This document shows, in pieces, positions 1 to 46,861 of a stretch of 46,861 nucleotides of DNA. Origin of the DNA: Vulcanimicrobiales bacterium (GTDB lineage Bacteria; Vulcanimicrobiota; Vulcanimicrobiia; Vulcanimicrobiales; Vulcanimicrobiaceae); contig JBBRLI010000023.1 in NCBI GenBank assembly GCA_038231455.1, positions 1 to 46,861 of the forward strand. Direction: 5' to 3'. The first letter of the stretch is position 1, and every line of letters starts with the position of its first letter. The translations under genes were made by a program, and so were the position numbers. Below the pieces are notes generated by a model, which made no database searches, was not told the DNA's origin, and saw only the letters and a list, made by a program, of their open reading frames with translations.

Positions 1-74
1 CGATCTCCAACCATCGTGGCTCGAACGGCTTCAGACTTGAACTCGGTACTGAATGACCGACGCTGTTTTTCCAA
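1..74 (-). CDS. IS3-family transposase OrfA, N-terminal part (partial)
   Basis: TTG at 74 gives MEKQRRSFSTEFKSEAVRATMVGD..., matching the RRxFSxEFKxEAV start of HTH_Tnp_1 proteins; not in the ORF track. Confidence 0.85.
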   Translation of the reverse strand, partial: MEKQRRSFSTEFKSEAVRATMVGD

Positions 75-140
75 GACATACCTCGTGAGTCGGCTCTTCG
101 CCAACCTCCGTGAAGTGTCCGGGAAACCGGGTCAGGCTCA
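1..140 (-). mobile_element. Left end of an IS3-family insertion sequence (runs off the window edge)
   Basis: Minus strand begins TGAGCCTGACCCGGTTTCCCGGACAC (115-140), a 5'-TG IS3-type terminal repeat, followed by GAGGT RBS and an OrfA-like reading frame. Other end not in window. Confidence 0.85.
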
Positions 141-240
141 GCCTGATCTTGAGCGAGATGTTCTCGAGTGCGCTGAGGGTCTTGGCCTGAGTCTGCGCTC
201 GACATATCTCGCCATGCACGTGTCTTAAAGAAAGATTCAT

Positions 241-894
241 ATGGCTAACGTCCTGATCGCGTATTATAGCTCAACAGGTAACACGTACGCACTCGCACGC
301 GCCATCGAAGAGGGCGCGCAATGTGGGGGCGCGACGACGAGATTGTGTAAGACTCGCGAGCTCGCTCCCGACGAGGCGATCGCAACAAATGAGGGATGGG
401 GCAAGCATATCATCGCGACGCAAGACGTGCCGATTGCGACGAACGATGACCTCGAATGGGCCGACGGCTACGCATTTGGGACGCCTACCCGTTACGGAAC
501 GATTTCCGCCCAACTCAAGCAGTTTGTCGACGGCACGGGAGCGCTTTGGTTCGCGGGGGCTCTGGCGAACAAGGCTGCCACGGGTTTTTCGGGAGCGGCG
601 ACGACACATGGCGGACATGAGGGCACGATCCAAGATTTGCACAAGGTTTTCTCGCACTGGGACTGCATTATCGTTCCCCCAGGGTATACGAACCCGATTC
701 AATTTGATCCGAGGAACGGCAATCCGTATGGCGTTTCTTTCACGGATGCGCGCGGTGGCGAAGTACCTGCGGCGATCCTTGAAGCGGCACGCTGGCAAGG
801 AGAACGACTCGCTCGCGTGGCGTCCCTGATCGCAGATCATCGCAGTACGATTGCTGCGCCTGCTACTCGGGCGAAGGATCATGTCACGCAGTAG
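241..894 (+). CDS. wrbA: NAD(P)H:quinone oxidoreductase, WrbA/flavodoxin-like
   Basis: YYSSTGNTY FMN loop, FGTPTRYG, HGGHEGT and GNPYG motifs. Confidence 0.92.
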   Translation: MANVLIAYYSSTGNTYALARAIEEGAQCGGATTRLCKTRELAPDEAIATNEGWGKHIIATQDVPIATNDDLEWADGYAFGTPTRYGTISAQLKQFVDGTGALWFAGALANKAATGFSGAATTHGGHEGTIQDLHKVFSHWDCIIVPPGYTNPIQFDPRNGNPYGVSFTDARGGEVPAAILEAARWQGERLARVASLIADHRSTIAAPATRAKDHVTQ

Positions 895-1356
895 GTCGTC
901 GAGTCTATGTCGTCATGGAGGCGACGAGCGGAGTTGACGATCGTCGCCTCGCGTTGATTAGAGTAAATGCCTCAAAAGAAACCGTGAATAGCCGAGGCGT
1001 CGCTTGCGCATTACTGGTTCCCATGCGACTCGGAATGCGGCTCGCAACTGGCAGAGAAACCGACGACGGCGCGAGCTTCGAGGCAGCGTACAATCGGTAC
1101 GCTCGAGCGCGCTGGCATAGAAATCGCGTACATTTCTGAGTGAGCCTAGAGTATGACCGCGGCGTCAGCGCGGATGCGATCCTAGCAATCGCTGGACGGT
1201 AACGAGAAATTCCGCTCGCTCCGCCAAACCTTTCACGCGATCGCTCCGAGAGAAGCCCTCGACTGTGCGGCTATTTGTACGCCTTGTACCTGGCGGCCAC
1301 TTAGGCGGCAACCTAGTATTGCATGACTGAGGACTTCGGCTCGGAGGCATTGAGAA

Positions 1357-1809
1357 ATGATCGTAAAACCGCGGTCCCATTGGACAAGTTATTCAAATCG
1401 CCCGGCGCTTTACGAGCGCGAACATCAGAGGCCGATATGCGATCGCGTGGTCGAGTATATCGAGGAAAACTTTGCACGGCAAATCAGCCTTCGGGATGTC
1501 GCGGAGGCGATGGGGTATTCGCCATGTCACCTCACGACGACGTTTCGCCAAAAAACGGGCGTTCCGGTCACGGCATGGATCATTCAACGACGGATTGCAG
1601 AGGCACAGAGACTTTTGGGTGAAGCGAACCTTGACGTCGCTGCGACCTGCGAACTCGTGGGCTTTCGCGACCTTTGTTATTTCACGCGCCAATTCGTTCG
1701 TCACGTGGGTGTAACTCCTGGGCGATATCGAGCTTCGAGTAAGGTGCATTCTCCGGGGATAACTGCGCGCATCACGAGCGAAGAGAGATTCTATCAGTCT
1801 GCGTCGTGA
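1357..1809 (+). CDS. AraC-family regulator, DNA-binding domain only
   Basis: YIEENF..ISLRDVAEAMGYSPCHLTTTFRQKTG..AQRLL..VGFRDLCYFTRQF..GVTPGRYR double HTH; GGAGG upstream; no N-terminal sensor domain. Confidence 0.88.
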   Translation: MIVKPRSHWTSYSNRPALYEREHQRPICDRVVEYIEENFARQISLRDVAEAMGYSPCHLTTTFRQKTGVPVTAWIIQRRIAEAQRLLGEANLDVAATCELVGFRDLCYFTRQFVRHVGVTPGRYRASSKVHSPGITARITSEERFYQSAS

Positions 1810-2018
1810 GGTCAGGTCCGCTACCGGCAATGACAGGTCGGCACGAGGAGAGACTAGGTGTGAGCAAGTTTGAAACATGGGCCTCCGCATGTTGTAGTGC
1901 TCCCCACCGGTGATCTTGCTCCCGTGCAAGCTGCTGCTCTTCGTACTCGTCGACGGCTGGGCGATCGTTTGTGGTGGCGTGGTAACGAGTTTTCGCTAGC
2001 AACGTCGAATGAGGTGCT

Positions 2019-2906
2019 ATGCGAATCAGCGAGGTCTTGCGCTCCGGCCGCCCGTGCTTCTCGTTCGAGTTTTTTCCGCCCAAGTCGGACGATGGCGCGC
2101 GGACGCTTTTTAGCACGATCGAGGCCCTGCGCCTGCTCGACCCGGCGTTCGTCTCGCTGACCTATGGCGCCGGCGGATCGACCCGCACGCGCACTGTCGA
2201 TCTTGCCAAGCGCATTCAGTCGGAGATCGGCTTGACTGTGATGTCGCATATTACGTGCGCCGGGTCCTCACGCGATGAATTGCGAGCGATTTTTCGCGAC
2301 CTGCGCGATGCCGGCGTCGAAAACGTCCTCGCGCTGCGCGGCGATGCGCCGAAAGACGGGTCCGTACCAACGGGCGAACTGCATTATGCGACCGACCTTG
2401 TCGGGCTGTTGCGCGAAGAGTTCGCGTTTTCAATCGGCGGCGCGTGCTACCCCGAGATGCATCCCGAGGCCCTGAATGCGGCGACGGACCTCGCGCATTT
2501 GGCGGAAAAGGTCGCTTGCGGTGCGGAGTTTCTCGTCTCGCAGTTGTTTTTCGATAACGACCGGTATTTTGCGTTCGTCGAGCGCGCGCGAGCAGCCGGT
2601 ATTACCGTGCCGATCGTGCCCGGGATCATGCCCATCACCGATTACCGTCAGATCGCGCGTTTCACCGCGATGTGCGGGGCGACGATTCCCGCAAAACTGC
2701 GAGCGGCGTTGGAAGACCGCATCGATGAACCCGAAGCCGTCGCGGAACTCGGCGTCGCCTACGCCACGTTGCAATGCGTCGATCTGCTCGAGCGCGGCGC
2801 ACCGGGGATTCACTTTTACACGCTGAATAAATCACCAGCGACGCGCGCCGTGGTCTCGGCGATTGCTGCGGCCGGGCGTTGGGGTCGCACCCGAACAACG
2901 TCGTAG
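2019..2906 (+). CDS. metF: 5,10-methylenetetrahydrofolate reductase
   Basis: SFEFFPPK, TYGAGGS, LALRGD, YPEMHPE, QLFFD, GIHFYTLN motifs; GAGG RBS. Confidence 0.96.
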   Translation: MRISEVLRSGRPCFSFEFFPPKSDDGARTLFSTIEALRLLDPAFVSLTYGAGGSTRTRTVDLAKRIQSEIGLTVMSHITCAGSSRDELRAIFRDLRDAGVENVLALRGDAPKDGSVPTGELHYATDLVGLLREEFAFSIGGACYPEMHPEALNAATDLAHLAEKVACGAEFLVSQLFFDNDRYFAFVERARAAGITVPIVPGIMPITDYRQIARFTAMCGATIPAKLRAALEDRIDEPEAVAELGVAYATLQCVDLLERGAPGIHFYTLNKSPATRAVVSAIAAAGRWGRTRTTS

Positions 2907-2915
2907 GGAGTTTTC

Positions 2916-3188
2916 GTGCATCAGCTCAGCGTGGGCGGCATTTGGCGGATCTGGGATTTTGCGGATCTGCACGCGGAGCTCGGCGAGCCGATGTTTCGCG
3001 GTCCGATGAACGAAGGGCAGACCGCACCTACGAGCGTGACGGTCGTGCGCTGGAATTGCAGCACGCCCGATGGCGTGAAGCTCTGCAACGCTTTTACCGC
3101 AAACGTCATCGGTGGCGAAGCCGATCGTTGGGTGCTCATGATGCCGTGCGATCGTCATTCGCACTTCGCGCAGGCCGACCCGACCTAA
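2916..3188 (+). CDS. Small hypothetical protein with His/Cys residues
   Basis: Fills gap between metF and cupredoxin; AGGGAG before GTG start; LHAELGEP..WNC..C..CDRH. Confidence 0.6.
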   Translation: MHQLSVGGIWRIWDFADLHAELGEPMFRGPMNEGQTAPTSVTVVRWNCSTPDGVKLCNAFTANVIGGEADRWVLMMPCDRHSHFAQADPT

Positions 3189-3206
3189 ACGTTTTCTCGA
3201 TCCGGT

Positions 3207-3232
3207 CATCCAACCGGGTGCCCTCGCGCGTA
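3207..3232 (+). promoter_or_regulatory. Putative SigK-like ECF promoter
   Basis: CATCC (3207-3211)-N17-CGTA (3229-3232) directly upstream of the operon that encodes the ECF sigma. Confidence 0.5.
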
Positions 3233-3240
3233 CCGGGGGT

Positions 3241-3570
3241 ATGAAGCGACTTTTTGTTGCGGTCGCCATCCTGATCGGATGCCTCGCCGCCTCGCCGACT
3301 CCCACGCCGGATGCGATCGTTCGCATCCATGGGTTTGCGTTCGTGCCGAAGCGGATCGTGATCCATCCGGGAGCCCGTGTACGGTTCATCAACGATGACG
3401 GCGACGCGCACACCGCAACGGCCAAAGACAAATCGTTCGATTCGGGCGGTCTCGACACGGGCGAGTCGTGGGATCACGCGTTTTCCAAGCCCGGGACAAT
3501 CCCGTATCTCTGCGCATTGCATCCACAGATGACCGGCACGATTGTCGTGACGGCGGAGGAGAAGAAGTGA
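3241..3570 (+). CDS. Secreted cupredoxin (plastocyanin/amicyanin-like)
   Basis: Signal peptide; AHT plus YLCALHPQM type-1 copper ligands. Confidence 0.9.
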   Translation: MKRLFVAVAILIGCLAASPTPTPDAIVRIHGFAFVPKRIVIHPGARVRFINDDGDAHTATAKDKSFDSGGLDTGESWDHAFSKPGTIPYLCALHPQMTGTIVVTAEEKK

Positions 3571-4445
3571 AACGTCGTTCGTTCCTCGATCACGTCGCCT
3601 GGACTGGGACGGGTCTTATATGGACGCTTGGCGCCGGCGGGACGCTCGTTGCGACTGCCGAGGCTTCGCCCGGCCTTTCGTTCGTACAGATCAGCGATAG
3701 CCACATTGGCTTCAAGAAAGACGCGAACCCCGATGTCACCGGCACGCTTACGCGAACGGTCGAGGCGATCAACGCGCTTGCGAAGCAGCCGGATTTCGTG
3801 ATTCACACCGGCGACATCACGCATCTTTCAAAACCGGCGGAATTCGATACGGCAAAGCAAATCCTCGGCACGCTGCGCGCGCCGCTGATGACGATTCCCG
3901 GCGAACACGACGTCATTGGCGAGGGCGCGGCGACCTACGCGAGCATGTTCGGCCATCGCGATGCGACCGAGGGTTGGTACAGTTTCGATCGCGGCGGCGC
4001 GCACTTCGTCGCGCTTGTGAACGTGTTCAATTTCGAGACGGTTGGCAAGCTCGGCGCAAAGCAGATCGCGTGGCTCGAAAAAGATCTTGCAAGTGTGAAA
4101 TCTTCGACGCCGCTCGTGGTATTTGGACACGTGCCGCTCTACGCGCTCTACCCGGCGTGGGGTTGGACGACGGAAGATGGCGCGCAGGCGCTCGCCATGG
4201 TCGCGCGTTTTTCGAACGTGACGGTGCTCAACGGCCACATCCATCAGGTCTTCACGCACAGCGAAGGCAACATTCGCTTCGCAACCGCCGCTGCTACCGC
4301 ATACCCGCAAGCATCCCCCGGGGCTCCGGGCGCCGCGCCCGGTCCCAAACTGGTTCCGCCCGACCAATTGCTTCACGTCTTAGGGTATCGAACGGTGAGC
4401 GTAGCGGGAAACGGAACGACATACGACGATCATCCGCTTGGGTGA
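3567..4445 (+). CDS. Tat-exported metallophosphoesterase (calcineurin-like, CpdA/Icc type)
   Basis: GTG start overlaps upstream stop (GTGA); KRRSFL twin-arginine motif; DSH, GDI, GEHD, GH, GHIH metal motifs. Confidence 0.9.
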   Translation: MKRRSFLDHVAWTGTGLIWTLGAGGTLVATAEASPGLSFVQISDSHIGFKKDANPDVTGTLTRTVEAINALAKQPDFVIHTGDITHLSKPAEFDTAKQILGTLRAPLMTIPGEHDVIGEGAATYASMFGHRDATEGWYSFDRGGAHFVALVNVFNFETVGKLGAKQIAWLEKDLASVKSSTPLVVFGHVPLYALYPAWGWTTEDGAQALAMVARFSNVTVLNGHIHQVFTHSEGNIRFATAAATAYPQASPGAPGAAPGPKLVPPDQLLHVLGYRTVSVAGNGTTYDDHPLG

Positions 4446-4448
4446 GCG

Positions 4449-5009
4449 GTGCTCGCCGGGAGGGGCGCGATCGAAGCCGAGGATGACCGACTCGCCGACG
4501 CGTTTGCCGCATACGAGCCGGCCGCATTTGACCGCGTCTATACTCGTTACGCGGGACTGCTCGAAGTCGTCGCCGCGCGTGTCCTCGGCACGACCGCCGA
4601 CGCACGCGACTGCGTCCATGATGCGCTCGCGCGCGTGTGGGAGCGGCGTCTCTATCGGCGCGAGCGGGGACCGCTGCGCGCGTTCCTTGTGGTCTGCGTG
4701 CGGAACGACGCGCTGACGCACGTGCGCGCCGATGCTCGTCATCGCACGATCGAAGCGCACGCGCTTCCCGACGCCGTTCCACAGGACGATCGCCCCGACC
4801 CGATCGATGTCGCGCGTCTGCGCCGTGCGATCGAATTGCTGCCGAGTGGACAGCGCGATGCGCTCTCGCTTGCCTATTATGCATCTCTGTCGCAAACCGA
4901 GATTGCGGAGCGGCTCCGCGTGCCGCTTGGGACGGTGAAAAGCCGCCTCGCCGCCGCCGTACGCGCGCTCGCCGATGCTCTTGTCTCACCGAGTGAGAAG
5001 AACACCTGA
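4449..5009 (+). CDS. ECF RNA polymerase sigma factor (SigK-like)
   Basis: AFDRVYTRY..DARDCVHD region 2; LAYY..SQTEIAERLRVPLGTVKSR region 4. Confidence 0.9.
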   Translation: MLAGRGAIEAEDDRLADAFAAYEPAAFDRVYTRYAGLLEVVAARVLGTTADARDCVHDALARVWERRLYRRERGPLRAFLVVCVRNDALTHVRADARHRTIEAHALPDAVPQDDRPDPIDVARLRRAIELLPSGQRDALSLAYYASLSQTEIAERLRVPLGTVKSRLAAAVRALADALVSPSEKNT

Positions 5010-5599
5010 TGCACCTTGAAGATGAGGCCGAACTCTATGCGCTGGGCATGCTCGATTCCGACGAGCGCGCGCGGGTCGAGGACCATCTGGCGAGCTGCGA
5101 TGCTTGCGCGCGGCGTGTTGCGCGCGCCGAGACGGTGATCGCGAGCCTTGCCACGCTCCCTCCAATTCCGACTGCCGTTGCGAAGAGCCGGCGTTCCAAC
5201 GGTATCTACGGCGCGGCAATCGCCATTGCCGCGGCGCTCTTCGCGGGGTTTGCATTCGGTCGCACGAGTGCTCCCCAGTTGTACGACGATCCGGTTCGCG
5301 CGACGTTGGTTCGCTCGCACTTTCGGCACGTCGCACTCCGTGCGATAACCAAGCCCGGCCTCGATGCAAAGGTGCTCTACGGGAACGATGGCGCATGGGT
5401 CTGGGTTGTGATCGCACAGTCCGATTGCCGCTGTACGGTTATCGGCTTCCACGGTTCTGCGGCGGTCGCGCTCGGCGAACCGAATCCGCAGGGCACGACG
5501 TCAGAGTTGTACGTTCCGAACGCCCAGCGCTTCACGCGGATCGTCCTCGCCGCACGAGGCGATAACACGACCCTTGCCGAGGCTGACCTCGCGTATTAA
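5009..5599 (+). CDS. Anti-sigma factor (zinc-binding HxxxCxxC, single TM; RskA-like)
   Basis: YALGMLD..EDHLASCDAC, TM helix, translationally coupled to the sigma gene. Confidence 0.87.
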   Translation: MHLEDEAELYALGMLDSDERARVEDHLASCDACARRVARAETVIASLATLPPIPTAVAKSRRSNGIYGAAIAIAAALFAGFAFGRTSAPQLYDDPVRATLVRSHFRHVALRAITKPGLDAKVLYGNDGAWVWVVIAQSDCRCTVIGFHGSAAVALGEPNPQGTTSELYVPNAQRFTRIVLAARGDNTTLAEADLAY

Positions 5600-5673
5600 A
5601 CCGCTGCTCCGGGCGGCGCGCGCAACCTAGTTCATCCCGCGTTCGCCTCGCGGCAACAAACGGCGCGTACGCT

Positions 5674-5949
5674 TTGGATGTGGCCGAATTCGACGCGTTG
5701 CTGCGCGAGGCGCTGCTCGTAACCGCGATTCTCACCCTGCCGATTCTCGTGCTTGCAACGGCCGTAGGGACGGTCGTTGCCGTGGTGCAGGCGGCAACGC
5801 AGGTGCAAGAACAAACACTCACCCTGCTCCCGAAGATCGTCGCCGTTGGGATCGCCCTTGCACTCTTTGGGAACTATGGGCTGCATCTGTGCGCAGCGCT
5901 ACTTACCGATGTGCTCACGCGAATTCCCGAATTGGTCCACGGCGCATGA
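5674..5949 (+). CDS. fliQ: Type III export gate protein FliQ/SctS
   Basis: QAATQVQEQTLTLLPKIVA signature, ~90 aa hydrophobic. Confidence 0.9.
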   Translation: MDVAEFDALLREALLVTAILTLPILVLATAVGTVVAVVQAATQVQEQTLTLLPKIVAVGIALALFGNYGLHLCAALLTDVLTRIPELVHGA

Positions 5950-6662
5950 GTCAAACAACGCTGCTCGTGCTCGCGCGTTGCGCCGGATTCTTCTTTCGCG
6001 CGCCGGGTTTCTCGCATCCGAGCGTCCCGCCGATGCTGCGTGCGGCGCTTGCGTTGGTCTTTTCGCTGGTGTTGGCCTCGAGTCTGCGTCCACTGCCCAC
6101 ACTGGAGCTTGCACGCTTCTCACTTGCGCTCGTCTCTGAGGTTGCGATCGGTGCGGCGATCGGTTTTGGTGCCTCACTGCTCTACGACGGTGCGTATGCG
6201 GCGGGTCGACTACTGGATGATTATGTCGGAATCCGCGGTAGCGTTCCGACCGCAAATATTACGGCAGCATCAGGATTCGGTCGGCTCTGGTCCTCGGTTT
6301 TTCTCGCGGGATTCTTTCTTCTCGATGGTTGGGCGATCGTCGTGCAAGCATTCGCGCAAAGTCTTATCAGCGTGCCCCCCGGAACGTTGATCGCCGCGCA
6401 AGCGTGGTCGACGTACGCTTTCTCGTTACCGGCTGCAATCGTACGCGCGGCATTGATGATGGCGGCGCCCGCGGTCGTCGTCGCGGCGATCGTGCAGTTG
6501 ACGCTCGGCGCGATCGCTCGCGTGGTTCCGCGCTTCTCGAGTTTCACGCTCGCCTTCCCGATCGTGTTCGCGGCAACGATCCTTGTGACAATCGCGAGCG
6601 TCCCGCTACTCGCACCGCTTGCGGCGCGTCCCTGGATGCTCGCGCCGCTTGGAGTGAAGTAG
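5946..6662 (+). CDS. fliR: Type III export gate protein FliR/SctT
   Basis: ATGA overlap with fliQ; LARCAGFFFRAPGFS, EVAIGAAIG..AGRLLD, ARVVPRF; polytopic. Confidence 0.87.
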   Translation: MSQTTLLVLARCAGFFFRAPGFSHPSVPPMLRAALALVFSLVLASSLRPLPTLELARFSLALVSEVAIGAAIGFGASLLYDGAYAAGRLLDDYVGIRGSVPTANITAASGFGRLWSSVFLAGFFLLDGWAIVVQAFAQSLISVPPGTLIAAQAWSTYAFSLPAAIVRAALMMAAPAVVVAAIVQLTLGAIARVVPRFSSFTLAFPIVFAATILVTIASVPLLAPLAARPWMLAPLGVK

Positions 6663-7685
6663 TTGGCAAGCGATGGCGGGCACAAGCAGTACGATGCGAC
6701 GCAAACCAAGCGCGATCGGGCGAAACGCGAGGGCAATAGCGCGCGTTCTCAAGAGCTCGCGGGCGTTGCTGCGTTTGCCGCTGCCGCGCTAGCGCTTTTT
6801 GCGATGCTGGCCAGTATCGGGCCGGCGATTGCGAGCGGATTTGCTTTGCAACTCCACGCGCCGACCCGGACGTTACCGATCGCGTGGCTGGCGGCCGTTC
6901 TCGCGCTCGCTCTTGCGCCGCCGCTTGCGGCTGCCGGCGCGGCAACGATCGCAACGTTCGCGCAGGTCGGCGGGATGCAGCTGAGGCCGCTAAAAATCGC
7001 GGCCGACAAAATGAACCCCGTTGCCGGGTTACAACGCATGGTTGGCCCGCAAGCTGCGGTCACGGCGCTGCGGGCCATCGTTGCATTCGGCGTTGCGGTC
7101 CTTGCAGTTGCCCCGATCGTACGCGAGACGTTCACGCGCGCCGGTTCGCTTGTTTCGGTTCCGGCATTCGCCGTGCTCGCCCGGGCGAGTGCCGAATGGG
7201 CGCTTGCGGCGGTGGTCCTCGTCGGGCTGGTCTTCGCGGGCGTCGACTACGCGCTCGTGCGCAAGAAGTGGCTCAAGGATTTGAAGATGACCCATGACGA
7301 GCTCAAACGCGATACCAAAGAGAACGATGGCGATCCGCATACGCGCGCGCGGCGCAAAACGCTTCATCGCCAATTCGTCCGCGGTTCCGTCTCCCGCGTG
7401 CGCGAGGCGGCCTTTGTCATCACCAATCCGACCCATCTCGCGATCGCTCTCAAGTACGACCCGCCGCGCGTGAGCGTTCCGGAGATCGTCGTACGCGCCG
7501 CCGACGACGCAGCGGCCCACGTCCGCGCGATTGCGCGCGAGCGTGGCATCCCGATCGTCGAGAACGTTCCGCTCGCCCGCGCGCTGTATGCAACCGGCGA
7601 AGCCGGACGACCGATTGCAAACGAACATTTTGTCGCCGTCGCACAGATCATCGCCGAGCTCGCGCGTGCGGGTGTCCTCTCGTGA
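6663..7685 (+). CDS. flhB: Type III export switch protein FlhB/SctU
   Basis: KMNPVAG, LKMTHDELKRD..ENDGDP, NPTH autocleavage motif, IPIVENVPLARALY. Confidence 0.92.
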   Translation: MASDGGHKQYDATQTKRDRAKREGNSARSQELAGVAAFAAAALALFAMLASIGPAIASGFALQLHAPTRTLPIAWLAAVLALALAPPLAAAGAATIATFAQVGGMQLRPLKIAADKMNPVAGLQRMVGPQAAVTALRAIVAFGVAVLAVAPIVRETFTRAGSLVSVPAFAVLARASAEWALAAVVLVGLVFAGVDYALVRKKWLKDLKMTHDELKRDTKENDGDPHTRARRKTLHRQFVRGSVSRVREAAFVITNPTHLAIALKYDPPRVSVPEIVVRAADDAAAHVRAIARERGIPIVENVPLARALYATGEAGRPIANEHFVAVAQIIAELARAGVLS

Positions 7686-9778
7686 AGAAGAGCGCGCTCA
7701 ACTCTCGACTGACCTACGCGTTCTCCGCAATCGTCCTTGCCATCGTCGCCATCCTTGTCGTGCCGCTGCCGCCGGTTCTTCTGGACCTCTTACTCGGCAT
7801 CAACATCTTGGGCTCGTCGCTCGTGCTGTTGATCAGCTTACGCGTGGAAGAGCCGCTCGAATTTTCCGCCTTTGCGCCTTCGCTCTTGCTCGCAACGCTC
7901 TTCCGACTCTCGCTCGATGTCAGCGCCACACGTTTGATCTTGACCGAGGGTCATGTCGTCGGCGGGGTCGGAAGCGTCATTCCAGCGTTTGGCGCGTTCG
8001 TCGTTCGCGGCAATATCGTCGTTGGCTTGATCGTCTTTGCAATTCTTATCACGATTCAGTTTGTCGTGATCGCGACGGGTGCCCAGCGCGTAGCCGAAGT
8101 GTGCGCCCGCTTCACGCTCGATGCGATGCCGGGTAAGCAAATGGCTATCGACGCGGACGTTCACGCGGGTCTCCTCGATGCCGAAGGCGCGCGGGCAAAG
8201 CGTGCGCGCGTGCAGCGTGAGGCGGATTTTTACGCGGCGATGGACGGCGCGGGCAAGTTCGTCAAAGGCGATGCCATCGCAGCGCTCGTGATTGTCGTAC
8301 TCAACCTCATTGGCGGTATCGTCGTCGGCATGGCGTACCATGGGCTTTCGCCGGTGGATGCGATCGAAACGTTTGCACTGCTCTCGATCGGCAACGCGCT
8401 GGTCACGACGCTTCCGGCATTCCTGATTTCGACAGCAATGGGGATGATGGTTACGCGTGTCGCGGGCGAAGGCGCGCTCGGCGTCGATCTTGCCATGCAA
8501 CTCATCGGCCGGCCCGACGTCCTGCGTTCCGCAGCGGTGCTGATGTTGCTCTTGGGCTTCGTGCCCGCATTACCCGGCCCGGTCTTCTTCGGTTTAGGTG
8601 CGGCCGCTCTTGGCGCAGCGCAACTCGCGCACAAGCGCAACTCCGCCATGACCGCGCAACTCCTTGCCGATCGCGAACGGTCGCGGAAAAATAGCGTGCG
8701 ACGGCCGGAGATGGCGCTCGCGCTCGTCGGTGTCGATGCGATCTCCATCGATTTTGGGGTCGAACTCTATCCGCTGCTGAACGCACCGAGTGCCGATGCG
8801 CTGCTCGATCGCATCGGCGATGTCCGTCGGGCGCTTGCGGCGGAGATCGGCCTGGTTATCCCCGGCGTGCGACTGCGCGACGACGGGATGCGCGATCCGC
8901 ACACCTATGCGATCCGCGTGCGTGATGAGATCGTAGCCGAAGGAACGCTTCGCCTCGACGCGTTGCTCGCCGTCGCGGACCCGGCGGCACTTGATGCCCT
9001 TGTCGGAACCTCGACGCACGAACCCGTCTACGGGCTTCCGGCAAAGTGGATTGCCGTTGGTGCGCGCGATGAAGCGATGCGCGCTGGTGCGCTCACCTTC
9101 GATGCGATTTCAATCGTTGGTTCGCATCTTTCCGATGTCGTTCGCCGTCACGCCGCATCGCTGCTCGGGCGCCAGGAGTTCCACACGCTCGTCGAACATC
9201 TGCGCGCGACGGTCCCCTCGCTTGTAAAAGATCTCGGATCGGATTTGCTCCCGATCGCAACGGCGCATCGTGCGTTCGTGTATCTGCTACGAGAAGGGGC
9301 GTGGCCGCGCGATCCGATCGCCGTGCTCGAAGCGATGCTCGATGCCGCCGCGACGACCCGCGAACCGCGCGAACTTGCCGAGGCGGCACGCCGCGCGATC
9401 GTGCCGCAGCAATTTCGTCGCGAGGGCCTTCGCACGATCGCCCCACTCATCTTCGACCCCGTTTTTGAAGCGGAACTTGCGCGCATGTGGAGTCCATCCG
9501 GCGGACTTGCGCCCGACCCCTCAACTGCGCTGCACGTGCGCGGCTGCGTCGAGAATTACCTTGCCAAGCCGATCGACGTCGCGCATGCGATTGTTTGCAC
9601 CGCTGCGCTGCGGCCGATGCTCAGCGACTTTTTTGAAAAAACCGGACTAACGATTGCCGTGTACGCGTATAACGAACTTCCCGCGCAAATGGAGTTGCGG
9701 GCAGCCGGAGTGATCGCACAGAAAAAAGAGACCGTGGCGCTCTCCCGCCTCGCATCCGCAAGTGGCTCCTTATCCTAG
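7682..9778 (+). CDS. flhA: Type III export protein FlhA/SctV
   Basis: FRLSLDVSATRLIL, RVAEVCARFTLDAMPGKQMAIDAD, FYAAMDGAGKFVKGDA motifs. Confidence 0.95.
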   Translation: MKKSALNSRLTYAFSAIVLAIVAILVVPLPPVLLDLLLGINILGSSLVLLISLRVEEPLEFSAFAPSLLLATLFRLSLDVSATRLILTEGHVVGGVGSVIPAFGAFVVRGNIVVGLIVFAILITIQFVVIATGAQRVAEVCARFTLDAMPGKQMAIDADVHAGLLDAEGARAKRARVQREADFYAAMDGAGKFVKGDAIAALVIVVLNLIGGIVVGMAYHGLSPVDAIETFALLSIGNALVTTLPAFLISTAMGMMVTRVAGEGALGVDLAMQLIGRPDVLRSAAVLMLLLGFVPALPGPVFFGLGAAALGAAQLAHKRNSAMTAQLLADRERSRKNSVRRPEMALALVGVDAISIDFGVELYPLLNAPSADALLDRIGDVRRALAAEIGLVIPGVRLRDDGMRDPHTYAIRVRDEIVAEGTLRLDALLAVADPAALDALVGTSTHEPVYGLPAKWIAVGARDEAMRAGALTFDAISIVGSHLSDVVRRHAASLLGRQEFHTLVEHLRATVPSLVKDLGSDLLPIATAHRAFVYLLREGAWPRDPIAVLEAMLDAAATTREPRELAEAARRAIVPQQFRREGLRTIAPLIFDPVFEAELARMWSPSGGLAPDPSTALHVRGCVENYLAKPIDVAHAIVCTAALRPMLSDFFEKTGLTIAVYAYNELPAQMELRAAGVIAQKKETVALSRLASASGSLS

Positions 9779-10867
9779 AACGATCCAGTTCACAATTTTG
9801 GCGGTCGTGCCGTTGCTGTAGGTAAGCGTTCCGTTACCGGATGTGTCGAGCGTGAATGTGGCAACCGACTTGCCGGTATCTGTTTGCAAGATCGTTCCAC
9901 TGGCCGCCGAAACCGTGACGGTCGCATCTGCGGCCGCGTCGGCTAAGGTCAAGCTGTTGGCCGTAAACGCACCGTCGAAGAGACTGTCTGTAACGGTTCC
10001 GCTGAAGATAGCTCCGCCGTTCGAGGGGGCGCCTACGATCACCCAATTCTCGGTAGCCATTGCGAGGCTAAGGGTCCCAGCGGGCGCGGTATATGACGAA
10101 ACCCGCCCGACGATCGAAGAGGTGACCCATGGTGCCCCGAGCCGTGAGATGGGCGAAAGAGTAAAATTCAGCGTTGCTCCAACGTCCTGTACTAGTGCGC
10201 TCAAATGGGTTACGTCGGCGGCAGTGCACGAAATCGACGGATTGGGTGCCGTGCACGACACGCCCGCAGACGCGACGTTCGCAGACGTTGAACTCGGTGC
10301 GTCCGATGCGAGAACCATTGTACCAGCGGAACCGCCGGTCGTGGCTGCGATTGTCTGGTAGTCAACGATCGTTCCGTCGAGCGATCGATACGTCACCGTT
10401 CCGGTGATCGAAGCAGTCGTGGACGATGTTGCGAGAATGTCGGAATACGAATCTCGGGCCAGCTGGATGCAAGCGGTATCGTAGAACCATCGGATCGAGA
10501 GCTGCTTCTCGGTTGCGCTCACCGCGATGACGGCCGACTCGACTCCGCGCGAACAAGATGAGTACGTAAAGGCCGAGCGTTCTCGTATCCCTTTTGTAAT
10601 GCGGGCAGTGCCCCCGCGAGCGCCCGCCATTACGGCGCGTGCCGCAGTTTGAATCGAATTCTGATCGACAACAATGCCGCGCGACGCTTGAGCGGCATTT
10701 CCGATTACGCGGAGCGTTTCGCTTGCGATGTACCGCTGCGTTGCAATCGATTGAATCGCGGCGACCGTTGGCGTCGCGATCGGCGTGCTCACCGGTGAAC
10801 TCCCGCCGCCACCGCCACACGCAGACACGCAGAGCGTCGCGATAAAAAGAAGTCCCGTCTTCTTCAA
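9770..10867 (-). CDS. Ser/Thr-rich lipoprotein, allele A (unknown function)
   Basis: AAGGAAG RBS then TTG at 10867: MKKTGLLFIATLCVSAC-GGGGGSS lipobox; homologous end to end to 11176-12324. Confidence 0.85.
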   Translation of the reverse strand: MKKTGLLFIATLCVSACGGGGGSSPVSTPIATPTVAAIQSIATQRYIASETLRVIGNAAQASRGIVVDQNSIQTAARAVMAGARGGTARITKGIRERSAFTYSSCSRGVESAVIAVSATEKQLSIRWFYDTACIQLARDSYSDILATSSTTASITGTVTYRSLDGTIVDYQTIAATTGGSAGTMVLASDAPSSTSANVASAGVSCTAPNPSISCTAADVTHLSALVQDVGATLNFTLSPISRLGAPWVTSSIVGRVSSYTAPAGTLSLAMATENWVIVGAPSNGGAIFSGTVTDSLFDGAFTANSLTLADAAADATVTVSAASGTILQTDTGKSVATFTLDTSGNGTLTYSNGTTAKIVNWIVLG

Positions 10868-10955
10868 AATGCACTTCCTTACAACCGTAGGCTTTATCAA
10901 GAAGATCCGTATTTACCTCGGTCGTAACGAGCGGTGCCTGCTTGCGCTCCGTTGG

Positions 10956-11108
10956 TTAGATGGCAACGCAATCGGGGCAACGCCCGGTAATCGTCAGCGC
11001 GATGTCGACACCGGTATACCGGCACGCGCCCGCGATCGTCGATGCGATTGAGGCGACTTCGGGTGCCTGCACGTTGAGGATCGTGCCGCGCTTCTCACAC
11101 ACGAAGTG
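10956..11108 (-). pseudogene. Fragment of the fur-family gene 3' end (50 codons + stop)
   Basis: HFVCEKRGTILNVQAPEVASIASTIAGACRYTGVDIALTITGRCPDCVAI* aligns without gaps to 12402-12554; in-frame stop four codons upstream. Confidence 0.93.
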
Positions 11109-11160
11109 TCGGATCTGCTACCGATCGCGACGGCAATTGCGCACGGCGGGAGTAATCGGA
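11109..11160 (+). pseudogene. Two fused flhA fragments
   Basis: 11109-11134 matches flhA 9239-9264 (23/26 nt, SDLLPIAT); 11137-11160 matches 9695-9718 (18/24 nt, LRTAGVIG vs LRAAGVIA). Confidence 0.75.
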
Positions 11161-11175
11161 TCGCTCGTTTCTTCG

Positions 11176-12324
11176 CTACCCGAGAAGATTATAATGTACG
11201 ACTTGGGCTCCCGAGCCATTACCGTATGTTATCGTCCCGCTTCCGGTCGAGTAAAGGGTGAACGTTGCGACGGTTTTGCCGGTTGATGTTTGTGTGATCG
11301 TCCCGTTTATGATGCCGCCTAGGGATGTTGCGACCGTTGCCGTCGCGTCGGCCGAGGTATCGGCAAGCGAAAAGTTCGTCGAAATCAGCGTGCCATCTGC
11401 GGTGTAGACAAATGTTCCGCTGAAACTGGACCGGTCGGTAGGTGACGCGCCGACGAGGCTCCAGGCGGGCAGATTTCCCGGTAGGATGCTCAAGCTTCCA
11501 GCGGCTCCGGTGAACGCCGCCGCCGTCCCGCTGATGGGAACGGTGACCGTGGGGGCTGCAGTACGCGAACTAAGAGACGAAACCGTCACGTCGAGCGCGG
11601 CGCCGATGTCCGCAGGAAGCGCCGTCAAACGGATGACGTTCGCACCGCCGCACGAAATTGAAGTCGACGAAATAACGCACGAAACCCCAGAAGAACTCGT
11701 CTTTGGCGACGTCGAACTTGCGGCTTCGGAAGATGTCAACGTGAAGTTGCTGTTGGAACCTCCGGTGCTTGAAACGACAAACGCCAGCGTCTGATAATCG
11801 TAGACGTCTCCGCCGAGTAAGGTAGAGGTTTGTGTTTCAGTAATCGATGCGCTTAAGGCTGAAGTTGCGATGATGTCGATGACCGAATCTTGGAAGAGCT
11901 GCGTGCAGGCCGTGTCGTAAAACGTTCGCCCGTAGACTTGAACTTCCGTGCTACTCACAGTAACGGTCGCGCTTTCGGCGCGGTTCGCACATGCGGAATA
12001 CGAAACGGCTGATGCGCTCCGTGTCCCGTGAGGAATGCGCGAGGCGCCTTCGTGCCAGCCGGACATTGCGGTGCGTGCTCCGCTTTGCACCGAACGCCCG
12101 AGACTTGCGACACCAGTGTATCGAGCGCCGAATCCAAATGCTGTCTCCGACAAGCTGGCGACGGCGAGCATTTCGCTTGCAACCGAACGTTGTGTTGAGA
12201 CAGATTGAATGGGAACAGCGGTCGGCGTAGGTGATGGGACCGGCATCGTACTCGGCGAACTTCCGCCACCGCCGCCGCACGCGGTTAACAAGCAGGTAAT
12301 AAAAAGAAGTCCCGTCTTCTTCAA
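11176..12324 (-). CDS. Ser/Thr-rich lipoprotein, allele B (unknown function)
   Basis: AAGGAG RBS, TTG start, MKKTGLLFITCLLTAC-GGGGGSS lipobox; first 26 coding nt identical to allele A. Confidence 0.88.
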   Translation of the reverse strand: MKKTGLLFITCLLTACGGGGGSSPSTMPVPSPTPTAVPIQSVSTQRSVASEMLAVASLSETAFGFGARYTGVASLGRSVQSGARTAMSGWHEGASRIPHGTRSASAVSYSACANRAESATVTVSSTEVQVYGRTFYDTACTQLFQDSVIDIIATSALSASITETQTSTLLGGDVYDYQTLAFVVSSTGGSNSNFTLTSSEAASSTSPKTSSSGVSCVISSTSISCGGANVIRLTALPADIGAALDVTVSSLSSRTAAPTVTVPISGTAAAFTGAAGSLSILPGNLPAWSLVGASPTDRSSFSGTFVYTADGTLISTNFSLADTSADATATVATSLGGIINGTITQTSTGKTVATFTLYSTGSGTITYGNGSGAQVVHYNLLG

Positions 12325-12401
12325 TGTCCGCTCCTTTACAAGCCCATTACTGTTTCAGAGGGGAGAAGGCACTTCCCGCGTGTTTTCGGTTTCGAGCGGG
12401 G

Positions 12402-12818
12402 TTAAAGAGCAACGCAATCTGGGCAGCGCCCCGTGATCGTCAGCGCGGTATCGACACCGGTATACCGGTACGCACCGGCGATCGTCGATGCGATCGAGGC
12501 GACTTCGGGTGCCTGCACGTTCAGGATCGTGCCGCACTTCTCGCACACTAGGTGATGGTGTTTATCGAGCGCTGCTTCATAGCGCGCCGCGGACCCCGCG
12601 TGCGAGAACATTTGCACGAGCCCGATTCCGCGCAGAATATCGAGCGTGCGGTAGATCGTTCCCAGGCTTACGCCGGGTAAGTTCGCGCGCACGCGCTCGT
12701 GGATCGTTTCTGCCGTGAGGTGCGAGCCGTCTTCGAGGGCGCGCAAGATTGCCGCACGCTGCTTCGTGAGGCGGTAGCGTGTTTGCAGGAGTCCTGCATC
12801 AACACCCTTAGCGTCCAT
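12402..12818 (-). CDS. Fur-family transcriptional regulator (Fur/PerR/Zur)
   Basis: RLTKQRAAIL, HLTAE, SLGTIYRTL, HHHLVCEKCG, RCPDC; GGAGG RBS before ATG 12818. Confidence 0.93.
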   Translation of the reverse strand: MDAKGVDAGLLQTRYRLTKQRAAILRALEDGSHLTAETIHERVRANLPGVSLGTIYRTLDILRGIGLVQMFSHAGSAARYEAALDKHHHLVCEKCGTILNVQAPEVASIASTIAGAYRYTGVDTALTITGRCPDCVAL

Positions 12819-12858
12819 TCGCCTTCCTCCGACTCCCACTTGACCGACCGAGGATCGT

Positions 12859-12887
12859 TTGACGGGGGATAGCCAGCCTGCTACAAT
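12859..12887 (+). promoter_or_regulatory. Sigma70-type promoter for secD operon
   Basis: TTGACG-N17-TACAAT with TG extended -10. Confidence 0.75.
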
Positions 12888-12919
12888 GCGTTAGTTTCCC
12901 CCTTCCCGAAGTTGCATGC

Positions 12920-14194
12920 ATGTGGAATAGGCTCAAAACGCCCCTCAAGGCGCTACTCGTTGTCGCCATTGTGGCGCTTTGCGTCTGGTCGATCACCCCG
13001 ATCGGTCAGAAGGTAAAACTCGGACTCGACCTGCAAGGCGGTTCGCGTCTTTTACTGCAGCTCCAGACCTCGCCCGAGGTTCCGAAGATTACTGCGGACA
13101 TTCAGGGGCAAGTCGAGGACGTCGTTCAGCGACGCGTCAACGGCTTAGGTGTCTCCGAGCCGATCATCTCGCGCGTTGGCAGCGACCGGCTCCTCGTGGA
13201 ACTTGCAGGTCTCAAGAATTCCGATGAAGCCGAGCGCCTCCTTAAAGAGGCAGCGGTTCTCGAGTTCAAGATCATGCCGGAGAAAATCCAGCAAAAAGCG
13301 GCGGTCGATTTGAAATATGCCGCCGATCCGAATGGCGCGTATAAAGATTCCGGTCCGGTCGTCTATACCGGCGCCGAGTTGAAGGCCGCCCAGCCGAGCT
13401 TCGGCCCGACCGGTCAGCCGATCATCACGTTCCAAACGAAAGACCCGAAGAAATTCGGCGAGCTGACGAGCAAGAACATCGGCCACTGGCTGGCGGTGTT
13501 CCTCGATAAGAAGCTCATTAATGATGCCATCATCGAATCGACAATCACGAGCGACGGTCAAACCACCGGCAGCTTCACCGAAGAAGACGTCATTCGAATT
13601 GCGACCGAGCTGAACGCGGGCGCCCTGCCCGTCTCGCTCAAGATCATCGAGAATTCGTCCGTCGGCCCGACGCTTGGCGCAATCGACTTACAAAAGTCCA
13701 TGGTCGCATCGGCGATCGGTCTTGCCCTCGTGCTCATCTTCATGGTCGTCGTCTATCGTTTGCCGGGTTTGCTCGCCGATTTCGCGCTGATCATTTACGT
13801 GCTCATGCTCCTTGGCTTGCTTGCGATTAACCACGCCGTGCTGACGCTGCCGGGGATCGCGGGCTTTGTGCTCTCGATCGGTATGGCGGTCGATGCCAAC
13901 GTCCTGATCTTCGAACGCATGAAAGAAGAAATCTGGGCCGGCAAATCGCTGCGGACCGCGGTGAAGACGGGCTTTGCTCGCGCGTTTACGTCAGTCTTCG
14001 ACTCGCACTTCACGACGATCGTCGGTGCGGGCGTGTTGTTCTTACTCGGAACCGGCACGGTTAAAGGCTTTGCGTACACGCTCTTCTGGGGAACCGTGTT
14101 TTCGCTCGTCACCGCCGTGTTCATCACGCGCTTCTTCACGGACGTGGTCGTCGATAACGATCTGGTCACGGATACGAAAGCGTACGGAGCCTAA
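12920..14194 (+). CDS. secD: Protein translocase subunit SecD
   Basis: LGLDLQGG, RRVNGLGVSEP, GALP, VGPTLG, GMAVDANVLIFER, VKGFA. Confidence 0.96.
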   Translation: MWNRLKTPLKALLVVAIVALCVWSITPIGQKVKLGLDLQGGSRLLLQLQTSPEVPKITADIQGQVEDVVQRRVNGLGVSEPIISRVGSDRLLVELAGLKNSDEAERLLKEAAVLEFKIMPEKIQQKAAVDLKYAADPNGAYKDSGPVVYTGAELKAAQPSFGPTGQPIITFQTKDPKKFGELTSKNIGHWLAVFLDKKLINDAIIESTITSDGQTTGSFTEEDVIRIATELNAGALPVSLKIIENSSVGPTLGAIDLQKSMVASAIGLALVLIFMVVVYRLPGLLADFALIIYVLMLLGLLAINHAVLTLPGIAGFVLSIGMAVDANVLIFERMKEEIWAGKSLRTAVKTGFARAFTSVFDSHFTTIVGAGVLFLLGTGTVKGFAYTLFWGTVFSLVTAVFITRFFTDVVVDNDLVTDTKAYGA

Positions 14195-14197
14195 GCC

Positions 14198-15556
14198 ATG
14201 TTCTTTCGTCGCCTCAATTGGAACGTTGTCGGCTGGCTAAAAACCGTCTCGCTCGTCTCGACGATTCTCATCGCGCTCGGTATCGCGATGATGGTCTACA
14301 ACATGTTCACGATCCATCAACCGCTCAAGCTCGGTCTCTCCTTCACCGGCGGCACCGACGTGACGGTGAAGTTCAAGAACAGCGTTACGCCCGATCAGAT
14401 TCGCGCGGCACTCGCGCCGCTCGGCGTGAACGACGCGACCGTCACGACGATCGCCAAAACCGGCGACACCGGGACCGAGCGTTATTCGATCGGCACGCAG
14501 CACGATTTCGGCGATAGCGCTCCGCAGCTGTGGTCGGCACTCAATTCCGTTGCACCCGTCGACCGCGATCAGTCGCAAGTCGAGGCCGTCGGCCCCTCGC
14601 TCTCGCATGAGTATCTGATCAAGGCGCTCGAAGCGCTCGTGATCGCGATCGTCATCCAGTTCGTGTACATTGCCTTCCGCTTTGGGTGGAATGTTAACTT
14701 CGGCTACGTGACCGTGATCGCGCTCGTTCGCGATTCGCTGATGATGATCGGGATCTACGCGCTCGCGCAGAAGCGTGTCGACGACGCGTTCCTGGCTGCC
14801 GTGCTGACCGTCATCGGGTACTCGGTCATGGATACGATCGTCATCCTCGATCGTATTCGCGAGAATACGAAGCTGATGGCGACTGAAGCTTACGATACGA
14901 TCGTCAACACCTCGATTCTTCAAACGATGACGCGCTCGGTGAACACCCTTGCCACCGTCGTCGTGACGCTCGTTGCCTTGCTCGCGCTCGGCGGCGCGTC
15001 GCTGCAGAACTTCGCGTTTGCGCTGCTCGTGGGCATTTGCTCGGGCGGCTACCACTCGATTTTCTTCTCGGCTCCGCTCGTCGCGCAGTTCCAACGCAAC
15101 AACGCGAAAAAAGAACTCGAACGCCGCGAAGAAGCGCGCACGACCGGTGCACGCACGGTCGCCGAAGCACGACTTGCCGGCAAGACACCCGCCGAACGCG
15201 ACGCGATTGCGGCCGCCCGCCGCGAGCGTCGCGAACGCGAACGCCGCGACGTCGTTCGCTCGACGCAGGCGCCGACGCGGTATAAGAAGCGTCGTCCCGA
15301 ACGTGGCACCGGTGCGATCGGCACGGCCGAACCCGAGCTCGATCTTGACGAGCAGCACGATCACGACATCGAGCACTCGGAAATGCACGGTCAGGAAATC
15401 GATCCGCTCGACGCGCAGGCCTTGGGTCACCATGACTCTGCCTACGAAATGGGCCACGAAGAGATCGTCTTGAATCTCGAACCGCTCGACGAACACGAGC
15501 ATGCCGCGCCTCCGGCACCGGATGTCCATCCAAAAACCGAGCCGCACGACAAGTAA
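14198..15556 (+). CDS. secF: Protein translocase subunit SecF with long charged/His-rich C-terminal tail
   Basis: LGLSFTGGT, VGPS, YIAFRF, IGYSVMDTIVILDRIREN, QTMTRSVNT. Confidence 0.95.
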   Translation: MFFRRLNWNVVGWLKTVSLVSTILIALGIAMMVYNMFTIHQPLKLGLSFTGGTDVTVKFKNSVTPDQIRAALAPLGVNDATVTTIAKTGDTGTERYSIGTQHDFGDSAPQLWSALNSVAPVDRDQSQVEAVGPSLSHEYLIKALEALVIAIVIQFVYIAFRFGWNVNFGYVTVIALVRDSLMMIGIYALAQKRVDDAFLAAVLTVIGYSVMDTIVILDRIRENTKLMATEAYDTIVNTSILQTMTRSVNTLATVVVTLVALLALGGASLQNFAFALLVGICSGGYHSIFFSAPLVAQFQRNNAKKELERREEARTTGARTVAEARLAGKTPAERDAIAAARRERRERERRDVVRSTQAPTRYKKRRPERGTGAIGTAEPELDLDEQHDHDIEHSEMHGQEIDPLDAQALGHHDSAYEMGHEEIVLNLEPLDEHEHAAPPAPDVHPKTEPHDK

Positions 15557-17516
15557 GAACCTCCCGCCTCCGACTCCGTCGGAGGCGGCTTTCGATGCGC
15601 TGCTCGCATCGTTTGAGGATCCGCGCCCGCCGGTCCGGCAAAAGCCGCCGGGCGAAGATCTCGAACCGGTGAAGTCGTTTCTCGCCGAACTCTACGCGCG
15701 GCGCGATGAGTTTCTCGACGGCGATCGCTATCGGACGATCGGCGATGCGAGCGAATTTTTCACGAAGGTCGCCGGCGTCTCGTTCGAAGGCCGTCAGGAT
15801 GTGCTCGGTGGGATGCGCGCGGGCGAGCCGCTTGACCTCGTGCGCCAGCCGGAGAACCCGCACGACGTAAACGCGGTCGCTGTCTACTACGGCACGCTCC
15901 ACGTCGGTTACATCAAGAAAGAAATCGCCCGCCGCATTGCGCCGAATATCGACGGCGGTGAACGCTACCGCGCAAGCGTTACGGACGTAACGGGCGGCGG
16001 CACGCGGCACTGGGGCATCAATATTCTCGTGCACCGCGAACGCACGCGAGCCGCGTCGACGCGCGTGCGCGACGAAGGCGTTCCGGCAACACGCGATGAC
16101 ATACGTGCCGCGCTAATCGGCGAGCGTCTCCCGCGCGACGCGCAACTCGCCGTACTCGAACGAATCGATGCAGGGAGTAATACGCTGGCGATCCTCGGTA
16201 CCGGCCGCGGGAAGTCGTTTTGTTTTCAGTATCCCGCCGCAGTCCGCGCGCTCGAACGCAGCGAGAAGACGATCGTCCTCTATCCGCTGCGGGCCCTTGC
16301 AAACGACCAGTACGAAGCACTGCAGCGGCGACTTGGCCCGCTCGGACTGCGCATCTTCCGAGCGAACGGTGCGATCGATGAGAACGAACGTGCTGACCTC
16401 ATGGATGCGCTCGAAAGCGGTGCGTGGGATATCGTCTGCGCGACGCCCGAGTTCTTGCAGTATCATCTCGACCGCTTTCGTAGCGAGGAGAGCCGTCCGA
16501 GCCTCGTCGTCGTCGATGAGGCCCACCATCTCGACGATGCCAAACGCCGCCCCGCGTACGGGAAGATCGGCGATGCACTGGCCGCGCTTGGCAATCCCCA
16601 AGTTCTCGCACTCACGGCAACCGCCGACGATGAGGTCTTTGAGAAAATTCGCAGCTCGATGAACATCGATGCATGGGTGATCGATCCGACGGTTCGTGAA
16701 AATCTAAGCGTAGTTGATGCGCGCGGAGTGAAAGACAAACTTGCCTATATCGACGAGCGGTTACGCGGCGGCGGAAAGGCGATCGTGTACTGCAATTCGC
16801 GCACCGAGGCGACGAAGCTTGCGGAGAAATTGCGCGCACGCAACGGCGATACGGTGGCGTTCTATCATGCCGGTCTTGGAATTCCGGAACGGGCGCAGGT
16901 TGAAACGCTTTTTCGCGAAGGCGCGCTCTCGACCGTCGTTGCGACGTCTGCGTTTGGCGAGGGGATCGATTTGCCAGACGTGCGGCATGTTTTTCTGTAC
17001 CATCTCAATTTCAATTTTACGGAATTCAATCAGCAGGCCGGGCGTGCGGGACGCGATGGCGGCTCCTCCGAGATCCACTTGCTCTTCGGCGAAAGCGATC
17101 GCCGCATCAACGATTACATCATCGCAAAGTCCGCGCCGACCATCGCGACGCTACGTGCACTCTATCGCGCGATGAAGGGCCTGACAACGGACGATACCCT
17201 GCGCATGGCCTATACGGATATCGCGGCGACCCTCGAAATGGATATGGTTGACGGCTCGACGGTCGGGACGGCCGTACGCATCTTCGATGATGCGGATATC
17301 GTCCAGGTTGGTACCGACGATGACGGTCGCTTCGTGCGCTTTATCGAGGTGAAAGAAAAGCTCGATCTGACGCGAAACGCGCGTTATGCCGAAGGCGAAG
17401 CCGACCGCGAGAGCTTCGAGCAGTTCTGTTCGCTGGTACTCACGGCAAAACCCGAGGTGCTCGAGTCGGTGATCAATCGCCCGATTTATCCCGCACGCGT
17501 CGCGCTGATGCGCTAA
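15522..17516 (+). CDS. HIRAN-domain + RecQ-like DEAH helicase (start uncertain: 15501/15522/15669)
   Basis: FFTKVAGVSFEGRQ..LVRQPENPHDVNAVAV..VGYI (HIRAN); GTGRGKS, DEAH, LTATA, HAGL, ATSAFGEGID, QQAGRAGRDG. Confidence 0.88.
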   Translation: MSIQKPSRTTSKNLPPPTPSEAAFDALLASFEDPRPPVRQKPPGEDLEPVKSFLAELYARRDEFLDGDRYRTIGDASEFFTKVAGVSFEGRQDVLGGMRAGEPLDLVRQPENPHDVNAVAVYYGTLHVGYIKKEIARRIAPNIDGGERYRASVTDVTGGGTRHWGINILVHRERTRAASTRVRDEGVPATRDDIRAALIGERLPRDAQLAVLERIDAGSNTLAILGTGRGKSFCFQYPAAVRALERSEKTIVLYPLRALANDQYEALQRRLGPLGLRIFRANGAIDENERADLMDALESGAWDIVCATPEFLQYHLDRFRSEESRPSLVVVDEAHHLDDAKRRPAYGKIGDALAALGNPQVLALTATADDEVFEKIRSSMNIDAWVIDPTVRENLSVVDARGVKDKLAYIDERLRGGGKAIVYCNSRTEATKLAEKLRARNGDTVAFYHAGLGIPERAQVETLFREGALSTVVATSAFGEGIDLPDVRHVFLYHLNFNFTEFNQQAGRAGRDGGSSEIHLLFGESDRRINDYIIAKSAPTIATLRALYRAMKGLTTDDTLRMAYTDIAATLEMDMVDGSTVGTAVRIFDDADIVQVGTDDDGRFVRFIEVKEKLDLTRNARYAEGEADRESFEQFCSLVLTAKPEVLESVINRPIYPARVALMR

Positions 17517-17519
17517 GTC

Positions 17520-17861
17520 TTAGAGCTTGCGCAAGTAGCGGAAGGCAAAATAGCTCGCCACGAGCACGGGGCCGATCTCGGCGCCGACGCCGATCGCGAT
17601 GACCGCATTTTTTGGGAGACTCGCCGCAAGACCGCGGATCGCACCGGCAAACGAGAACATCGCGATTGCCGCAACGATCATGCACTTGCCCGCGTAGGCA
17701 TTCGCATCGAACCAGATCGCGCGGCTACTTAGCGTCTTTGGCGTGCGAAAGCCGTAAACAGCGTTGGGCGGTACTTTGCGAATGGCAAGCGGCAGCGCGA
17801 CGATCAAAACCAAGAATGAGAGCGTCGCGATCGAGCCTGCAAGAAACGCCGTGAAGGTCAC
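17520..17861 (-). CDS. SdpI/YhfL-family membrane protein
   Basis: PPNAVYGFRTPKTLSSRAIW..AN..AG motif, 3 TM segments. Confidence 0.82.
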   Translation of the reverse strand: MTFTAFLAGSIATLSFLVLIVALPLAIRKVPPNAVYGFRTPKTLSSRAIWFDANAYAGKCMIVAAIAMFSFAGAIRGLAASLPKNAVIAIGVGAEIGPVLVASYFAFRYLRKL

Positions 17862-20281
17862 TTGGCGGTAGCCGTTTGTTTTGCGCCCGGACCGATGTAC
17901 TTATTGAGCCAGTCGACCATCTCGGCAAGCGTCGTCTCGACGGACTCGCGGCCGAGATATCCGTGCGCTTCGTCGGGCAACATCACCAAGCGCGCGGTGC
18001 CGCCGTTGCCCTGGATTGCCGCGTACATCCGTTCCGACTGAATCGGGAACGTGCCCGTGTTGTCGTCTTTCATCCCGTGGATCATCAGCATCGGATCTTT
18101 AATCGCGTTGGCATACGTGAAGGGCGACATCTTGGTGTAGAGGTCGGTCGCCTCCCAATAGCTGCGCCGCTCGCTTTGGAACCCAAACGGCGTGAGCGTG
18201 CGATTGTAGGCGCCGCTGCGCGCGATGCCCGCTTTGAAGATGCGCGTGTGCGCGAGCAAGTTTGCCGTCATGAATGCGCCGTAGCTATGGCCGCCAACGG
18301 CCACGCGGTTCGGATCGGTTACGCCCATTTCGACGGCCTTGTCCACGGCAGCTTTCGCGCCGGCGACCAGCTGCTCGACGTACGTGTCGTTCACCGTTGC
18401 CGGATCGCCGACGATCGGAATCGCCGCATTATCGAGCACGGCATATCCGGCCAGCGCCATGAGGATCTCCGATGCGTTGCCGCCGACCGTCGTGAACGTC
18501 TGCGTGTTGTTCGTATTCTGGCTAGCGACGCTGCGATCGATGAATTCCGCGGGGTACGCCCACACGAACGTCGGCAGTTTCTGCCCGGGCTGATAGTTGG
18601 GCGGAAGATAGAGCGTAAACGAAAGGTCGACGCCGTCGGGACGCTTGTACGAGACGACTTTGCGTTGAACGGCGCGCATCTGCGGCGTAGGATCGACAAA
18701 ATGCGTGATCGCGCTGGCCTCTGCGTTTCCGGTGCGCACGTAGAGATTTGGCACCATCGTGGGCGATTGACGCTGTGTGAGCATCTTGGTTCCGTGCGCG
18801 TCAAGAAGCGCATACGGGACTTCGAGTGGATCGAGTGCCGAGACGAAGATGCGCTCTTTTTTCATTGTCGTGAGATCGAAGCGATCGACGAACGGCCGCC
18901 GGCCGTCGGGACCGAATCCGGCTCCCGCAAGAAAGAGCGTGTTGCCGTCATGCGCGATGACGGCTTCGCCGTTTGCAGCAGAGACGGTGAGTGGCGTGCC
19001 GGGATCGCCATAGCGATCGCCATCGCGCAGCGAGCCGAGCTGAACTTCGCTGCCCGGCGTACGCGAATCGATGAGTGTCGTCGTCGTCAGTCGTGTCGTG
19101 CGGTCGTAGGAACGAACGATCGCGCGTGGATCGCCCTGGAGCCACGTGATGTCGCGCGCGCGGTTGACGATGGAATCGAGTTCGTGCGAGGTGCCGGTGA
19201 ACGGCGCATCGAGCGCGACGATGCGATCGCGGTGCGCGGCGACCGTTTTCGGATCGCCGCCGTCGAGCGCTTCAAACCACGTAAGCGTCGCGGGTGCGCT
19301 GTTTGCCCACGTTACATCGCGCGGTGTCGTCGGCACACCGTCGGTCGGCAGATGGTCTTCGAGCGGCTCGTCGACGATTGTCTTCACCGCTCGGCCGGCA
19401 CGATCGATGACCGCGATCTTCGTCGGGAAGCGGTCGTACGGAAAAAGATACGAAAACGGGCGATGCAACGTCTCGGTGAGAATGTACGCGCCGCTGGGCG
19501 ACACCAATGCGCTTGTGATCTCCGCCGCATTTCCGAGCGGCGTCACCGTGCCGCTGGCGATGGCGACGGCTGCGAGTTGCGATGTGCCGTAGTATTCGAA
19601 GAGATCTTCGTCGTGCGGGTTGGCGAGGAGATCTTCGTACGTGACGATGGCGCCGGCTTTGCCGCTGGTCTCTTGCACGACGGGGCCGATCGGGGTGAGC
19701 GCTTCGCGGGGCTCGCGCAAGCGCTTCGGCGGCACTTCTTTGATTAAAAGCGATTTACTATCGGGCATCCACGCGATCGGCGAACCGAAAACGCCGTTGA
19801 GGTGAACGCCGCCGATTTTTTGCGGTTTTGCAGCGCCCGTCGCTACGACGTAAAGATCGATCGACGATGCGGTCGCATTTGAAAACGCAACGTGCCTGCC
19901 ATCCGGGCTCCAGCGAACGGAGGTGATGTGCGCGTTTGGCGGCAGCGCGACGGTCGTCGTCCCTCCGCCCGCCACCGACTGGAACGCAAGCGAGGTGTAG
20001 GCGCTTTGATGGTGGATGCCGTCGTTTTTCGGATCGATCCGGATGCCGGCCAGCCGCAGCATGGGCTTCGCGAGATCCGCGACGGGCGGGTAGCGCAGCG
20101 GGACGAGAATCGCGATTGCGTCTTTGGTGGGACTGAGCGAGGTCACCGGCAGTGGCGGCGCCTTGAGGATGTCCTCAATTGCCGAGGGCGGTTGGCGGTA
20201 CCGAACCGCGTCGGCAAGCGCCGGCGGTGCGACGATCGCAGCGGTAAGAAAAAAAGCAAAGCCCGTACGAAGCGCGTTCAT
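17858..20281 (-). CDS. Secreted S9-family prolyl oligopeptidase / glutamyl-peptidase-like enzyme
   Basis: Signal peptide, beta-propeller region, GGHSYGAFM nucleophile, ARSGAYNRTLTPFGFQ, HG..DDN, EAHGY. Confidence 0.92.
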   Translation of the reverse strand: MNALRTGFAFFLTAAIVAPPALADAVRYRQPPSAIEDILKAPPLPVTSLSPTKDAIAILVPLRYPPVADLAKPMLRLAGIRIDPKNDGIHHQSAYTSLAFQSVAGGGTTTVALPPNAHITSVRWSPDGRHVAFSNATASSIDLYVVATGAAKPQKIGGVHLNGVFGSPIAWMPDSKSLLIKEVPPKRLREPREALTPIGPVVQETSGKAGAIVTYEDLLANPHDEDLFEYYGTSQLAAVAIASGTVTPLGNAAEITSALVSPSGAYILTETLHRPFSYLFPYDRFPTKIAVIDRAGRAVKTIVDEPLEDHLPTDGVPTTPRDVTWANSAPATLTWFEALDGGDPKTVAAHRDRIVALDAPFTGTSHELDSIVNRARDITWLQGDPRAIVRSYDRTTRLTTTTLIDSRTPGSEVQLGSLRDGDRYGDPGTPLTVSAANGEAVIAHDGNTLFLAGAGFGPDGRRPFVDRFDLTTMKKERIFVSALDPLEVPYALLDAHGTKMLTQRQSPTMVPNLYVRTGNAEASAITHFVDPTPQMRAVQRKVVSYKRPDGVDLSFTLYLPPNYQPGQKLPTFVWAYPAEFIDRSVASQNTNNTQTFTTVGGNASEILMALAGYAVLDNAAIPIVGDPATVNDTYVEQLVAGAKAAVDKAVEMGVTDPNRVAVGGHSYGAFMTANLLAHTRIFKAGIARSGAYNRTLTPFGFQSERRSYWEATDLYTKMSPFTYANAIKDPMLMIHGMKDDNTGTFPIQSERMYAAIQGNGGTARLVMLPDEAHGYLGRESVETTLAEMVDWLNKYIGPGAKQTATAK

Positions 20282-20331
20282 TGGAAACGCGTTCCGCTTG
20301 ATGCCCTCGGGTCCTTTGCCTAGTGGGCCAG

Positions 20332-21156
20332 CTAGCGGAGGGCCTTTGCTTGCGCGTTTCGGCCGAGTCGCTTGGTGATGGTCTCCGGAAAGAGTCGCGC
20401 GGCGATGTCGATCTTTTTTGCATCGCTGCCGATGAGCACGCGATTCTTGTTCTTGCGAATTCCACGCAGGATCTCGGCCGCCGCGACCTCCGGTGTGGTG
20501 GTGAGGAAGCTCTCTTCGAAACGCGCGGTCATCTTCGCGGCGCGTTCCGGGTCAACCGAGGTTGCCACGCGAGCGCTGCGTGCAATCGCCGTTGCGATGC
20601 CGCCCGGGTGCACCGTGCAGACGTGCACGTTCGTATCCGCAAGCTCGCCGCGGAGCGATTCGCTAAAGCCGCGTACCGCAAATTTGCTGGCCGCATACGC
20701 GGACTGGCCGGGTGGCGCGTAAATACCAAAAATGCTAGAGATGTTCACGATCGAGGCCTCCGGCTGCGCGATGAGCGTCGGTAAGAACGCCCGCGTGCCG
20801 TAGACCGTGCCCCAAAAATTGATGTCGAAGAGCCACTTCATCTCGTCGGTCGTGAGTTCGGCGATCGTGCCGAAGAGCGCGACGCCCGCATTATTGATGA
20901 CGATATCGACTTTGCCGTGCGACCCGACGACGTCGACGGCGAAGTGGTTCACCGCTGCCTCGTCGCTCACGTCGAGTTCGTGGAGCGTCACGTTGCCAGC
21001 GTTCTTCCCGAGCAACGCCAGCGTCTCTTCAAGCGCGCTCGTATTTCGGTCCGCAAGCGCAAGATGGGCACGTTTACGCGCAAGCTCGATCGCTAAGGCG
21101 CGCCCGATTCCGGAGGCCGCTCCCGTGATGACGCAGACGCGTCCTTTGAACTTCAT
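20332..21156 (-). CDS. Short-chain dehydrogenase/reductase
   Basis: ITGAASGIG, NNAG, YAASK. Confidence 0.92.
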   Translation of the reverse strand: MKFKGRVCVITGAASGIGRALAIELARKRAHLALADRNTSALEETLALLGKNAGNVTLHELDVSDEAAVNHFAVDVVGSHGKVDIVINNAGVALFGTIAELTTDEMKWLFDINFWGTVYGTRAFLPTLIAQPEASIVNISSIFGIYAPPGQSAYAASKFAVRGFSESLRGELADTNVHVCTVHPGGIATAIARSARVATSVDPERAAKMTARFEESFLTTTPEVAAAEILRGIRKNKNRVLIGSDAKKIDIAARLFPETITKRLGRNAQAKALR

Positions 21157-21237
21157 TCCGCGAGGTTGGAGCGGCCGGTCATGCCTCCCTTCGAGGGCGA
21201 GAAGGCGTAGCGCGAAATCGCGCGCAACGGAGCGAGC

Positions 21238-22143
21238 GTGCGAACCTTTCTTGCGATTTTCTTCTTGCTTGTAGGTGTGATGATGGGCTCAGCCGAGGTG
21301 GCGACGACGGGCCTGGTCACGACACCCGATGTCGATCTGTCATATGTCCTCTACGGTACGCCGAGCACGGCCACGCCGGTCTTTGCGGTGAACGGTGGTC
21401 CCGGTCTCTCGCACGTCTATATGCTGCAGAACGATGTCTGGCCGCGAATTGCCGACGCTGGCCGGCAAGTCGTTTTCTACGATCAGCGCGGAACGGGAAA
21501 GTCGACGCGCGTCCGCGCCGGAGCATCACAATCGATGGACGCGCAAGTCGCGGATCTCGACGCGATCCGCGCGAAGCTCGGCTTTGCCAAAATCGTTCTC
21601 GTCGGCGACTCGTACGGCGGCCTCATTTCGATGGCGTATGCCGCGGCGCATCCGCAACATGTTGCCAAACTCGTGCTCAGCGATTCAGCCGCACCCGCGT
21701 GGAAAGACATCGTCCATATCTTCCCGCAAGTGTTTCCGGATCGACTCGAAGCAAATGCCGCAGCGCAGAAGAAGCTCGGCGATACGCCGGCTGCCGCGCA
21801 GCAATCGCTTCGCGACCACTTTATGATGATTTTTTACAGCGAAGAACTGCGCGACAAATATCTCGCCGGTGCAAAAGATTTGGGTTACGATCCGAAAATC
21901 GGCGAAGCCGTCGGCAAGGCCACTGAAAAACTCGACCTTACGACGGCCTTACCGAAGTTCGCCTTCCCGACGATGGTGATCACGGGCCGCTACGACATGA
22001 ACGTCGCGCCGCTTACCGCCTGGCGCATGCACAAGGCAATCCCCGGCTCGACCTTCGTGGTCTTCGAAAAAAGCGGTCACTTGCCGTCCTACGAGGAGCC
22101 CGACAAGTACGTTCGCGTGATCGAGACATTCCTCAAATCATAA
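21238..22143 (+). CDS. Alpha/beta hydrolase, proline iminopeptidase-like (S33), probably exported
   Basis: NGGPG, YDQRGTGKS, GDSYGG, FEKSGH; N-terminal hydrophobic leader. Confidence 0.85.
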   Translation: MRTFLAIFFLLVGVMMGSAEVATTGLVTTPDVDLSYVLYGTPSTATPVFAVNGGPGLSHVYMLQNDVWPRIADAGRQVVFYDQRGTGKSTRVRAGASQSMDAQVADLDAIRAKLGFAKIVLVGDSYGGLISMAYAAAHPQHVAKLVLSDSAAPAWKDIVHIFPQVFPDRLEANAAAQKKLGDTPAAAQQSLRDHFMMIFYSEELRDKYLAGAKDLGYDPKIGEAVGKATEKLDLTTALPKFAFPTMVITGRYDMNVAPLTAWRMHKAIPGSTFVVFEKSGHLPSYEEPDKYVRVIETFLKS

Positions 22144-22162
22144 GTACGAAGTGCGATCGGAG

Positions 22163-23353
22163 CTAGGCAATGGCGTGAGCCAACTTGCTGCCGTCCACCG
22201 CTTGATAAAAAGCGTTTTGCGTTTCTGAGATGTTCGGCGCCCATGGATCGAACTGTGCGCTGTCGGTTGGGAAGTGAACGCTTGGGCCGACGGCATCGCG
22301 ATAGTCGACGCCGCCGAATGGTTCGAACTTTGCCGACTCCCCATGGGCTATGACGAGCGACTTGATTGCGCCGGCGGCGCCGGCCGCGTCGGTTCGGACG
22401 GCTTGCGTGAGCCTTTGGTCGGCGGCAAACGTTTCGTAGAGTGCGATCGCCGGTCGGTCGGCGCGCCACGGTGTTGCCGTTGGGAAATCACGGGTGAATC
22501 CGTCGACGGAGTTTGCGTCTTGGGCGATCGCTTTCTTCATCGTTGTATCGGCTGATGCTGCGATCAATGCACCGTTGAGCTCCCGGACGGCACGTTCCAC
22601 TGTCGCGACTCGCGACGGGTCGCAGTCAATGACATCGAATGCCGCAGCCGGCGACCAGTGGAGCGAATCGTTTCCGTACTGCGTCTTCATCGTATCGGCG
22701 ACGACCGCTTTGCCCATCGCTGTGGGATCATTTTCGTTTGCGGCAATCGCGTGCGCGATCGTGCTTGAGACGCCAGGCGCGATCATCGTTTCGGGACTTG
22801 CAGCAAGAAATTTCACGCCGGCGCTCGAGAGCGCGCTTGTGAATGCAAGCGTCGCCATTAGGCACTGATTGGCAACGACGCCGTCCACGTGCCGTGCGGC
22901 GTCTTCGGGATGCGCTTGCGCGTGCTGCCGCACGCCGTCGGCGATCGCACTCGCGATATCGGGCATCGACATGATCGCGTTGTTCGTCTCCAAGCCGCCG
23001 CCGTCGCCACCGCCGTGATCGACAAGATCGATCCACGTTTGTCGGGCGTCGCTCGTCTGAGCCTTGTCGAGGGTCGCTGCGACGAACGCCGCAAGGTCCG
23101 AGCGCGAACTCATTTCGTGCGGATGTTCGATGTGTGTTGCCACGACGTCGCCGCCACGTATGTCGGAGAACTCGGTGCGGGCAACACCTTCGGGTTCGCT
23201 CCCGCGGCGCGCGGTCGTATCTTCAATATTGAACGCAATACTTGGGTCGGCTTTGCTAGTAGTTACCGCCTGCCCGATTACGGAGGCTTGGACGTGGTCG
23301 AGATTGTTGAGCCCATCGCGATAGATACCAAATTGCAGTGCGGTTGCGTTCAT
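22163..23353 (-). CDS. Clostripain-like (C11/caspase fold) cysteine peptidase homologue
   Basis: LVDHGGG (His) and ANQCLMATL (Cys) dyad, followed by FLAASPE; GAGG upstream of an ATG triplet. Confidence 0.65.
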   Translation of the reverse strand: MNATALQFGIYRDGLNNLDHVQASVIGQAVTTSKADPSIAFNIEDTTARRGSEPEGVARTEFSDIRGGDVVATHIEHPHEMSSRSDLAAFVAATLDKAQTSDARQTWIDLVDHGGGDGGGLETNNAIMSMPDIASAIADGVRQHAQAHPEDAARHVDGVVANQCLMATLAFTSALSSAGVKFLAASPETMIAPGVSSTIAHAIAANENDPTAMGKAVVADTMKTQYGNDSLHWSPAAAFDVIDCDPSRVATVERAVRELNGALIAASADTTMKKAIAQDANSVDGFTRDFPTATPWRADRPAIALYETFAADQRLTQAVRTDAAGAAGAIKSLVIAHGESAKFEPFGGVDYRDAVGPSVHFPTDSAQFDPWAPNISETQNAFYQAVDGSKLAHAIA

Positions 23354-23514
23354 CATCATCCTCAAGGTGTGCGTGATGAACGCCTACTGCGACCACTCGA
23401 GCCGACGGCTAGGGGCATCTTTGGAACAAAACGGGCTTTCGAGGAGTATCAAGGAAACCGACCGACCGACCCGTCGCGGTGTGCGGGGGGCGTCTACTGA
23501 TTGTGAGGCACGCT

Positions 23515-26249
23515 ATGCCCCTTGCCATTTTGCGTTTTGCGGCCCTCGCGGCGCTGATCGCCGCGAGTCCGCTCGCCGCGACTGCGGCCGAGAGCCCAAG
23601 CCCGAGTCCCGCGCCGAGCCCAAGTGCGAGCGCGGCGGCCGGCGCCGCTAGTCCCGCTGCTGCTGCCGCCGCGCTTGCTGCCGTGGCGGCGCGTCCCCCA
23701 AGCGACGGCACGATTCCCTACGAGACATTCACGAAGGACGCCGTGAAACAGGATGGGCTCTTCACGCTCATTCGCAAAGACGGCCGCGTCTATCTCGAGC
23801 TCAAGAACGATCAGCTCGACAAAGACTACTTGCAGACCGCCGTCCCATCGAACGGCATCGGCGGGTACGGCGTTCTTGCGGGCGACGTCTTCCAACAGGA
23901 AGCGCGCGTGTTGCGCTTTGCCCGCGTCGGCAAACAAGTCGTCATGCTCTGGCCGCAAACACGCTTTACGGCAAGCCCAAAGACGCCGCTCGAAGATGCG
24001 GTGCGTCAGTCGACGGCCGATTCCGTACTAGCGGTCGCCGGGATCGTCAGCGAAAATAAGCCCGGCAAAGCGATCGTTGTCGATCTCTCGGCACTCCTCG
24101 GTGATGTCGTGGATTTGACGAACACTCTCAATGCGTCGGTTTCCTCGCCGCTCAATCCGCTGGGGAGCTATCGCCTCGATCCGACCCGCTCGTACTTCGG
24201 CGCATCGAAAGCCTTTCCGAAGAACGTCGTCATCGAAGCCGACCAGACATTCACCTCGCTCAAACCGACGGTCGTCGACACGGTCGTCGACCCGCGTAGT
24301 ATCCAGATGCGCATCACGTACAACTTGGCGGAGCTGCCCGACGCATCGCAGTACATGCCGCGCTTTGGCGATGACCGCGTCGGCTTCTGGGAAGACCCGC
24401 ATATCGCGTTCGACCGCACGACATCGATGGATAACACGCTGCGTTACGTCCTGCGCTGGAACATGAAGGCAAGCGATCCATCAAAGCCGCTCTCGCCTGC
24501 CGTCACGCCGATCGTCTACACGCTCAGCAACACGATCCCTGTTGAGTATCGCGAGCCGATTCGCTCGGCCGTTTTAAAATGGAACGGGGCCTTTGCGCGC
24601 ATCGGTATCTCCGATGCCGTCAAGGTCGTCGAACAGCCGAACGATCCTAATTTTGACCCAGACGATATTCGCTACAACGTCATCCGCTGGCTGACCGAAT
24701 CGAACAGCGGCGGATTTGCCGAAGCGCAAATCACGTGGGACCCACGCGACGGCCAAATCTTCCGCTCGGGCGTCTTCATCGATAGCGATCTCGTGCGGTA
24801 CGGTAGCCTTTCGTATAAAGTGCTCGGCATTACGGCAACCGGCGACCATCCCGATGACACCGAGGATGCCGATCACCCGCATCTGCCCGGACAGAGCATC
24901 CTCGCGCACAACGATGGACCCGGCGCGCACGCCGAGTTGATGTACGGTGCGGTCGCAACGGCCCTCATGAGCGGCGGCGATCCGGCGGAAATCGCACGCC
25001 ATACGGCGCGCGATTATCTCCACGCGATCGTGCTGCACGAAGTGGGGCATGACTTCGGCTTGGCGCATAATTTCATCGGCCATATGGCGTACAGCGAAGC
25101 GCAAGTGCGCAGCCACGATTTCACCGCGAAAAACGGCATCGCCTCATCGGTGATGGAGTACAATCCAGTCAACCTCTGGCCCAAAGGCTGGAGCAACGGC
25201 GATCTCGAGCAGATGGTGCTCGGGCCGTACGACTATCACGTCATCCACTTCGGCTACGCGCCGATTCCAAGCGCCAAGTCGCCGTTCGATGAAATCGCGA
25301 CAACCTCAAAATGGGCGTCGGTGTGGAGCGATCCAAAATACCGCTTTGCAAGCGACGAGGACGTCGCCTGGTACGGCGGTCACGCAATCGATCCGCGCGT
25401 GCATCAATTCGTGCTGACCAACGATCCGCTCAAATGGTGCGGTACCAAGCTTGGGATGGTCCAGAAGCTCGTCGGTCAACTCGACAACAAGTTGCCTGCC
25501 GTCGAGCATCCGTACGACGAGGAGCGCTTCGGATTCGCCGTCCTCGTTGGCCAATATGGCCGCTGTGCGGGAACCGCCGCGCACTACATCGGTGGCGAGT
25601 ATCTCTCGCGCGCGCGCCGCGGCGATCGCAATGCCGCGCCGCCGCTTGTCCCCGTCTCGCGAGCCGACGAACGGCGTGCGTTCGATATGATCGATCACTA
25701 TCTGTTCGCGAACTCTGCCTGGGCCTATTCACCGAAGACCCTCAGCCATCTCGTCTATTCAGAACACGAATCGTTCACGAACTTCGGATCGAACGTTGCG
25801 ATGCGACACGACATCTCGGTTGCAGCACTTGCGGGAGCCTATCAGGGTCAGACCCTTGCGTATCTCTTCGCGCCAAACGTGCTCGCACGTCTGGCCGATC
25901 TACCGACCAAATCCGCACCCGGTGCGACGATGACCCTCGCCGATCTCGTTGGTCGCAAACCTCGATCTACGGAGACATCGCTGATGGGTCGGTCCGTAGC
26001 GCAACGCAGGTTCGTCGAAACCTCCAGCGCCGCTATACCGACATGCTGCGTCAGATGGCGCTCGCGCCGGTACGCGGAACGCCGCTCGACGCCCAAGCCC
26101 TCGCCCGCCACGAACTGGTCTCGCTCAACGGATCGCTCACGAGCGCGCTTGCGCGTCACTCGCTCGATCTGCAAACACGTGCCCATCTCGAGGCAATGCA
26201 AGTCGAAGTCGATCGCACGCTCCACGCGCGCACGATGACCACCACCTAG
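23515..26249 (+). pseudogene. Secreted zinc metalloprotease (EcxA/Met-zincin type) with a frameshift near 25948
   Basis: Signal peptide, DDRVGF, HEVGHDFGLAHNF, SVMEY Met-turn; natural-looking C-terminus (WSQTSIYGD..RRNLQR..TRAHL) continues in another frame to 26249. Confidence 0.8.
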
Positions 26250-26270
26250 CCGACGCCTCGCACGCCGGTC

Positions 26271-26316
26271 CGGGGTTCGTTCTTTGCTCGCTACGGCGAG
26301 TGCGGAACGGACCCCG
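26271..26316. terminator. Long hairpin between convergent genes
   Basis: CGGGGTTCGTTC..CTCGC-TACG-GCGAG..GAACGGACCCCG with C(UACG)G loop; no U-tract. Confidence 0.55.
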
Positions 26317-26322
26317 TATTCG

Positions 26323-27219
26323 TTACTGGTCGAGGAGCGGCTTTGCTTGTGGGTCGAGTAGACGTGCGCGCCAGCGCTGTTCGAAGTTGAGCTTTCGGAT
26401 GAGGTTGGAGAGCTTCACTTGTGGCGGCTGGTAGGTTGGAATTGTCGCGTCCGCGAGCGCATACGTCTGGCAGTATTCCTGACGCAGACGCGCTTCGGTT
26501 TCGCGCACGAAGCGCACGTGTTGGCCGTGGAATCGCAGCGCGAGCGGCCACAGGGGTGCAAAATATTCTACCGGATCGATCTGCGGCAACTCGTCGTTTG
26601 TGACGATATTGCCCGGAGCACCGAGGCTCGAATACTGCCGGCCTTTTTCAGCATGCCGGCGCACCGGCAGCACGTGACCATAATGTGCGTAGACATAGGG
26701 GAGCGCCAGACGCCCACCGCGTGCGCCGACGAGTTTCTCGTGGACGAGGTTTTCCCATCGCAGTTCGGGTGAGAAGCGGAAGAATGCCATGCGGCGTTCG
26801 ATTGTCGTGTACCAATCGAACGACTGGAAAAAGTGCCACGTAAAGCCGTCGACAAAATCGATATTTGGCGCGACTTTCCAAAGGTTCGCGGCAATGGTCG
26901 CGGCCGCTTCACCGTGGACTTCGTCTGCATCGACAAACGCGACCCACTCGCCGGCGTCGTGCTCGGCGTGCAGTGCCAGCATCCGATTGCGTGCCGCAGA
27001 AAAGTTTTCAAACGGGGCTCGGTCAAGGAGAAGGCGTCCGCTGCGCGCAAACGCCGATGCCTCCACGGTTACGAGATTCGTGGAGCGTTCTTCGCCGGAA
27101 TTATCATTGACAATGAGCCGGTCGACGACGTTCTCGAGACTTGCAAGTAAGGCGCCGAGGAACGGTTCTTCGCGCGCTCCGAACATGAGGTGAGCGGCGA
27201 TCCGAGGCTTATCGACGAT
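26323..27219 (-). CDS. GT-A fold (GT2-like) glycosyltransferase; start codon uncertain
   Basis: EEPFLGALLASL..LIVNDNS, NFSAARN, FVDADE, W..LVHE, HYG. Confidence 0.8.
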   Translation of the reverse strand: MVDKPRIAAHLMFGAREEPFLGALLASLENVVDRLIVNDNSGEERSTNLVTVEASAFARSGRLLLDRAPFENFSAARNRMLALHAEHDAGEWVAFVDADEVHGEAAATIAANLWKVAPNIDFVDGFTWHFFQSFDWYTTIERRMAFFRFSPELRWENLVHEKLVGARGGRLALPYVYAHYGHVLPVRRHAEKGRQYSSLGAPGNIVTNDELPQIDPVEYFAPLWPLALRFHGQHVRFVRETEARLRQEYCQTYALADATIPTYQPPQVKLSNLIRKLNFEQRWRARLLDPQAKPLLDQ

Positions 27220-28387
27220 GCGTCTCCTTGTGCTGTGTGAGGTCTTGGGTCCCGACGGCGGCATGGAACGGTATTTGGAAACCGTGTTGCCCGTGCTCGC
27301 GGATCGCTGTTCTGCGCTGCGCGTTCTTTCCCGTCGCATCACGGGCGACCATGCGCCGCTCGACGTTCGCGAGGTCGCCTGGTCCGAGGAGCACGAACCG
27401 CCGAACGTCGCGGCTGCCGATGCAATCCGATCGCAGATCGCGGACTTTCGCCCCGACCTTGTGATCGCGCATAACGTGATGGATGCGGGTGTCATGGCGG
27501 CGGCACGCGACGCATCGCGTCTCGTCGCGCATCTTCACGATCATCGCGTGTTTTGTCCGAACGGCGATCGGCTGTTCCCGCGTTCGCGGACCATTTGCAC
27601 GGCGACGATGGGCATCGCGTGCTCGGTCAATACCGTGTTGCAAGGCTGTATGGCCGGTCCGCGACCGCCGTCCTTCGCTCTGCTCCAGCGTCGCAAAGCG
27701 CTGCGCGATACGTATCGCGCAGCCGACGCGTTCGTCACCGCTTCGGCGTATATGACGCATGAGGCCATCAACAACGGCATCGAGCGAACCCGAATCCATA
27801 CGCTCCCGCTGCCGCTGCCGGATACGGCCTTCGCGAGCGCAATCGCGCCGCAGCCCGATCCGGAAGCGATCGTGCTCTTCTCCGCGCGCATCGCGCCACA
27901 GAAGGGCTTGCAATCGCTCGTCGATGCAATCGCCCGGATTGCAAAGAAACGTCGCCCGATCTTGCGTATCGCCGGCGTCGGTCCCGATTTGGAGCCAAGT
28001 ATCGCGCATGCGCGGTCGCGCGGCGTTCTTACCGAAGAACTTGGCAGGCTCGATCGCGAGGCGATGCAAGCCGCGATCGATGCGGCAAGCGTGATCGCGG
28101 TCCCCTCGCTCTGGGCCGAACCCTTCGGCTACGTCGGTATCGAAGCGCTCGCGCGCGGGAAACCCGTGGCCGCCTACGATGTCGGCGGTATCCGTACGTG
28201 GCTCGACGATGGCCGCAACGGCTACCTTGCGCCCGTTGGCGATACGTCCGAACTGGCGCAGGCGATCATTGCGCTGCTCGATCCCATCTTGCACACGGAT
28301 TTCTCGTTCAGCGCGCTCGCAAGCGCCGAACGTTTTCGTCTTGCGCCTCACGTCAAGCGACTCGAAGAAGTGTACGCCGCGCGATAG
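27218..28387 (+). CDS. GT4-family glycosyltransferase
   Basis: GGMERY, HLHDHRVFCPNG, PSLWAEPFGYVGIEA, DVGGI. Confidence 0.92.
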   Translation: MRLLVLCEVLGPDGGMERYLETVLPVLADRCSALRVLSRRITGDHAPLDVREVAWSEEHEPPNVAAADAIRSQIADFRPDLVIAHNVMDAGVMAAARDASRLVAHLHDHRVFCPNGDRLFPRSRTICTATMGIACSVNTVLQGCMAGPRPPSFALLQRRKALRDTYRAADAFVTASAYMTHEAINNGIERTRIHTLPLPLPDTAFASAIAPQPDPEAIVLFSARIAPQKGLQSLVDAIARIAKKRRPILRIAGVGPDLEPSIAHARSRGVLTEELGRLDREAMQAAIDAASVIAVPSLWAEPFGYVGIEALARGKPVAAYDVGGIRTWLDDGRNGYLAPVGDTSELAQAIIALLDPILHTDFSFSALASAERFRLAPHVKRLEEVYAAR

Positions 28388-29391
28388 ACATCGGTGATGG
28401 CCGTGTGCGTTTGCTCGGCGCAGCGGTCCCACGAAAACGAGCGGGCGCGTTCGAGTCCGGCCGCGCGTAAACGCGAGCGCAAGGTCGCAACCGATGCGAC
28501 GGCACGCAGTGCTTCCGTCCACGCAGCGACATCGGTCGGACGATCGATCGAGAGCGCCGCATCTCCGCAGACTTCATCAAGCGAACTGCCCGCTGCGACG
28601 ACGACGGGTGAGCCGCACGCCATCGCCTCGAGTGCCGGAAAACCGAACCCCTCGTACAGCGAGGGCACCATCGTCGCGAGAGCCCCACGATACCAGGGGA
28701 TCAGTGCGTCGCGATCGAGCGATCCAAGCGACACGATGCCGGGCCGCGGTGGCGGACGATCTCCCGCACACACGAGCGCAACGGATCCGTCGGGAAACGC
28801 GCGCTCGTGCGCGGCAGCGAGGGTCGCGAAATTTTTCCGATTCTCGATGGCACCCACGAAAAGCACGTACGGTCGTTCGGCGCGTGCTTGCGGACCGTCG
28901 GGGGTGAATGCGTCTTCCACCGCCAGTAACGTCACGCGCGTGCGCGCCGCGGGAATGCCGAGATACGTTTGAATCTCGCGTTCGGTAAAGGCGGAGTTGG
29001 CAAGGATGCACGCGCTGTTCACGGAGCGGCGAAACGGTTCTTGTTCGTTATCGCGTTTCGCTGGGTCAGCATTCGGATAGGCAAACGGCACGGCGTCGTG
29101 CATCGTTGCGATTGCGGGATAGGGGCTTTTGAAAAACGTTCCGTTCCAGGGATGCCAGATCACCTCGGTATCCCGCGGCACGCTGCGCATCACGCGAAAG
29201 CGATCGGTCCCGAGGATCTCCGCGATCGCGCCGCGTGCACGCGGCACGAAGAGATCGTGAATTAAGAGCGTCAGTGCAAGATCGTCGCGGCGTGCGAAAC
29301 GTTCGAGGAGCGCACGCAAATAGCGGCTGATACCGCGCCAGTCTCGTTCGAGATTGTGCGCGTCAACCGCAAGCCGGACGGGCTCGGTCAA
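28348..29391 (-). CDS. GT4-family (mannosyltransferase-like) glycosyltransferase
   Basis: GISRY, VGAIENRKN, PSLYEGFGFPALEAMACG, FSW. Confidence 0.92.
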   Translation of the reverse strand: MTEPVRLAVDAHNLERDWRGISRYLRALLERFARRDDLALTLLIHDLFVPRARGAIAEILGTDRFRVMRSVPRDTEVIWHPWNGTFFKSPYPAIATMHDAVPFAYPNADPAKRDNEQEPFRRSVNSACILANSAFTEREIQTYLGIPAARTRVTLLAVEDAFTPDGPQARAERPYVLFVGAIENRKNFATLAAAHERAFPDGSVALVCAGDRPPPRPGIVSLGSLDRDALIPWYRGALATMVPSLYEGFGFPALEAMACGSPVVVAAGSSLDEVCGDAALSIDRPTDVAAWTEALRAVASVATLRSRLRAAGLERARSFSWDRCAEQTHTAITDVYRAAYTSSSRLT

Positions 29392-30239
29392 CCCTTATCG
29401 CCGGGACAATTAGGCAGCGTCGTGAGGCCGTTGCGCGGGTCGCTATGATCTAAGATGTACTTCACGTACTGATCGTCGGCGGAGAGTTGGAAACCGGCCG
29501 GCGGGAACTGCACGACGACTTCGAAATCGGGATTCTTCAAATTTCTGCTCGACCATGGGTCGTCGTTTTCGCCATTCGTATAGACCCACGGATACGGAAA
29601 TCGTGCGATCTCGACGTGACCGTCGGCAAAGTGAACGTGCGCATCGACAACCTCGGAGGCTGCGCCGTTGCGGTATTTCGGCGCGCCTTTCGGCGTAAAC
29701 TCCACAAAGCCGCAGATGACGTTCGCATTGAACGCGCCATTCGCGCCGTTTCCTTGGTTGCCCGTTCCGGCGCCGGAACCGCTGCCGTTGTTTCCGCCGG
29801 TTCCAACACCCGGACCCGCGCCGATTCCGACACCGCCGGCGGCTTGACCCGTACCGGTGCCGTGGTGCGCGGGCGGAGCGGGCATCGTGCGTTTGGCGAC
29901 GATCGTCCGGTGCGCGGCCTCGCTGCCACCCTGCTTTGCGCGTCGCGGCGCGCGTGCCGACTGCGCGTTGTCCTTGCGGACGGCAACCGGCATCGGCGTT
30001 GCTTTCGGGGGGACGGTCGGACGCGCGGATGGCGTGAGGATCGGGGCGGGCGTCGGCGATGGTGAGGGCTTTGGCGAAGGTCGGCGTTCGATTGCGATCT
30101 TTTCGACGATCTGATCGGGCTCGGCGCGCACGTGCGCGATACGCGGCCCAAGGAAGCCGAGTAGAATTTCGTGGATGAAAATCGAGAGCGCGATGACGAT
30201 GAGCCAGCGTCGCGAGTCGGGCACGTTATCCATGTTCAC
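29388..30239 (-). CDS. Membrane-anchored Pro/Gly-rich protein (TonB-like architecture), unknown function
   Basis: N-terminal ALSIFIH TM, Pro-rich linker, Gly-rich tract, compact C-terminal domain. Confidence 0.7.
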   Translation of the reverse strand: MNMDNVPDSRRWLIVIALSIFIHEILLGFLGPRIAHVRAEPDQIVEKIAIERRPSPKPSPSPTPAPILTPSARPTVPPKATPMPVAVRKDNAQSARAPRRAKQGGSEAAHRTIVAKRTMPAPPAHHGTGTGQAAGGVGIGAGPGVGTGGNNGSGSGAGTGNQGNGANGAFNANVICGFVEFTPKGAPKYRNGAASEVVDAHVHFADGHVEIARFPYPWVYTNGENDDPWSSRNLKNPDFEVVVQFPPAGFQLSADDQYVKYILDHSDPRNGLTTLPNCPGDKG

Positions 30240-30261
30240 CGAACGGTTGCCAATGTGCTAG

Positions 30262-30290
30262 AAAAAAGACCACCCGAATCCGGGTGGTCT
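30262..30290 (-). terminator. Rho-independent terminator
   Basis: AGACCACCCG-AATC-CGGGTGGTCT stem followed by a T run on the minus strand. Confidence 0.85.
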
Positions 30291-30312
30291 CCTGTATCCG
30301 TTTCGGTGTCGA

Positions 30313-30612
30313 CTATGCGGGATAGACGCCGTACGTGCGGTAGTACCAGTCGCGGAACTGCTGCTGGCTCGGGTAGTAGCCGTATTTGTGATAGAAGTAC
30401 GAGCGGTACGACGACTGACGACGAGCCTGTTCGCGTTGTTCGTTCTGCTTGATGTGCTTCTTGTGGTTGTAGTTCGTCACCAGCACGGCTGCTGCGGCGC
30501 CGCCGATGAGGATGTTCCGAACGCTGGCTGCACCATCAGCGAGGGCCGGGGCGACCGCGCCAACCGTGACTGCTGCTGCGAGGGCGCTCGCGGTAAGGAA
30601 TTTAGTATTCAT
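30313..30612 (-). CDS. Small secreted protein, Tyr/Gln/Arg-rich C-terminus
   Basis: AAGGAG RBS, signal peptide ending APALA, own terminator. Confidence 0.8.
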   Translation of the reverse strand: MNTKFLTASALAAAVTVGAVAPALADGAASVRNILIGGAAAAVLVTNYNHKKHIKQNEQREQARRQSSYRSYFYHKYGYYPSQQQFRDWYYRTYGVYPA

Positions 30613-30805
30613 AATGGTCTCCTTCTGCCCGCCGCGGGATCGGATCAAACGGATGATTGCTTTGGTGGGGTCGATCACGTCTTGCGGGCTTACCACTTGA
30701 AAACGAACCGCGGTAGCGGAAAGTTCGGTCGCGGCATCACAATCGCAGGGCCGTTTCTCTCAGGCGCGAAGCGCGCCGGAGTTCTCTCTTCTGAAAGGCC
30801 TGGTT

Positions 30806-31318
30806 TTGGACGTCCGCGAGCTGATCCGCGCGATCCCCGATTTCCCGATTCCTGGAATTCTCTTCCGCGACATCACCCCGCTGCTCGCCGATCGGCGCGG
30901 GTTCAAAACGACGATCGACCTCTTCGTCGAGCGTTATCGCGATGCGAAGCTCGATCATATCGTCGGAATCGAGGCACGCGGCTACATGCTCGGAGCACCG
31001 CTGGCATACGCACTCGGCATCGGCTTCGTACCGGTTCGCAAGCCCGGTAAGCTGCCGGGAGAAAAGCATTCCGAGGAATACGCGCTCGAATACGGCATGA
31101 ATACGCTGGAAATCCACGCCGATGCGTTCAAGCCGGGCGAGCGGGTTCTCATTGTCGATGACCTCCTCGCAACGGGCGGCACGGCCGCGGCCACCTTACG
31201 ACTAGTGGCGAAACTGGGAGCGGATGTCGCCGGGGCCGCTTTCCTGATCGAGCTTGCGGGGCTCAACGGGCGCGCCGCGCTTGGGTCCGCAACCGTACAC
31301 GCCTTCATCACGTATTAG
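30806..31318 (+). CDS. apt: Adenine phosphoribosyltransferase
   Basis: [36 protein letters not shown]. Confidence 0.97.
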
Positions 31319-31380
31319 AAAAATCGGACGGAAGCGGTTGAGCGTCCGTACGTGGTTATGGCATAGTAAGGCCTAACCTC

Positions 31381-33549
31381 ATGACGATTATCGACCTCAT
31401 CGCCAAGGTACAGAAATACGACCCCTCGCTCGACGGGTCTTGGCTTACTGCGGTCTACCAACTGGCCGACACCGCCCATGAGGGACAGCGCCGGGCCTCG
31501 GGCGAGTCCTATATCGCCCACCCGCTCGCCGTCGCCGACATCCTCGCCGACCTCGAGATGGACCGGGAAACGATCGCCGCGGCGATCCTCCATGACGTCG
31601 TGGAAGACACGGTCGTCACAAGCGAAGAAGTGGGCGAGCTTTATGGGGCGGAGATCGCGGCATTGGTCGACGGCGTCACCAAGCTCACGCGGATCCCGTA
31701 TCAGTCAAAAGAAGACGCACAGGTCGAGAACCTACGCAAGATGTTCCTTGCGATGGCGAAGGACATCCGCGTCATCATTATCAAGCTCGCGGACCGTCTG
31801 CACAACATGCGGACGCTCGCGAGCCTGCCGCCCGCAAAACAGCAGACGATCGCAAAAGAAACGGTCGAGATCTATGCGCCGATCGCGCATCGTCTTGGCA
31901 TCTGGCGCGTGAAGTGGGATCTTGAAGATCTCGCGCTGCGCTATCTCGATCCCGACGGCTACCGCGATATCGCCGAACGCGTTGCAAAAAAACGCACCGA
32001 GCGCGAAGAGGCCGTTACCTCGGTCGTCGGCGAGCTCAAATCACAGTTCGAAAACGTCGGCATCATCGGCGATGTGAATGGGCGTCCGAAACACTTCTAT
32101 TCGATCTACCAGAAGATGCGCAAAGGTCGCGACTTTGCGACGATCTACGATCTGACCGCCGTGCGCGTGATCGTCGAGTCGGTGAAAGACTGCTACGGGG
32201 CCCTCGGCGTCGTGCATTCGATTTGGAAGCCGCTGCCGGGTCGTTTCAAAGATTACATCGCGATGCCCAAACCCAACATGTACCAGTCGCTGCATACCAC
32301 GGTCGTCGGACCGGGCGGCGATCCGCTCGAAGTGCAGATTCGCACGCTCGACATGCATCGCACGAGCGAATACGGGATCGCCGCGCACTGGCGCTACAAA
32401 GAAGGGGCAAAATCCGGCGACCCGGTCGAGAATAAACTCACCTGGCTGCGTTCGCTGCTCGAGTGGCAGAACGACATGCGCGACTCGCGCGCGTTCATGG
32501 AGCACCTCAAGCTCGATCTCTTTGACAATCAGGTTTTCATTTTCTCGCCCAAAGGCGATGTGTTCTCGCTGCCGGCTGCAGCGACGCCGCTGGACTTTGC
32601 CTATCAGGTCCATACGAACGTCGGCAACCACTGCGTCGGCGCGAAAGTCAACGGCAAGATCGTGCCGCTCGATTACCAGCTCAAGAACGGCGACATCTGC
32701 GAGATCTTGCTCAACAAGAACTCCGCGCGACCGTCGCTCGACTGGATCTCGATCGTCAAGACGTCGGGTGCCAAGCACAAGATCAAACAGTGGTTCCGCA
32801 AAGAACGCAAAGAAGAAAATGTGCTCATCGGCCTCGAGTCGCTCGAGAACGAACTCTCACGCCAGCATATGCGCGCGGATCTCGCGCGCGGCGAGTTGAT
32901 CGAGAAGATCGCGCAGAAGATGAACTACGCGACCGCCCACGACCTGTACGCTGCGATCGGCTTTGGCGATGCAAGTTCGGTCTCCGCCGTTCAGCGGCTG
33001 CGCGATGAAGCCAAAACCGATAATATCGTCGACCTCGCTGCGCTCGCTCGTCCCGCGCCGCCGCGCCGCGTCGCGCGCAATTCCAGCGGCATCCGCATCG
33101 CGGGCGTCGACGACGTCCTCGTGCGCGTTTCCAAGTGCTGCAGTCCGGTTCCGGGCGATCCGATCATGGGCTTCGTCACGATCGGTCGCGGTGTCTCCGT
33201 GCATCGCGCCGACTGTCCGAACGTCGCTTACATGAACGGCACGCCCGAACGGATTTTGCAAGCCCAGTTCGTCGATTCGAGCGAAGTCACGCATTCGGTC
33301 GATATCGAAATCGAAGCGATCGACCGCGCCGGTCTGCTCCAAGACGTAATGGGCGTCTGCTCGGAACTCAAAACGCAGGTGTCATCCGTGACCGCGCGCG
33401 TCAAACGCGACCGCATGGCCGTCATCTCGCTCACCGCGCAGATCTCCAACCTCGATCATCTCGGCAAGCTGCTGCGCAAGCTCAGCGACCTGCGTGACGT
33501 GCGCACGGTTTACCGCGTCACCAAGCGCGAAGCGCGCGCGAGCGGTTAG
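31381..33549 (+). CDS. relA: Bifunctional (p)ppGpp synthetase/hydrolase (long RSH)
   Basis: HD (LHDVVED), KLADRLHN, RFKDYIA, YQSLHT, TGS, CC and ACT domains. Confidence 0.97.
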   Translation: MTIIDLIAKVQKYDPSLDGSWLTAVYQLADTAHEGQRRASGESYIAHPLAVADILADLEMDRETIAAAILHDVVEDTVVTSEEVGELYGAEIAALVDGVTKLTRIPYQSKEDAQVENLRKMFLAMAKDIRVIIIKLADRLHNMRTLASLPPAKQQTIAKETVEIYAPIAHRLGIWRVKWDLEDLALRYLDPDGYRDIAERVAKKRTEREEAVTSVVGELKSQFENVGIIGDVNGRPKHFYSIYQKMRKGRDFATIYDLTAVRVIVESVKDCYGALGVVHSIWKPLPGRFKDYIAMPKPNMYQSLHTTVVGPGGDPLEVQIRTLDMHRTSEYGIAAHWRYKEGAKSGDPVENKLTWLRSLLEWQNDMRDSRAFMEHLKLDLFDNQVFIFSPKGDVFSLPAAATPLDFAYQVHTNVGNHCVGAKVNGKIVPLDYQLKNGDICEILLNKNSARPSLDWISIVKTSGAKHKIKQWFRKERKEENVLIGLESLENELSRQHMRADLARGELIEKIAQKMNYATAHDLYAAIGFGDASSVSAVQRLRDEAKTDNIVDLAALARPAPPRRVARNSSGIRIAGVDDVLVRVSKCCSPVPGDPIMGFVTIGRGVSVHRADCPNVAYMNGTPERILQAQFVDSSEVTHSVDIEIEAIDRAGLLQDVMGVCSELKTQVSSVTARVKRDRMAVISLTAQISNLDHLGKLLRKLSDLRDVRTVYRVTKREARASG

Positions 33550-33836
33550 CCGCCCGTAGCGAGCCGCTTGGCGCTCGTCTGCGCCATTTTGATGAGGGTA
33601 TCGCGTGCGTCATCGGTGTCTTCGATCGCGTGGTCGAAATCGATGATGAGCACGTGGTCTTTACCCTCGGCGACAGCGACGATCGTCATGCTGTCTTCAT
33701 CGAATTTGCGTAAGGTCGCGGAGTCGACGACGTCCATGTCGCCGTAATAGCGGGCGTAATCACGAACGGAGTCACCGTGATCGGCATTCATGTGTTCGAC
33801 GATGTCCGCGATTGCGGCTTCGGTAAGTTCGGCCAT
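33546..33836 (-). CDS. DUF2470-like small protein (HugZ-related domain)
   Basis: IVEHMNADH..YARYYG..IDFD..RDTLIKM pattern. Confidence 0.78.
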   Translation of the reverse strand: MAELTEAAIADIVEHMNADHGDSVRDYARYYGDMDVVDSATLRKFDEDSMTIVAVAEGKDHVLIIDFDHAIEDTDDARDTLIKMAQTSAKRLATGG

Positions 33837-33856
33837 GCGGGGCGCTTCCGCTCGCG

Positions 33857-34729
33857 CTAGCTTGCGGCCTTCGCGTCGTAGCGATCGAAGAACCGGGTCA
33901 CCGCGGAGTTGAACTCCTTGGATTCCTCGAGATGCGGCATGTGCGAGCTGTTTTCGAACACGATCCAATCGCTCTTGGGAATACCGCGATGCACGCGACC
34001 CGCGATCTCCGGCGTTGCTTCATCGTAGCGCCCGGAGATCACGAGCGTCGGAACGGTGATTTCGCCCAGACGCGCGGTGATGTCCCAGTCTTTGAGCGTG
34101 CCGATCACATGGAATTCGCTCGGTCCGTTCATCGTGTGATAGACCGTGGGATTGGCCTTAATCGATTCGAACGTGCGCTGCACGCAACTTGGGAACGGCC
34201 AAATGCGACAGACGTGGCGTTTGTAAAATTCATCGACCGCCGCTTCATACGCGGGGTCGTCGGTCGTGCCGCTTGCTTCGTGCTCGTTCAACGTCTCTTG
34301 GACGTCTTTGGGTAACTCGCGGCGCAGACGATTGGCTTCGCTCACCCATAGCGTCATGTCCGATGGTGAATCGGCAACGACCATGCCGCGTACGCCGCGC
34401 GGCTGCGTGAGCGCGTATTCCATTGCGAGCATGCCGCCCCACGACTGTCCGATGATGAACACCTCATCGAGTGCGAGTTGCGCGCGGATCGCATCGATCT
34501 CCGCGACAAAGAGCGCGGGTTCGAGCATCGCGGGATCGGCGATCGCCTGCGATTTGCCGCAGCCGATCTGATCGTAGAAGATCACGTCGCGACCGCTTGC
34601 GGTAAGCTTCGCAAGCGGTTCGAGATAGTCGTGAGCGGCGCCGGGCCCACCGTGCAAGACGAGAATCGGCGTACGGCTACCGCCGCGATGGCGCTCGTGC
34701 CAGATCGCGTGATCGCGGAAGGTCAGCAC
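33857..34729 (-). CDS. Proline iminopeptidase / L-amino acid amidase
   Basis: LHGGPG, YDQIGCGKS, GQSWGG, MNGPSEF, SSHMPH. Confidence 0.92.
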   Translation of the reverse strand: MLTFRDHAIWHERHRGGSRTPILVLHGGPGAAHDYLEPLAKLTASGRDVIFYDQIGCGKSQAIADPAMLEPALFVAEIDAIRAQLALDEVFIIGQSWGGMLAMEYALTQPRGVRGMVVADSPSDMTLWVSEANRLRRELPKDVQETLNEHEASGTTDDPAYEAAVDEFYKRHVCRIWPFPSCVQRTFESIKANPTVYHTMNGPSEFHVIGTLKDWDITARLGEITVPTLVISGRYDEATPEIAGRVHRGIPKSDWIVFENSSHMPHLEESKEFNSAVTRFFDRYDAKAAS

Positions 34730-37700
34730 CTAGACGCTGACCGGCCGCGGTTCTTGTGCGATCGGTGTTGCTTTCGTGCGATATGACGGAGGCTTTGACT
34801 CGAAGCGCGGCTCGATCGTCCGTGCGACCCAGAGATAGATCGTCGGAACGACGATGAGTGAGAGTAAGGTTGACGTCAGCAGTCCGCCGATGACGACCGT
34901 GCCAAGCGGCGCTTGCGTGGAACTGCCGGCTTCGATCCCGAGTGCGAGCGGCAGCATACCGCCGAGCGTCGCGAGCGTCGTCATGAGAATCGGCCGCAAA
35001 CGTAAGGGGCCGGCTTGCAAGAGCGCATCGCGCGGTGAGAGTCCATCGGCACGGAGTTGCTTGGTAAACTCGACAACGAGAATCGCGTTTTTCACCGCGA
35101 TTCCCACGAGCATGAGCGCTCCGATAAAGGCGGTGAGGCCGAACGAGCGATGTGTGATCCAGAGTGAGCCCACGATGCCGACAATCGAAAGCGGCACCGA
35201 CATCATGATGATGAGCGGATCGATGAACGACTCGAATTGCGATGCGAGCAGCATATAGATCAGCGCGATCGCCAAGAGCACGACGAGTGAGAGCGCCGAG
35301 AAGGTATCGTTGTTTTGGGTGATCTCGGGGCCGTACTGCCAGCGGTATCCGGCTGGGAATTTATAGGCGTTCATAATCGCGGTCGCATCGGCAAGGACGG
35401 CGCCGAGCGGACGACCGATCACGGTGGCGTCGATGTCGACTCGGCGCTGTTTGTTCTGACGCGCGATCTGCGAAGGCCCAAGACCCGTCTTGATCGTCGC
35501 AATCGCTCCGAGTGGAACCCCGCCGAAGGACTGCGATGTAGTCGCAGCCGCAGCGTTTGACGAATTGCTTACGAGTGCGTTTGCCGAACCGCCGCCGTTT
35601 GCTGAGGTGACCGTTGGCGGCGTGAGCAGCAGTCCCGAGAGCGAGGCGAGGGACCGGCGCTGACTGAGCGGCAATTCGATTTGAATTGGATACTGAATGC
35701 CGTTGACCTGAAAGTAAGATGCGATCGAACCGCTCGTCGCCGTTGCGATCTCACTTGAGATATCGCTCGTGCTAAAACCAAGTTGCGCCGCGCGTCGACG
35801 GTCGATGTGGACGTCGACTTCGGGATTCGAGGGCGTAACGTTGGTGTCTGGGCGAATGACGCCCGGGATTTGCGCGAGTGCCGGAATCGCGCCGACCGCT
35901 AACTGATAGTCGACGAGATTGTCGGGGCCGACGATCTGAATTGCGAGGGCATCGGACCCTTGGGCGATCGATTGCTGAACGATGTCGATCGTACGTCCCC
36001 GAACGGTCGAACCGATCAGGGCCTTCCGCAGTTCACGATATTGCGCGCGGCGTTCGGGCGAAATCTTCGCGAGCGCCGCTTGCTGCTGCGGCGACGGCGT
36101 ACTTCCCGCGCCGCGAGGCGACCCGCCCAGGCGTCGCTGCCAATCGTTGACGAATTGCGTTGCTTTATCGCCGTAGATACCGGGCTTGAGAACGATCGAG
36201 ATCGAAATTTGATTGGTGATCGAGCGGCTGAAGCCGCCGCCGTAGCCGGCCCCAACGGTCGCGCCCGATTGTTCGACGCGCGGATCTTGTGCGACGGCAC
36301 GTTCGACCAGACGTGAAACACTATCGGTTCGCGCGAGGCCGGTCCCGTTGGGAAGGCGGATGTCCAAACGCGCGTAGCGCGAGTCTGCGGCCGGAAACGT
36401 TTCAGTCGCGACGACGCCGAGTTTGAGCACGCCCAGAGTCGCCACGAACAAGAGCAGACCCGTGCCGACGACGAGAGCGGGACGATCGATCGCCCAGCCC
36501 AAGAAGCGTTTGTAACCGTTCTCGACCCGCTCGTATCCGCGATCGAACGCGGCGGAGAATCGGGCGTACGGACCCTTTGGCGCGCCGTTGCTCGATGCAC
36601 CGTGCGCTTCGTTTTTGAGCATGATGCTCGAGAGCATCGGCACGGTTGTGACGGCGACGAGGAGTGAGATTGCAACGCCCGTCATGACGACGATTGCCAG
36701 CGGTCCGAAGATGAGCCCCTGCAAGCCCGGAATGAGCAAGAGCGGTACGAAGACCGTGACGACCGTGACGGTCGATGCGAGCACGGCCGTGAAGATTTGC
36801 GAGGTTGCGCGCTCGGCGGCTTCTCGTGCCGACTCACCTTTGGCAAGGTGGCGATAGATATTTTCGATCACCACGACCGCGTCATCGACGATCAGTCCGA
36901 CGGCAAGCGCGAGACCCCCAAGCGTCATCACGTTGAGCGATTGGTGGAAGATGTAGGCAGCGAAGAGCGTCCCGAGCACCGAGATCGGTAGCGAGACGGA
37001 GACGATAAGCGTCGAGCGCCACGAGTGGAGGAAGAGCAGAATGATCAAAATCGCGAGCACCGCGCCGTAGAGGGCGGTATGCTCGAGCGCATCGATCGCA
37101 TCGGTAATGAAGCCGCGCTGATCGAAGAGTATCCCGAATTTCATCGTCGGGTAGCGTTTCTTCAACTCCGCGACCTTCGCGTAAACGCCTTGCGCGACGG
37201 CGACGACGTTGGCATCCGGCTGCGCCGTAACGATCAGCGCGACACTCGGTGCGCCGTTGAGTCGCCCGAAGATACGCTGCTCTTGAATGCCGTCACGGAC
37301 GGTCGCGATATCGCGCAGCAGGATCGGTGCGCCGTTCTTGATGGCGATGACCGTATTGCCAATCTCCGCCGCGTTCTTGAAGAGCGCACTCGTGCGTACG
37401 CCGAATTCGTTTTGACCGATCGCGATAACACCGGCTGGCGAATCGACGTTCTCGGCTTTGATCTTGTTGATGATCGCGCTGCTCGTGAGCCCGTATCCGG
37501 CGAGGACTGCGCCGTTGGGTTCCACGTTGATCGAGCGCGTTTGTCCGCCGGAGACGCCGACGCTGCCAACGCCGGTGACGGCGGAGAACTCATCGGCGAC
37601 CTGATTGCTCAAGAGATCGGAGAGATCGCGGAGCGTCCGCATGGAGTCGGTGACTTGAATGCGCACGACCGGCAGCGAATTGGGATCGGCTTTTTGAATT

Positions 37701-38110
37701 TGCGGCTCTTGCAAAAGCGGATCGTTCGGCAACTGTCCGCGGATACGCGCGACCTGCTGCTGGATATCGACGGCCGCGACGTTGATATCGGTGCCGAATT
37801 TGAACTGCGCGCGAACCGTCGTTTGGCCTTCGAACGAATTGGACTGCAAGACATCGATGCCAGAGACGCGACTGACGGCATTCTCGATCGGTCGCGTGAC
37901 GGTGGTTTCCATGGTTTCGGGTGCTACGGTACCGTAGTTGACCGTGACCGAGACCGTGGGCGGCGTGAAACTCGGAAGCAACGCCACCGCTAACCGCGGG
38001 ATCGAAAAAACCCCAAGAACGATGATCGCGCAGGCGATCATCGCGACAGTTACGCGACGGGTGACGGCAAACTTGGCAATCGACAAAAGCTCTACTCCAG
38101 GGCGAGGCAC
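34730..38110 (-). CDS. RND efflux permease (AcrB/CusA superfamily)
   Basis: VTRPIE, VGLIVDDAVVVIEN, VKNAIL, RLRPILMT; two low-complexity insertions. Confidence 0.95.
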   Translation of the reverse strand: MPRPGVELLSIAKFAVTRRVTVAMIACAIIVLGVFSIPRLAVALLPSFTPPTVSVTVNYGTVAPETMETTVTRPIENAVSRVSGIDVLQSNSFEGQTTVRAQFKFGTDINVAAVDIQQQVARIRGQLPNDPLLQEPQIQKADPNSLPVVRIQVTDSMRTLRDLSDLLSNQVADEFSAVTGVGSVGVSGGQTRSINVEPNGAVLAGYGLTSSAIINKIKAENVDSPAGVIAIGQNEFGVRTSALFKNAAEIGNTVIAIKNGAPILLRDIATVRDGIQEQRIFGRLNGAPSVALIVTAQPDANVVAVAQGVYAKVAELKKRYPTMKFGILFDQRGFITDAIDALEHTALYGAVLAILIILLFLHSWRSTLIVSVSLPISVLGTLFAAYIFHQSLNVMTLGGLALAVGLIVDDAVVVIENIYRHLAKGESAREAAERATSQIFTAVLASTVTVVTVFVPLLLIPGLQGLIFGPLAIVVMTGVAISLLVAVTTVPMLSSIMLKNEAHGASSNGAPKGPYARFSAAFDRGYERVENGYKRFLGWAIDRPALVVGTGLLLFVATLGVLKLGVVATETFPAADSRYARLDIRLPNGTGLARTDSVSRLVERAVAQDPRVEQSGATVGAGYGGGFSRSITNQISISIVLKPGIYGDKATQFVNDWQRRLGGSPRGAGSTPSPQQQAALAKISPERRAQYRELRKALIGSTVRGRTIDIVQQSIAQGSDALAIQIVGPDNLVDYQLAVGAIPALAQIPGVIRPDTNVTPSNPEVDVHIDRRRAAQLGFSTSDISSEIATATSGSIASYFQVNGIQYPIQIELPLSQRRSLASLSGLLLTPPTVTSANGGGSANALVSNSSNAAAATTSQSFGGVPLGAIATIKTGLGPSQIARQNKQRRVDIDATVIGRPLGAVLADATAIMNAYKFPAGYRWQYGPEITQNNDTFSALSLVVLLAIALIYMLLASQFESFIDPLIIMMSVPLSIVGIVGSLWITHRSFGLTAFIGALMLVGIAVKNAILVVEFTKQLRADGLSPRDALLQAGPLRLRPILMTTLATLGGMLPLALGIEAGSSTQAPLGTVVIGGLLTSTLLSLIVVPTIYLWVARTIEPRFESKPPSYRTKATPIAQEPRPVSV

Positions 38111-38180
38111 GCGCAGGCGAACCCCGCTCTATTATCCCCAACCTTTCTCGTAGCGGGCTGAGACGCCCGCCGCTTGCTTT

Positions 38181-39530
38181 TTAGCCGCCGCCGCCGGCCG
38201 GAGCGAGGAGGTCGAATGCGCCTTGTTTTGCGATTTTTTCACCGGCTTTGAGACCGCTTGCAATCGCGCTTGCGGTGCCGTTCCCGGCACGGATAATGAC
38301 CGGGCGGGCGCTGAACGTACCATCTTTTTTCTGAACGAAAACCAGCGTCTTTTCACTTTGTGGATCGACCACGATGGCCGATGTCGGCACGGTGAGGGCG
38401 ACATCGCTTGCAACGACGATTTGCGCGTGGAGCGATGCGCCCGGCGGCGCACTGCTTGGCACGCCGGTGACGGTGACCGCTGCTGACTGCGTGGTCGGAT
38501 CGACGGAGGGTACGACGCCGATGACGTGTCCGCGGCTCATCGCGCCCGTTTCGCTCACGCGAATGTCGACCGGATCGCCGACGTGAACGCGAGCGATGTC
38601 GCCTGCGGCGACGTTCAAGGACGCGCCCGCATCGCGTCGCTGTCCCAGTGCAACCACGGGAGTCGTCGGATCGACGGCCTCGCCCGGCTTCTTGAGGATC
38701 TGGACGACCACGCCGGCCTCGGGCGCGCGCAGCGTGCCGTTGACGAGATCGCGCCGCGCAGATGCGGCTTTTGCGCTAGCCGATGCTGCGCTCGCCCGCT
38801 GCACGCCCGTCTGCGCCTGGACGGCTTTGAGATCGCTCTGTGCTTGCGCCGCGTCGGCACGCGCTTGTGCGAGCGTGCCCGTTTGAGCGAGTGCTGAAGC
38901 GGCGTCTTTGGCTTCGCTTGCCTTGACGTCTTGAACGTCGGCGTCGACTTGTGCTTGCGCGGCCTGCGCGTCTTTTTGTGCGACGACGCCGCCCGTGTAG
39001 AGCGTCTGGACGCGAGTGAGATTACGTCGATCGGCCTCGAGTTTGAGTTGCGATTGCCGCAGTGCTGCGGCAGCCGAGAGGCGATCGGCGCTCGCGCCGA
39101 CACCGCCGTGTTGGAGTGCAGCGAGTTTCGCGTTCGCCGCCGCGGCTTTTGCTTGCGCGCTTAACAACGCACTCTGGCCGACCGACCCGCCGCCGAACGC
39201 AGCTTGTGCGGATGCTGCGTCTGCTGCGGCTTGCTGCGCTGCGAACGAGAGGCCGCCGGTATCGATTTGCGCGAGTGCCTCGCCTGCCTCGACCGTCTGC
39301 CCGACGTGAACGTAGAGAATGCGTACGATGCCGGGCGTTGCGAATACGAGCTTCGCATCGCTGCCGGAGGCGGCACCCACGCGACCTTGTGCGCTGACCG
39401 TTTCTTCAAACGGCGCGACGGCTGCCGTCGCCGTCGGTACGTCAACGGCGGTATCCGCGGCCGGCGATGCCACCGCATGTTTTGCGCAGCCGGTTGCGAG
39501 CACGAGGGCGAGGAGAAGGAGCTGTTTCAC
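38181..39530 (-). CDS. RND periplasmic adaptor (MFP), lipoprotein
   Basis: GTG 39530, LATGC lipobox, lipoyl halves (VHVGQTVEAGE; LRAP..GVV), long Ala-rich hairpin, SGLKAGE. Confidence 0.9.
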   Translation of the reverse strand: MKQLLLLALVLATGCAKHAVASPAADTAVDVPTATAAVAPFEETVSAQGRVGAASGSDAKLVFATPGIVRILYVHVGQTVEAGEALAQIDTGGLSFAAQQAAADAASAQAAFGGGSVGQSALLSAQAKAAAANAKLAALQHGGVGASADRLSAAAALRQSQLKLEADRRNLTRVQTLYTGGVVAQKDAQAAQAQVDADVQDVKASEAKDAASALAQTGTLAQARADAAQAQSDLKAVQAQTGVQRASAASASAKAASARRDLVNGTLRAPEAGVVVQILKKPGEAVDPTTPVVALGQRRDAGASLNVAAGDIARVHVGDPVDIRVSETGAMSRGHVIGVVPSVDPTTQSAAVTVTGVPSSAPPGASLHAQIVVASDVALTVPTSAIVVDPQSEKTLVFVQKKDGTFSARPVIIRAGNGTASAIASGLKAGEKIAKQGAFDLLAPAGGGG

Positions 39531-39531
39531 A

Positions 39532-40809
39532 TTATGACTCCGTAGCGAGTTGCAGCGCCGCACGCGCCGCGGCTTCATCGTAGATGGCCGAGAGTTCGTC
39601 CACTTGGGCTTGGGAAAACGTCGCGCGAGCGGCAGCGAGTTCGAAGCTGCTCGAACCGCCGTTGCGATAGCCAAGTTCTGTCGCGCTAAATTCCGCGGCG
39701 GCTTGGATGCGCGCTTGCGTTGCGGCGAGCCGTGCTTCGTGCGCCGCGGTGTAATTGCGCGTAGCGGAGCCAACGTCGATCGTGAGCGCACGTTCGGCGC
39801 TGGTAAGTTTCGCTTCGGCTTGCACTAAACGCTGACGTTCCTGTGCGACTTTTGCCGATGCAGCCCCACCGAGCGGGATCGTCAGGTTAGCCGTGAGGTT
39901 TGGTCCGGAGATGACCGTTCCGCCGTCGATGCCGCGCGAATAGCCGCCTTGGATTGTGAGTGGTGGAAAGGCGCCACGCTCCGTCGCGCGCACTTGTGCC
40001 CGCTCGGCGACGACGTTCTCGCGCGCTGAAATGACGTCACTTCGGGTTTGTAGCGCGCGCGCAACAGCGGTTTGCGGGTCGGTTACCGCCGCATCGGGTG
40101 CGGTCTCCGAGCGTGTCTGCGCAAGGTCGACGGGCGTTCCGGTTTCGATGCGTAGCGCTTCGGTCGCGTTGGCATCCGCGGCGCGCGCGGCGGCAAGTTC
40201 GGACGTCGCCCGGGCGATGGCGACATCGGCGCGGACGACATCCAGGCGCGGTGCGTCACCGGCCGCAAACCGCTTTTGAGCGGCTGCCCGCGCCGATGCT
40301 GCTGAGTCAAACGACGCTTTGCGCGCGCCGAAGATCGCGCGTGCCTTCAGAGCGCCATAGTAGAGCGTCACGACTTTCGATCGTTGGCTTCGTTCGGCGG
40401 TGCGCTCCTCGGCTTCGCTCGCGCGCAGCACGGCTGCCGCCTGCGAAACGAGCGGGGAATATGCCAGCAGATCGCCGATCGTCGTTTGGAGTCCGACCGT
40501 GGTCAGCGTCTGGGTGGACGTGCCGACGCCCGAGGCGGCTTGCTGTGGATTTGCGGCGTAGTTGGCAAAGCCGGCGGGGCCGAGCGTCGCGCGCGCCTGC
40601 GCGAGCGCCGAACGATTGCGTTCGACTTCACTGCGCGCAATTGTCACCTCGGGTGATGCGGCGAGCGCCCGTGCCTGCGCCGTTGCAAGATCGAGCTGCA
40701 CGAATGCCGTACCCGCCGGTTTGGTTTCGGCGGTGTCGGATGCTTGCGCGCTTCCGTAGGTCGTGGTCGCGAGTGCGACCGCGGCGAGGAATGAAAACGT
40801 TTTGTTCAC
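39532..40809 (-). CDS. TolC-family outer membrane efflux protein
   Basis: Signal peptide, RFAAGDAPRLDV and YRNGGSSSFEL repeats; between RND and MFP. Confidence 0.88.
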   Translation of the reverse strand: MNKTFSFLAAVALATTTYGSAQASDTAETKPAGTAFVQLDLATAQARALAASPEVTIARSEVERNRSALAQARATLGPAGFANYAANPQQAASGVGTSTQTLTTVGLQTTIGDLLAYSPLVSQAAAVLRASEAEERTAERSQRSKVVTLYYGALKARAIFGARKASFDSAASARAAAQKRFAAGDAPRLDVVRADVAIARATSELAAARAADANATEALRIETGTPVDLAQTRSETAPDAAVTDPQTAVARALQTRSDVISARENVVAERAQVRATERGAFPPLTIQGGYSRGIDGGTVISGPNLTANLTIPLGGAASAKVAQERQRLVQAEAKLTSAERALTIDVGSATRNYTAAHEARLAATQARIQAAAEFSATELGYRNGGSSSFELAAARATFSQAQVDELSAIYDEAAARAALQLATES

Positions 40810-43800
40810 GCGAGTTTCTTCTTCGGGACGAAAGCGGCGTAGAGCACGGGGATGAGAACGAGCGTAAAGAGCGTCGCGGTCGAGAGGCCGCCGATGACGG
40901 CAATCGCAAGCGGACGTTCCATTTCTGTTCCCGATCCGAGAGCGAGTGCGAGCGGGAAGAGACCACCGATTGCCGCGAGCGTCGTCATGAGAATCGGACG
41001 CAAACGCGTGCGACCTGCCGTGAGGAGTGCGGTTTCCATATCGTCGCCCGCAGCGATGCGCGTGTTCGCAACATCGACGAGCAGGATCCCGTTTTTGACC
41101 ACGATGCCGATGAGCAGCAAAAGGCCCATGAACGAGGAGACGTTGACGGGCGTGCGCGTGATGAAGAGGCCAAGCGCAACGCCGACGAGCGCGAGCGGAA
41201 TCGCCGCGAGAATCGTCAGCGGCGTGCGGAACGAGTTGAACGTGGCGAGCATAACAGCGAAGACGAGCATCGTTGCAATGAGGATCGTCGTGACGAATTC
41301 CTTGAACGATTGCGCCTGTGCGGCTGCGGCGCCGCCAATCGTGAGCGTGTACCCCGGCGGGCGTGGGATTGTTTTGAGCGCCTCACCGATCTTTGCGGTA
41401 ACGTCCGAGAGCGATGCGCCCTCGAGGTTCGCCGTTACGCGAATCACGCGTACGCCGTTCTCTTCATTCACGTCGCTCGAGAGCGAATCGACACGCGTTG
41501 CCGCAAGCGAGCCGAGCGAACTCGTTCCGCCTTTGGTGACGACCGGCAGGGTGGTATCGAGGCCGATCGTGGTCTCTTGCCCGACTTGGACGCGCACCGG
41601 AACCTGCGCAGTCGGAAGCGTTAGCTGCGTCGCGACGACGCCTTGCGTCCCCGCGCTTAATGCGTCGGCAAGATCGGAGGCACCGGCTCCGAGTTGCGCG
41701 AGTCGGGCCGTACTCGGTGCTATTGCCAGCGTTGGGTCTTCGTACACGACGCCGGGATTCGCATCGACGACGCCTTTGATTTTGCCGATCGAATCGTCGA
41801 TTTTCCCCGCGATCGCGATGAGCGTCGCTTGATCGGCGCCGCGAACGACGATCTCGATCGGCGACGGCGTGCCGGAGAGATCGTTGATTGCATCTTCGAG
41901 GATTTGGTGAAAGTCGAGTTGCGCCGCGGGGACCACTTTGCTGATCGAATCGCGCAAACGTCCGGACACCACATCGAATGAGGGGCGTTCGCTGCGCGGT
42001 TTGAGCGTGACGCGAATGACGCCCCGGTTGAGTGCGAGCGGAGAATAGCCGTTACTATCAACGCCGGTCAGTCGGCCTTCATGTGCGACGGCGGTCTCTG
42101 CGACGAGCACGTTTTCAATGGTGGTCGCCGCCGCGTCCGTCGCCGCAAGTGTCGTGCCCGTGGGCATCGCGTACGTGACTTCGAATTGGCCTTCATCCAT
42201 CTGCGGCAAGAATTCGCTTGGCAGCCGCATCAAAAGCAAGACGGTCGCAACGAGAATTGCGCCTGCGCCGACGTAGACTGGCGTGCGGTGCGCGAGCGCC
42301 CAATGCAGCAAGCGTTCGTAACGCACAGCGACGCGCGCCGTTGGATCGTGTTCTTCGTCGCCCCCGTCGCGCTGACGAAGAAACGCATTGGCAAGAATCG
42401 GTCCCACGAGAATCGCAAGCGTGATCGACACGAGTAGCGCGCTTGCGAGCGTGAGCGCGAGCGCGCGGAAGAAGAACCCGGCGACTCCGGTAAGGAGTAA
42501 GAGCGGCAAAAAGACGACGACCGTCGTTGACGTGGACGCGATCATCGGCACGACCATCTCGCCGACGGCGGCAATCACGGTCTCGCGCTTGGGCCGCGTT
42601 GGTTCGAGGCGCAGTCGGCGTGCCACGTTTTCGATCACGACGATCGCATCGTCGATGATGAGGCCGACCGCAACGGCAAGCCCACCGACGCTCATGAGAT
42701 TGAGCGTCTCGCCGAGCCGGCTCATAACGAAGATCGCGATCGTCATCGCAAACGGGATGATCGCCGCGGCAACGAGCGTAAGCCGCAGGTCGCGCAAGAA
42801 TGCAAAGATGACGATAACGGCGAGGATCGCTCCGATGAGAATGGCATCGCGCAAGCCGTTTTGCGAATCGATGACGAGCGTCGTTTGATCCCAATACGAA
42901 CCGAGTGAGATGTCGCTTGGAAGCCGCTTCGCTAGCGCCTTGAGGCGACGATCGAACGCGTTTTTCGCAGCGATGGCATCGGCCCCGACAAGCGCATACA
43001 TGCTGATGACGACGGCATGTTTTGCATCGTACGAGACCGCATCGATCGCCGGCGCGACGCCGAGCCCGACGGTGCCGAGCGACGAGAGCGGGATCGCCGC
43101 GCCGCTCTTGTCGACGATGGCCACAGCACCGAGGGTGCGGGCGTCTTTGACGGCAGCGTTGACGAGGAGCACGTAGCGACGGTAATACTGGGTTGCGGTT
43201 CCGACGGATTGTACGTTCGTCGCATCGGCGATGGCCTTCGTCACATCCAACGCCGAGAGGCCGTGCGCAGAGAGCGTTGCGGCATCGAGAATCACGCGAA
43301 ATTCTGTCGCCGGTCCGCCGGTGACGACGACGCGCCCGACTCCCGGCACGCCGGTGAGATTCGGAAGAATCGTTTGCAGCGCGATCTGGCGGATCACGGC
43401 CTGGGAGAGCGTCGGCGAGGTCAGGGCATAGGAGACGACCGGCTCGTTATTCGGGGCGACGGCGACCGCGACGATCGTTTTGGCGGCGGGGATTGCGGGC
43501 CGGACTTCGGAGATCGCTTGGTTGATGAGCTGAAGATCGGCCTGGGGAGACGTTGCGGGGTCGAAATTGACCGTGATGTCGGCGGAGCCTTGAGCGGAGG
43601 CGGCTTTCACGGATATCACGTGGGCTACCGTGCCGAAAGCCGCTTCAAGCGGTCGGGTAACGGCGACGCGCACTTGTTCCGGCGGGAGGTCGCCGGCCTC
43701 GGCGACGATATCGATCCGCGAAAACGTCATCGTTGGGAAAATGGCCTTGGCCGTGTTCAAATAGGCCACCACGCCGAGTACGCCGAGGATCGTGACCACG

Positions 43801-43931
43801 AAGAGCACGATGCTCGCGCGATCCAGCGCAAAAGCGGCAAAGCGAGGCCCAAACCCCTTCTGAGGGTTCGGTCCAAGTGGGGCAACAGCTAGCGCGTCGG
43901 CCTTGTCGCTCAAGGTCGGGGTGTGATACAC
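40806..43931 (-). CDS. RND efflux permease (CusA/CzcA-like); start may be slightly downstream
   Basis: VTRPLE, VGLIIDDAIVVIEN, FLPQMDEGQF, VKNGIL, RLRPILMT. Confidence 0.95.
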   Translation of the reverse strand: MYHTPTLSDKADALAVAPLGPNPQKGFGPRFAAFALDRASIVLFVVTILGVLGVVAYLNTAKAIFPTMTFSRIDIVAEAGDLPPEQVRVAVTRPLEAAFGTVAHVISVKAASAQGSADITVNFDPATSPQADLQLINQAISEVRPAIPAAKTIVAVAVAPNNEPVVSYALTSPTLSQAVIRQIALQTILPNLTGVPGVGRVVVTGGPATEFRVILDAATLSAHGLSALDVTKAIADATNVQSVGTATQYYRRYVLLVNAAVKDARTLGAVAIVDKSGAAIPLSSLGTVGLGVAPAIDAVSYDAKHAVVISMYALVGADAIAAKNAFDRRLKALAKRLPSDISLGSYWDQTTLVIDSQNGLRDAILIGAILAVIVIFAFLRDLRLTLVAAAIIPFAMTIAIFVMSRLGETLNLMSVGGLAVAVGLIIDDAIVVIENVARRLRLEPTRPKRETVIAAVGEMVVPMIASTSTTVVVFLPLLLLTGVAGFFFRALALTLASALLVSITLAILVGPILANAFLRQRDGGDEEHDPTARVAVRYERLLHWALAHRTPVYVGAGAILVATVLLLMRLPSEFLPQMDEGQFEVTYAMPTGTTLAATDAAATTIENVLVAETAVAHEGRLTGVDSNGYSPLALNRGVIRVTLKPRSERPSFDVVSGRLRDSISKVVPAAQLDFHQILEDAINDLSGTPSPIEIVVRGADQATLIAIAGKIDDSIGKIKGVVDANPGVVYEDPTLAIAPSTARLAQLGAGASDLADALSAGTQGVVATQLTLPTAQVPVRVQVGQETTIGLDTTLPVVTKGGTSSLGSLAATRVDSLSSDVNEENGVRVIRVTANLEGASLSDVTAKIGEALKTIPRPPGYTLTIGGAAAAQAQSFKEFVTTILIATMLVFAVMLATFNSFRTPLTILAAIPLALVGVALGLFITRTPVNVSSFMGLLLLIGIVVKNGILLVDVANTRIAAGDDMETALLTAGRTRLRPILMTTLAAIGGLFPLALALGSGTEMERPLAIAVIGGLSTATLFTLVLIPVLYAAFVPKKKLA

Positions 43932-43932
43932 T
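43903..43932 (+). promoter_or_regulatory. Putative sigma70 promoter for rpsF
   Basis: TTGTCG-N18-TACACT with TG extension. Confidence 0.45.
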
Positions 43933-43970
43933 CTTTGGGTTCTCCGAACGTCCGTTTGGGGCTTTATCTA

Positions 43971-44023
43971 CCCGCTGCTCATCAACCATGATGGGCCACC
44001 GTCCTTACGGTGTCCACAGAGGG
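43971..44023 (+). ncRNA. Putative S6:S18 ribosomal-protein leader RNA
   Basis: CCCGCTG pairs with CAGAGGG (SD region); inner GCTCATCA/TGATGGGC stem followed by CCA and a CACCGT/ACGGTG stem; immediately 5' of rpsF. Confidence 0.6.
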
Positions 44024-44034
44024 ACCTTAATCTA

Positions 44035-44331
44035 ATGCCAGTCGCAGATTACGAAGTCACGTACATTCTCCGTCCGAATTTTGAAGAAGCCGACATCGAC
44101 ACCAAGTCGGCCGCCATCGCTGAGGCCCTCACCGCCAACGGCGGCGAAGTGGTCGGCGAGCTCGAAAAGATGGGCAAACGTCGCCTCGCCTACGAGATTG
44201 ACGACGTGCGTGAAGGCTACTACGTCGTGATGAAATTCAAGGCCGACGCGGCTCAAGCCAAGGAGCTCGACCGCCAGATGCGTCTGAACGAAGACGTAAT
44301 GCGCGCGCTGCTGATTCGCCTCGAAGACTAA
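44035..44331 (+). CDS. rpsF: 30S ribosomal protein S6
   Basis: YEVTYILRP, GKRRLAYEI, EGYY, LNEDVMR. Confidence 0.97.
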   Translation: MPVADYEVTYILRPNFEEADIDTKSAAIAEALTANGGEVVGELEKMGKRRLAYEIDDVREGYYVVMKFKADAAQAKELDRQMRLNEDVMRALLIRLED

Positions 44332-44472
44332 GCTTCTTCGATAGTGCCAGGACGCTGGCACCCCGATCGGCGACGATCCGGGGGTATCGGCGTCCTCGAC
44401 TGCCGTTTGCACGTCGCCGCACCGCGTGGCGACACACCACATCGCACATCGCATAGCTAGGAGAAACAAACA

Positions 44473-44928
44473 ATGGCAGGTTCGTACAATAAAATTATCC
44501 TCGTGGGCAACCTCACGCGGGATCCCGAGATCCGCTACGTCGGCTCGGGTGCAGCCGTTACGAAGTTCACGCTGGCCGTGAATCGTCGGTCGAAACAAGC
44601 CGAAGAGACGGATTACGTCGATATCGTTGCTTGGGACAAACTCGCCGAAACGTGCAACACCTATCTCAAAAAAGGGATGTCGTGTTTGGTCGAAGGCCGC
44701 TTGTCGATTCGCTCGTATGAAGATAAAGACGGCAATAAGCGCAAGGCGACGGAAGTCGTCTGCAACGTGATGCAGATGCTCGATCGTGCAGGCGCCGGCG
44801 GCGGTCCGCGCCCAGGCGGCGACGATGGCGGCTCGTACGAGAGTGCGCGTCCGGTTCCGGCTCGTGCCGGTGCGCCCGCAGGCGGCGGCGTGGAAGACCA
44901 CGGCTTCGACGACGAGATTCCGTTCTAG
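44473..44928 (+). CDS. ssb: Single-stranded DNA-binding protein
   Basis: NKIILVGNLTRDPE, VEGRL, DDEIPF tail. Confidence 0.97.
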   Translation: MAGSYNKIILVGNLTRDPEIRYVGSGAAVTKFTLAVNRRSKQAEETDYVDIVAWDKLAETCNTYLKKGMSCLVEGRLSIRSYEDKDGNKRKATEVVCNVMQMLDRAGAGGGPRPGGDDGGSYESARPVPARAGAPAGGGVEDHGFDDEIPF

Positions 44929-44932
44929 AAGC

Positions 44933-45178
44933 ATGGACGCAGCGTCGGAAACGCGGATGTTTGGGTTGCTAGATCTTATAGCCGGTGAGATCACGGTGTT
45001 GCGCACTGATGTGACGGAGATACGCACCGATGTCGCGGCTCTACGCACTGATCTGACGGACTTGCGCGGCGAGGTGACGGAGCTCCGCACGGAGGTGCGA
45101 TCGGGTTTCGGTCGCGTCGAAGGCCGAATCGGACATATCGAGACGCGTGTTGAAAACCTCGAACAGGGGACTGCGTAG
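44933..45178 (+). CDS. Small coiled-coil heptad-repeat protein
   Basis: ATG 4 nt after ssb stop; ITVLRTD-VTEIRTD-VAALRTD-LTDLRGE-VTELRTE. Confidence 0.75.
   Translation: MDAASETRMFGLLDLIAGEITVLRTDVTEIRTDVAALRTDLTDLRGEVTELRTEVRSGFGRVEGRIGHIETRVENLEQGTA
44990..45094 (+). repeat. Five degenerate 21-nt coding repeats
   Basis: CGCAC(T/C/G)GA-type core recurs with 21-nt period. Confidence 0.7.
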
Positions 45179-45229
45179 ACCGTCACTCCTTCATCTTACT
45201 GACGGAACGTGACACTCCAATGAACCGGT

Positions 45230-45269
45230 AAGGTAAAGGCGCTCGAGTAAGATCGGGCGCCTTTATCTT
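45230..45269. terminator. Terminator-like hairpin ending the rpsF-ssb unit
   Basis: AAGGTAAAGGCGCTCGA-GTAAGA-TCGGGCGCCTTTATCTT, 17-bp stem with two G-U pairs. Confidence 0.7.
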
Positions 45270-45426
45270 GCCCGTATATGGATAATCGTCAACGAAGAAA
45301 ACAGGCTGAACAAAAGACAAACGACGCGCGAGGCCACTTGACGATACGGAACTGGAGATATCCAGACTCTTTTTTTGCAGCGAACGATCGAGTAATCGGG
45401 CGTTCTCGCTCGGTTCGTTTGCGAGC

Positions 45427-45951
45427 CTACATTTTCGGGATGCTCATGATCTCAATCGTCATAATCTTGTTACCGCCCTGATCGCCCTCACGGTGGAATC
45501 GAATGGTCGCACCTGAGACACTCCGCGTTGCCAGTTCGCCTTCGACCATCGTGACTTTTTTGCGGTCGATCTCGAAGAACGGCTTGCCGATCGGTGGGTT
45601 GCTAGCGTACAGGTAGACGGTCAATTTTTTCACACGCATGATCACACCAAACGGATTGACGCCGGCTTTGCTTTGCCGCACGCCGCCATGCGCGTCCAGA
45701 ACGCTGGTCTCGGTTACCCGATCGCAGGGGTCGTGGCGACTTCCCATTTTATAAGCCATGCTGACATGCCCACCGGGGCAGTATGACATCGTAACGGCCG
45801 TATCGCTGTTGTTAACCACGCGCAGAAGAATGTCGTTTGCATAGGGTACGGCTTTTACCGATTCGGGCACGGTCGCCGCAAACGTAGCAGCGAGGAGTGC
45901 GATGAGCACCCGAGGTTGCTGCCAACGGGGGTGTTTCGAACTGCGGTTCAT
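45427..45951 (-). CDS. Secreted hypothetical protein
   Basis: AGGGAG RBS, signal peptide ending VKA, two Cys, beta-rich mature part. Confidence 0.75.
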   Translation of the reverse strand: MNRSSKHPRWQQPRVLIALLAATFAATVPESVKAVPYANDILLRVVNNSDTAVTMSYCPGGHVSMAYKMGSRHDPCDRVTETSVLDAHGGVRQSKAGVNPFGVIMRVKKLTVYLYASNPPIGKPFFEIDRKKVTMVEGELATRSVSGATIRFHREGDQGGNKIMTIEIMSIPKM

Positions 45952-46038
45952 GGGCGGCTCCCTTTAAATGCGAGATGTGTGAAAAATGCCGTTTGTGTCG
46001 GTTCTGGCAAACGGACGTCTACCAAAACGTGACCGCTG

Positions 46039-46455
46039 TTACGGCGCTGGATACACGGCCGCATCGAATCCGTTGGCGTTGCGAAGTCCACCGCCGTTGA
46101 CGTAATTGACGACGAACTGCGATTTGGGCGTGTGTCGGCCAAGCATCGGCATCACGTCTGCCGGTTTCCCGCTGGCCATGATTTCCGTTATGAGGCATCC
46201 GCCCCGATAGGAGCTCATGGTTGTGTGGGTTGGCGTCACTTTTTTCGTTGCCGGATCGACCTTGGCTGGCGCTACCGTGAACGTGTCCTTGCGGCAGGCC
46301 GCGTAATGGATCGTTCCGGTAACGGAATACGGTAAGTAATTCGTGATGGTCGCGCGTGGATACGCGAAGGCCGGTGCGGAAATCGCGATAATCGGAGCGG
46401 TAAGGAGCAAAGTGCTGATAATCAGACGCTTTGTGGAACGAAAGCTGAACAACAT
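46039..46455 (-). CDS. Secreted hypothetical protein
   Basis: GGAGG before ATG 46455, signal peptide ending AFA, two Cys. Confidence 0.75.
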   Translation of the reverse strand: MLFSFRSTKRLIISTLLLTAPIIAISAPAFAYPRATITNYLPYSVTGTIHYAACRKDTFTVAPAKVDPATKKVTPTHTTMSSYRGGCLITEIMASGKPADVMPMLGRHTPKSQFVVNYVNGGGLRNANGFDAAVYPAP

Positions 46456-46738
46456 GAGCCTCCAAACGGAAGTAATGAACAAATCGAACTTGAGCGGAAG
46501 TGCAAAATAGTCCGGTTCGCATAAACGAACGGTGATCACAATGCCAATACGACGGAGCATTCCTCGGCTCCAAGCTCTTCGCCGGTTGCCGGGAAATACT
46601 TCCGAACGCGGGGAGCTCTTAGGACATCATCGGCCAACGCCGTTCTTCAAAAATTGAATCAGTCAGTTGCGAATCGCTCATCGGCGGAGCGCCATACCAT
46701 AGCGCTAACTGAGCACCGAAGGCCCGTCCGATACCCAC

Positions 46739-46786
46739 TTGACGAAATGGAAAGTGCTCAGTATACTACTTTCCATACTGGAAAGT
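46739..46786 (+). promoter_or_regulatory. Sigma70 promoter with overlapping palindromic operator
   Basis: TTGACG-N17-TATACT; ACTTTCCA-TAC-TGGAAAGT (46768-46786) plus a third TGGAAAGT half-site (46748-46755). Confidence 0.85.
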
Positions 46787-46795
46787 GAGGATGAT

Positions 46796-46861
46796 GTGAT
46801 CACAACCGAAGATGCTCGTGCATCGATCGAGCACGTCCAGGCCGTCCGACGTGATCTTGCG
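46796..46861 (+). CDS. 5' end of a gene (partial)
   Basis: GAGG RBS, GTG start, open to window end: MITTEDARASIEHVQAVRRDLA. Confidence 0.6.
   Translation, partial: MITTEDARASIEHVQAVRRDLA

Follow-up and report, generated by a model that had tools for sequence, protein, structure and literature searches.

The interval between the convergent genes flhA and fur in the window (the whole stretch of 46,861 nt that was analysed, from an uncultured Vulcanimicrobiota bacterium) contains two diverged lipoprotein genes that are separated by fragments of both flanking core genes, giving the order flhA-lipoA-fur'|flhA'-lipoB-fur. This layout is the expected leftover of the head-to-tail addition of an flhA'-lipo-fur' unit. 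We consider it probable, at roughly 0.6, that RecA-type together with illegitimate recombination placed a unit of sister-lineage origin in tandem with the resident one.

Organization of the flhA-fur interval

The left core flank is a complete flagellar export gate gene, flhA (7682–9778, plus strand; PF00771 FHIPEP, E 1.8e-191), and the right core flank is a complete fur gene (12402–12839, minus strand), whose product belongs to the Fur family by its PF01475 score of 96.6 bits (E 1.5e-27; cut-off 23.1) and whose best NCBIfam matches were PerR and Fur models, all under their cut-offs. The two genes are conserved partners throughout the phylum, and secD (12920–14194, plus strand) is divergent from fur. 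Between these flanks lie lipoA (9770–10867) and lipoB (11176–12324), both on the minus strand. As delimited by the ORF call, lipoA encodes a 365-aa lipoprotein from a TTG start at 10867 with an AGGA-type ribosome binding site (RBS); its open frame continues to 10900 and its stop end overlaps that of flhA by 9 nt. The 382-aa lipoprotein encoded by lipoB also has a TTG start, with an AGGAG RBS, and a spacer of 77 nt (12325–12401, minus strand) separates this start from the fur stop.

The 308 nt between the two lipoprotein genes (10868–11175) are made up of a spacer from the lipoA start to the fur' stop (10868–10953, minus strand), the fur 3'-end copy fur' (10954–11108, minus strand), the flhA fragment flhA' (11109–11134, plus strand) and a further 41-nt spacer (11135–11175). 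The first-pass annotation had described this region as consisting largely of copies of both flanks, and this was borne out, as 181 of the 308 nt (59%) were flank-derived and both scars were found between two co-oriented lipoprotein genes. The novel joint at 11108/11109 links the distal flank (fur') to the proximal flank (flhA'). Signs of a site-specific recombinase or mobile element were also sought. No integrase or transposase Pfam family was found in either lipoprotein, 10 neighbouring ORFs, flhA, fur or the fur' ORF, no tRNA gene was found within positions 1–25000, and neither att nor terminal repeats were present, the sole repeats being the flank copies themselves. This agrees with the earlier statement that no integrase, insertion sequence (IS) or att site is adjacent.

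Core gene fragments at the novel joint

The fur' fragment comprises the last 50 fur codons, the stop codon and 2 nt, and it aligned to 12400–12554 with 88.4% identity over 155 nt without a gap (E 3e-53), confirming the proposed copy of the fur 3' end. The N-terminal 95 codons are missing, the reading frame and stop codon are kept, and an Arg replaces one Cys in the first CxxC motif. The open frame of fur' consists of 48 codons with a GTG start and its own stop, and no RBS was seen upstream of this GTG when the sequence was read by eye. The 18 differences between fur' and resident fur over 153 nt fall in 16 codons, 11 of them with synonymous and 5 with nonsynonymous changes (dS 0.43, dN 0.05, dN/dS 0.11); they are evenly spaced, and the longest exact shared run is 26 nt (alignment read by eye).

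The 26-nt flhA' fragment directly abuts fur' and matches its parent segment within flhA (9239–9264) at 23 positions, with all three differences synonymous in the flhA frame. This match reached E = 0.003 in a 6.5-kb self-comparison and 4.5e-4 against the two flanking genes only; it is significant in the local search space alone, because a whole-genome search with 10940–11180 missed flhA at E ≤ 0.01 and gave two unrelated 28–30-nt matches of similar quality. With that scope, the flhA piece that had been noted next to fur' was recovered. A second piece that had been placed within the 41-nt spacer (11137–11160 against 9695–9718) was rejected. It agrees at 18 of 24 positions by eye, its best local alignment (11137–11158 against 9695–9716) scored 19, which 6.6% of 2000 shuffles also attained, and chance alone produces a better match elsewhere in the window. 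The deletion of about 430 nt that had been proposed between the two pieces loses its support with it, as this figure depends on the second piece. If flhA' is a real remnant, roughly 500 nt of flhA 3' sequence are absent between it and the lipoB stop. The joint itself is blunt when read by eye, with no base that could stem from the one parent as well as from the other and no microhomology.

Overall, the two scars differ from their parent genes by 5 nonsynonymous and 16 synonymous changes. Each of them is about 88% identical to the corresponding gene of this genome, which is also its closest match, and this fits a single donor and a single event. With G001 and L032 as outgroups, all five nonsynonymous changes were assigned to the fur' branch and five unambiguous synonymous changes to the resident branch, a distribution consistent with a long period under selection and then a short dead one, although the fur' branch alone (5 nonsynonymous against 3–8 synonymous changes) is not by itself distinct from neutrality.

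The two lipoprotein genes

Each lipoprotein gene is complete and has its own start codon and RBS, and both products begin with a signal peptide in which a hydrophobic stretch is followed by a lipobox (V-S-A-C in lipoA, L-T-A-C in lipoB) and a Gly run. The lipobox Cys16 is nearly invariant (at least 90%) in a 12-sequence alignment. A Pfam and NCBIfam search of lipoA and lipoB returned no family. The AlphaFold2 model of lipoB built on the 12-sequence alignment had a mean pLDDT of 56.8 and was all-beta after about residue 110; Foldseek found nothing in the PDB at E ≤ 0.001, and OspA variants, which were the top Foldseek rows at TM ≤ 0.25, were rejected as a fold assignment. The best ESM Atlas clusters were "lipoprotein" clusters without a name (0.85–0.89, under the level that counts). 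These proteins may have a role at the cell surface.

Aligned over 9773–10867 of lipoA, the two genes share 58% nucleotide identity and 46% protein identity, and their synonymous sites are near saturation (dS 1.69, pS 0.67). Only these two copies of the family occur in this genome. lipoB is 57% identical to the single slot gene of G001, and outside this genome lipoA has no relative closer than 52–57% identity. The split between lipoA and lipoB has about the same depth as those between species of the genus. In phylogenetic analysis lipoA, lipoB, the G001 allele and P0012, the nearest outside allele (383 aa, on a 3.4-kb contig), formed a four-way polytomy, and constraining lipoA and lipoB as sisters was not rejected (p-AU 0.117 with 12 rows and 0.231 with 19 rows); on these alignments the lipoprotein tree does not discriminate between origins. 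A promoter and terminator scan of 9500–13000 gave counts no higher than shuffles, and on the minus strand between the genes it gave no promoter or terminator site except one weak terminator-like site inside lipoA. Both genes are probably read through from the fur promoter.

The slot in related genomes

The slot was located in relatives through the conserved secD-fur/flhA-flhB frame. Copy number in the three genus-level genomes is zero in L032, a contig in which the fur/flhA gap is empty (18 nt), one in G001/L112 and two here, and neither relative carries scars. In G001 the spacer between fur and the lipoprotein gene is only 9 nt, against 77 nt here. This comparison answers the earlier concern that one fixed two-gene arrangement might be common to all relatives. 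In the wider phylum, the gap between fur and flhA either is empty or holds unrelated cargo. A profile of the lipoprotein family, searched in stop-to-stop frames of at least 120 aa, matched one of 153 fur-centred loci (L032–L184), namely L112, and judging from these sequences the family appears to occupy this slot only in this genus.

A search for fur'/flhA' scars in other occupied slots, covering 16 metagenome loci and L006 (E ≤ 0.05) as well as 18 genome loci (E ≤ 0.001), gave nothing beyond short noise-level hits, with the exception of L090. In L090 an independent 36-nt duplication of the flhA end brackets a different lipoprotein gene. Additionally, L065 matched the terminal bases of its own contig over 46 nt, and did so in both orientations, which is probably an assembly effect.

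The first-pass annotation had read the locus as a recombinase-free way of stacking lipoprotein alleles at a fixed slot. The lack of a nearby recombinase stands, whereas recurrence does not follow from a family seen in the slot in a single genus and in 1 of 153 loci. We regard as doubtful the broader proposal that the fur/flhA convergence acts in Vulcanimicrobiota as a recurrent landing pad for envelope-lipoprotein cassettes of related lineages, homology-anchored and recombinase-free, with L090 as a second footprint; each such addition would leave a core-gene fragment behind, so that alleles could be stacked and later sorted.

Origin of the second unit

Because the scars diverge mainly at synonymous sites and homology is lost beside fur', a foreign, sister-lineage origin of one unit is favoured over simple duplication. 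Homology ends at the fur' stop codon. The adjoining 69-nt and 58-nt spacers (10885–10953 and 12342–12399) showed no detectable homology on global alignment, the alignment score being reached by 87% of 2000 shuffles, and only the RBS and start block of the lipoA upstream spacer resembles the region upstream of lipoB. Sliding identity of FlhA against G001 and L032 showed no step or breakpoint, and none was seen in fur, which is short for such a test. A whole-genome search for a donor-like fur copy found only resident fur as a match to fur', and no donor lineage was found, the nearest outside relative of lipoA being the one described above.

An alternative is an old in-situ duplication, of about the age of the species split, in which fur' was kept similar to fur by gene conversion or by selection for a short Fur C-terminal peptide. 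The depth of the lipoA/lipoB split would suit that age, the 48-codon frame of fur' remains open with its GTG start and stop, and the co-oriented genes have no terminator-like site between them on their strand. However, gene conversion yields no synonymous bias, as a dead copy gains mostly nonsynonymous changes after each conversion, and the 18 differences are spread evenly with no identical tract longer than 26 nt. A selected peptide is at odds with the missing RBS (read by eye) and the lost Cys of the CxxC motif, and the non-coding flhA' differs by synonymous changes only as well. G001 and L032 would each additionally need a clean loss, and neither carries scars. Overall, we judge this explanation unlikely.

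Less likely still is a plain in-situ tandem duplication of flhA'-lipo-fur' in which the lipoprotein copies diverged fast and the junction fragments decayed neutrally. The layout is a textbook footprint of tandem duplication, both scars are nearest to this genome's own genes, sisterhood of lipoA and lipoB was not rejected by the tree, and 5/5 nonsynonymous changes lie on the fur' branch. The amounts and kinds of divergence, however, do not fit. In simulations, about 12 of the roughly 21 differences in a neutral fragment were nonsynonymous on average, and the five observed or fewer occurred with P from 0 to 0.0023, in comparison to P of 0.72–0.83 for a fragment evolving at omega 0.1; these statistics cover 21 differences in 58 codons under a simple mutation model. 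The parts of the locus also lack one common age, since the scars are 88% identical and fur' is free of indels, yet the adjoining non-coding spacer is without detectable homology and the lipoprotein genes have reached pS 0.67 and dS 1.69, too unequal in neutral divergence for one duplication. Under a single age for all parts, neutral scars could not have survived tenfold better than the adjacent DNA. The mainly synonymous scars, the spacer without homology and the saturation of the lipoprotein genes therefore reject in-situ duplication with neutral decay (simulation P ≤ 0.002). The additive layout behind the origins that had been proposed earlier, single-crossover integration or tandem duplication followed by allele replacement, was retained, with a sister-lineage source favoured.

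Assembly support for the junction

The junction is present in two assemblies. An independently assembled Logan contig of the public run X1 (14,019 nt, k=31) contains 9100–12700 in one piece with 4 substitutions and no gaps, a single depth figure of 12.4 and no alternative joints; this support is at the contig level and the run is possibly the source sample of the window. It nevertheless crosses 11108/11109, countering the concern raised earlier that the junction might not be spanned. Runs X2 and X3 yielded no contig matching the stretch, which counts neither for nor against the joint. As read by eye, fur' and fur are never identical over more than 26 nt, which is less than k=31, so a mis-join in the graph is unlikely. 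That two co-occurring one-allele strains were stitched into a false tandem is highly improbable: the window comes from a metagenome-assembled genome of 106 contigs and both data sets are contig-level and possibly from the same sample, but at the joint fur and flhA have no sequence in common, and therefore 31-mers across 11108/11109 must exist in the reads, the truncation of flhA' means that a false join would call for one more jump, and no second haplotype of the flanks was found at ≥85% in the X1 contigs.

Proposed history of the locus

We propose that the genus ancestor carried a single lipoprotein gene immediately 3' of fur, in the gap between the converging fur and flhA, and that this lineage would have gained a second unit composed of a 3' part of flhA, a diverged lipoprotein allele and a 3' part of fur, joined head-to-tail to the resident unit. 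The putative donor would be a sister lineage of the same genus, with synonymous divergence of fur to it at about 0.6–0.7 of that to the known sister species. The addition may have combined homologous pairing in one conserved flank with a single illegitimate blunt joint (fur'|flhA', 11108/11109), and no site-specific recombinase would be needed. Candidate routes are integration of a circularised fragment through a single crossover, homology-facilitated illegitimate recombination, duplication followed by allele replacement, or unequal exchange. After the event the truncated fur' and flhA' would have become dead DNA, fur' then gaining a few damaging substitutions, among them the Cys-to-Arg change in the CxxC motif, and most of flhA' presumably being deleted later, while both lipoprotein genes would have stayed intact with their own RBS. 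The genome has matches to ComEC (1), DprA (3) and Ku (1). ComEC and DprA are widespread, occurring in 10 and 11 of 14 control genomes, respectively, and do not show competence.

The locus offers a natural, datable example, in a phylum represented here almost exclusively by metagenome-assembled genomes, in which general recombination alone would have brought two old alleles of a fast-evolving envelope lipoprotein next to each other. The synonymous to nonsynonymous ratio in dead flank fragments may also provide a usable test for telling imported units from home-made duplicates. Should further cases appear, this would be one mobile-element-free way for bacteria to gain surface-protein paralogues.

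Comparison with known systems

Joints formed by homology-facilitated illegitimate recombination usually lie at short microhomologies and often delete recipient DNA, whereas the joint at 11108/11109 is blunt, without microhomology, and flank sequence has on balance been duplicated. The available text of PMC3240628 documents this process as a fate of linear DNA in naturally transformable bacteria, and the likeness to our locus would be that one end is anchored by homology and the other joined illegitimately, so that DNA that here is putatively foreign comes to lie beside a conserved gene. The same text documents circularisation of linear DNA followed by a single crossover as another fate, which is recA-dependent in E. 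coli (PMC3240628). Such Campbell-type additive integration, as far as that text describes it, resembles the present locus in its tandem unit, its partial flank copies around one novel joint and its independence of site-specific recombinases. It differs in being known from laboratory constructs, whereas here we infer the event from a natural genome in which the joint lacks microhomology and no circle or crossover point is observable (PMC3240628). A literature search on Campbell-type integration gave nothing relevant among the matches listed.

In Streptococcus pneumoniae, transformation-triggered merodiploids are tandem duplications of 100–900 kb with IS861 remnants at their borders that arise by unequal crossing-over between sister chromatids, according to the available text of PMC3784515. 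Similarly to the process proposed here, DNA that has been taken up recombines to give a repeat-bordered tandem duplication whose two copies are free to differ, but our unit measures 1.4–1.9 kb, has no IS and holds old alleles in place of fresh duplicates (PMC3784515).

This is a natural example of an already known type of event, seen at one locus in one metagenome-assembled genome. In silent-cassette antigenic variation, promoterless or partial cassettes feed one expression site, and this system was rejected as a model, given that both genes are complete and the genome has only two copies. Variable surface-antigen loci between conserved genes swap alleles by flanking homologous recombination, normally with replacement. 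The present slot is comparable to these loci in having a fast-evolving envelope-protein gene amid core genes with allele lineages as old as species, and it differs from them in that the incoming allele would have been added beside the resident allele instead of replacing it.

Organization of the locus and continuity of the assembly

In the metagenome-assembled genome that supplied the window (G000; 3.71 Mb, 106 contigs, 93.7% complete), whose nearest relatives are assigned by their record titles to Vulcanimicrobiota (= Eremiobacterota/WPS-2), flhB (6663-7685, + strand) and flhA (7682-9778, + strand; FHIPEP) converge on fur (12402-12839, - strand; PF01475), which adjoins secD (12920-14194, + strand). 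The slot between flhA and fur holds two lipoprotein genes on the - strand, lipoA (9770-10867) and lipoB (11176-12324), separated by a copy of the fur 3' end (fur'; 10954-11108) and a probable flhA fragment (flhA'; 11109-11134). flhA and lipoA are convergent and overlap by 9 nt (9770-9778). The FlhA C-terminus was approximately 9 residues longer than in G001, a sister genome of the same genus, and L032, a genus-level contig, so that the end of FlhA may have been remodelled by rearrangement. Just downstream of secF, a HIRAN domain and a DEAD/Helicase_C helicase are combined in one ORF (15501-17516). The absence of an adjacent integrase or IS element reported in the first-pass annotation was borne out, as none of 15 proteins scanned against Pfam (the lipoproteins, neighbouring ORFs, flhA, fur and the fur' ORF) matched an integrase or transposase family and no tRNA was found in 1-25000 of the window.

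A public sediment metagenome run that is possibly the source sample (X1; 96% of sampled words present) contained a Logan contig of 14,019 nt that spanned 9100-12700 unbroken, with four substitutions but neither gaps nor alternative joints, and other X1 contigs matching the flanks at ≥85% identity were confined to 18-35-nt scraps. fur and flhA have no sequence in common at the 11108/11109 joint, and fur' and fur agree exactly over at most 26 consecutive nt, so that assembling through this joint at k=31 requires reads that contain the junction k-mers. On these contig-level data from X1, possibly the same sample, the tandem arrangement is real, and this independent span of the junction contradicts a chimeric assembly of two strains.

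Core-gene fragments between the lipoprotein genes

The DNA between lipoA and lipoB had been described as consisting largely of copies of the flanking core genes, and 181 of its 308 nt were indeed flank-derived. fur' aligned with fur over 155 nt at 88.4% identity without a gap (E 3e-53), is still in frame through the stop codon, extends 2 nt past it, and is beyond doubt a genuine fur copy. Directly abutting it, flhA' matched flhA at 23 of 26 positions in the orientation predicted by head-to-tail addition, and all three differences were synonymous in the flhA frame. Its E value was 0.003 when 6.5 kb was compared with itself and 4.5e-4 when only the two flanking genes were searched. In a whole-genome search the match was not listed at E ≤ 0.01, and two chance matches about as good were listed; flhA' is probably a real flhA copy. 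A second proposed flhA piece (11137-11160, read as a copy of 9695-9718) was not supported, its alignment score of 19 being reached by 6.6% of shuffles, and the flhA deletion of ~430 nt that depended on it is consequently not established.

Divergence and age of the fragments

Nei-Gojobori dS values between G000 and G001 were 0.61 for fur and 0.56 for secD. Comparison of lipoB with the G001 allele gave dS 1.35 and dN 0.34, and lipoA with lipoB gave dS 1.69 and dN 0.43 (58% nucleotide identity). Values for flhA and flhB between the two genomes were 1.15 and 1.21 (6663-9778 against L112, the G001 locus), approximately twice those of fur and secD. For fur' against fur, dS was 0.43 and dN 0.05 (ratio 0.11), with 11 of the 16 differing codons synonymous.

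Pooled, fur' and flhA' carried 5 nonsynonymous and 16 synonymous differences. Fragments simulated as dead since the split showed ~12 nonsynonymous among ~21 differences, with P(N≤5) of 0-0.0023 for kappa 1 to 4, while the observed count was typical when omega was set to 0.1 on the fragment lineage (P 0.72-0.83). Homology stops sharply at the fur' stop codon, and the 69 nt that follow were no more similar to their 58-nt counterpart ahead of lipoB than shuffles were (87% scored as high). Were fur' dead DNA as old as the adjoining non-coding sequence, it could not be so much better preserved.

With G001 and L032 as outgroups, all five nonsynonymous changes, one of which replaces a Cys of the first CxxC motif by Arg, fell on the fur' branch and five unambiguous synonymous changes on the resident branch. 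fur' differed at 18 positions from G000 fur, 24 from G001 and 31 from L032, and flhA' at 3, 7 and 5 positions from the respective flhA genes. The simplest reading of these patterns would be that both fragments evolved mostly within the working fur and flhA of a sister lineage that is a little nearer than G001, and have been dead for only a short time; from the excess of ~4 nonsynonymous changes, the dead phase would amount to about one-tenth of the G000-G001 lineage time.

The fur/flhA junction across the phylum

Gene order here is conserved phylum-wide, with secD beside fur and with flhB and flhA running towards fur. Among 80 metagenome loci, 51 showed both fur and flhA, with a gap <300 nt in 33 and inserted DNA of 0.59-5.7 kb in 18; among 73 loci from species-representative genomes, the corresponding numbers were 44, 27 (gap under about 350 nt) and 17 (1.1-5.7 kb). 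The cargo varies from lineage to lineage, and, phylum-wide, the convergence point is a hot spot for insertions. A 3-4-gene cassette recurs in this gap in L033, L039, L060, L067 and L071.

A profile search found a member of the lipoprotein family adjoining fur in one of 153 loci, that of G001. Copy number among relatives varied as the first-pass annotation had expected, so a fixed two-gene arrangement does not apply: the slot is empty in L032 (Fur 94%, FlhA 88%; 18-nt gap), G001 has one scar-free gene with its ATG 9 nt past the fur stop, and G000 has two. The G001 lipoprotein ribosome-binding site overlaps the fur stop (L112:6436-6450), and the two genes resemble a single operon in G001; the corresponding spacers in the window are 77 and 88 nt. 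This position directly behind fur suggests expression of the slot lipoprotein from the fur promoter.

A second insertion was found in a metagenome locus with 71% Fur identity, L090. In its relatives L076, L147 and L153, fur, flhA and an intervening gene, which by eye we take to be carboxymuconolactone-decarboxylase/cupin-like, are in direct contact without an L090-type insert. The excess of ~1.4 kb in L090 lies between this gene and flhA, and holds a different 429-aa lipoprotein gene (7557-8846). A direct repeat of 36 nt, with copies at 7462-7497 and 8847-8881 that are 86% identical (E 1.3e-5), encloses the insert and includes the last 12 flhA codons. This insertion at the junction is independent of the G000 event, likewise duplicated part of a core gene, and is the main reason for keeping open a bolder reading of the junction as a recurrent landing pad. 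In L065 (2264-2450), 36-48-nt segments in both orientations matched the contig end (3023-3068) at up to 96%, a pattern that is probably an assembly fold-back and not biology.

The lipoprotein family and its phylogeny

lipoA and lipoB proteins were 46% identical over their full length, and both genes have a TTG start preceded by a ribosome-binding site of the AGGA type, and encode a run of glycines after the lipobox. They are the only family copies in G000, where three further matches covered the signal peptide only. No Pfam or NCBIfam model matched either protein, and a profile search at E ≤ 0.001 returned 526 clusters (50% identity), of which 91 reached E ≤ 1e-30; the family is undescribed, yet not rare. 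A 12-sequence alignment showed conservation of the lipobox Cys, of C112, C140, C216 and C225 (lipoB numbering; three invariant, one nearly) and of a Gly/Thr-rich C-terminal block. The predicted structure was all-beta at low confidence, and a fold search with this model found no relative. With dN/dS of 0.25-0.28 against 0.04-0.11 in neighbouring genes, the lipoproteins fit a rapidly evolving, putatively exposed protein of the envelope that remains under selection.

The three slot proteins formed a fully supported clade with P0012, a 383-aa allele from another sample (63% identical to lipoB, 52-57% to lipoA), with an unresolved interior, and two AU tests did not reject lipoA and lipoB as forced sisters (p-AU 0.117 and 0.231). 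An old duplication and two imported alleles are thus both compatible with the tree; all it indicates is a lipoA/lipoB divergence of approximately the same depth as those between species. The G001 protein was marginally closer to lipoB (57%) than to lipoA (45%), which weakly suggests lipoA as the newcomer. Searches of lipoprotein relatives and a whole-genome search with fur' found no donor, and FlhA identity profiles against G001 and L032 showed no crossover point.

Proposed route of acquisition

We favour, with a probability of about 0.6, the tandem capture of a second allele unit that came from a sister lineage and required no site-specific recombinase. The footprint is that of a unit added head-to-tail by recombination, with a single illegitimate joint, and inspection of the sequence at 11108/11109 found no microhomology. 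The first-pass interpretation is supported in part: recombinase-free capture agrees with this footprint and with the lack of a nearby recombinase gene, and the suggested circle with a single crossover, and duplication with allele replacement, are two of three equivalent routes. A linear fragment could have circularised and then integrated by a single crossover in flhA or fur homology; a homologous anchor on one side could have been combined with an illegitimate joint on the other; or a duplication could have been followed by replacement of one copy. All three yield an identical product. G000 encodes ComEC, Ku and three DprA-domain matches, which make DNA uptake and end-joining possible but do not prove them.

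The kind of event proposed is already known from laboratory genetics. Linear DNA in bacteria is documented to circularise and integrate by a single crossover, and also to join illegitimately with homology on one side (PMC3240628); in pneumococcus, tandem duplication triggered by transformation is known (PMC3784515).

Follow-up and report, generated by a model that had tools for sequence, protein, structure and literature searches.

Layout of the locus

The DNA between flhA and fur in this genome raises a question of origin. Short second copies of both genes lie there, and they could stem from a duplication of the genome's own DNA or from a related lineage. All coordinates, those of the remnant included, are positions in the window (the whole stretch of 46,861 nt that was analysed) unless stated otherwise, and this genome is called G000. 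On the plus strand, the order is flhA(+), lipoA(-), an 88-nt spacer, the fur copy(-), the flhA copy(+), 41 nt, lipoB(-), fur(-), secD, and secF. The features are as follows.

7682..9778, plus strand: resident intact flhA, an open reading frame with 84% amino acid identity to the flhA of the same-genus genome G001; its bases 9239-9264 are the parent of the 26-nt flhA piece
9770..10867, minus strand: lipoA, the lipoprotein gene of the left unit, an open reading frame of 365 aa from TTG 10867
10868..10955, minus strand: spacer from the remnant stop codon to the lipoA start, barely alignable to the spacer between fur and lipoB
10954..11108, minus strand: fur 3'-end remnant, 50 codons with a TAA stop (10956-10958) and 2 further bases, corresponding to residues 96-145 of resident Fur and matched by BLASTN to 12400-12554
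11108..11109, no strand: join point, where the alignments' offset to both parents switches at exactly this base pair
11109..11134, plus strand: internal piece of flhA, codons 520-528, a copy of 9239-9264 (23/26) on the same strand
11135..11175, no strand: unassigned 41 nt between the flhA piece and the lipoB stop codon, homology undetectable
11176..12324, minus strand: lipoB, the lipoprotein gene of the right unit, an open reading frame of 382 aa
12402..12839, minus strand: resident intact fur (Fur/Zur/PerR family; Pfam PF01475, E 1.5e-27), of which the last 51 codons (12402-12554) are the parent of the fur remnant

The two remnants had been picked out by eye in the first-pass annotation, and BLASTN finds both of them. 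Within the window, the fur remnant is identical to resident fur at 137 of 155 nucleotides (88.4%, 0 gaps, E 1e-53). The flhA piece has E 0.001 against the whole window, and its match begins at the base directly after the fur match. The remnant thus totals 181 bases, with no indel within them. The base equivalent to 12554 in fur is fused to the base equivalent to 9239 in flhA, and the microhomology at the joint is 0 nt. Both pieces keep the strands of their parents, and their order is that of a unit end (fur) followed by a unit start (flhA). No further copy of either piece was found in the 3.71-Mb assembly, where the next matches are at most 26 nt long with E of at least 0.014.

The DNA on either side of the join holds homologous cargo, as lipoA can be aligned with lipoB over the whole length (46% identity, E 3e-74). 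The 181 bases are the seam of a head-to-tail repeat with two units, each composed of the 3' part of flhA, a lipoprotein gene, and the 3' part of fur. The left unit has flhA whole and ends in a fur stump. The right unit starts with an flhA stump and has fur whole. Join points of tandem repeats at which the flanking genes are truncated are a known kind of structure. The right unit lacks about 0.5 kb of the expected 3' part of flhA at 11135-11175, where only 12 of 41 positions match the equivalent flhA tail (chance level) and BLAST gives no match. Most of the flhA part of the right unit was deleted after the join.

The spacers of the two units have fared differently from the coding remnant. In a global alignment, the 88-nt spacer and the spacer between fur and lipoB give 50 matches in 61 aligned columns, with 43 gap columns, for a score of 1.0 vs -7.2 +/- 3.8 for shuffled sequences. 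The edge of similarity is sharp at the remnant stop codon, with the coding remnant gap-free and the adjoining spacer (77-88 nt) barely alignable. From its letters, the remnant looks like a dead, non-coding scar and not a new gene.

Several smaller features surround the seam. The stop codon of resident flhA overlaps the lipoA stop codon on the opposite strand. The C-terminal tail of FlhA (9700-9778) is 9 residues longer than in G001 and in the metagenome contig L016, and its sequence is also different. A plus-strand open reading frame of 51 aa (11106-11261) opens with the flhA piece (MSDLLPIATA...) and ends within lipoB, antisense to the last part of that gene. Nothing marks it as more than a by-product of the seam. 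The start codon of lipoA is probably TTG 10867, which has AAGGAAG upstream and a protein start, MKKTGLLF, as in lipoB, and not TTG 10900. Likewise, fur probably starts at ATG 12818, behind GGAGGAAGG, and not at GTG 12839.

The fur/flhA spot in relatives

Only one same-genus genome, G001, was present among the 40 relatives searched. Its flhA and fur flank one lipoprotein gene, fur is matched only once, and there is no remnant. The L016 contig encodes a Fur that is 94% identical, and its fur and flhA stand tail to tail with no lipoprotein gene between them. A scan of metagenome contigs for Fur gave 320 relatives, of which 80 loci were kept, and none of the 80 has a second fur piece or a lipoprotein homolog. 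Among the 24 loci of species genomes that carry a member of the lipoprotein family, the gene lies beside fur in one, that of G001. The double-unit structure is derived. In G001, a gap of 9 nt that contains AGGAG separates the fur stop codon from the lipoprotein start codon, and co-transcription of the two genes is therefore probable there.

The convergent gap between fur and flhA is variable. In many of the 80 loci (for example L016, L018, L019, and L067), flhA ends about 30-100 nt from fur. In L064, L071, L072, L074, and L090, the gap holds 1-2.4 kb of unrelated DNA. Across the 80 metagenome loci and 24 genome loci compared, a lipoprotein gene in this gap is seen only in G000 and G001.

Silent and replacement changes in the remnant

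The fur remnant and resident fur differ in 16 codons, 11 of them by silent and 5 by replacement changes. These hold 18 base differences with no indel, and the TAA is kept. The five replacements are L->F, C->R (in the first CxxC), Y->C, T->I, and L->I. This is exactly the count that had been made by hand in the first-pass annotation, and its statement that all three differences in the flhA piece are synonymous is confirmed as well. The first base of the piece is codon position 1 of codon 520, and the translation is SDLLPIAT in both copies. By the NG86 method, the fur remnant and resident give Sd 13, Nd 5, S 40, N 110, dS 0.426, dN 0.047, and omega 0.11. A codon alignment with dN/dS had been proposed as a check, and the ratio obtained is not near 1.

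When a pseudogene fragment is compared with its living parent, a low pairwise dN/dS makes the fragment seem more constrained than it is. The living gene accounts for half of the path between them, so changes should be polarised with outgroups before a foreign origin is inferred. Here, the low ratio is partly trivial because half of it is the resident's own silent drift. The analysis of the remnant draws on 50 codons, two outgroups (G001 and L016), and the contigs of one sample. When polarised with these outgroups, the remnant branch has 5 replacements and 4-6 silent changes, and the resident branch has 7-9 silent changes and 0 replacements. The silent states that are the remnant's own are at alignment sites 12, 78, 120, and 123. 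In the flhA piece, at least 2 of the 3 differences arose in resident flhA, and the piece still has the bases seen in G001 and L016. For the fur remnant, constraint is relaxed along its own branch, and one change there removed a zinc-binding Cys.

A null history was simulated in which the remnant is neutral from birth, resident fur evolves with omega 0.038 and kappa 2.35, and equal time passes on both. In this history, about 17 differences are expected to comprise about 6.4 silent and 10.5 replacement changes. The simulated probability of an Nd of at most 5, given 16-20 differences, is 0.0005-0.005 for t of 0.05-0.16 and 0.0000 at t of 0.20. A codon likelihood analysis was also run on the tree ((remnant,resident),G001,L016), in which each of the three full genes contributed 138 codons and the remnant 50. 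The background omega is 0.038 and that of the remnant branch is 0.23. That the remnant branch shares the background omega can be rejected (p 0.028). With its length free, an omega of 1 on this branch is not rejected (p 0.148), and a binomial test gives p 0.03-0.20 according to the assignment of 2 ambiguous sites. If the sister branches are also given equal silent-scale lengths, an omega of 1 can be rejected (p 0.012 with 1 df, 0.04 with 2 df). In a two-phase model, in which purifying selection is followed by neutrality, 26% of the time since the split falls in the neutral phase, with a profile range of about 5-74%.

The silent excess is real, with significance near the 1% level for the 50 codons. 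The argument that neutral decay of a dead duplicate should give mainly non-synonymous changes holds up, with a remnant dead from birth rejected at p of about 0.003 in the simulation and 0.012-0.04 by likelihood. The step from there to divergence inside functional genes of a related lineage can be kept only in part. The silent excess supports it, but much of the silent change lies on the resident branch, and the remnant-branch omega of 0.23 is not separable from 1 unless equal time is imposed (p 0.148).

Age of the two lipoprotein genes and of their seam

The proteins of lipoA and lipoB are 46-49% identical, and lipoB is 57-58% identical to the single lipoprotein of G001. The signal peptide of lipoA is lipobox-like and ends in ACGGGGG. 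Members of the family have a lipobox followed by a Gly run, and they have a conserved C-terminal block, TG.TVATFT.D.SGNGTITYSNGT. No Pfam family was found for these lipoproteins. The family records whose titles name a taxon are all from Vulcanimicrobiota/Eremiobacterota MAGs, mostly in unrelated contexts. A third, distant copy (27%) is present on another contig of this genome (G000:C28:25537-26586).

The silent sites of these genes can be set against those of the remnant. At four-fold sites of conserved codons, lipoA and lipoB differ at 68 of 120 (0.567) vs 8 of 29 (0.276) for the remnant and resident fur (Fisher p 0.007). The lipoprotein value stays at 0.57-0.61 in runs of 3-5 identical residues. 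Divergence of either lipoA or lipoB from the G001 gene is 0.57-0.58, equal to that between lipoA and lipoB. The 8/29 of the remnant does not differ significantly from the 33/85 for the fur genes of G000 and G001 (p 0.37). Decay of the remnant is about 0.045 per replacement site. The clock of remnant decay and the clock of silent divergence between the joined genes differ by roughly an order of magnitude.

A simple tandem duplication gives one age for all of its parts. The locus resembles the join point of an illegitimate tandem duplication in its head-to-tail units, its one novel seam, its truncated breakpoint genes, its intact outer copies, and its absence of microhomology. It differs in that the cargo is only 46-49% identical with silent sites near saturation, while the remnants are at 88% with a silent bias. 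Equal age of all unit parts is expected of such a join point and is not what is found here (0.567 vs 0.276). Self-duplication creates the genes and the seam simultaneously, so the mismatch in age between lipoA/lipoB and the seam favours prior divergence of the units.

A recent self-duplication could be retained if the silent excess were sampling noise in 50 codons and the lipoproteins had changed fast under diversifying selection. The remnant is indeed closest to the resident genes, and the lipoproteins are fast between species too (lipoB vs the G001 gene, dN 0.34, omega 0.25). However, the simulation leaves little room for such noise (p 0.0005-0.005), and selection on the protein cannot lift the four-fold divergence at conserved residues to 0.57-0.61 vs 0.28 in the remnant. 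The spacer is also deeply diverged. A recent duplication is therefore considered improbable.

Grouping of the remnant and the case for conversion

Informative sites group the fur fragment with resident fur at 5, the fragment with G001 at 2, and the resident with G001 at 1. The five derived sites common to the remnant and resident fur include an I->V change at codon 34. The flhA piece has 2 derived bases in common with resident flhA. The alternative fur topologies, with G001 and L016 as the other lineages, are not rejected in AU tests (p 0.12-0.29). In the first-pass annotation, closeness of the fragment to resident fur, together with a dN/dS near 1, had been named as speaking against a foreign source. 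The first of these is seen in the 5:2:1 split of sites, at the AU values given, and the second is not. As the remnant groups with the resident, any donor lineage would be closer to G000 than G001 is. With such a donor, and with lipoA no closer to lipoB than the G001 gene is, the lipoprotein alleles would have to predate their flanks.

The lipoprotein genes give the tree (lipoA,(lipoB,G001)) with support 86/87. A clade of lipoA and lipoB is not rejected (p-AU 0.12), and the genes form a near-trichotomy. The search for a donor of lipoA among 5.8 billion proteins returned lipoB as the best relative (47%), followed by proteins at 41%. No closer copy of lipoA was found in G000 or G001, and neither a lipoA-type gene nearer than lipoB nor a second fur fragment turned up among the 80 metagenome fur loci or the 24 genome loci.

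These groupings would also result from an old tandem duplication within the lineage, at about the time of the lipoA/lipoB split and near the split of G000 and G001. One unit would then have been lost in G001, and the remnants would have been homogenised by repeated conversion from the resident genes and have drifted only after conversion ceased. The sister position of the remnant to resident fur with 5 shared derived sites, the 2 derived bases shared by the flhA piece with resident flhA, and the near-trichotomy of the lipoproteins (p-AU 0.12 for lipoA with lipoB) are all as such a history predicts. The sharp edge at the stop codon could be that of a tract confined to the conserved coding part. 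In addition, the repeats are direct and only 1.3 kb apart.

The distribution of the changes does not fit conversion as well. After conversion, changes in the remnant and the resident should stand at about 3.8:1 (all 150 sites in the remnant vs about 40 silent sites in the resident), and the observed counts are about 9-11 to 7-9. The failure of this expectation is the same test that rejects a remnant dead from birth, and it weighs against conversion. No tract is visible, as the 18 differences are evenly spread with a longest clean run of 27 nt (P 0.48). The longest identical run is now only 26 nt, and two separate short remnants would both need converting. Old duplication with conversion is thus a possible but clearly less likely history, and it is the most serious of the alternatives.

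Proposed joining of diverged units

The account that appears to fit best is that the two units were already diverged when they were joined, as alleles of a variable fur/flhA spot from two close lineages; from the patterns in the sequence, its chances are put at about even. The two units would be diverged alleles of one fur/flhA spot in closely related lineages, and would not have been born identical at the seam. They would have been joined in one event of DNA uptake and recombination. One possible route is a homologous crossover in a flanking core gene together with one illegitimate end-join, that is, homology-facilitated illegitimate recombination. In a second, a single crossover would integrate DNA that had been circularised. 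Divergence of the fur and flhA pieces from their resident counterparts would have taken place mostly while both were still working genes, leaving silent changes only. Free decay of the remnant would have begun only at the join and would have given the 5 replacements (about 0.045 per replacement site). The lipoprotein tree points weakly to lipoA and the remnant as the incoming unit.

No other single account covers the two clocks, the silent bias, the absent indels, and the sharp edge at the stop codon as well as a joining of diverged units does, although it is about as apt to be wrong as right. Counting against it are the derived sites that the remnant and the flhA piece share with the resident genes and the fact that a donor was not found. 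The claim that the remnants are foreign rather than self-duplicated is supported in part, and foreign can only refer to a very close relative. The far greater silent divergence of lipoA and lipoB than of the remnant agrees with it, and the grouping of the remnant with resident fur and the missing donor do not. A sliding comparison of 60 codons along flhA was made for a crossover point, and none was found, with G000, G001, and L016 equidistant throughout and no shift after codon 520.

Allelic replacement of variable surface-protein islets occurs via recombination in flanking core genes. The locus is alike in that the spot between fur and flhA is variable and its cargo is far more diverged than the flanks. 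It differs in that the incoming allele would have been added beside the old one instead of replacing it, and it is because of this that a seam would exist. A diverged pair is stable as soon as it arises; identical 1.9-kb tandem repeats, by contrast, are lost before long.

In homology-facilitated illegitimate recombination, as outlined in PMC3240628, one end is homologous and one end is illegitimate. At this locus, an anchor in a flanking core gene and one illegitimate join would add a foreign unit in one step and leave a single interior-to-interior seam with little or no microhomology. The joint at 11108|11109, with its 0 nt of microhomology, is of this form, and the flanking fur and flhA offer homologous anchors. 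In contrast to the process set out in that source, the donor here was not found, the host is an uncultured Vulcanimicrobiota (Eremiobacterota) bacterium, and the event is read from divergence patterns only.

Duplication seams are seldom preserved well enough to be dated, and here the decay of the remnant can be read against the age of the joined genes. If the units were indeed joined after they diverged, a bacterium can gain a stable, already-diverged paralog in one step from the DNA of a close relative. Such a pair would be spared the instability of an identical tandem duplication. The convergent fur/flhA gap would then be a spot where surface lipoproteins are swapped and added in Vulcanimicrobiota. 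The locus has no known bearing on health or technology.

Assembly of the repeat

The genome is a metagenome-assembled draft of 106 contigs. An assembly chimera, in which alleles of one locus from two co-existing strains were stitched in tandem, has to be considered in such a draft, as two strains' alleles would show precisely this kind of divergence under purifying selection. A Logan contig of 14,019 nt, however, spans 8500-13200 unbroken, with 6 base differences, no gap, and no difference in the remnant. It is an independent assembly of the one public run that contains the stretch. The run is probably the source sample, so the contig stands for a second assembler and not for a second sample. 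The other contigs of the same run have no match of at least 85% to the fur, flhA, or lipoprotein genes beyond snippets of 33-44 nt. No word of more than 26 nt is common to the remnant and fur, a length below that of the 31-letter words ascribed to the run index. A seam between two gene interiors, with a 0.5-kb deletion after it, is not something that an assembly graph creates. A chimera is therefore very improbable, the least probable of the alternatives weighed here.

A search for RNA runs with the stretch found none, the sole public holder being one DNA run kept as contigs. The public runs X2 and X3 have next to none of the words of the stretch.

Possible function of the remnant

Resident Fur matches solved structures of Zur (3mwm), Nur (3eyy), PerR (2fe3), and Fur. 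Within this family (PF01475; 3mwm, 3eyy, 2fe3), the remnant represents the C-terminal dimerisation part, starting at the first CxxC and including the rest of the protein. It is without the DNA-binding domain, the HHH motif, one Cys of the zinc site, a ribosome-binding site, and a match at the Pfam threshold. As far as its sequence can tell, the remnant is a fragment of a Fur family member, and neither a member itself nor a credible mini-protein.

The remnant could nevertheless be kept by selection, either as a leader or promoter of lipoA left from a fur-lipoprotein operon, or as a translated 48-aa C-terminal Fur peptide that disturbs Fur dimers. The remnant branch is short with an omega below 1 (0.23), there is no indel and no stop codon within its 50 codons, and fur and the lipoprotein gene of G001 are probably co-transcribed (9 nt, AGGAG). 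Fixing omega at 1 with a slowed rate costs only 1.05 log units of fit relative to the free model. If a selected 48-aa peptide did pair with full-length Fur, a fragment of the regulator would have been recruited as its own antagonist.

The signals that a working gene or leader should have are missing. The 48-aa open reading frame from GTG 11102 (to 10956) exists as described in the first-pass annotation, and its lack of a clear ribosome-binding site is borne out. There is no Shine-Dalgarno sequence before GTG 11102, which is preceded by GCAGATCCGACACTTC, whereas lipoA has AAGGAAG (7 nt before TTG 10867), lipoB has AAGGAG, and fur has GGAGGAAGG. An in-frame stop codon lies three codons upstream, at 11118-11120. 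The C->R change takes one of the four Cys of CxxC...CxxC, and the HHH motif just upstream is cut off. The 50-aa translation has no Pfam hit at E <= 0.01. The dominant-negative Fur mini-protein that had been put forward as an alternative is not supported, given the missing Shine-Dalgarno sequence, the lost zinc-site Cys, and the lack of a Pfam hit. No promoter-like or terminator-like site was found on the minus strand in or beside the remnant. The RNA fold of the interval from the lipoB stop to the lipoA start has a z of -0.47, which is not above the stability of shuffled sequences, and Rfam gave no family, the only hit (a snoRNA, E 0.58) being elsewhere. The remnant-branch omega is significantly above the fur background (p 0.028). 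Selection acting on the fur piece would also leave the flhA piece unexplained. It is unlikely, to about the same degree as a recent duplication, that selection has kept the remnant.

Silent divergence along the window

The silent divergence between G000 and G001 is uneven. In 12402-15556, dS is 0.61 for fur, 0.56 for secD, and 0.55 for secF. For flhA and the genes at 15501-30239, dS is about 1.0-1.2, and for the genes at 3468-5009 it is 0.43-0.68. The low dS of fur, secD, and secF could reflect codon-usage constraint or a more recent exchange between the lineages. Import of the fur-secD-secF tract from a G001-like donor in the same event as the join was considered and rejected, as it is the remnant, and not the resident, that is nearer to G001 at silent sites. 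The Sd to G001 is 14.5 for the remnant vs 19 for resident fur, and the resident and G001 have only 1 informative site in common.
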